Positions 1 through 15,031 of a DNA stretch of 15,031 bases are shown here, piece after piece; the stretch's first letter is position 1; every line of letters starts with the position of its first letter. Source of the stretch: Bdellovibrionota bacterium FG-2 (GTDB lineage Bacteria > Bdellovibrionota > UBA1018); assembly GCA_051382305.1 (NCBI GenBank), contig JBBCAV010000123.1, positions 1 to 15,031 of the forward strand, written 5' to 3'. The translations under genes were made by a program, and so were the position numbers. Below the pieces are notes generated by a model. The model was not told the origin of the DNA, did not search any database, and saw only the letters and a program-made list of their open reading frames with translations.

Positions 1-79
1 CCCATCAGGGCCAGAGTGAAGTCAAATACTCAACTAAAGGCCGGATCCATAGGTGCATCCGATTCAAATGACTTGAAAA

Positions 80-535
80 TCACGATTCAAAAAATTCCTT
101 GCAACGAAGGGCGGGTCCATCCATATCTGCCAATCTCAACCCCCCCTCATTTTTTAACGTCTCCTGAACCCAATGAGCCACGCCCGTTATGGAGCTAACG
201 GCCGCCTCATAACCGATGAGTTTTTTAGGAAGGTGCTCTTTACTCGACGTAGGGTCTTTTTGAATTTGCTCAAAAATCTCTTGTTCACGCTTTGGACTGA
301 GTGCTCCAACAAATCCATGGGGATACAGTTGATGCGCGTATTTTGCGGAAGGCGACGAAAAATCTTTTGCCGCCTGTTCGCCCAGAAGTTTGGCCAAGGC
401 TAAACGTTGGCTATTGGTGATGAGGCGTTTTGAAAGAAAAAAAGGGGCATCTAGCGACCTGATAGATGCTAACACACCAAAAAAAGAGTAAATTGTTACG
501 AACTTAACTACTTGAAATTGTACATAAAAAAACAT
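80..535 (-). CDS. Hypothetical protein, divergent from the radical SAM operon; true start uncertain (ATG 535 lies inside a predicted promoter; in-frame GTG 475 or TTG 397 are alternatives)
   Basis: 151-codon ORF with protein-like composition, downstream of a good minus-strand promoter. No recognisable motif and no clear RBS. Confidence 0.4.
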   Translation of the reverse strand: MFFYVQFQVVKFVTIYSFFGVLASIRSLDAPFFLSKRLITNSQRLALAKLLGEQAAKDFSSPSAKYAHQLYPHGFVGALSPKREQEIFEQIQKDPTSSKEHLPKKLIGYEAAVSSITGVAHWVQETLKNEGGLRLADMDGPALRCKEFFES

Positions 536-545
536 AAGATGTCAA
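517..545 (-). promoter_or_regulatory. Predicted sigma70-type promoter, leftward
   Basis: Minus strand: TTGACA (545-540), 17-nt spacer, TACAAT (522-517). The -35 is perfect, the -10 matches 5/6 and the spacing is optimal. Confidence 0.7.
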
Positions 546-561
546 TCTACTATTAGAATAG

Positions 562-590
562 TTGACAGTTTTGGTTTATTGGTTTAGCTT
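562..590 (+). promoter_or_regulatory. Predicted sigma70-type promoter for the peptide/radical SAM operon
   Basis: TTGACA (562-567), 17-nt spacer, TAGCTT (585-590, keeps the key T-A---T positions). It ends 45 nt upstream of the peptide ATG. Confidence 0.65.
571..586. repeat. Perfect 8-bp tandem direct repeat TTGGTTTA x2 in the promoter spacer; possible regulator site
   Basis: TTGGTTTA at 571-578 and 579-586, overlapping the predicted -10. The repeat is seen directly; the function is inferred. Confidence 0.35.
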
Positions 591-622
591 GGCGATGTTC
601 TAAATTATTGGAACGCCAGCAT

Positions 623-628
623 AGGAGA
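623..628 (+). promoter_or_regulatory. Shine-Dalgarno site of the small peptide ORF
   Basis: AGGAGA followed by an A-rich spacer (AATCAAA) before ATG 636. Confidence 0.8.
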
Positions 629-635
629 AATCAAA

Positions 636-743
636 ATGGACGAAAATCAAGTCCAGCAAGTGCTGGAAGAGCAAGAACTGATCCTCGCCCCCTTCGAACT
701 TATCCTTTTGGACGAAGCACGAATTGGTGACGGTGGATTCTAG
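636..743 (+). CDS. 35-aa peptide MDENQVQQVLEEQELILAPFELILLDEARIGDGGF; putative RiPP precursor
   Basis: Translated by hand from ATG 636 to TAG 743. It has a strong RBS, is the first ORF after the promoter and ends 9 nt before the radical SAM start. Acidic/aliphatic leader-like region followed by a short Gly-rich C-terminus (RIGDGGF). Too short for the ORF track. Confidence 0.8.
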   Translation: MDENQVQQVLEEQELILAPFELILLDEARIGDGGF

Positions 744-752
744 AGGCTTGTT

Positions 753-2453
753 ATGCGCCAGAAAAGATCGCCATCAAAAGTATTACTGACGACCTTCTCT
801 GGCGCACCAACCTCATTCAACTTTTTTATCCCTGATCCAGGCTTGGCACTACTTGCAGGGGTACTCAAAGCGAACGGGTATACGCCCATTATCATTGACT
901 TTAACTCGCTCGAACATTTGGAAGATACTTTTAATCGAAATGACCTCACTGAACATTTCATGCAAACCTCCGATTTTTCAGACCGCAACTCCAACAACGC
1001 AAAATCCGAGGATTTTTACGCATTAAAATCCGAATTCACCGCCATATTTCTTCGAAATTCCGAAGAAAGAATTTTTGAATCTCTGAAAACAAAGATCACC
1101 GAAACAAAAAGTAAACTCCTCTGCATAAAGCCTTGGCTCGGCCCCTCTCTAGAGATATTTTTGAAAATAAGTAAACGCCTAAAAAACCTATTTCCTGGGT
1201 TAACGATCGCCCTTGGAGGCCCATCGATTTCAAGTATAGACAAAGAAGCGCTCCCTTTTCTTAGTGAAGTTGACTTCATTACCTTTGGTAAGGGTGAACA
1301 AGCGATTCTAAGCATTTTGGATGTAGTTAATGGTAAAAAAGAACCAGAAAATGTCGAAAATACCTATTTTTTAAACGAAGACAAGAAATACCAATACGGC
1401 ACTCATTCAACTCAACGCACCTTAACCACTCCTGCCTCACCTCTTTATGATCCCGACGTCTATCTCGGTATCGCTGAACAAAAATTACCTCTTTTTATCG
1501 TCGAGGATTCGCGAGGCTGTTATTTTTCGTGCGCCTTCTGTACCCATCCAAATAAATCCGACAACTCGGTAATCGAAAATCCAGTAGAAAACACTTTCAA
1601 GCAATTCCAATCTCTCCATCAACAGTTTGGCTCAACAACATTTCGTCTTTCCGGCTCCTGTCCACCGCCCCGCCTATTTAATCATTTATCTAAAATGATA
1701 ATCGAATCGAACCAAACGTTTCGCATCGGCGCATTTTTTCACTCCGCCTTCACTCCTCATGTTGACTTTAAAGCAATGGCAAAAGCCGGGTTTACTGCCC
1801 TTTTGACCGGAATTGAAAGCACAGATGAAAGTACACGTGTGAACTTTTTTAAAAAAAATCTAAATTTACAGCACCTAAACCTTCTAGGCAACCTCGCCGG
1901 AAAAAATGGAATATTTATCAATCAAAGCCTCATTATACCAACACCAGGAGACTCATTGAGTCACCTAAGAGCGTATATATCCAAATATCCATTTCAAAAA
2001 GATTTGTCTTCCATTTCGGTATCGTTTCCAAAAATTTTTCCAGAAACAGATTGGTGGTCCTCGTCCAATAGTTACGGAATTGAAATTTCTTCACGTTCCG
2101 CATATCTAAAGTACCTGCTATTTGGAAAGAGTGAGAATGAGGCCCGCCCTCAATCACTAGCACTTACGATCAACAACAAAACCCATCAACAACTAGTGTC
2201 TGAGTTCATCACCGCAAAAAAAACAATACTATCATCCGGAGTTCAGCTCGACTTTAGCGATGAACTAAGCCTTATGGCGGCGGCGCTGAAATTGCCTAAC
2301 TCTGCTTTTCAAAAAATCCAAAGCACAGCTATCGGTCTTTTTGATTTACCGAAAATAGTGACTCTTTTTTCTGACCTTAAGACTTGCCTCACATCCTCTC
2401 CCAAAAATACCAGGTCTTTTCAATACCTTCCCCAGGAGTCGGAACATGTATAA
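753..2453 (+). CDS. B12-binding domain radical SAM enzyme (class B, methyltransferase-like), 566 aa
   Basis: N-terminal cobalamin-binding Rossmann signatures (PDPGLALLAGVLKANG...IIDFN, ALGGPS, DFITFGKGE). SRGCYFSCAFC carries CxxxCxxC at 1518-1541, followed by a GIES motif. AGAGG RBS at 742-746. Confidence 0.92.
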   Translation: MRQKRSPSKVLLTTFSGAPTSFNFFIPDPGLALLAGVLKANGYTPIIIDFNSLEHLEDTFNRNDLTEHFMQTSDFSDRNSNNAKSEDFYALKSEFTAIFLRNSEERIFESLKTKITETKSKLLCIKPWLGPSLEIFLKISKRLKNLFPGLTIALGGPSISSIDKEALPFLSEVDFITFGKGEQAILSILDVVNGKKEPENVENTYFLNEDKKYQYGTHSTQRTLTTPASPLYDPDVYLGIAEQKLPLFIVEDSRGCYFSCAFCTHPNKSDNSVIENPVENTFKQFQSLHQQFGSTTFRLSGSCPPPRLFNHLSKMIIESNQTFRIGAFFHSAFTPHVDFKAMAKAGFTALLTGIESTDESTRVNFFKKNLNLQHLNLLGNLAGKNGIFINQSLIIPTPGDSLSHLRAYISKYPFQKDLSSISVSFPKIFPETDWWSSSNSYGIEISSRSAYLKYLLFGKSENEARPQSLALTINNKTHQQLVSEFITAKKTILSSGVQLDFSDELSLMAAALKLPNSAFQKIQSTAIGLFDLPKIVTLFSDLKTCLTSSPKNTRSFQYLPQESEHV

Positions 2454-5130
2454 ATTTCTAGCCCTCTTTTTACTAAATACATTCGGCGATATCTTAGTTA
2501 TTTCAACAATACCAATGTATATTATTGAGAAAACAGGGAGCTTTACCAAGGGAACCTATTTCACCATTCTCGTCTTTGTCGCCATATTGATCACAGCGAG
2601 GCTAGCGGGGTTTTTAACTCAGAAATTCAACCCGCTTAAATTTGTAGCAGTGATCGACCTGCTTTCCGCATTATTGGTCCTGGGGTTACTCACCACTCTT
2701 CGTGTATATGGGTTTCACTTCGAAACTTTTCTCGGGGAATGCGCAGTTCTCGCTCTTGTTGTTAACCTTCCGCTATTTGCAAAGTACAATTTGATTCATC
2801 GGTATTTCGTAGATGAAAAAGATTTGACCCAGTTTTCACTACTTCAAGGCCGCGCCAGTGGCCTAATTCTAATCTTGTCTATGCTTAGCGCTGGCTTTCT
2901 ATTTCCAAAATTAGGCTTTCAAGGCATTCTTTGGATTGACATTGCTACCTACCTACCGTGTGCCTTCTTATTGATTATGAATCGAAAAGAATCACCGCTT
3001 GGATACTATTCCAGAAAATCTGCCACCCCTACAGAGACCAACCCAGGTTCTCACTCTGCACCAGTTGGACAGCCTATTCTGGTCCAATTCCTATTGGTCG
3101 CATTGTTTCTTTTTTTAGTTCAAAATTTAAGGTCACACCTTCTTCTGTCGATTTTCAAAGTGCAATTTCAACACATTGGCCTAAATACTATTTCTCTATT
3201 TGCCGCAGTTGGCGCCATATTTTCGTTGCTATTGGCACGCTTTACTAACCATTACTATCTTCATTTAAAGAGTGTTCCGCTCGCCCTCCTAGCGGCTTTA
3301 ACTTTGCCTGTAGGAATCGCATTCTTTCTGGAGAAGTACCCATTTTTATGCATATTTCTCGCATCAGTATTTATCAACGACTGGATAGCTATTGGCTTAT
3401 CTTTATCTCGGGCTCTTCAAATGCGCGCAGAACCCTATTACCCCATGTCCAAACTTGTCTCACTTTCCATGGGATTTTCCTGTTTTTTTGGAATGTTTGG
3501 CGTCTTGGGATTTTCAAAAATTGGAGTTAATTACGGATTTGGGCTGGGATTTATTTTGATTTCTTCCACTATCTTCCTTTCCCACATCACCCTATTACCA
3601 TTTCTCAAAAGAAAGAGAGCCATCGCCTCAATAGCTACCGCCCTGTTCTGTATGATTATCTCCTCTTTTTCGTATGCTGCCGAAAATCGTTATACTACGG
3701 CAATGTCGGACCTTCCTCGGGATCTATCAGCCATCACTCCCGAAATGCTAACGGAGGACGAGAGTTTTCTGAAGACGAATACAATGTGTTCTCTGATCAG
3801 ACGAGATATCAACCAAGGTCTAATTCCTGAATTAGCCCAATCTTGGAAAATCATCGTCCCCGACCAGGTCATTGCTTTTACCATCCGCGAAGGTGCCCAT
3901 GACAGTGAAAACAATGAAATTGATGCATTGTACGTAAAAAAGAGCATGGAAGAGCAGATCAGAAAAACCCTAAGTCGGGCCCGTACCATTAATGGATTCG
4001 ACCTAATTAAAGGGGTTTCTGAATGCAACGAACGACGGTGTGTGTTGCCCGGCCTAGTTGTTGAAGGAAAAAGAGGAATTCGAATCGAATTAACCCGCCC
4101 GTGGCCTGGTTTACTTGGACTCCTGGAAGCCTCATCCTTTGTCCAAAGTGTGAGACACGATGGTAAACGAGACATTCCTATTAGTTGCGGCCCTTATCGA
4201 ATTGCGAAAATGGATGAAACGGGACTCGAGCTTACAAGAAATCCCTACTCAATTCGTCCCGCAATTGGAGGTCCTGATAAATTTATTATTCGGGTTTTGC
4301 CACCCAAAGAGGCTTACAAGGCCTTTTGTACCCATCAGATTAACGATCTTCTTTTCTACATGCCGTCCAAAGCTGACCTCCTTCGAGGAGGGTGTACTGG
4401 TGGGAACTTTGATTATAGAGAAGTATACACGGCCGGTTTCTGGTTTATTTCGTTGGGTGCAAAAATTCCAGGTCTTAGCTCGGCTATTTTGAACCGACTG
4501 AAAAAAGCCTTTAACAAGGATGTTTTCAAGAAAACTTGGGGGATTGAAGCAACTGATCAAGGACGGCTTATTCCCAGAGACTTTGGGCTATCCCCCCACA
4601 CTCCAGATCTCACGCCACCTCCTCTAAATACGATAGCGATAAACGATAAAAGCCTCGCCAAAACACCGGTAGTCATCCGATTCATCAGTGGAACACCCAA
4701 TGAATCCAACCTCAACCAAGCACTTCTTGATTGGATAAAAATGGCGGAGTTGTCCGCCAATATTATCCCAACAAAATTTTCTGAATTCATGACTGACCTC
4801 AGTGAAGGAAAATCGGACATCTATGTTTATGCAGAAATTGCAAACTCCCCTAACCCACTTGCATTCCTCGCTACTTTTTACCAAAAAGCGCTTCGGCAGG
4901 CATCTCATCATGAAAGAACTAAGCTTGAGCAGGCATGGCGCCAATACGAAACGACTCGATCAAAGATAGATTTAGACCAACTTGAACTAACGATTCGGAG
5001 AAGTAACCTTTTTCTTCCACTTTTTTCATTCAAGCGACCGCTGGTTATTTCCAAAGATTGGACAGTCGGACGTTATGGTGATCTTGGATTATTTAGCGTC
5101 GAAATCAGCCGCTTTGGGAGGCGCCAATGA
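2446..5130 (+). CDS. Fusion of an MFS exporter (about aa 1-387, DHA3/EntS/MefA-like) with an extracytoplasmic solute-binding protein family 5 domain (about aa 412-894)
   Basis: About 12 hydrophobic segments in a 6+6 layout with a central hydrophilic loop. The N-terminus resembles DHA3 (GDILVISTIPMYIIEKTGS; AGFLTQKFNPLKFVAVIDL as a degenerate motif A). The C-half has the SBP5 signature LIPELAQSWKI...FTIREG...IDALYVKKS and CGPYRI. Overlaps the upstream stop by 8 nt. Confidence 0.82.
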   Translation: MYKFLALFLLNTFGDILVISTIPMYIIEKTGSFTKGTYFTILVFVAILITARLAGFLTQKFNPLKFVAVIDLLSALLVLGLLTTLRVYGFHFETFLGECAVLALVVNLPLFAKYNLIHRYFVDEKDLTQFSLLQGRASGLILILSMLSAGFLFPKLGFQGILWIDIATYLPCAFLLIMNRKESPLGYYSRKSATPTETNPGSHSAPVGQPILVQFLLVALFLFLVQNLRSHLLLSIFKVQFQHIGLNTISLFAAVGAIFSLLLARFTNHYYLHLKSVPLALLAALTLPVGIAFFLEKYPFLCIFLASVFINDWIAIGLSLSRALQMRAEPYYPMSKLVSLSMGFSCFFGMFGVLGFSKIGVNYGFGLGFILISSTIFLSHITLLPFLKRKRAIASIATALFCMIISSFSYAAENRYTTAMSDLPRDLSAITPEMLTEDESFLKTNTMCSLIRRDINQGLIPELAQSWKIIVPDQVIAFTIREGAHDSENNEIDALYVKKSMEEQIRKTLSRARTINGFDLIKGVSECNERRCVLPGLVVEGKRGIRIELTRPWPGLLGLLEASSFVQSVRHDGKRDIPISCGPYRIAKMDETGLELTRNPYSIRPAIGGPDKFIIRVLPPKEAYKAFCTHQINDLLFYMPSKADLLRGGCTGGNFDYREVYTAGFWFISLGAKIPGLSSAILNRLKKAFNKDVFKKTWGIEATDQGRLIPRDFGLSPHTPDLTPPPLNTIAINDKSLAKTPVVIRFISGTPNESNLNQALLDWIKMAELSANIIPTKFSEFMTDLSEGKSDIYVYAEIANSPNPLAFLATFYQKALRQASHHERTKLEQAWRQYETTRSKIDLDQLELTIRRSNLFLPLFSFKRPLVISKDWTVGRYGDLGLFSVEISRFGRRQ

Positions 5131-7652
5131 ACAAGCCTGATCACCACATCATCAAGACAGTATTGTATCCGCTGGTCTTACTGTTCGGGTTAAGTACGGC
5201 TGTTACCCTTTTCTCAATTAAAGAAACTAGAAAAGTCGCTCTTCTGTCATCTGACACGTTTATTCTTGAACAGTTAATTAAAGTATCGGACGAAGCGATT
5301 TTGAATCAAGATGTATTAGCTTTGACTGCAAATGCCCAATCCCTCATCGGTGAGAGAATGCGAATTCGGTTAACCTTTCCGGATGGGTATCAAGTGTATT
5401 ATCCGAAAGATTATTTTGCCAACTCCTGGGAACGTAAGAGTTCAATTGAGTTCAATTATAAGATGCGTTCTGGGCAGAACCTAAAAGTCGAAGCATGGAC
5501 AGGCGAGGGGAGAGAGCCGTGGGCACTCTATTTCATTTATCTTCTGCTTATTACCCTTGGCACCCTTGTATTTTTTTTAGCTTTACGAAATATTCGAAAA
5601 TGGGAAGCCGACTTCACAAGTACTGCCAAATATCTATATGGCGCAGCAAAAGAAGCAAAGGAGCCCGCCCTCCATTTCGCATTTTTTGAATCTATTGCAA
5701 GATTTGCAAGGAAGGCTATTGATAACGAGAGAGCTATGATCGAGCAAGCTTTCAAACTGGAGCAAGCGAACCACATCGCGCAACTCGCCTCCCAAGTCGC
5801 CCACGACATCCGATCCCCACTCTCCGCCCTCACCATGGCAGAAAAAGAATTCTCCAAGCTTCCTGAAGAAACCCGCCTGATCGTCCGCAGCGCCGTTGGC
5901 CGTATCCGGGACATTGCAAATACATTGCTGGAAAGAAATCGCGCGATCAAAGTTAACCAAGAATCTGCGAGCGACAATACTACCACTACGGCTGAACCAA
6001 GAACCATTCAACTGCTCTCCGCAATCCTGGACGGCATTGTGAGCGAGAAGCGCATGCAATTTCGGCCCAAGCTCGGAGTCAATATCGAGTTTGAGGACAC
6101 GCGGCGCAGTTATGGCCGATTTGCTTCCATTCAGACCGGCGAGTTCAAGCGAATGGTGTCCAACCTCATCAATAATGCCGTAGAAGCACTCCCTGACTCT
6201 GGCCAGGTTTTTGTAACCCTGAACGGGGGAGAGTCTGAAGTCGTGATCAAGGTGAGGGATACCGGCAAAGGAATTCCGCCTGAAATTTTGGCGAAGCTTG
6301 GGCGTCAGGGTGAAACCCACGGCAAAACCGACGGAAATGGGCTTGGTCTGTATCACGCGCGCACACAATGCGAAGCCTGGGGTGGCAGCCTAGTGATCAC
6401 CTCTCAAGTGGGCGAGGGAACGACAGTGGTCATCACCCTTCCACGGACCAGCCCCCCCGAGTGGTTCGTTGCAGAGCTCAAGCTACAGCCCAACTCAACC
6501 GTCGTAGTTCTCGACGACGACGACAGTATTCACCGGATTTGGCAGGGAAGGGCAGACTCCGAGAAAATGCTCGAGCAAGGCATTACACTCATTCACCTCT
6601 CGACTCCCTCCGACATTTGTAGGTGGCATGCAGAGTCGGTGAAAAATGGCCTTAAGTTGGTTCAGTATCTTTGTGACTATGAGCTACTTGGATTTGACGA
6701 AACAGGTTTAGACCTAATTGAGAAGCTTGGAATTGCCAGCCAGAGTATCTTGGTGACCAGTCGATACGAAGAACCGACAATACGAGAACGTTGTAACAAT
6801 CTTCGAGTGCCGCTCATCCCTAAGGGTAACGCGGCTATTGTACCCATCACAGTCACGGCGGCCGCCCCAGCACCGGAAACCAAAGCCCCCGATGCCATCC
6901 TCATCGACGATGATGATTTAGTGCACCTCACATGGAAGGCCGCCGCCAAGCGCAAAGGTCTTACGCTCCTGGGGTTCAAGTCTGTGGATGAGTTTCTCAG
7001 GGCCGCTGAGTTGCTGAGCCGGTCAACCCCCGTCTACATCGACTCCTACCTCGGCAACGACTCAACCGGTAAGCCCGTTCAAGGCGAGGAAGCATCCCGT
7101 GATATTTCAGCCATGGGCTTCAAGGAGATCTACCTAGCCACTGGGCTCGCACCGACCAATCCCGAGCGCTACACGTGGCTTACGGGAATCCGGGATAAGG
7201 ACCCACCTTTTACTGAGCCCCCTGTAGCGGTGGAAATCGACTACGCAAAAGTACGCAACTACTGCCATGACCTGCTTAAGCCGATCCAACAGGCCAGCAA
7301 CATTCTGAGGATGATCGACAACGTCAATCTCGATGACCCCACTGATCCAGAGTCCCTTTCTGACTACCTGCCACTCCTGGATGGGGTCGGCAAGACACTC
7401 ACCAGCCAGCGCAATCATCGCCTTCAGATGAGAGCCGAGATGACGGCCGGTGACCTTACCCGCGTTGCGGACTTGGATGATCGTCTCATGAAGGCTTATG
7501 ACGAAGTCCAACGAAGCGCAGTTTGCTCTCCTGATCAAATCGTGGGGCTAAAACGCAGCGGAGAGCTCAGTCAGCGCTTTAAGGTGCTCCAAGTGGAGTC
7601 ATCGGCCCTGGCACGCGATTCGGCCGCACTCCTCAACGCGAACCGAAATTAA
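5127..7652 (+). CDS. Membrane-bound hybrid sensor histidine kinase: TM-periplasmic-TM, HisKA, HATPase, two receiver-like domains, C-terminal HisKA-like helical domain
   Basis: Two TM segments. H-box QVAHDIRSPL (H226), N-box NLINNAVEA, G1 DTGKGI, G2 GNGLGL. REC1 VLDDDD...LCDY...LVTS...IPK; REC2 LIDDDD...YIDS...LATG...DK. C-terminal CHDLLKPI (H714). ATGA 4-nt overlap with the upstream gene. Confidence 0.92.
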   Translation: MNKPDHHIIKTVLYPLVLLFGLSTAVTLFSIKETRKVALLSSDTFILEQLIKVSDEAILNQDVLALTANAQSLIGERMRIRLTFPDGYQVYYPKDYFANSWERKSSIEFNYKMRSGQNLKVEAWTGEGREPWALYFIYLLLITLGTLVFFLALRNIRKWEADFTSTAKYLYGAAKEAKEPALHFAFFESIARFARKAIDNERAMIEQAFKLEQANHIAQLASQVAHDIRSPLSALTMAEKEFSKLPEETRLIVRSAVGRIRDIANTLLERNRAIKVNQESASDNTTTTAEPRTIQLLSAILDGIVSEKRMQFRPKLGVNIEFEDTRRSYGRFASIQTGEFKRMVSNLINNAVEALPDSGQVFVTLNGGESEVVIKVRDTGKGIPPEILAKLGRQGETHGKTDGNGLGLYHARTQCEAWGGSLVITSQVGEGTTVVITLPRTSPPEWFVAELKLQPNSTVVVLDDDDSIHRIWQGRADSEKMLEQGITLIHLSTPSDICRWHAESVKNGLKLVQYLCDYELLGFDETGLDLIEKLGIASQSILVTSRYEEPTIRERCNNLRVPLIPKGNAAIVPITVTAAAPAPETKAPDAILIDDDDLVHLTWKAAAKRKGLTLLGFKSVDEFLRAAELLSRSTPVYIDSYLGNDSTGKPVQGEEASRDISAMGFKEIYLATGLAPTNPERYTWLTGIRDKDPPFTEPPVAVEIDYAKVRNYCHDLLKPIQQASNILRMIDNVNLDDPTDPESLSDYLPLLDGVGKTLTSQRNHRLQMRAEMTAGDLTRVADLDDRLMKAYDEVQRSAVCSPDQIVGLKRSGELSQRFKVLQVESSALARDSAALLNANRN

Positions 7653-7693
7653 AAACAGGGGATCATAAAACGTGACTGAAACCCTGCCCCTCC

Positions 7694-7699
7694 CACCGG
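7694..7699 (+). repeat. Target-site duplication, left copy (CACCGG)
   Basis: Identical to 10394-10399 and directly abuts the TG terminus. Confidence 0.9.
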
Positions 7700-7865
7700 T
7701 GTTCCGTCCCAGGTAATCGACGACAGTTTTCGTAACCCTATTCCCACATAGACGACGACAGATTGAGGCCATCCATTCCCAGATACACGACGACAGTATG
7801 GGAGGGGTGATTCTCAGTTTCCGGCGCCACTTATCAAGGGGTCATTCCCAGATGAGCGACGACAC
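7700..7865 (+). repeat. IS21 left end: terminal IR (7700-7727) plus five ~20-bp repeats, consensus TCCCAGATNNNCGACGACAG
   Basis: Copies start at 7707, 7742, 7777, 7812 (degenerate) and 7846, a period of 35/35/35/34 bp. Multiple subterminal IstA-binding repeats are typical of IS21. Confidence 0.9.
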
Positions 7866-7923
7866 CTGAATTTATTGAATTTCGATGATTCCCTCTCCTT
7901 AAACCAATGGAGGGAGTCAGAGG

Positions 7924-9510
7924 ATGACACGTCAGGCAAGGAAACGTCTTATGGACCGGAAAATTGTGGAACTGCTTTTACAGGGGGTGAGTGCCCGAGA
8001 GGCGATGCGACAACTGCGACTGGGAGACCGCAGGGTTCGCAAAGTGAAGTTGCTTGCTGAGGAATATGGGTACCTAAGCCGAACTGAACCAGTGCCACTC
8101 CCCTTGTACCCTGAGCCACTTTTTCCGGATGGGCCTGATGGACGGGCAAATAAGGCGTCAGAGGCCAACACGCTAATGTTGGCCAGAAAGCCTTGGGTCA
8201 TCGAGCGCCTTGAAGCCGGATGGCATCCCATCACCGTTTACGAAGAACTGGGGATAGCAGTAAGTCGATCAAGCTTTTACCGGTTTTTACACCGCCATGA
8301 AATCTATAAACTCTCTGAGGGTTCTCGTAGGGTGGTCCCTGAGATTATCCACAACCCCGGGGAGGCCCTGCTTCTGGACTGGGGCAAGCTTAGAGATGTC
8401 GTTGATCCAGAGACGGGAAAAAGGCGCATTTTGTGGGCTTTTGTTGGGGTACTCGGCTACTCGCGCTACCTCATGGTGCGTCTCGTCTGGACTAATGAGA
8501 CTCAAGTAACCCTTCGTGCGATTGAAAGCATGCTCAGGGAAATTGGCGGTGTTCCAGAGCGAGTTACCTCGGACAACCCCAAATGTTTCGCACTTGAGGC
8601 ATCCCGCTACGAGCCTCTTCTTAATCCCGCCTTCGAGCGAATGGCGGGTCATTACGGCATGAGGATTGAGTGCCTCCCACCGGCTGACCCGGAAAAAAAG
8701 GGGAAAGTAGAGCGTCCCATGCCGTACATCCGTCGACTATACGAGGCCCACGGCGAGGTCTGGCATGGCATCGAGGAATCTCAAGCTTACCTGGAACGTA
8801 AACTTTTACTGGCCAACGAACGCAAACATGGCACCACTCGCATGAAGCCGATCGAGCAACTACTTCAAGTTGAAGTCAGCCAACTCAAGCCGCTGCCATC
8901 GCTAGCCTACGAGCCCGAAGAAGTCAGTGAAGGCAAGGTAAGGCGGGATGGTCATGTCAGGTTTGATAGCAAATACTACTCGCTCGAAGAAAGATTTATC
9001 GGCAAGGAAGTCCTGATTCTTGCCACCAAAACCCAAGTGTCGCTCTACCACCAAGGCCACCTGGTTGAGGTCCATGAGCGCATACCACTTACGAATGCAC
9101 TCACCTCAAAATCAACGAAACTACACCACCGAAAACCCTGGGAAAGAGAAATGCAAGATGAGTCCATGTATCGCAGCAAGGCCCTGAAACTGGGGCCTGA
9201 CGTCGATCGATTGGTTCTGATGATTTTAAGTCAGGGCCAAGGGTTTATCGACACCCGTAAAATTTGGGGCGTTTTAAGCTTAGACAAGACGTACTCACCG
9301 GCCCAAATAAACGAAGCTTGCCGCCAGGCCATTGAGCTTGACGCCATCGGTTACCGGTCAATCAAGGCGCTCATCAAACTTCTCCCCCAAGATCCAAAAG
9401 GCGCGAATCCTCAACAAAGAGACTCCAAGCAAGCGAGCCAATTAGACGCCAAAAACAAGTTCGTTAGATCAATGTCGGTCTACGAAGAACAGCTCAAATT
9501 ACTGCATTAA
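7924..9510 (+). CDS. istA: IS21-family DDE transposase IstA, 528 aa
   Basis: N-terminal HTH-like region; PGEALLLDWG (D), LGYSRY, TSDNPK (D), KGKVER (E); C-terminal VRRDGHVRFDSKYYS beta-barrel motif. Confidence 0.96.
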   Translation: MTRQARKRLMDRKIVELLLQGVSAREAMRQLRLGDRRVRKVKLLAEEYGYLSRTEPVPLPLYPEPLFPDGPDGRANKASEANTLMLARKPWVIERLEAGWHPITVYEELGIAVSRSSFYRFLHRHEIYKLSEGSRRVVPEIIHNPGEALLLDWGKLRDVVDPETGKRRILWAFVGVLGYSRYLMVRLVWTNETQVTLRAIESMLREIGGVPERVTSDNPKCFALEASRYEPLLNPAFERMAGHYGMRIECLPPADPEKKGKVERPMPYIRRLYEAHGEVWHGIEESQAYLERKLLLANERKHGTTRMKPIEQLLQVEVSQLKPLPSLAYEPEEVSEGKVRRDGHVRFDSKYYSLEERFIGKEVLILATKTQVSLYHQGHLVEVHERIPLTNALTSKSTKLHHRKPWEREMQDESMYRSKALKLGPDVDRLVLMILSQGQGFIDTRKIWGVLSLDKTYSPAQINEACRQAIELDAIGYRSIKALIKLLPQDPKGANPQQRDSKQASQLDAKNKFVRSMSVYEEQLKLLH

Positions 9511-9552
9511 TTTGAGTTCTAACCCAAACAAAACAAAAGGAAATAAAATCCC

Positions 9553-10323
9553 ATGACACCTGAAATATTAAAGTCGCTTCTGGGAGACCTCAGGCTGCCC
9601 ACTGCGGCGAAAGAGCTTGAGGTCATACTATCGAGTCAGAAAAAAGCGGTGAGCCTCGGCTGGGTCGCAGACCTCCTCGAACGAGAAATCGACTCCAGAC
9701 GAGAAAACAGTCTAAAAGCTCGACTTAAAAGTGCGAGATTCCCTGAAATCACCACCCTTGAGGGTTTTGACTTTAGTTTTAACCCAGATATTGATGAAGA
9801 AAAGATCAGGGAACTCGCGACCCTCAAGTTTATGAGTCAAAACCAAATCGCACTCTTTCTTGGGGCTCCCGGGGTCGGGAAAACTCACCTTGCGCTAGCC
9901 ATTGGGGTCCTGGCCGTGCGCGATGGCCGCCGGGTTTACTGCACGAGTGCAAAACGACTTTCTCAGGAAATCATACTGGGAAAGCTCCGAGGAAATCTTG
10001 ACTTACTTTTCAAGAAACTGCTGTCGGCCCACCTTTGGATTATTGACGACTGGGGCGTCGTATCGATGAACCGAGAAGTGGCGGAGAAAATGTTCGACCT
10101 CATGGACCGCCGCAAACATAGCTCCGCAATGATCCTAACCAGCAATCGTGACGTCAGTGAGTGGGCTCAGGTTTTTCCAGACCCTATCATTGCAAACGCG
10201 ACCGTCGACCGCATCTTTGACCGGGCTAAAACGGTTCTATTTAAAGGCGAGAGTTACAGGCTAAAAGGTCGGATTGTGACAAGGGATGTTAAAGAGATTG
10301 ACGAAGTAATAAAAAAACACTAA
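9553..10323 (+). CDS. istB: IS21-family AAA+ ATPase helper IstB, 256 aa
   Basis: Walker A GAPGVGKT, Walker B WIIDD, LTSN, ATVDRI and GESYR motifs. AAGGA RBS upstream. Confidence 0.96.
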   Translation: MTPEILKSLLGDLRLPTAAKELEVILSSQKKAVSLGWVADLLEREIDSRRENSLKARLKSARFPEITTLEGFDFSFNPDIDEEKIRELATLKFMSQNQIALFLGAPGVGKTHLALAIGVLAVRDGRRVYCTSAKRLSQEIILGKLRGNLDLLFKKLLSAHLWIIDDWGVVSMNREVAEKMFDLMDRRKHSSAMILTSNRDVSEWAQVFPDPIIANATVDRIFDRAKTVLFKGESYRLKGRIVTRDVKEIDEVIKKH

Positions 10324-10341
10324 TTGACCCACTCAAATCAG

Positions 10342-10393
10342 GTGTCGTCCATTATGTGGGACGGTACTGTCGTCGGATACCTGGGACGTGACA
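10342..10393 (-). repeat. IS21 right end: terminal IR (10366-10393) with two inverted copies of the 20-bp repeat
   Basis: The reverse complement TGTCACGTCCCAGGTATCCGACGACAGT matches the left end TGTTCCGTCCCAGGTAATCGACGACAGT at 24/28. The second copy TCCCACATAATGGACGACAC is at 10361-10342. Confidence 0.9.
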
Positions 10394-10399
10394 CACCGG
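10394..10399 (+). repeat. Target-site duplication, right copy (CACCGG)
   Basis: Identical to 7694-7699 and directly follows the terminal CA. Confidence 0.9.
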
Positions 10400-10491
10400 G
10401 GCGGTCAACCTTCTTCCTCGGTTGATCTGAAAGCAACCAGTTTGATATCTCCCTTGTTTCTACTTTCTCAGTAGAAGTAGGATTTGGGTTC

Positions 10492-11382
10492 GTGAAGCGC
10501 CTTCGATCGCACGGCAGAATTATCCTTTTCACAGCCTTCGTCGCGGTTAGATCCCCAGCTACGACCCAGCATTTTCTTGTTCAAGTGTCGGATGACCGCT
10601 TGGTTCACGCCACATTAAATCTACCGAGCGGCCTTCTCCCAGGACAAAGGGTTCCCGTCCTCATGGTTTTTGGCGGCTTTGAAGGCGCCGGAAGGGTTTT
10701 AGATTTGATTCATACCGAAAAACCCATAGCCTTGGCGAGTTTCGACTATCCCTTCTCTCAGTCCAGGAATCTTAAATTTCCAGGCGTCCTTCAAGCGCTC
10801 CCGGAAGCCAAGCAACTATTTCCCGCTACAGTCCAAGGTATTTTGGACCTAGCGAAATCTCTTCGGAGTCGGCCGGAAATCGATCCCCATCGTATTTTTG
10901 CATTGGGTGCAAGCTTCGGCTCCCCGTTTGTTTTAGCCGCTGCAGCTAAGGACGCAGATATTTCTGCGGTAATTCTGGTTCATGCCTTTGGCCAAGTTCC
11001 CGAGACCGCAGAACACGTGCTCCTCCGAAGCTGGTTGCCTCGTTATGGCTGGATTTCACGTCCGGCTGCCTGGTTTTTGTCCCGGCTCTTCTGGCTTTAT
11101 CTCGGAATTGAGTCTCCCGAAACCGATGCACAAAAACTCAACGACAAACAGCGCGTCTTCATGATTACCGCCTCCCAGGACTCCTTTATTCCACAATCAT
11201 CATCGAATTCTCTTTGGCTCGCGCTTCAGCAATCTCCCGCTCACGTCACACGAAAAGTCATGATAACGGACCATTTAATGCCGGGATCAGAAAAACTGAT
11301 CGATGAAATTATCCACGAGGTTGAAACGTGGATTGACCAGACTAAAAGTACGCAATCGACGACAAATTCACTCACCGAGTAA
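10492..11382 (+). CDS. Alpha/beta-fold serine hydrolase, probably exported, 296 aa
   Basis: Nucleophile elbow LGASFG (GxSxG), VFGG oxyanion-like loop, candidate Asp (ASQDSFIP) and His (TDHL). Basic-then-hydrophobic N-terminus. GTG start with AGGA 9 nt upstream. Confidence 0.85.
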   Translation: MKRLRSHGRIILFTAFVAVRSPATTQHFLVQVSDDRLVHATLNLPSGLLPGQRVPVLMVFGGFEGAGRVLDLIHTEKPIALASFDYPFSQSRNLKFPGVLQALPEAKQLFPATVQGILDLAKSLRSRPEIDPHRIFALGASFGSPFVLAAAAKDADISAVILVHAFGQVPETAEHVLLRSWLPRYGWISRPAAWFLSRLFWLYLGIESPETDAQKLNDKQRVFMITASQDSFIPQSSSNSLWLALQQSPAHVTRKVMITDHLMPGSEKLIDEIIHEVETWIDQTKSTQSTTNSLTE

Positions 11383-11424
11383 TTCAAATAAACTGTCTTA
11401 TATTGAAGACTTAGGCAAATTATC

Positions 11425-12804
11425 TTGATACAATCCAACTCACGTATCTTGATGGCAACCAGTAATACCCTCCTCATTCTAGGTCTTCTTGCGGTCTCGG
11501 GCTCTTTGGAGGCCCAGGCTGTGGAATATTACGGCCGAGCGATGGCCGGAGCATTGCTTTCATCGGAACAAAGCAAAGACACCTCGGACCCAACCGTGGG
11601 GAATGACTCCAGCATCGTGTCGAGTCGCCTATCCGCTCGCATTCTTGGGCTGAGTTCGTATGGCTTTGAAGGAAACCTCGATTTAAGAGACAAAAATGAC
11701 TTTTTCGAAAAGCTCGACCGCGAGAAGCTTCAACTCACCTCCGGAAACCAGTTTCAGGTGCAACAACTCAATGCGCGGTTACCTGCAATCTCGAGCCGAA
11801 TTTTCGGCACCGTTGGGCGTTTTAGCCTTCCCGAGACCGGCGGGAAATTTAGCGATGGCCTCGAAACAGGATATCGCTGGAATGATTCGTGGCGCACGGC
11901 AATTTTTGGAGGCCTCAATCCCAAACTCGAGGAACAAACGTTTGTTACCTATAATCCAGATAGCCAGATCTTAGGCACTTATACCTCCTATCAACCCCAA
12001 GTCTTTTCTTCCTCCCAAAGCGCTTTTTGGTCAACCGCTTGGGTGGGGGAGCGCACCGCCGCTCACCTAGATAGGCTTTTTTGGTTTAACGAGTTTATTT
12101 TTCATTATTCAAACACCAATCAGTTGATCGCAATGGGGTTCTTTGACTTCATCCCCAGATTCGAAATTCAAACAGCCCTCCTTTCGTGGCACCAAGAGCT
12201 CATGAGCCATTGGTCCTCTCAATTGAATTTGACGGCAATCGATGTCATCGAATATTCGCGGCGCAAAGGAATCCTAGAAACCTTGCCCTCAAGCCCTTAC
12301 CGAGAAGCGGCTCTGAGCCTAAGGCGCCAATGGGGTGAGGCCGGATTTTTTGACTTCAACGGATCATATGGTCTTCGAGATCTAGATTCACTCGCCAAAA
12401 TCGAGTTTTCAGCGGGACCTTCTTTTTACCGAGTTTTTGACCCAAATATCTCATTTAAGTTATTAGAAGGGGCCCGGCGCAACTTTATCAGCAACGATCT
12501 CTTTACTCGGATAGGTGGCTCTTACTTTGGAAAAACCTGGGAAGTCGATGTAGACTTCGGCTTTTCCCGTGTTGCTGAAAATGATGGCGCCACAAAGCAT
12601 CAATGGATCAATGAAATCGCTTACTCGCATTACTTCGGACGAGAACTGCTTGCCTCCTTATCGCTTGAGCAGGCCAGGGACGAGCAAACATCCATTTGGA
12701 GCGGCTCCGTTCGAGTGAGTTACTCTTTCGGACAAAGATCGTTTGCACCCCTTCCGCAGCAGGCACCTCCTCCTAGCCCAATCCCTCCGATGGGGAGGCT
12801 CTGA
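11425..12804 (+). CDS. Probable outer-membrane beta-barrel protein (candidate porin of a porin-cytochrome complex); ATG 11452 is a plausible start
   Basis: Signal peptide ending AQA|VE. Many amphipathic beta-strand-like segments rich in aromatic residues and Gly (GFEGNLDLR, FGTVGRF, DGLETGYRW, WEVDVDFGF, VRVSYSF). Stop overlaps the cytochrome start (TGATG). Confidence 0.7.
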   Translation: MIQSNSRILMATSNTLLILGLLAVSGSLEAQAVEYYGRAMAGALLSSEQSKDTSDPTVGNDSSIVSSRLSARILGLSSYGFEGNLDLRDKNDFFEKLDREKLQLTSGNQFQVQQLNARLPAISSRIFGTVGRFSLPETGGKFSDGLETGYRWNDSWRTAIFGGLNPKLEEQTFVTYNPDSQILGTYTSYQPQVFSSSQSAFWSTAWVGERTAAHLDRLFWFNEFIFHYSNTNQLIAMGFFDFIPRFEIQTALLSWHQELMSHWSSQLNLTAIDVIEYSRRKGILETLPSSPYREAALSLRRQWGEAGFFDFNGSYGLRDLDSLAKIEFSAGPSFYRVFDPNISFKLLEGARRNFISNDLFTRIGGSYFGKTWEVDVDFGFSRVAENDGATKHQWINEIAYSHYFGRELLASLSLEQARDEQTSIWSGSVRVSYSFGQRSFAPLPQQAPPPSPIPPMGRL

Positions 12805-14762
12805 TGGCTAAACCTATCTTTCTTTTCTTGCTCTCACTCTTTTTCAGCGTTGGTTCCGTTTTTGCGTCCGAAGGTCAAGCACCCGAGGGGCTGCTCAACA
12901 AACTCTTAGCCCCCGGCCAACTCATCGAAGGCCACAAGGATCTCGAACAATCTCGCTGTTTAGAATGCCATGTTCCCCGCGAAGGCATTCCTAATTCAAA
13001 ATGCCTGGAATGCCATAAACCCATTCGCGCCCAAGTAGAAAAGAAATCCGGATTTCACGGCCTCGCCACTCAAGCCTGTATCTCTTGCCACTCGGATCAC
13101 AAAGGGCGAAATTTCGACACCACCCAGGTGGATTCAAAAAAATTCGATCATAAATTAACCGGATACATCCTTGAGGGAAAACACGCCGATCTCAAGTGCT
13201 CCGATTGCCACAAAGAAAAACGCGCTGAGCGCACTCATTACTTTGGTCTCAAGGTTTCTTGCGTCAGCTGTCACCAAAAAAACGATCCTCACCAATTTCA
13301 GGGCGACTGGGCAAAAAAGGATTGCAATGCTTGCCACCAGCTCAAGGCCTGGAAAGAAAATGTTCGATTTGACCACAAAAAAGACGCGCACTTTCAACTT
13401 GAAGGGAAACACGCTCAGATCGGCTGCAAGGATTGCCACCTTCCTGAAAATAGCAAGCACGCCATCTATCATTGGGAACACTTTGAAAAAACGTCCTGCC
13501 TGGCTTGCCATAAAAACAATCCGCACCATTTTGGAACCTTCAAATCCCCGCGCCTCAAAAATCCCAACGATTGCAGCACCTGCCATCTAGAAACTGGATG
13601 GAAGGATACCCCCAAATTTAGCCATAACGAACAAACTCGTTTCAAAATCGGGGGCAAGCACTTGGATCTTAAGTGCGACAAATGCCACACCCCGATTTCT
13701 GGATCAAAAAACCCCAAGGACCAAGGGCCCAGGATCTACCATTGGGAAAAGCTTTCACAAATAACCTGTGCGGTCTGTCACCACAACCCCCACACCAAGA
13801 CCTTTGCACCTAACCTTCTAAAAAAACAGTGTACCGAATGTCATAATGACCGGAGTTGGACTGAATTTAAAAAAACAGGAATCAACTTTGACCATGCTTC
13901 AACCCGCTTTGCACTTACTGGAAAACATGAATCCTTGTCTTGTGAGGCTTGTCACCGAATCAACGAAAAACCCGTTTTCAAATTCAAAAACCAGACTTTG
14001 AATTTCTGCGTGGATTGCCATAAAAATGTCCATCTCGGTCAAATGAGCTCGTCCACAACAACCCAAGCCTGCTCTCAATGCCATTCCACCCAGACCTTCG
14101 AAAAACGTTTAGAATTCGACCATTCAAAAACCCAATATCCCCTTAAATGGAAGCACGCCAACGTGGATTGCATCAAATGCCATTTACCCACCTTGGACAA
14201 ATTTTCGGAAAAACCATTTCGAACTAAGTCCAGGTTTCAATTTCCTACGCTGAGGACACAAGATTGCGCCGCTTGCCATAAAGATCCCCATGAAGCGCGG
14301 TATGGGAAGCTCTGCTTATCTTGCCACACGGAACAAGGCTGGAAATCTGGAAATACCGACTTTCACAAGGCCTTTACTCTCCAAGGCGTCCACTTCACTT
14401 TTCAATGTGGTGAATGCCATTTGGATAAGCGCCCGCTCGCTGGCCAAAGTCAAATGTGCGTCCTTTGCCACAAAAAAGATGACGTTCACCAAGGTCGACT
14501 GGGCGAATGCTCAAAGTGCCATGAGCAAACTTTTTGGGAAATGCCCCGTTTTAGACATTCAATGACCAGCTTTCCCCTACGTGGAATTCACCGGACGCTC
14601 GATTGCAATGCGTGCCATTCAACCGGAATTTACCGTGGCCTAACCAATCAATGTGTCAATTGTCACCTGAACGATGCCCTTAGTTTTACGGGCAACCCCG
14701 ATCACCATCTACTCATGGGGCGAAACTGTTCAGACTGTCACAATCAATTTTCGTTTCACTAA
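12804..14762 (+). CDS. Exported multiheme c-type cytochrome with 24 CxxCH motifs in eight triheme repeats, 652 aa
   Basis: 24 CxxCH motifs counted by hand, from CLECH to the terminal CSDCH. Repeat unit FxH...(F/Y)xLxGxH...CxxCH...CxxCH..(D/N)(P/V)H...CxxCH...W. Sec signal peptide VFA|SE, no lipobox. Confidence 0.95.
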   Translation: MAKPIFLFLLSLFFSVGSVFASEGQAPEGLLNKLLAPGQLIEGHKDLEQSRCLECHVPREGIPNSKCLECHKPIRAQVEKKSGFHGLATQACISCHSDHKGRNFDTTQVDSKKFDHKLTGYILEGKHADLKCSDCHKEKRAERTHYFGLKVSCVSCHQKNDPHQFQGDWAKKDCNACHQLKAWKENVRFDHKKDAHFQLEGKHAQIGCKDCHLPENSKHAIYHWEHFEKTSCLACHKNNPHHFGTFKSPRLKNPNDCSTCHLETGWKDTPKFSHNEQTRFKIGGKHLDLKCDKCHTPISGSKNPKDQGPRIYHWEKLSQITCAVCHHNPHTKTFAPNLLKKQCTECHNDRSWTEFKKTGINFDHASTRFALTGKHESLSCEACHRINEKPVFKFKNQTLNFCVDCHKNVHLGQMSSSTTTQACSQCHSTQTFEKRLEFDHSKTQYPLKWKHANVDCIKCHLPTLDKFSEKPFRTKSRFQFPTLRTQDCAACHKDPHEARYGKLCLSCHTEQGWKSGNTDFHKAFTLQGVHFTFQCGECHLDKRPLAGQSQMCVLCHKKDDVHQGRLGECSKCHEQTFWEMPRFRHSMTSFPLRGIHRTLDCNACHSTGIYRGLTNQCVNCHLNDALSFTGNPDHHLLMGRNCSDCHNQFSFH

Positions 14763-14764
14763 AA

Positions 14765-15031
14765 CTAAACATGCAAGAGGAGAGCGGTTGCGATATGAAT
14801 CGCCCCGACCAGATACATAAAAACCGCAAAAGGCATATGAAACGTATGCCAGTACCCCATCACTTTTCGAAATTGTTCCAGATACAAAACTCGACGACGA
14901 GTGACCGCATATTGAATGAGCGCCTCCCGGGTGACGCCTGATATTTCCGCCGGGATACTCTTTGAGCCAAGCCTTAATCTTAAATCGCCCTTAAGCGTGT
15001 TAAGAATGGAAAGAGCAACACTGTCCTGACC
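14765..15031 (-). CDS. 3' end (88 aa) of a membrane protein running off the window; His-containing TM segment, possibly heme-b binding
   Basis: Hand translation is open from 15031 to TAG at 14767-14765: GQDSVALSILNTLKGDLRLRLGSKSIPAEISGVTREALIQYAVTRRRVLYLEQFRKVMGYWHTFHMPFAVFMYLVGAIHIATALLLHV. Not in the ORF track. Confidence 0.8.
   Translation of the reverse strand, partial: GQDSVALSILNTLKGDLRLRLGSKSIPAEISGVTREALIQYAVTRRRVLYLEQFRKVMGYWHTFHMPFAVFMYLVGAIHIATALLLHV

Follow-up and report, generated by a model that had tools for sequence, protein, structure and literature searches.

Several described systems share parts of their organization with the locus studied here. In Vibrio, LuxP-LuxQ-LuxU-LuxO is a phosphorelay that senses AI-2; LuxP is a sugar-type binding protein (SBP), and the synthase LuxS is encoded at an unlinked position. 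ComQXPA of Bacillus and agrBDCA of staphylococci are peptide pherotype loci. TRAP and TTT are SBP-dependent secondary transporters, and UhpC is an MFS co-sensor that acts with the kinase UhpB. Streptococcal RaS-RiPPs under Rgg/SHP control are short peptides modified by radical SAM enzymes (PMC13361665).

We analyzed a window of 15,031 nt (the whole stretch of DNA) from an uncultured Bdellovibrio-type bacterium (genome G000). A first-pass annotation had described four co-oriented genes with gaps of +9, -8, and -4 nt (peptide, radical SAM, fusion, kinase), and the ORF calls gave exactly this arrangement on the + strand. ORFs, domains, and folds also bore out its list of parts: a peptide (an ORF of 35 aa), a B12-type radical SAM enzyme, an MFS-SBP fusion, and a hybrid kinase. 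The features are as follows.

148..434, - strand: remnant of a resident family-5 SBP gene at the left cassette flank, inside the mechanical ORF 80-535
435..5773, + strand: swapped-in cassette of 5.34 kb (promoter region, peptide, radical SAM, MFS::SBP, kinase sensor)
562..590, + strand: possible sigma-70 promoter (TTGACA, 17 nt, TAGCTT), weak, read by eye, and absent from the list of the consensus scan
636-743, + strand: candidate precursor peptide gene (35 aa, MDENQVQQVLEEQELILAPFELILLDEARIGDGGF)
753-2453, + strand: radical SAM gene (566 aa), probably class B (B12-binding), rare subfamily
2446-5130, + strand: MFS::SBP fusion gene (894 aa)
2446..3606, + strand: MFS half, aa 1-387, with 12 TM helices (6+6)
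3619..3675, + strand: 13th TM helix, aa 392-410, after KRKR (hydropathy; AF2 helix 389-407)
3676..5130, + strand: periplasmic family-5 (cluster C) SBP domain, aa 411-894 (PF00496, fold)
5127-7652, + strand: hybrid kinase gene with two receiver domains (841 aa)
5127..5773, + strand: kinase sensor region, aa 1-216, cassette-borne
5774..7652, + strand: transmitter core, aa 217-841, conserved
7705..10388, + strand: IS21-family element (istA 7924-9510, istB 9553-10323), which bounds the system and is not part of it

We consider it somewhat probable that the operon is a self-contained modified-peptide signaling cassette, which makes, exports, and senses an enzyme-modified peptide. Its layout resembles LuxPQ: directly upstream of the hybrid kinase gene, whose product has a small periplasmic domain, lies the gene for a periplasmic binding protein. 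In the same genome, further LuxPQ-like features occur in paralogous modules. Some of these loci have an NtrC-type sigma-54 regulator, and a 75-aa ORF is placed between regulator and enzyme genes. In contrast to LuxP, the SBP of the window is a family-5 protein attached to an MFS protein, and the biosynthetic genes lie inside the operon, unlike luxS. The two receiver domains of the kinase also set it apart from the LuxPQ system.

With comQXPA and agr, the window shares a precursor, a modifying enzyme, and a receptor kinase in one operon. In both, a variable block spans peptide, enzyme, and sensor, and the kinase core is conserved (here seen from the cassette breakpoints and locus G019:C105). 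The likeness is one of logic, and the locus is not a member of either group: Pfam and NCBIfam revealed no homology to ComQ, ComP, AgrB, or AgrC. Sensing in the window would use a separate or tethered SBP instead of a polytopic membrane sensor, and the diderm host and the B12 radical SAM enzyme are further differences. The RaS-RiPPs (PMC13361665) likewise tie a radical-SAM-modified short peptide and a dedicated exporter to cell-cell signaling. In those systems, signaling relies on SHP, a separate peptide that is unmodified and sensed in the cytoplasm; in the window, the presumed ligand, sensed by a periplasmic SBP and a kinase, is the modified peptide.

As in TRAP and TTT, a binding protein is paired with a secondary transporter, but the membrane parts of TRAP and TTT are not MFS proteins. 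UhpC/UhpB likewise links an MFS-type protein with a histidine kinase, but UhpC has no SBP. Unlike the window operon, none of these systems contains biosynthetic genes. The cognate ABC permease/ATPase that goes with family-5 SBPs was absent from the 10 large ORFs of the window (Pfam), in agreement with the first-pass annotation.

Candidate precursor and radical SAM enzyme

The single promoter is the weak point of the first-pass annotation. The TTGACA element is present at 562-567, but the -10 element is poor and promoter-like sites are no more common than expected by chance (12 in the consensus scan versus 10.7 expected). No sigma-54 -24/-12 element was found upstream of the peptide gene, and no response regulator gene was found among the 10 large ORFs of the window (Pfam). 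Thus, a feedback loop is not visible.

The 35-aa ORF is preceded by an AGGAG ribosome-binding site 8 nt before its start. The encoded peptide is acidic and ends in IGDGGF; it had no match in Pfam or NCBIfam and no paralogue elsewhere in G000. Three close homologues of the radical SAM gene have a 5' end and upstream DNA (the window, G372:C57, and G372:C297), and all three (3/3) carry an SD-preceded small acidic ORF directly upstream. The C-termini of these peptides are IGDGGF, DVGGAL, and QKGGETH, which corresponds to Gly-Gly plus 1-3 residues, and an acidic E-L-x-x-L stretch precedes each tail. BLASTP gave no alignable similarity among them; the likeness is positional and compositional, with n=3 and two peptides from a single 75%-complete MAG (G372).

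The enzyme matched PF04055 (Radical_SAM; E 8.7e-6, 26.4 bits) just under the cut-off of 29.5 and PF02310 (B12-binding; E 1.3e-6, 28.7 bits) just under the cut-off of 32.1. Its CxxxCxxC motif (C256/C260/C263) is invariant in 4/4 aligned relatives. A word search of 5.8 billion proteins returned just 3 relatives, and a homologue at E<=1e-50 was present in 2/75 family genomes. Thirteen NCBIfam B12-rSAM models matched (E 6e-20 to 7e-3), all far below their cut-offs. This also applies to the nearest named RiPP families, rSAM_ocin_1 (TIGR03975; 62.4 bits versus 281.85) and ApyD (NF050148; 49.5 bits versus 750), in which the window enzyme therefore does not attain membership scores. At loci of distant homologues (22-28% identity), we found no MFS or SBP neighbor (14 loci) and no similar small ORF (6 checked loci).

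With ApyD and other RiPP B12-rSAM C-methyltransferases (NF050148, TIGR03975), the window enzyme shares a radical SAM core, a probable B12-binding domain, and an adjoining precursor gene, represented by the small ORF upstream in 3/3 loci of the subfamily. ApyD beta-methylates the penultimate Tyr near the precursor C-terminus (PMC10635010). The modified residue is an aromatic one beside the C-terminus, and the window peptide ends in Phe. The same paper assigns ApyD a peptide-recognition (RRE) domain (PMC10635010), whereas no such domain was detected in the window enzyme by Pfam or NCBIfam.

Transporter fusion, hybrid kinase, and their module family

Hydropathy analysis of the fusion revealed two sets of six helices, separated by a central loop (179-206), and the 13th helix; the helices of the AF2 model (pLDDT 90.8) agree. 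The N-terminal half itself has no Pfam MFS match and a weak match to TIGR00900 (E 2.4e-4, 20.6 bits versus a cut-off of 319.6). Among its homologues, MFS_1 matched 16/21 and MFS_3 matched 10/21. The 13th helix seems to derive from a signal peptide or anchor, and it places the SBP domain in the periplasm; the separate SBP gene of G372:C297 opens with a lipoprotein-type signal peptide. The SBP domain matched PF00496 (SBP_bac_5) with 49.1 bits (cut-off 32.4), and its top Foldseek matches were OppA, NikA, MppA, CntA, and AapF (E ~1e-17, TM 0.65-0.78 on target), with DppE also among the fold matches. MFS and SBP were found both fused and split in two clades. Such fusion and fission argues for import as much as for export and capture.

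The kinase sensor consists of TM1 (8-26), a periplasmic domain (~27-132), TM2 (133-151), and a linker. Its only homologues are the sensors of G000:C166, G000:C59 (a fragment), and G019:C69. The core comprises the H-box with His226, HATPase (340-441; HATPase_c, 79.4 bits in Pfam), receiver 1 (~457-575), receiver 2 (~606-700), and a helical C-terminal domain (~706-837) with long helices in the AF2 model. Residues H226, D463-465, D517, T544, and K566 are conserved across 13 aligned kinase paralogues. Pfam gave no Response_reg match in the kinase; the AF2 model (pLDDT 83) matched the tandem-receiver protein PleD and the receivers of the hybrid kinases Sln1 and CKI1. The protein thus has the H-box, the HATPase, and a receiver with phospho-acceptor Asp that define a hybrid histidine kinase. 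Its helical C-terminal end may be HPt-like, judging by a His-containing motif seen by eye in the first helix. Region 706-837 had no Pfam match, and BLASTP detected no similarity of this domain to the 75-aa ORFs of C168.

Complex prediction for SBP 411-894 with kinase 28-134 gave a weak signal, with a median of 0.43 in three widely differing runs (0.22, 0.43, and 0.73; best control 0.00), contact agreement of at least 2%, and partner pLDDT of at least 69. The mark applied is reached by 58/80 solved complexes and 2/110 mismatched pairs; those passing at <=0.60 are just 7/80 solved complexes and both passing mismatches.

Locus G372:C297, from another genus (radical SAM 34% identical), is the sole close homologue locus with downstream DNA, and it keeps the order radical SAM-MFS-SBP. 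A small ORF is followed by radical SAM, MFS (397 aa), and SBP5 lipoprotein genes, with overlaps of 4 nt between radical SAM and MFS and between MFS and SBP. In G372:C57 (radical SAM 41% identical), the SD-preceded small ORF is present upstream and then the contig ends. SBP and kinase genes overlap by 4 nt in G000:C166 and G019:C69; the SBP and the sensor there are 39-42% identical to their homologues in the window. The check for a conserved neighborhood suggested by the first-pass annotation yielded the upstream small ORF at 3/3 loci and partial synteny, but no second four-gene contig; it did not refute the proposed circuit. The four genes are together on no other contig because the available contigs are short.

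The architecture is not unique, and the window is one member of a wider family of SBP5-kinase modules. G000 encodes ~12 kinase paralogues. A family-5 SBP is adjacent at 10 of these loci, counting the window, and a peptide-modifying enzyme (radical SAM, YcaO, or LanM-like) is near 9; neighbors of ~500 aa were SBP_bac_5 proteins in 9/9 tested cases. The enzymes are rSAM/SPASM proteins (C168, C107), a YydG-like rSAM with a GNAT protein (C102), a B12-rSAM of the ApyD family (E 2e-45) with a methyltransferase (C129), LanM-like DUF4135 (C307), and YcaO (C328). A shorter YcaO-like gene in C216 scored just above the Pfam cut-off, and a weaker YcaO-like match in C114 was below it. Small ORFs with signal peptides and Gly/Trp-rich tails occur at some of the loci. 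Among 20 kinase loci of G018 and G019, SBP5 is adjacent in 12/20, and a radical SAM, YcaO, or LanM-like homologue is present in 8/20. At one of them, the SBP5 and kinase genes are accompanied by genes for a 40-aa acidic peptide, a B12-rSAM, and an M19 dipeptidase; at a further one, the kinase gene is joined by genes for a double methyltransferase and an MFS_1::SBP5 fusion recognized by Pfam.

Most SBP5-kinase modules contain no MFS. Thus, the constant partner of the SBP is the kinase and not the transporter. At the MFS-bearing loci (the window and G372:C297), the precursors lack a signal peptide; in C168, C107, C307, and C328, where no MFS is present, the precursors are of the Sec type. These few cases suggest that the presence of the MFS matches the export need of precursors without signal peptides.

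Cassette exchange at the junction of sensor and kinase core

The GC content is 42.0% in the cassette, 54.7% in the rest of the kinase gene, and 0.498 in the genome. The left flank (148..434) has 95% nt identity to G019:C21 (L139 13739-13453), inside a gene for a 546-aa SBP_bac_5 protein, and this homology stops sharply at 434. Both breakpoints relative to G019:C21 are sharp (434/435 and 5773/5774), with no similarity between them, and the right one lies 9 residues before the phospho-histidine. From the H-box on, kinase aa 217-841 is 91% identical (aa) to the G019:C21 kinase and 72% identical to that of G019:C105. The sensor of the G019:C21 kinase is unrelated, and the SBP5 at that locus is a different one, encoded divergently; G019:C105 carries a third sensor on the same core, also unrelated to that of the window. 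Judging by these junctions, the moving unit is exactly the peptide-to-sensor block, placed onto a conserved kinase core.

One public run holds the cassette. In it, one Logan contig covers 405-5813, and 434 is joined to 5774 in a second one. The cassette ends coincide with assembly-graph branch points in this sole run; a chimeric join at 5774 is unlikely. The IS21 element begins 53 nt 3' of the kinase stop, with Pfam matches to the rve/Mu-transposase C-terminal domain and IstB_IS21 and with terminal inverted repeats (~18/20 bases) at 7705 and 10388. In the same-genus genome G001 (98% complete), the radical SAM enzyme, the fusion, and the sensor were not found. Sister copies in G000 (C217, C166, and C59) are decayed; the system can thus be dispensed with and may be in the course of being lost.

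Proposed mechanism and competing explanations

In the proposed mechanism, the B12-dependent radical SAM enzyme would act on the 35-aa acidic peptide near its C-terminal Gly-Gly-Phe. With ApyD and similar RiPP B12-rSAM methyltransferases as models, C-methylation would be the likeliest chemistry. The product, possibly trimmed, would leave the cytoplasm via the MFS half of the fusion and be captured in the periplasm by the family-5 domain, tethered to the MFS by the 13th TM helix. The loaded SBP would then act on the small periplasmic domain of the kinase, and phosphate would pass through the two receivers, and perhaps the helical C-terminal domain, to a regulator encoded elsewhere. This make-export-sense scheme, already outlined in the first-pass annotation, is partly supported. 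It fits the synteny, the module pattern, and the cassette swap; we infer that the peptide is the substrate, how it is modified, which way the MFS transports, that SBP and kinase make contact, and any autoinduction or autoregulation. We found no published description of such a system, and a swappable peptide cassette on a conserved sensor-kinase core would be a design without a published example in Gram-negative bacteria.

More tentatively, and with considerable doubt, we suggest that members of this Bdellovibrionota family possess many plug-in peptide cassettes, with the exporter fused to the binding protein in the version of the window. Each cassette may have its own precursor, its own chemistry (B12-rSAM, SPASM-rSAM, YcaO, LanM-like, or methyltransferases), and a matched SBP5/kinase-sensor pair. 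Recombination at the H-box onto a few kinase-receiver cores may create pherotype-like diversity between close strains. In the version of the window, the cell would capture its own signal at the exporter mouth; sensing would be export-coupled and largely private, by a device without a described counterpart.

The alternative that survives best, in our view improbable, is that MFS::SBP is a binding-protein-dependent secondary importer. SBP5 would hand an external peptide-like compound to the MFS, the kinase would read the state of the SBP or transporter, as kinases do in UhpC/UhpB and DctA/DcuS, and the radical SAM enzyme and small ORF would act on the import or merely be co-regulated. Uptake is the normal role of family-5 SBPs, including the fold matches OppA, DppE, NikA, and MppA, and the repeated fusion or 4-nt overlap of MFS and SBP in two clades is a transporter-plus-binding-protein pattern. 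However, the MFS relatives are nearest to MFS_1 and MFS_3, and MFS_3 (Pfam "Transmembrane secretion effector") is a secretion/efflux-type family. The many modules without an MFS also speak against an importer, which moreover leaves a peptide-sized ORF and a modifying enzyme in an SBP/sensor cassette unexplained.

We regard as quite unlikely that the product is a RiPP with a non-signaling main role (antimicrobial, metal binder, or cofactor-like), with the SBP-kinase pair serving only to adjust production or self-protection, in the way NisK/NisR act for nisin. What is conserved in the precursors is a very short C-terminal tail, small for an antimicrobial, and no immunity-type gene was found among the large ORFs of the window (Pfam). 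In addition, the sensor co-transfers tightly with the biosynthetic genes, a signature of receptor-ligand specificity units. These points stand against the facts that the modules adjoin RiPP-type enzymes of many chemistries, that MFS_3-type exporters are typical for secreted metabolites, and that metallophores are ligands of some family-5 SBPs (the fold matches include CntA and NikA).

Still less credible to us is that the small ORF is not the substrate and that the enzyme modifies a non-peptide metabolite, exported by the MFS and sensed by the SBP-kinase pair. The best NCBIfam match is the PhpK P-methyltransferase family (E 6e-20), and lipid/hopanoid B12-rSAMs match too; the undetected peptide-recognition domain and the statistically weak peptide similarity point the same way. 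In contrast, the SD-preceded ORF with equal layout and GG tail recurs in 3/3 subfamily loci, the enzymes of paralogous modules (YcaO, LanM-like, YydG-like) act only on peptides, and the SBP belongs to the peptide/opine-binding class.

Finally, we hold it highly improbable that the contig was falsely joined at the H-box or that the operon is a decaying, silent island beside IS21. In favor of this reading, the assembly graph of the one run with this sequence shows the cassette as an arm of a bubble with anchors at 434 and 5774, sister copies are broken, IS21 is close, and the locus was not found in G001. Against it, the bubble ends anchor in the same flanks, as for two alleles and not a cross-locus join, one Logan contig crosses both junctions, all four ORFs are intact with coupled starts, and G000 has no second near-identical kinase core (best other copy 49% identical). 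Even with a false join, C166 and G019:C69 carry a sensor of this type on a full kinase.

Operon layout and encoded proteins

The window is an entire contig of the FG-2 genome (4.34 Mb, 433 contigs, 85% complete, 49.8% GC). ORF calling returned the four genes listed below.

Genes of the operon (ORF calls)
636-743, + strand: candidate precursor peptide, 35 aa
753-2453, + strand: radical SAM protein, 566 aa
2446-5130, + strand: MFS::SBP fusion, 894 aa
5127-7652, + strand: kinase, 841 aa

The first-pass annotation had described four co-oriented genes with spacings of +9, −8, and −4 nt, and the ORF calls gave the same values. An AGGAG motif lies 8 nt 5' of the 35-aa ORF. A single promoter had also been placed ahead of the operon. 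Support for it was weak: the −10 box that goes with the TTGACA at 562-567 is poor, and a promoter consensus scan yielded 12 sites against 10.7 expected by chance. No sigma-54 element was found upstream of the peptide gene or operon, and no RNA run containing the locus is listed among public runs. With modest confidence, we consider a make-export-capture-sense circuit to be the likeliest reading of these genes. The radical SAM protein would modify the peptide, and the product would be exported, captured, and sensed.

In the radical SAM protein, a B12-binding and a radical SAM domain each score slightly below the Pfam cut-off, and a canonical CxxxCxxC motif is present. It was matched by 13 NCBIfam B12-rSAM families, all well short of their cut-offs; the top matches were PhpK (E 6e-20), rSAM_ocin_1 (3e-17), a RiPP C-methyltransferase family, and ApyD (2e-13). 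ApyD is reported to beta-methylate the penultimate Tyr, close to the precursor C-terminus (PMC10635010). A PDB sequence search gave one weak match (9ccb_A, E 2.4e-4). The subfamily is very rare. A word search found 3 relatives among 5.8 billion proteins, and at E≤1e-50 the protein was matched in just 2 of the 75 family genomes. At E≤1e-25, 14 genomes of a 401-genome phylum sample had a match, with more than 30% identity only in G372, a genome of another genus. Scanning metagenome contigs with the radical SAM alignment returned 80 loci, whose B12-rSAMs were all generic and distant; identity over the partial matches did not exceed 34%, except in one 45-residue fragment, and the best E was 4e-15. 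These are too distant to provide neighbourhood context for the subfamily.

Small ORFs also precede the two radical SAM copies of G372. The three peptides do not align in BLASTP. They have the same layout, in which an acidic N-terminus and an E-L-x-x-L stretch precede Gly-Gly with 1-3 terminal residues. A double-glycine leader was considered and rejected, as the residues before GG depart from the consensus of such leaders and GG is followed by just 1-3 residues.

The fusion consists of 12 TM helices (6+6), a KRKR motif, a 13th TM helix (392-410), and a family-5 SBP (SBP5) domain. Its AF2 model had a pLDDT of 90.8 and a pTM of 0.77 with a 79-row alignment, and the SBP part matched the folds of OppA, NikA, MppA, CntA, and AapF. 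Pfam gave no match for the N-terminal half of the window protein; among homologues of this half, MFS_1 was detected in 16 of 21 and MFS_3 in 10 of 21. A PDB sequence search with the fusion returned nothing, and a word-based homologue search returned only the protein itself. An exhaustive HMMER search against 1.84 billion representatives found 11 fusion-family proteins at E≤1e-30. Five full-length fusions (P0006, P0007, P0008, P0118, and P0119; 875-914 aa) are 26-31% identical to the window protein (alignment A2). P0021, P0022, and P0036 form a second, distant fused clade, which resembles the split MFS and SBP pair of G372:C297. MFS-only and SBP-only members occur too, and the neighbours of the MFS homologue in genome G364 are unrelated. 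A 752-aa MFS_1::SBP_bac_5 protein, in which Pfam detects both halves, is encoded at G019:C62 (L146 3763-9669; G019 is another genome of the family) with a 456-aa double methyltransferase and a same-family kinase. It is a second, independent fusion type. MFS and SBP have thus fused and split more than once in evolution, and this shows that the two act together.

In the kinase, two TM helices flank a ~105-residue periplasmic stretch. An H-box (His226), HATPase_c, and two domains lacking a Pfam assignment follow. The latter retain the receiver residues DDD463-465, D517, T544, and K566, and their fold is that of tandem receivers (PleD; the Sln1 and CKI1 receivers). The last ~130 residues fold as long helices, the first of which contains a His. 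We predicted the complex of the SBP domain (411-894) with the periplasmic stretch (28-134) in three runs. The median score was 0.43 (0.22, 0.43, and 0.73), and the best control scored 0.00. The mark for this score is passed by 58 of 80 solved complexes and by 2 of 110 mismatched pairs; passes at scores of ≤0.60 comprise 7 of those 80 solved complexes and both passing mismatches. The runs had 2% or more of their contacts in common, and the pLDDT of the partners was 69 or higher. The prediction thus gives weak support for an SBP-kinase contact.

Neighbourhood conservation and sister modules

The proposed four-gene neighbourhood recurred in two overlapping parts, and all four genes were found together in the window only. 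At G372:C297 (3.7 kb, minus strand), an SD-preceded small ORF is followed by a radical SAM gene (34% identity), a separate 397-aa MFS gene (4-nt overlap), and a separate SBP5 gene (4-nt overlap) encoding a lipoprotein signal peptide; the contig then ends. At G372:C57 (JACQAU010000337.1), a GGAGG-preceded small ORF lies 5' of a 41%-identical radical SAM gene, within which the contig stops. This gene has a single in-frame TAA (L030 3251-3253) where the window residue is Arg, and it may be a pseudogene or contain a sequencing error. The SBP-kinase link with its 4-nt overlap is retained at FG-2 contig C166 and at G019:C69, where both the SBP and the kinase sensor are homologous to the window counterparts. 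The fusion had no match in the genome holding L030 and the kinase sensor none in G372; both genomes are incomplete, so these missing matches say nothing about absence. At 14 loci with more distantly related radical SAM proteins (22-28% identity), neither an MFS nor an SBP gene lies nearby, and a comparable small ORF was absent at the 6 of these loci that were checked.

The system is accessory and mobile. A same-genus genome (G001, 98% complete) had no close match to the radical SAM protein, fusion, or sensor. Three other FG-2 contigs carry decayed sister copies: (i) C217 (L018 5289-6351), where a 157-aa radical SAM fragment leads directly into an SBP fragment of 211 aa, with an IS transposase alongside, (ii) C166 (L029 1083-4309), with an SBP lacking an N-terminal TM helix or signal peptide, then a 624-aa kinase, and (iii) C59, with kinase pieces. 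The SBP C-terminus and kinase N-terminus at G019:C69 (L020) and C166 (L029) are almost identical between the two genomes, which are assigned to different genera, suggesting recent transfer or a shared population. SBP homology stops at the same residue in G019:C69 and C217, and the short peptide VYYTHLL is encoded beside both breaks.

About 12 paralogues of the kinase core (H-box to second receiver) are encoded in the FG-2 genome, at 40-49% identity. All nine neighbours of about 500 aa that were tested matched SBP_bac_5, and an SBP5 gene adjoins the kinase at 10 loci, including the window and C166.

FG-2 loci with SBP5 and kinase paralogues
C168 (L132 5334-12301) and C107 (L131 5350-12278): sigma-54 NtrC-type regulator, 75-aa ORF, rSAM/SPASM protein, 118-120-aa signal-peptide protein, SBP5, kinase
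C102: YydG-like rSAM and GNAT beside SBP5 and kinase
C129: divergent methyltransferase and B12-rSAM (ApyD family, E 2e-45) beside SBP5 and kinase
C307 (L134): sigma-54-like promoter, 88-aa signal-peptide ORF, LanM-like DUF4135, SBP5, kinase
C328: YcaO between SBP5 and kinase; divergent sigma-54 regulator
C114 and C216: shorter YcaO-like gene after SBP5 (under the Pfam cut-off in C114); divergent kinase

Most of the six genes at C168 and C107 overlap or nearly abut. Both sets resemble LuxPQ/LuxU/LuxO and have their own maturase in addition; the tail of the 118-120-aa protein has four or five Gly, then Trp-Gly. The 75-aa ORFs contain a His-Asp-Leu-Arg motif. At the level of motifs, they and the kinase C-terminus might be HPt-like; Pfam gave no HPt match for either, and BLASTP found no similarity between them. 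The sigma-54 −24/−12 element at C307 (~2130-2150) is a good match (TGGTAT N5 TTGCT) about 40 nt 5' of the 88-aa ORF. G019:C8, the orthologous locus, has a 25-aa ORF similar to the last 25 residues of this ORF. At C427 (L130 487-3956), a UbiA-family prenyltransferase gene lies directly 5' of the gene for a kinase paralogue of 872 aa, whose N-terminal sensor is large and of a different kind, and no SBP5 was seen at the locus.

We also examined 20 kinase loci in two further genomes of the family (10 each from G018 and G019). SBP5 adjoins the kinase at 12 of them; 8 of the 20 have a YcaO, B12-rSAM, LanM-like, or YydG-like homologue, and others have methyltransferases or GNAT. The receiver-receiver region was matched in 46 of 75 family genomes, up to 18 times each. 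Together, the window and about 20 sister modules in three genomes point to a periplasmic binding-protein/kinase receptor family that pairs with enzymes modifying ribosomal peptides. Peptide quorum sensing via histidine kinases is textbook knowledge for Gram-positive bacteria, signalling in Gram-negative bacteria is taught as small-molecule based, and this phylum includes predatory bacteria. Within open-access full text, we found no description of an SBP5/hybrid-kinase module tied to RiPP enzymes, nor of an MFS::SBP fusion with a kinase. The window adds a B12-rSAM version, a split and fused pair of loci, and a cassette swap at the H-box.

Precursors at the loci with an MFS (the window and G372:C297) lack a signal peptide, and the loci with Sec-type precursors (C168, C107, C307, and C328) lack an MFS. 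This pattern, from few cases, fits export by the MFS. The main rival to the proposed circuit, which we regard as unlikely, reads the fusion as a kinase-coupled MFS importer that depends on its binding protein; the fusion would then be a new class of binding-protein-dependent MFS transporter, and otherwise a new export-and-capture device. It is less probable still that the operon makes a RiPP that serves mainly another purpose and is simply autoregulated. G019:C10 (L144 9022-15651) encodes, in this order, an acidic 40-aa peptide that lacks a signal peptide, a 567-aa B12-rSAM, an M19 membrane dipeptidase, SBP5, and the kinase, and the dipeptidase hints at trimming of the product to very short peptides. 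That the product is not a peptide at all seems very unlikely. Under the circuit reading, the system offers a very short substrate for putative new radical SAM chemistry, and orphan family-5 SBPs with defined candidate ligands.

Cassette exchange on a conserved kinase core

GC content is 42.0% over 435-5773, a block that includes the peptide gene to the kinase sensor, versus 54.7% in the remainder of the kinase gene. BLASTN against G019:C21 gave 92% identity over 5774-7637 and 95% over 148-434, with no similarity between. The encoded kinase has 91% identity to that of G019:C21 over residues 217-841 and is unrelated to it over residues 1-216, with a sharp breakpoint 9 residues before His226. The divergent neighbour at G019:C21 is a different SBP5 (546 aa), of which the left flank retains a piece.

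Remnant in the left flank
148-434, − strand: remnant of the G019-type SBP5 gene, 287 nt, 95% identity, in ORF 80-535

ORF 80-535 (151 aa) is unlikely to be a genuine gene. At G019:C105, the same core (72% identity from the H-box on) carries a third, short N-terminal region. From the sharp breakpoints, the unrelated sensor, and the SBP5 remnant, we conclude that the block of peptide, radical SAM, MFS::SBP, and sensor has taken the place of a resident SBP5/sensor pair, the transmitter being conserved. The pherotype regions of comQXP and agrBDC have the same arrangement on a conserved core. Such a swap is expected if peptide, enzyme, SBP, and sensor are one specificity unit, and the cassette boundaries lead us to hypothesize that these four set specificity. 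The H-box is a natural junction for chimeric reporters.

A single public DNA run (X1), probably the source sample, contains the window sequence. One of its Logan contigs spans 405-5813 (depth 64.8), and another links 434 to 5774, directly or via other sequence, at similar depth (67.9); the pair resembles two alleles in one sample. Both cassette ends are therefore graph branch points, and a false join there is unlikely. The right flank (5784-7433) is split into short contigs, one of which (6137-6565) differs at 11 positions, so the sample contains two or more related strains or alleles. The least probable account of the operon is that it is an artefact or a dead locus.

Genes 3' of the operon

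An IS21-family element begins 53 nt past the kinase stop. It is followed by a hydrolase gene, a 459-aa ORF, and a multihaem cytochrome c gene.

Features 3' of the operon
7705-10388: IS21-family element (Pfam; istA 528 aa, istB 256 aa; terminal inverted repeats ~18/20 bases)
11425-14762: 459-aa ORF and 652-aa multihaem cytochrome c (Cytochrome_C7/c3, MtrC-like domain), start overlapping stop

FG-2 contig C428 carries an IS21 copy that is 48%/60% identical to the window element. Pfam gave no match for the 459-aa ORF; with the 652-aa cytochrome, it may form an outer-membrane electron-transfer pair.

Follow-up and report, generated by a model that had tools for sequence, protein, structure and literature searches.

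The window, meaning the whole stretch of DNA analysed here, is an entire 15,031-base contig (C123) of an 85%-complete genome in 433 contigs. On its forward strand, a small gene of 35 codons plus a TAG (636..743) is followed by the gene of a predicted class-B-type enzyme of 566 aa (B12-binding domain and radical SAM domain; 753..2453), which starts 9 nt after the peptide stop, by a gene for an 894-aa fusion protein (2446..5130) and by a gene for an 841-aa hybrid sensor histidine kinase (5127..7652). The small gene runs from an ATG at 636-638 to a TAG at 741-743, has a Shine-Dalgarno (SD) sequence AGGAGA (623..628, forward strand) 7 nt 5' of its ATG, and would encode the 35-aa candidate precursor peptide MDENQVQQVLEEQELILAPFELILLDEARIGDGGF, whose N-terminal part is acidic and helix-prone and whose C-terminal tail, RIGDGGF, is rich in Gly. 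These coordinates and the translation agree with the first-pass annotation, which was also right that the peptide of the window has nine acidic residues (D/E), a single basic one (R) and no Cys, Ser, Thr, Trp or Tyr. A sigma-70-like promoter match upstream of the small ORF (TTGAAA-17-TAAGAT, 9/12, at 512..540, forward strand) is a consensus match only and is not significant by itself, five such sites being found in 400-2600 against 3.7 expected. A divergent 151-aa ORF without a Pfam or NCBIfam family lies on the minus strand at 80-535, accompanied by a strong promoter-like TTGACA-17-TACAAT (11/12) on the minus strand at 545-517.

The GC content of the small ORF as a whole is 0.49, compared with 0.41 for the radical SAM gene and 0.498 for the genome, and by codon position it is 0.77/0.20/0.51. 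The first-pass annotation had set the GC of positions 661-720 against values of 19-22 per sixty bases in the radical SAM gene. The figure of 31/60 for 661-720 is correct, and the contrast is only modest, because '19-22' came from a selective sample of the gene's 27 sixty-base lines, which average 24.5 and span 16 to 31. As a criterion for chance occurrence, we took an ATG ORF of at least 30 aa that is preceded by an SD and lies wholly inside the 300 nt before the radical SAM start. The chance of such an ORF in the window was 3.2% (3000 shuffles of the 300-nt stretch), and 205 of 5000 random 300-nt pieces of the window's genome (4.1%) contained one. With a chance of 3-4%, the small ORF is thus only mildly unusual on the window alone, and its weight comes from its recurrence in relatives. 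The best ESM Atlas score of the 35-aa peptide, 0.84, is below the useful range, its protein-language-model recognition value is low (1842), and in tblastn against its own genome it finds only itself, the other matches, on contigs C9 (E 0.46) and C217 (E 16, at the start of a 98-aa ORF), being attributed to chance. No RNA family of Rfam was found anywhere in the 15,031-base window, and so the window holds no recognisable cobalamin riboswitch.

The small ORF and the enzyme gene lie in the same frame in the window (636-755), with the TAG and three codons between them. This shared frame looks coincidental, because it is absent in two of the related loci described below (L106 and L107) and two stops stand between the genes in a third (L010). 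A read-through fusion of peptide and enzyme was rejected on these same grounds, and is also ruled out by the N-termini of the enzyme's homologues, which align at the start at 753.

The radical SAM enzyme and the conserved module

The enzyme just misses the Pfam cut-offs for the B12-binding domain (28.7 bits, E 1.3e-6; cut-off 32.1) and for Radical_SAM (26.4 bits; cut-off 29.5), and it reaches no curated family cut-off in Pfam or NCBIfam. Its best NCBIfam match is PhpK (TIGR04479, 71 against 600), a small-molecule P-methyltransferase, and its scores are 62.4 against 281.85 for rSAM_ocin_1 (TIGR03975) and 49.5 against a cut-off of 750 for ApyD (NF050148). The three cysteines of the CxxxCxxC motif (C256, C260 and C263) occur without exception in sets of 28 and of 82 homologues. 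In an AlphaFold2 model computed from the alignment of the 82 homologues (mean pLDDT 92), this motif lies in a radical SAM barrel and a B12-type Rossmann domain forms the N-terminal part, and the nearest solved folds are TsrM, OxsB, MgmA, AprD4, TokK and CysS. Since the best solved fold matches are cobalamin-type radical SAM enzymes, the modelled architecture is that of class B, which bears out the assignment made in the first-pass annotation. The use of cobalamin by the enzyme is predicted from this fold class. CobS was not found in the window's 85%-complete genome, and cobalamin would therefore be scavenged, or unused as in AprD4, which reportedly works without it. No leader-binding family of the RRE/PqqD type was present among the Pfam and NCBIfam matches of the enzyme, and no winged-helix unit is evident in the secondary structure of the model. 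Many RiPP enzymes have no RRE, and the absence of this domain does not exclude a RiPP function. Co-folding of the enzyme (82-row alignment) with the peptide (4-row alignment) gave scores of 0.01 and 0.00, which speak neither for nor against binding. An exhaustive HMMER search over 1.84 billion representatives returned 100 proteins at E <=1e-30, among which, besides the query, only five are at 31-41% identity, the remainder being at 29% or less.

The fusion protein encoded downstream combines an MFS-like membrane part of 12 helices, a 13th helix and a family-5 solute-binding domain of the peptide/opine/nickel type. Its hydropathy profile shows 13 hydrophobic segments, 12 of them in the first ~400 residues and the 13th at 392-410. 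The membrane part has a weak match to TIGR00900 (residues 4-311), and the binding domain matches SBP_bac_5 with 49.1 bits over residues 459-814 and, weakly, NikA and CntA in NCBIfam. The kinase has two N-terminal TM helices, which flank a loop of ~100 aa, followed by HisKA, HATPase_c and receiver-like C-terminal parts. In L010, a Bdellovibrio sp. MAG contig, the enzyme gene is followed by genes for a 408-aa membrane protein, a 493-aa SBP_bac_5 protein and a 697-aa kinase. The N-terminal part of the window's fusion protein is 30% identical to the first and its C-terminal part 23% identical to the second, and the two kinases, which occupy the same place, share 43% identity (E 5e-146). The order of radical SAM, MFS-like, SBP_bac_5 and hybrid kinase genes is identical in the window and L010, and in L107 it runs from the radical SAM gene through the MFS-like gene to the start of a lipoprotein-type binding protein, where the contig ends. 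No gene before the peptide or after the kinase is common to the window and L010. The unit with conserved order consists of the peptide, the radical SAM enzyme, the exporter-like protein, the binding protein and the kinase, so that in both the window and L010 the genes of a binding protein and a kinase are conserved together with the putative signal-making genes.

The window has one fused gene for the exporter-like and binding proteins, L010 and L107 two separate ones. In the window, the sequence FSYA and the 13th helix stand where L010 (FSAC) and L107 (LSAC) have lipoprotein signal peptides; judging from this topology, the 13th helix would place the binding domain of the window in the periplasm. 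No protease gene conserved in the module was found, and Peptidase_C39 (PF03412) was not found in the window's 85%-complete genome. An alpha/beta hydrolase gene at 10492-11382 was considered as the protease of the cassette and rejected, as it has no counterpart near the L010 cassette. In L010, a gene of the subtilase family (Peptidase_S8; 797 aa) at 2264-4657 reads in the same direction as the small ORF and stops 112 nt short of it; its product might act as the processing protease in that genome, and the window has no counterpart of it.

Recurrence and character of the small gene in related loci

The close clade of the enzyme comprises homologues at 32-40% identity, and every such locus with retrievable DNA context was examined. 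Four loci could be compared in this way, namely the window, L010, and L106 and L107, the latter two being contigs of one genome in the window's own family, so that three genomes are represented. In all four, an SD-preceded ATG ORF lies just upstream of the enzyme gene on the same strand, with the SD 7-8 nt upstream of the ATG. The ORF of the window (35 aa; SD AGGAGA; end 9 nt before the enzyme gene; chance 3.2%; net charge -8) has as its counterparts an ORF of 33 aa in L010 (AGGGAGA; 105 nt; 1.7%; -3), one of 49 aa in L106 (GGAGG; 46 nt; 3.4%; -7) and one of 50 aa in L107 (GAGGAG; 38 nt; 1.4%; -3), the chances being drawn from 3000 shuffles for each of the four loci. The DNA flanking the small ORFs is otherwise unrelated across the four loci. 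The public protein collection lists each of the four peptides as a called protein, two of them under NCBI locus tags. A short co-oriented precursor gene beside the enzyme, conserved among relatives, is a criterion for RiPP systems, and a candidate for such a gene is found in 4/4 loci; the first-pass annotation had proposed looking for conserved small ORFs upstream of homologous radical SAM genes, and in the close clade they are there. In L106 (G366:C57), the enzyme homologue has one in-frame TAA at ~3250 and is publicly annotated as two adjacent proteins, P0004 and P0037; this copy may be a pseudogene or the result of an assembly error.

The peptides have a common character. All four are acidic and contain no Cys, Trp or Tyr, a combination (charge of -3 or below, no C/W/Y) found in 60 of the 13537 ATG ORFs of 30-60 aa in the window's genome (0.44%). 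A GG pair lies within the last five residues of three of the four, with one to three residues after it, compared with 1.35% of the genome's 30-60-aa ATG ORFs; it is lacking in the L010 peptide. A stretch resembling (E/N)L-x-(I/L/M)-x-(D/E/L) precedes the tail in all four. The shared features of charge, composition and GG tail were picked out after the fact, and these frequencies have to be read in that light. In the alignment of the four sequences, only M1 and one Leu are invariant. Smith-Waterman shuffle p-values are 0.02 for the window and L107, 0.046 for the window and L106 and 0.088 for L106 and L107, and range from 0.59 to 0.76 for every pair with L010. The position of the small ORF is thus conserved, whereas sequence homology among the peptides is only likely, because their pairwise similarity is marginal at n=4. 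In Pfam and NCBIfam (E up to 10), the four peptides matched no family, and a profile of the four run against 5.8 billion proteins returned just the four known peptides.

These comparisons bear on several parts of the earlier proposal. The reading of the small ORF as a precursor holds as far as the reality of the gene and its linkage to the enzyme are concerned (4/4 loci and public gene calls), the core and its chemistry being putative. The core 'ARIGDGGF' proposed in the first-pass annotation was a guess, the relatives' C-terminal tails being different (..DVGGAL, ..KGGETH, ..EGVEKPH). The lack of Ser and Thr applies to the window's peptide alone, since Ser, Thr and His occur in those of L010, L106 and L107.

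Around more distant homologues of the enzyme (20-28% identity), the picture differs. Among 16 such loci, no comparable acidic ORF recurs. With looser criteria, SD-preceded ORFs of 18-110 aa are found in 12 of the 16, none of them acidic with a GG tail, and these ORFs are mutually unlike, except that the same 31-aa ORF is present in L013 and L100. Modifying a peptide is therefore not something that characterises the enzyme family at large.

Distribution, probable mobility and related pairs in the same genome

The close enzyme clade is very rare and was found in three genomes among those searched: in 2 of 75 genomes of the window's family and in 1 of 237 of L010's family. It was absent from all 182 genomes of another family of the same phylum and from a genome of the same genus (98% complete), and 401 genomes sampled from the phylum yielded no additional carrier. 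A search of genome contigs with the single enzyme found no related locus, and a search of metagenome contigs with the enzyme alignment gave one distant match only. Among 89 loci compared, the exporter and binding genes are shared with the window only by L010 and a remnant on contig C217 of the window's own genome. This contig (L002/L105; ~29-190 and 5289-6351) carries a decayed second copy of the cassette, with fragments of the radical SAM enzyme (157 aa, 41% identical), the binding protein (34%) and the kinase (72% over 54 aa), interrupted by a transposase-like ORF of 303 aa.

In the window, the cassette is bounded downstream by an IS21-family element (7924-10323) directly after the kinase gene, made up of istB (256 aa, 190.9 bits against IstB_IS21) and istA, whose 528-aa product has an rve domain and a Mu-transposase C-terminal domain. 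Further along, at 12804-14762, there is a 652-aa multihaem c-type cytochrome with Cytochrome_C7, c3 and MtrC/MtrF-like domains, preceded by a protein of 459 aa that matched no family. GC content is 41-43% in the radical SAM and exporter/binding genes, 51% in the kinase gene and 49.8% in the genome; at third positions, it is 0.39 in the enzyme gene and 0.41 in the exporter/binding gene, against 0.56 in the kinase gene. This difference in base composition may mean that the kinase descends from the resident genome and that the biosynthetic half was brought in. The decayed C217 copy, the low GC and the flanking IS21 element, together with the sparse distribution, point to a cassette that is mobile and sporadically kept.

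Kinase paralogues with 37-49% identity occur on 14 contigs of the window's genome, and on 4 of the 14 there is an adjacent gene for a family-5 binding protein. The neighbours were examined on contigs C102, C129 and C166. On C102 (9527-14953), an SD-preceded ORF of 72 aa comes first, followed in order by a YydG-like radical SAM enzyme (63.8 bits), a GNAT protein, the binding protein and the kinase. On C129 (1955-8157), an SD-preceded ORF of 33 aa, a SAM methyltransferase and a B12-type radical SAM enzyme resembling ApyD (155 bits) stand back-to-back with the binding protein and kinase. On C166 (1083-7063), the binding protein and kinase are preceded on their own strand, at a distance of ~0.9 kb, by an amidohydrolase and a member of the creatininase family. 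The presence of at least three further pairs of binding protein and kinase beside other modifying enzymes suggests a modular family rather than a one-off arrangement.

Proposed function and comparison with known systems

We propose, with moderate confidence, that the small ORF is a real, translated gene which encodes the dedicated substrate (precursor) peptide of the adjacent class-B-type radical SAM enzyme. This reading is supported by the recurrence of the gene, the shared character of the peptides, the public gene calls, the conserved module, the class of the enzyme and the context found elsewhere in the same genome. The acidic, helix-prone N-terminal two thirds of the peptide would serve as the recognition (leader) part, and the enzyme would attack an unactivated carbon of the short, Gly-containing tail at the C-terminus by radical chemistry. 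The first-pass annotation had arrived at C-methylation or new chemistry by elimination. Methylation is the commonest precedent for such tail chemistry and is putative here; it is a favoured guess and not a deduction, because the class is known for several chemistries, which according to PMC10635010 include methylation, C-S, C-P and C-C bond formation and ring contraction, and the enzyme reaches the cut-off of no RiPP methyltransferase model. The product would probably be trimmed by a protease, exported through the MFS-like membrane protein and captured in the periplasm by the family-5 domain, from which the signal would pass to the membrane histidine kinase. In this scheme, the cassette would by itself both produce a modified peptide signal and perceive it, and our preferred reading is that of a new RiPP-like, probably signalling, unit of Bdellovibrionota-type bacteria. 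We infer the substrate role, the modified residues and their chemistry, the export step and the sensing step from the gene content and the predicted proteins. The small number of loci (four), the lack of a detectable leader-binding domain and of a protease in the module, the small-molecule enzyme as best match and the missing CobS weigh against a firmer claim.

Other explanations of the same arrangement have to be considered. It is conceivable, though unlikely, that the small gene is real and its product is no substrate of the radical SAM enzyme, being an unmodified secreted or regulatory peptide, or an upstream ORF that sets enzyme expression by translational coupling. The layout of the window fits coupling, since the stop lies 9 nt before the enzyme's ATG and is overlapped by the enzyme's SD-like AGAGG; no leader-binding domain was detected in the enzyme, and the very weak conservation of the peptide sequences is what one would predict for an ORF that matters only by being translated. 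Tight coupling is, however, not conserved, because the gap is 38-105 nt in the relatives and contains further stops in L010. An acidic composition free of C/W/Y and GG-containing tails would not be expected of a mere coupling ORF either, and the 35-aa peptide has no single-amino-acid runs of the attenuator type.

We give even less credit to the idea that the substrate of the enzyme is a small molecule, for instance a lipid, a phosphonate, a cofactor or a sugar-like compound, which the binding protein and kinase then sense, with the small ORF as an accessory or irrelevant passenger. Most of the best-scoring named relatives of the enzyme do act on small molecules, and such enzymes are among the best NCBIfam and fold matches (PhpK, HpnJ, BzaD, OxsB, AprD4, TokK and CysS); family-5 binding proteins also take nickel chelates and opines, in keeping with the weak NikA and CntA matches here, and a small ORF is not conserved in the enzyme family at large. 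Yet TsrM, MgmA and ApyD-like matches, with amino acid, protein and peptide substrates, score just as well, no other biosynthetic gene is conserved in the module to supply a substrate, and the small ORF is the only conserved upstream partner of the enzyme in the four loci. That the small ORF is an untranslated chance frame in the operon's 5' leader is very improbable and strongly disfavoured. The chance of 3-4% on the window alone is not negligible across a genome, and the recognition value given by the protein language model is low. An SD and an ORF are nevertheless found in 4/4 diverged loci, with a product of per-locus chances of ~3e-7, the four peptides have an unusual composition in common, and GC at the three codon positions of the window's ORF is uneven; the ORF is very probably a real gene on these sequence features.

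If the small gene does encode the enzyme's substrate, a wider hypothesis can be formulated, which we advance only tentatively and consider doubtful in its full extent. The cassette would be one of a series of diversified 'make-and-sense' modules for peptide signalling in bacteria of the predatory type (Bdellovibrionota), each with a small precursor, a differing radical SAM chemistry and its own periplasmic binding protein and hybrid kinase, and here a class-B chemistry new to peptides would act on a Gly-rich tail. In the boldest form of this hypothesis, the one to four residues after GG/GV (F, AL, ETH, EKPH) would be converted and then set free as a diffusible signal of very small size, the remaining peptide being a mere scaffold, as in PQQ, mycofactocin or pearlin biosynthesis. 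Class-B radical SAM enzymes catalyse some of the hardest reactions in peptide natural-product chemistry, and few peptide-modifying ones have been characterised. A modification, if found, would probably be new or unusual for RiPPs, because the enzyme falls outside the curated families and the precursor of the window lacks the common cross-linking residues. With its own exporter, binding protein and kinase, the cassette is also a compact candidate for peptide signalling in Gram-negative bacteria, where such signalling is poorly known.

No published description of the cassette was found in the literature, in a search of main texts, and it has to be placed by comparison with systems that share parts of it. 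The overall fold of the enzyme is shared with TsrM (best match, E 5.6e-17, TM 0.60), MgmA (rank 7) and Mmp10 (rank 48), which methylate amino-acid carbons, namely those of tryptophan and of Gln/Arg of methyl-coenzyme M reductase. Sequence identity to these enzymes is 11-14%, and they act on a free amino acid or on a folded protein, with no dedicated small precursor gene. PoyB and PoyC are class-B radical SAM enzymes that act on unactivated carbons of a ribosomal peptide, and the family to which they belong is described by TIGR03975, 'RiPP maturation radical SAM C-methyltransferase' (proteusin-type), for which the window's enzyme scores far below the cut-off (62.4 vs 281.85). The four peptides, unlike proteusin precursors, match no NHLP, Nif11 or other leader model, and they are 33-50 aa long, compared with ~100 aa or more for precursors of the proteusin type. 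Double-glycine leaders are likewise acidic helical peptides in which GG comes after an (E)L..(I/L) pattern, as seen in three of the four peptides. In the latter, the GG is no mark of a classical double-glycine leader, because only one to three residues follow it and a C39 peptidase was not found in the window's genome; the exporter is, moreover, MFS-like and not the ABC type of double-glycine/PCAT systems.

The aminopyruvatide system of Burkholderia thailandensis offers a further parallel. As in the cassette of the window, a B12-type radical SAM enzyme, ApyD, is encoded beside a short precursor, ApyA, and its target lies within the last five residues: according to PMC10635010, ApyD forms beta-methyl-Tyr in the final GYLYD of ApyA. 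The same paper also ascribes an RRE domain to ApyD, whereas none was detected in the window's enzyme, and the tail of ApyA offers a Tyr as target, a residue that the window's peptide does not contain. The surroundings of the two precursors differ as well. The Apy cluster has genes for an MNIO, a P450 and a methyltransferase and no pair of binding protein and kinase, unlike the cassette described here, in which this pair is part of the conserved unit.
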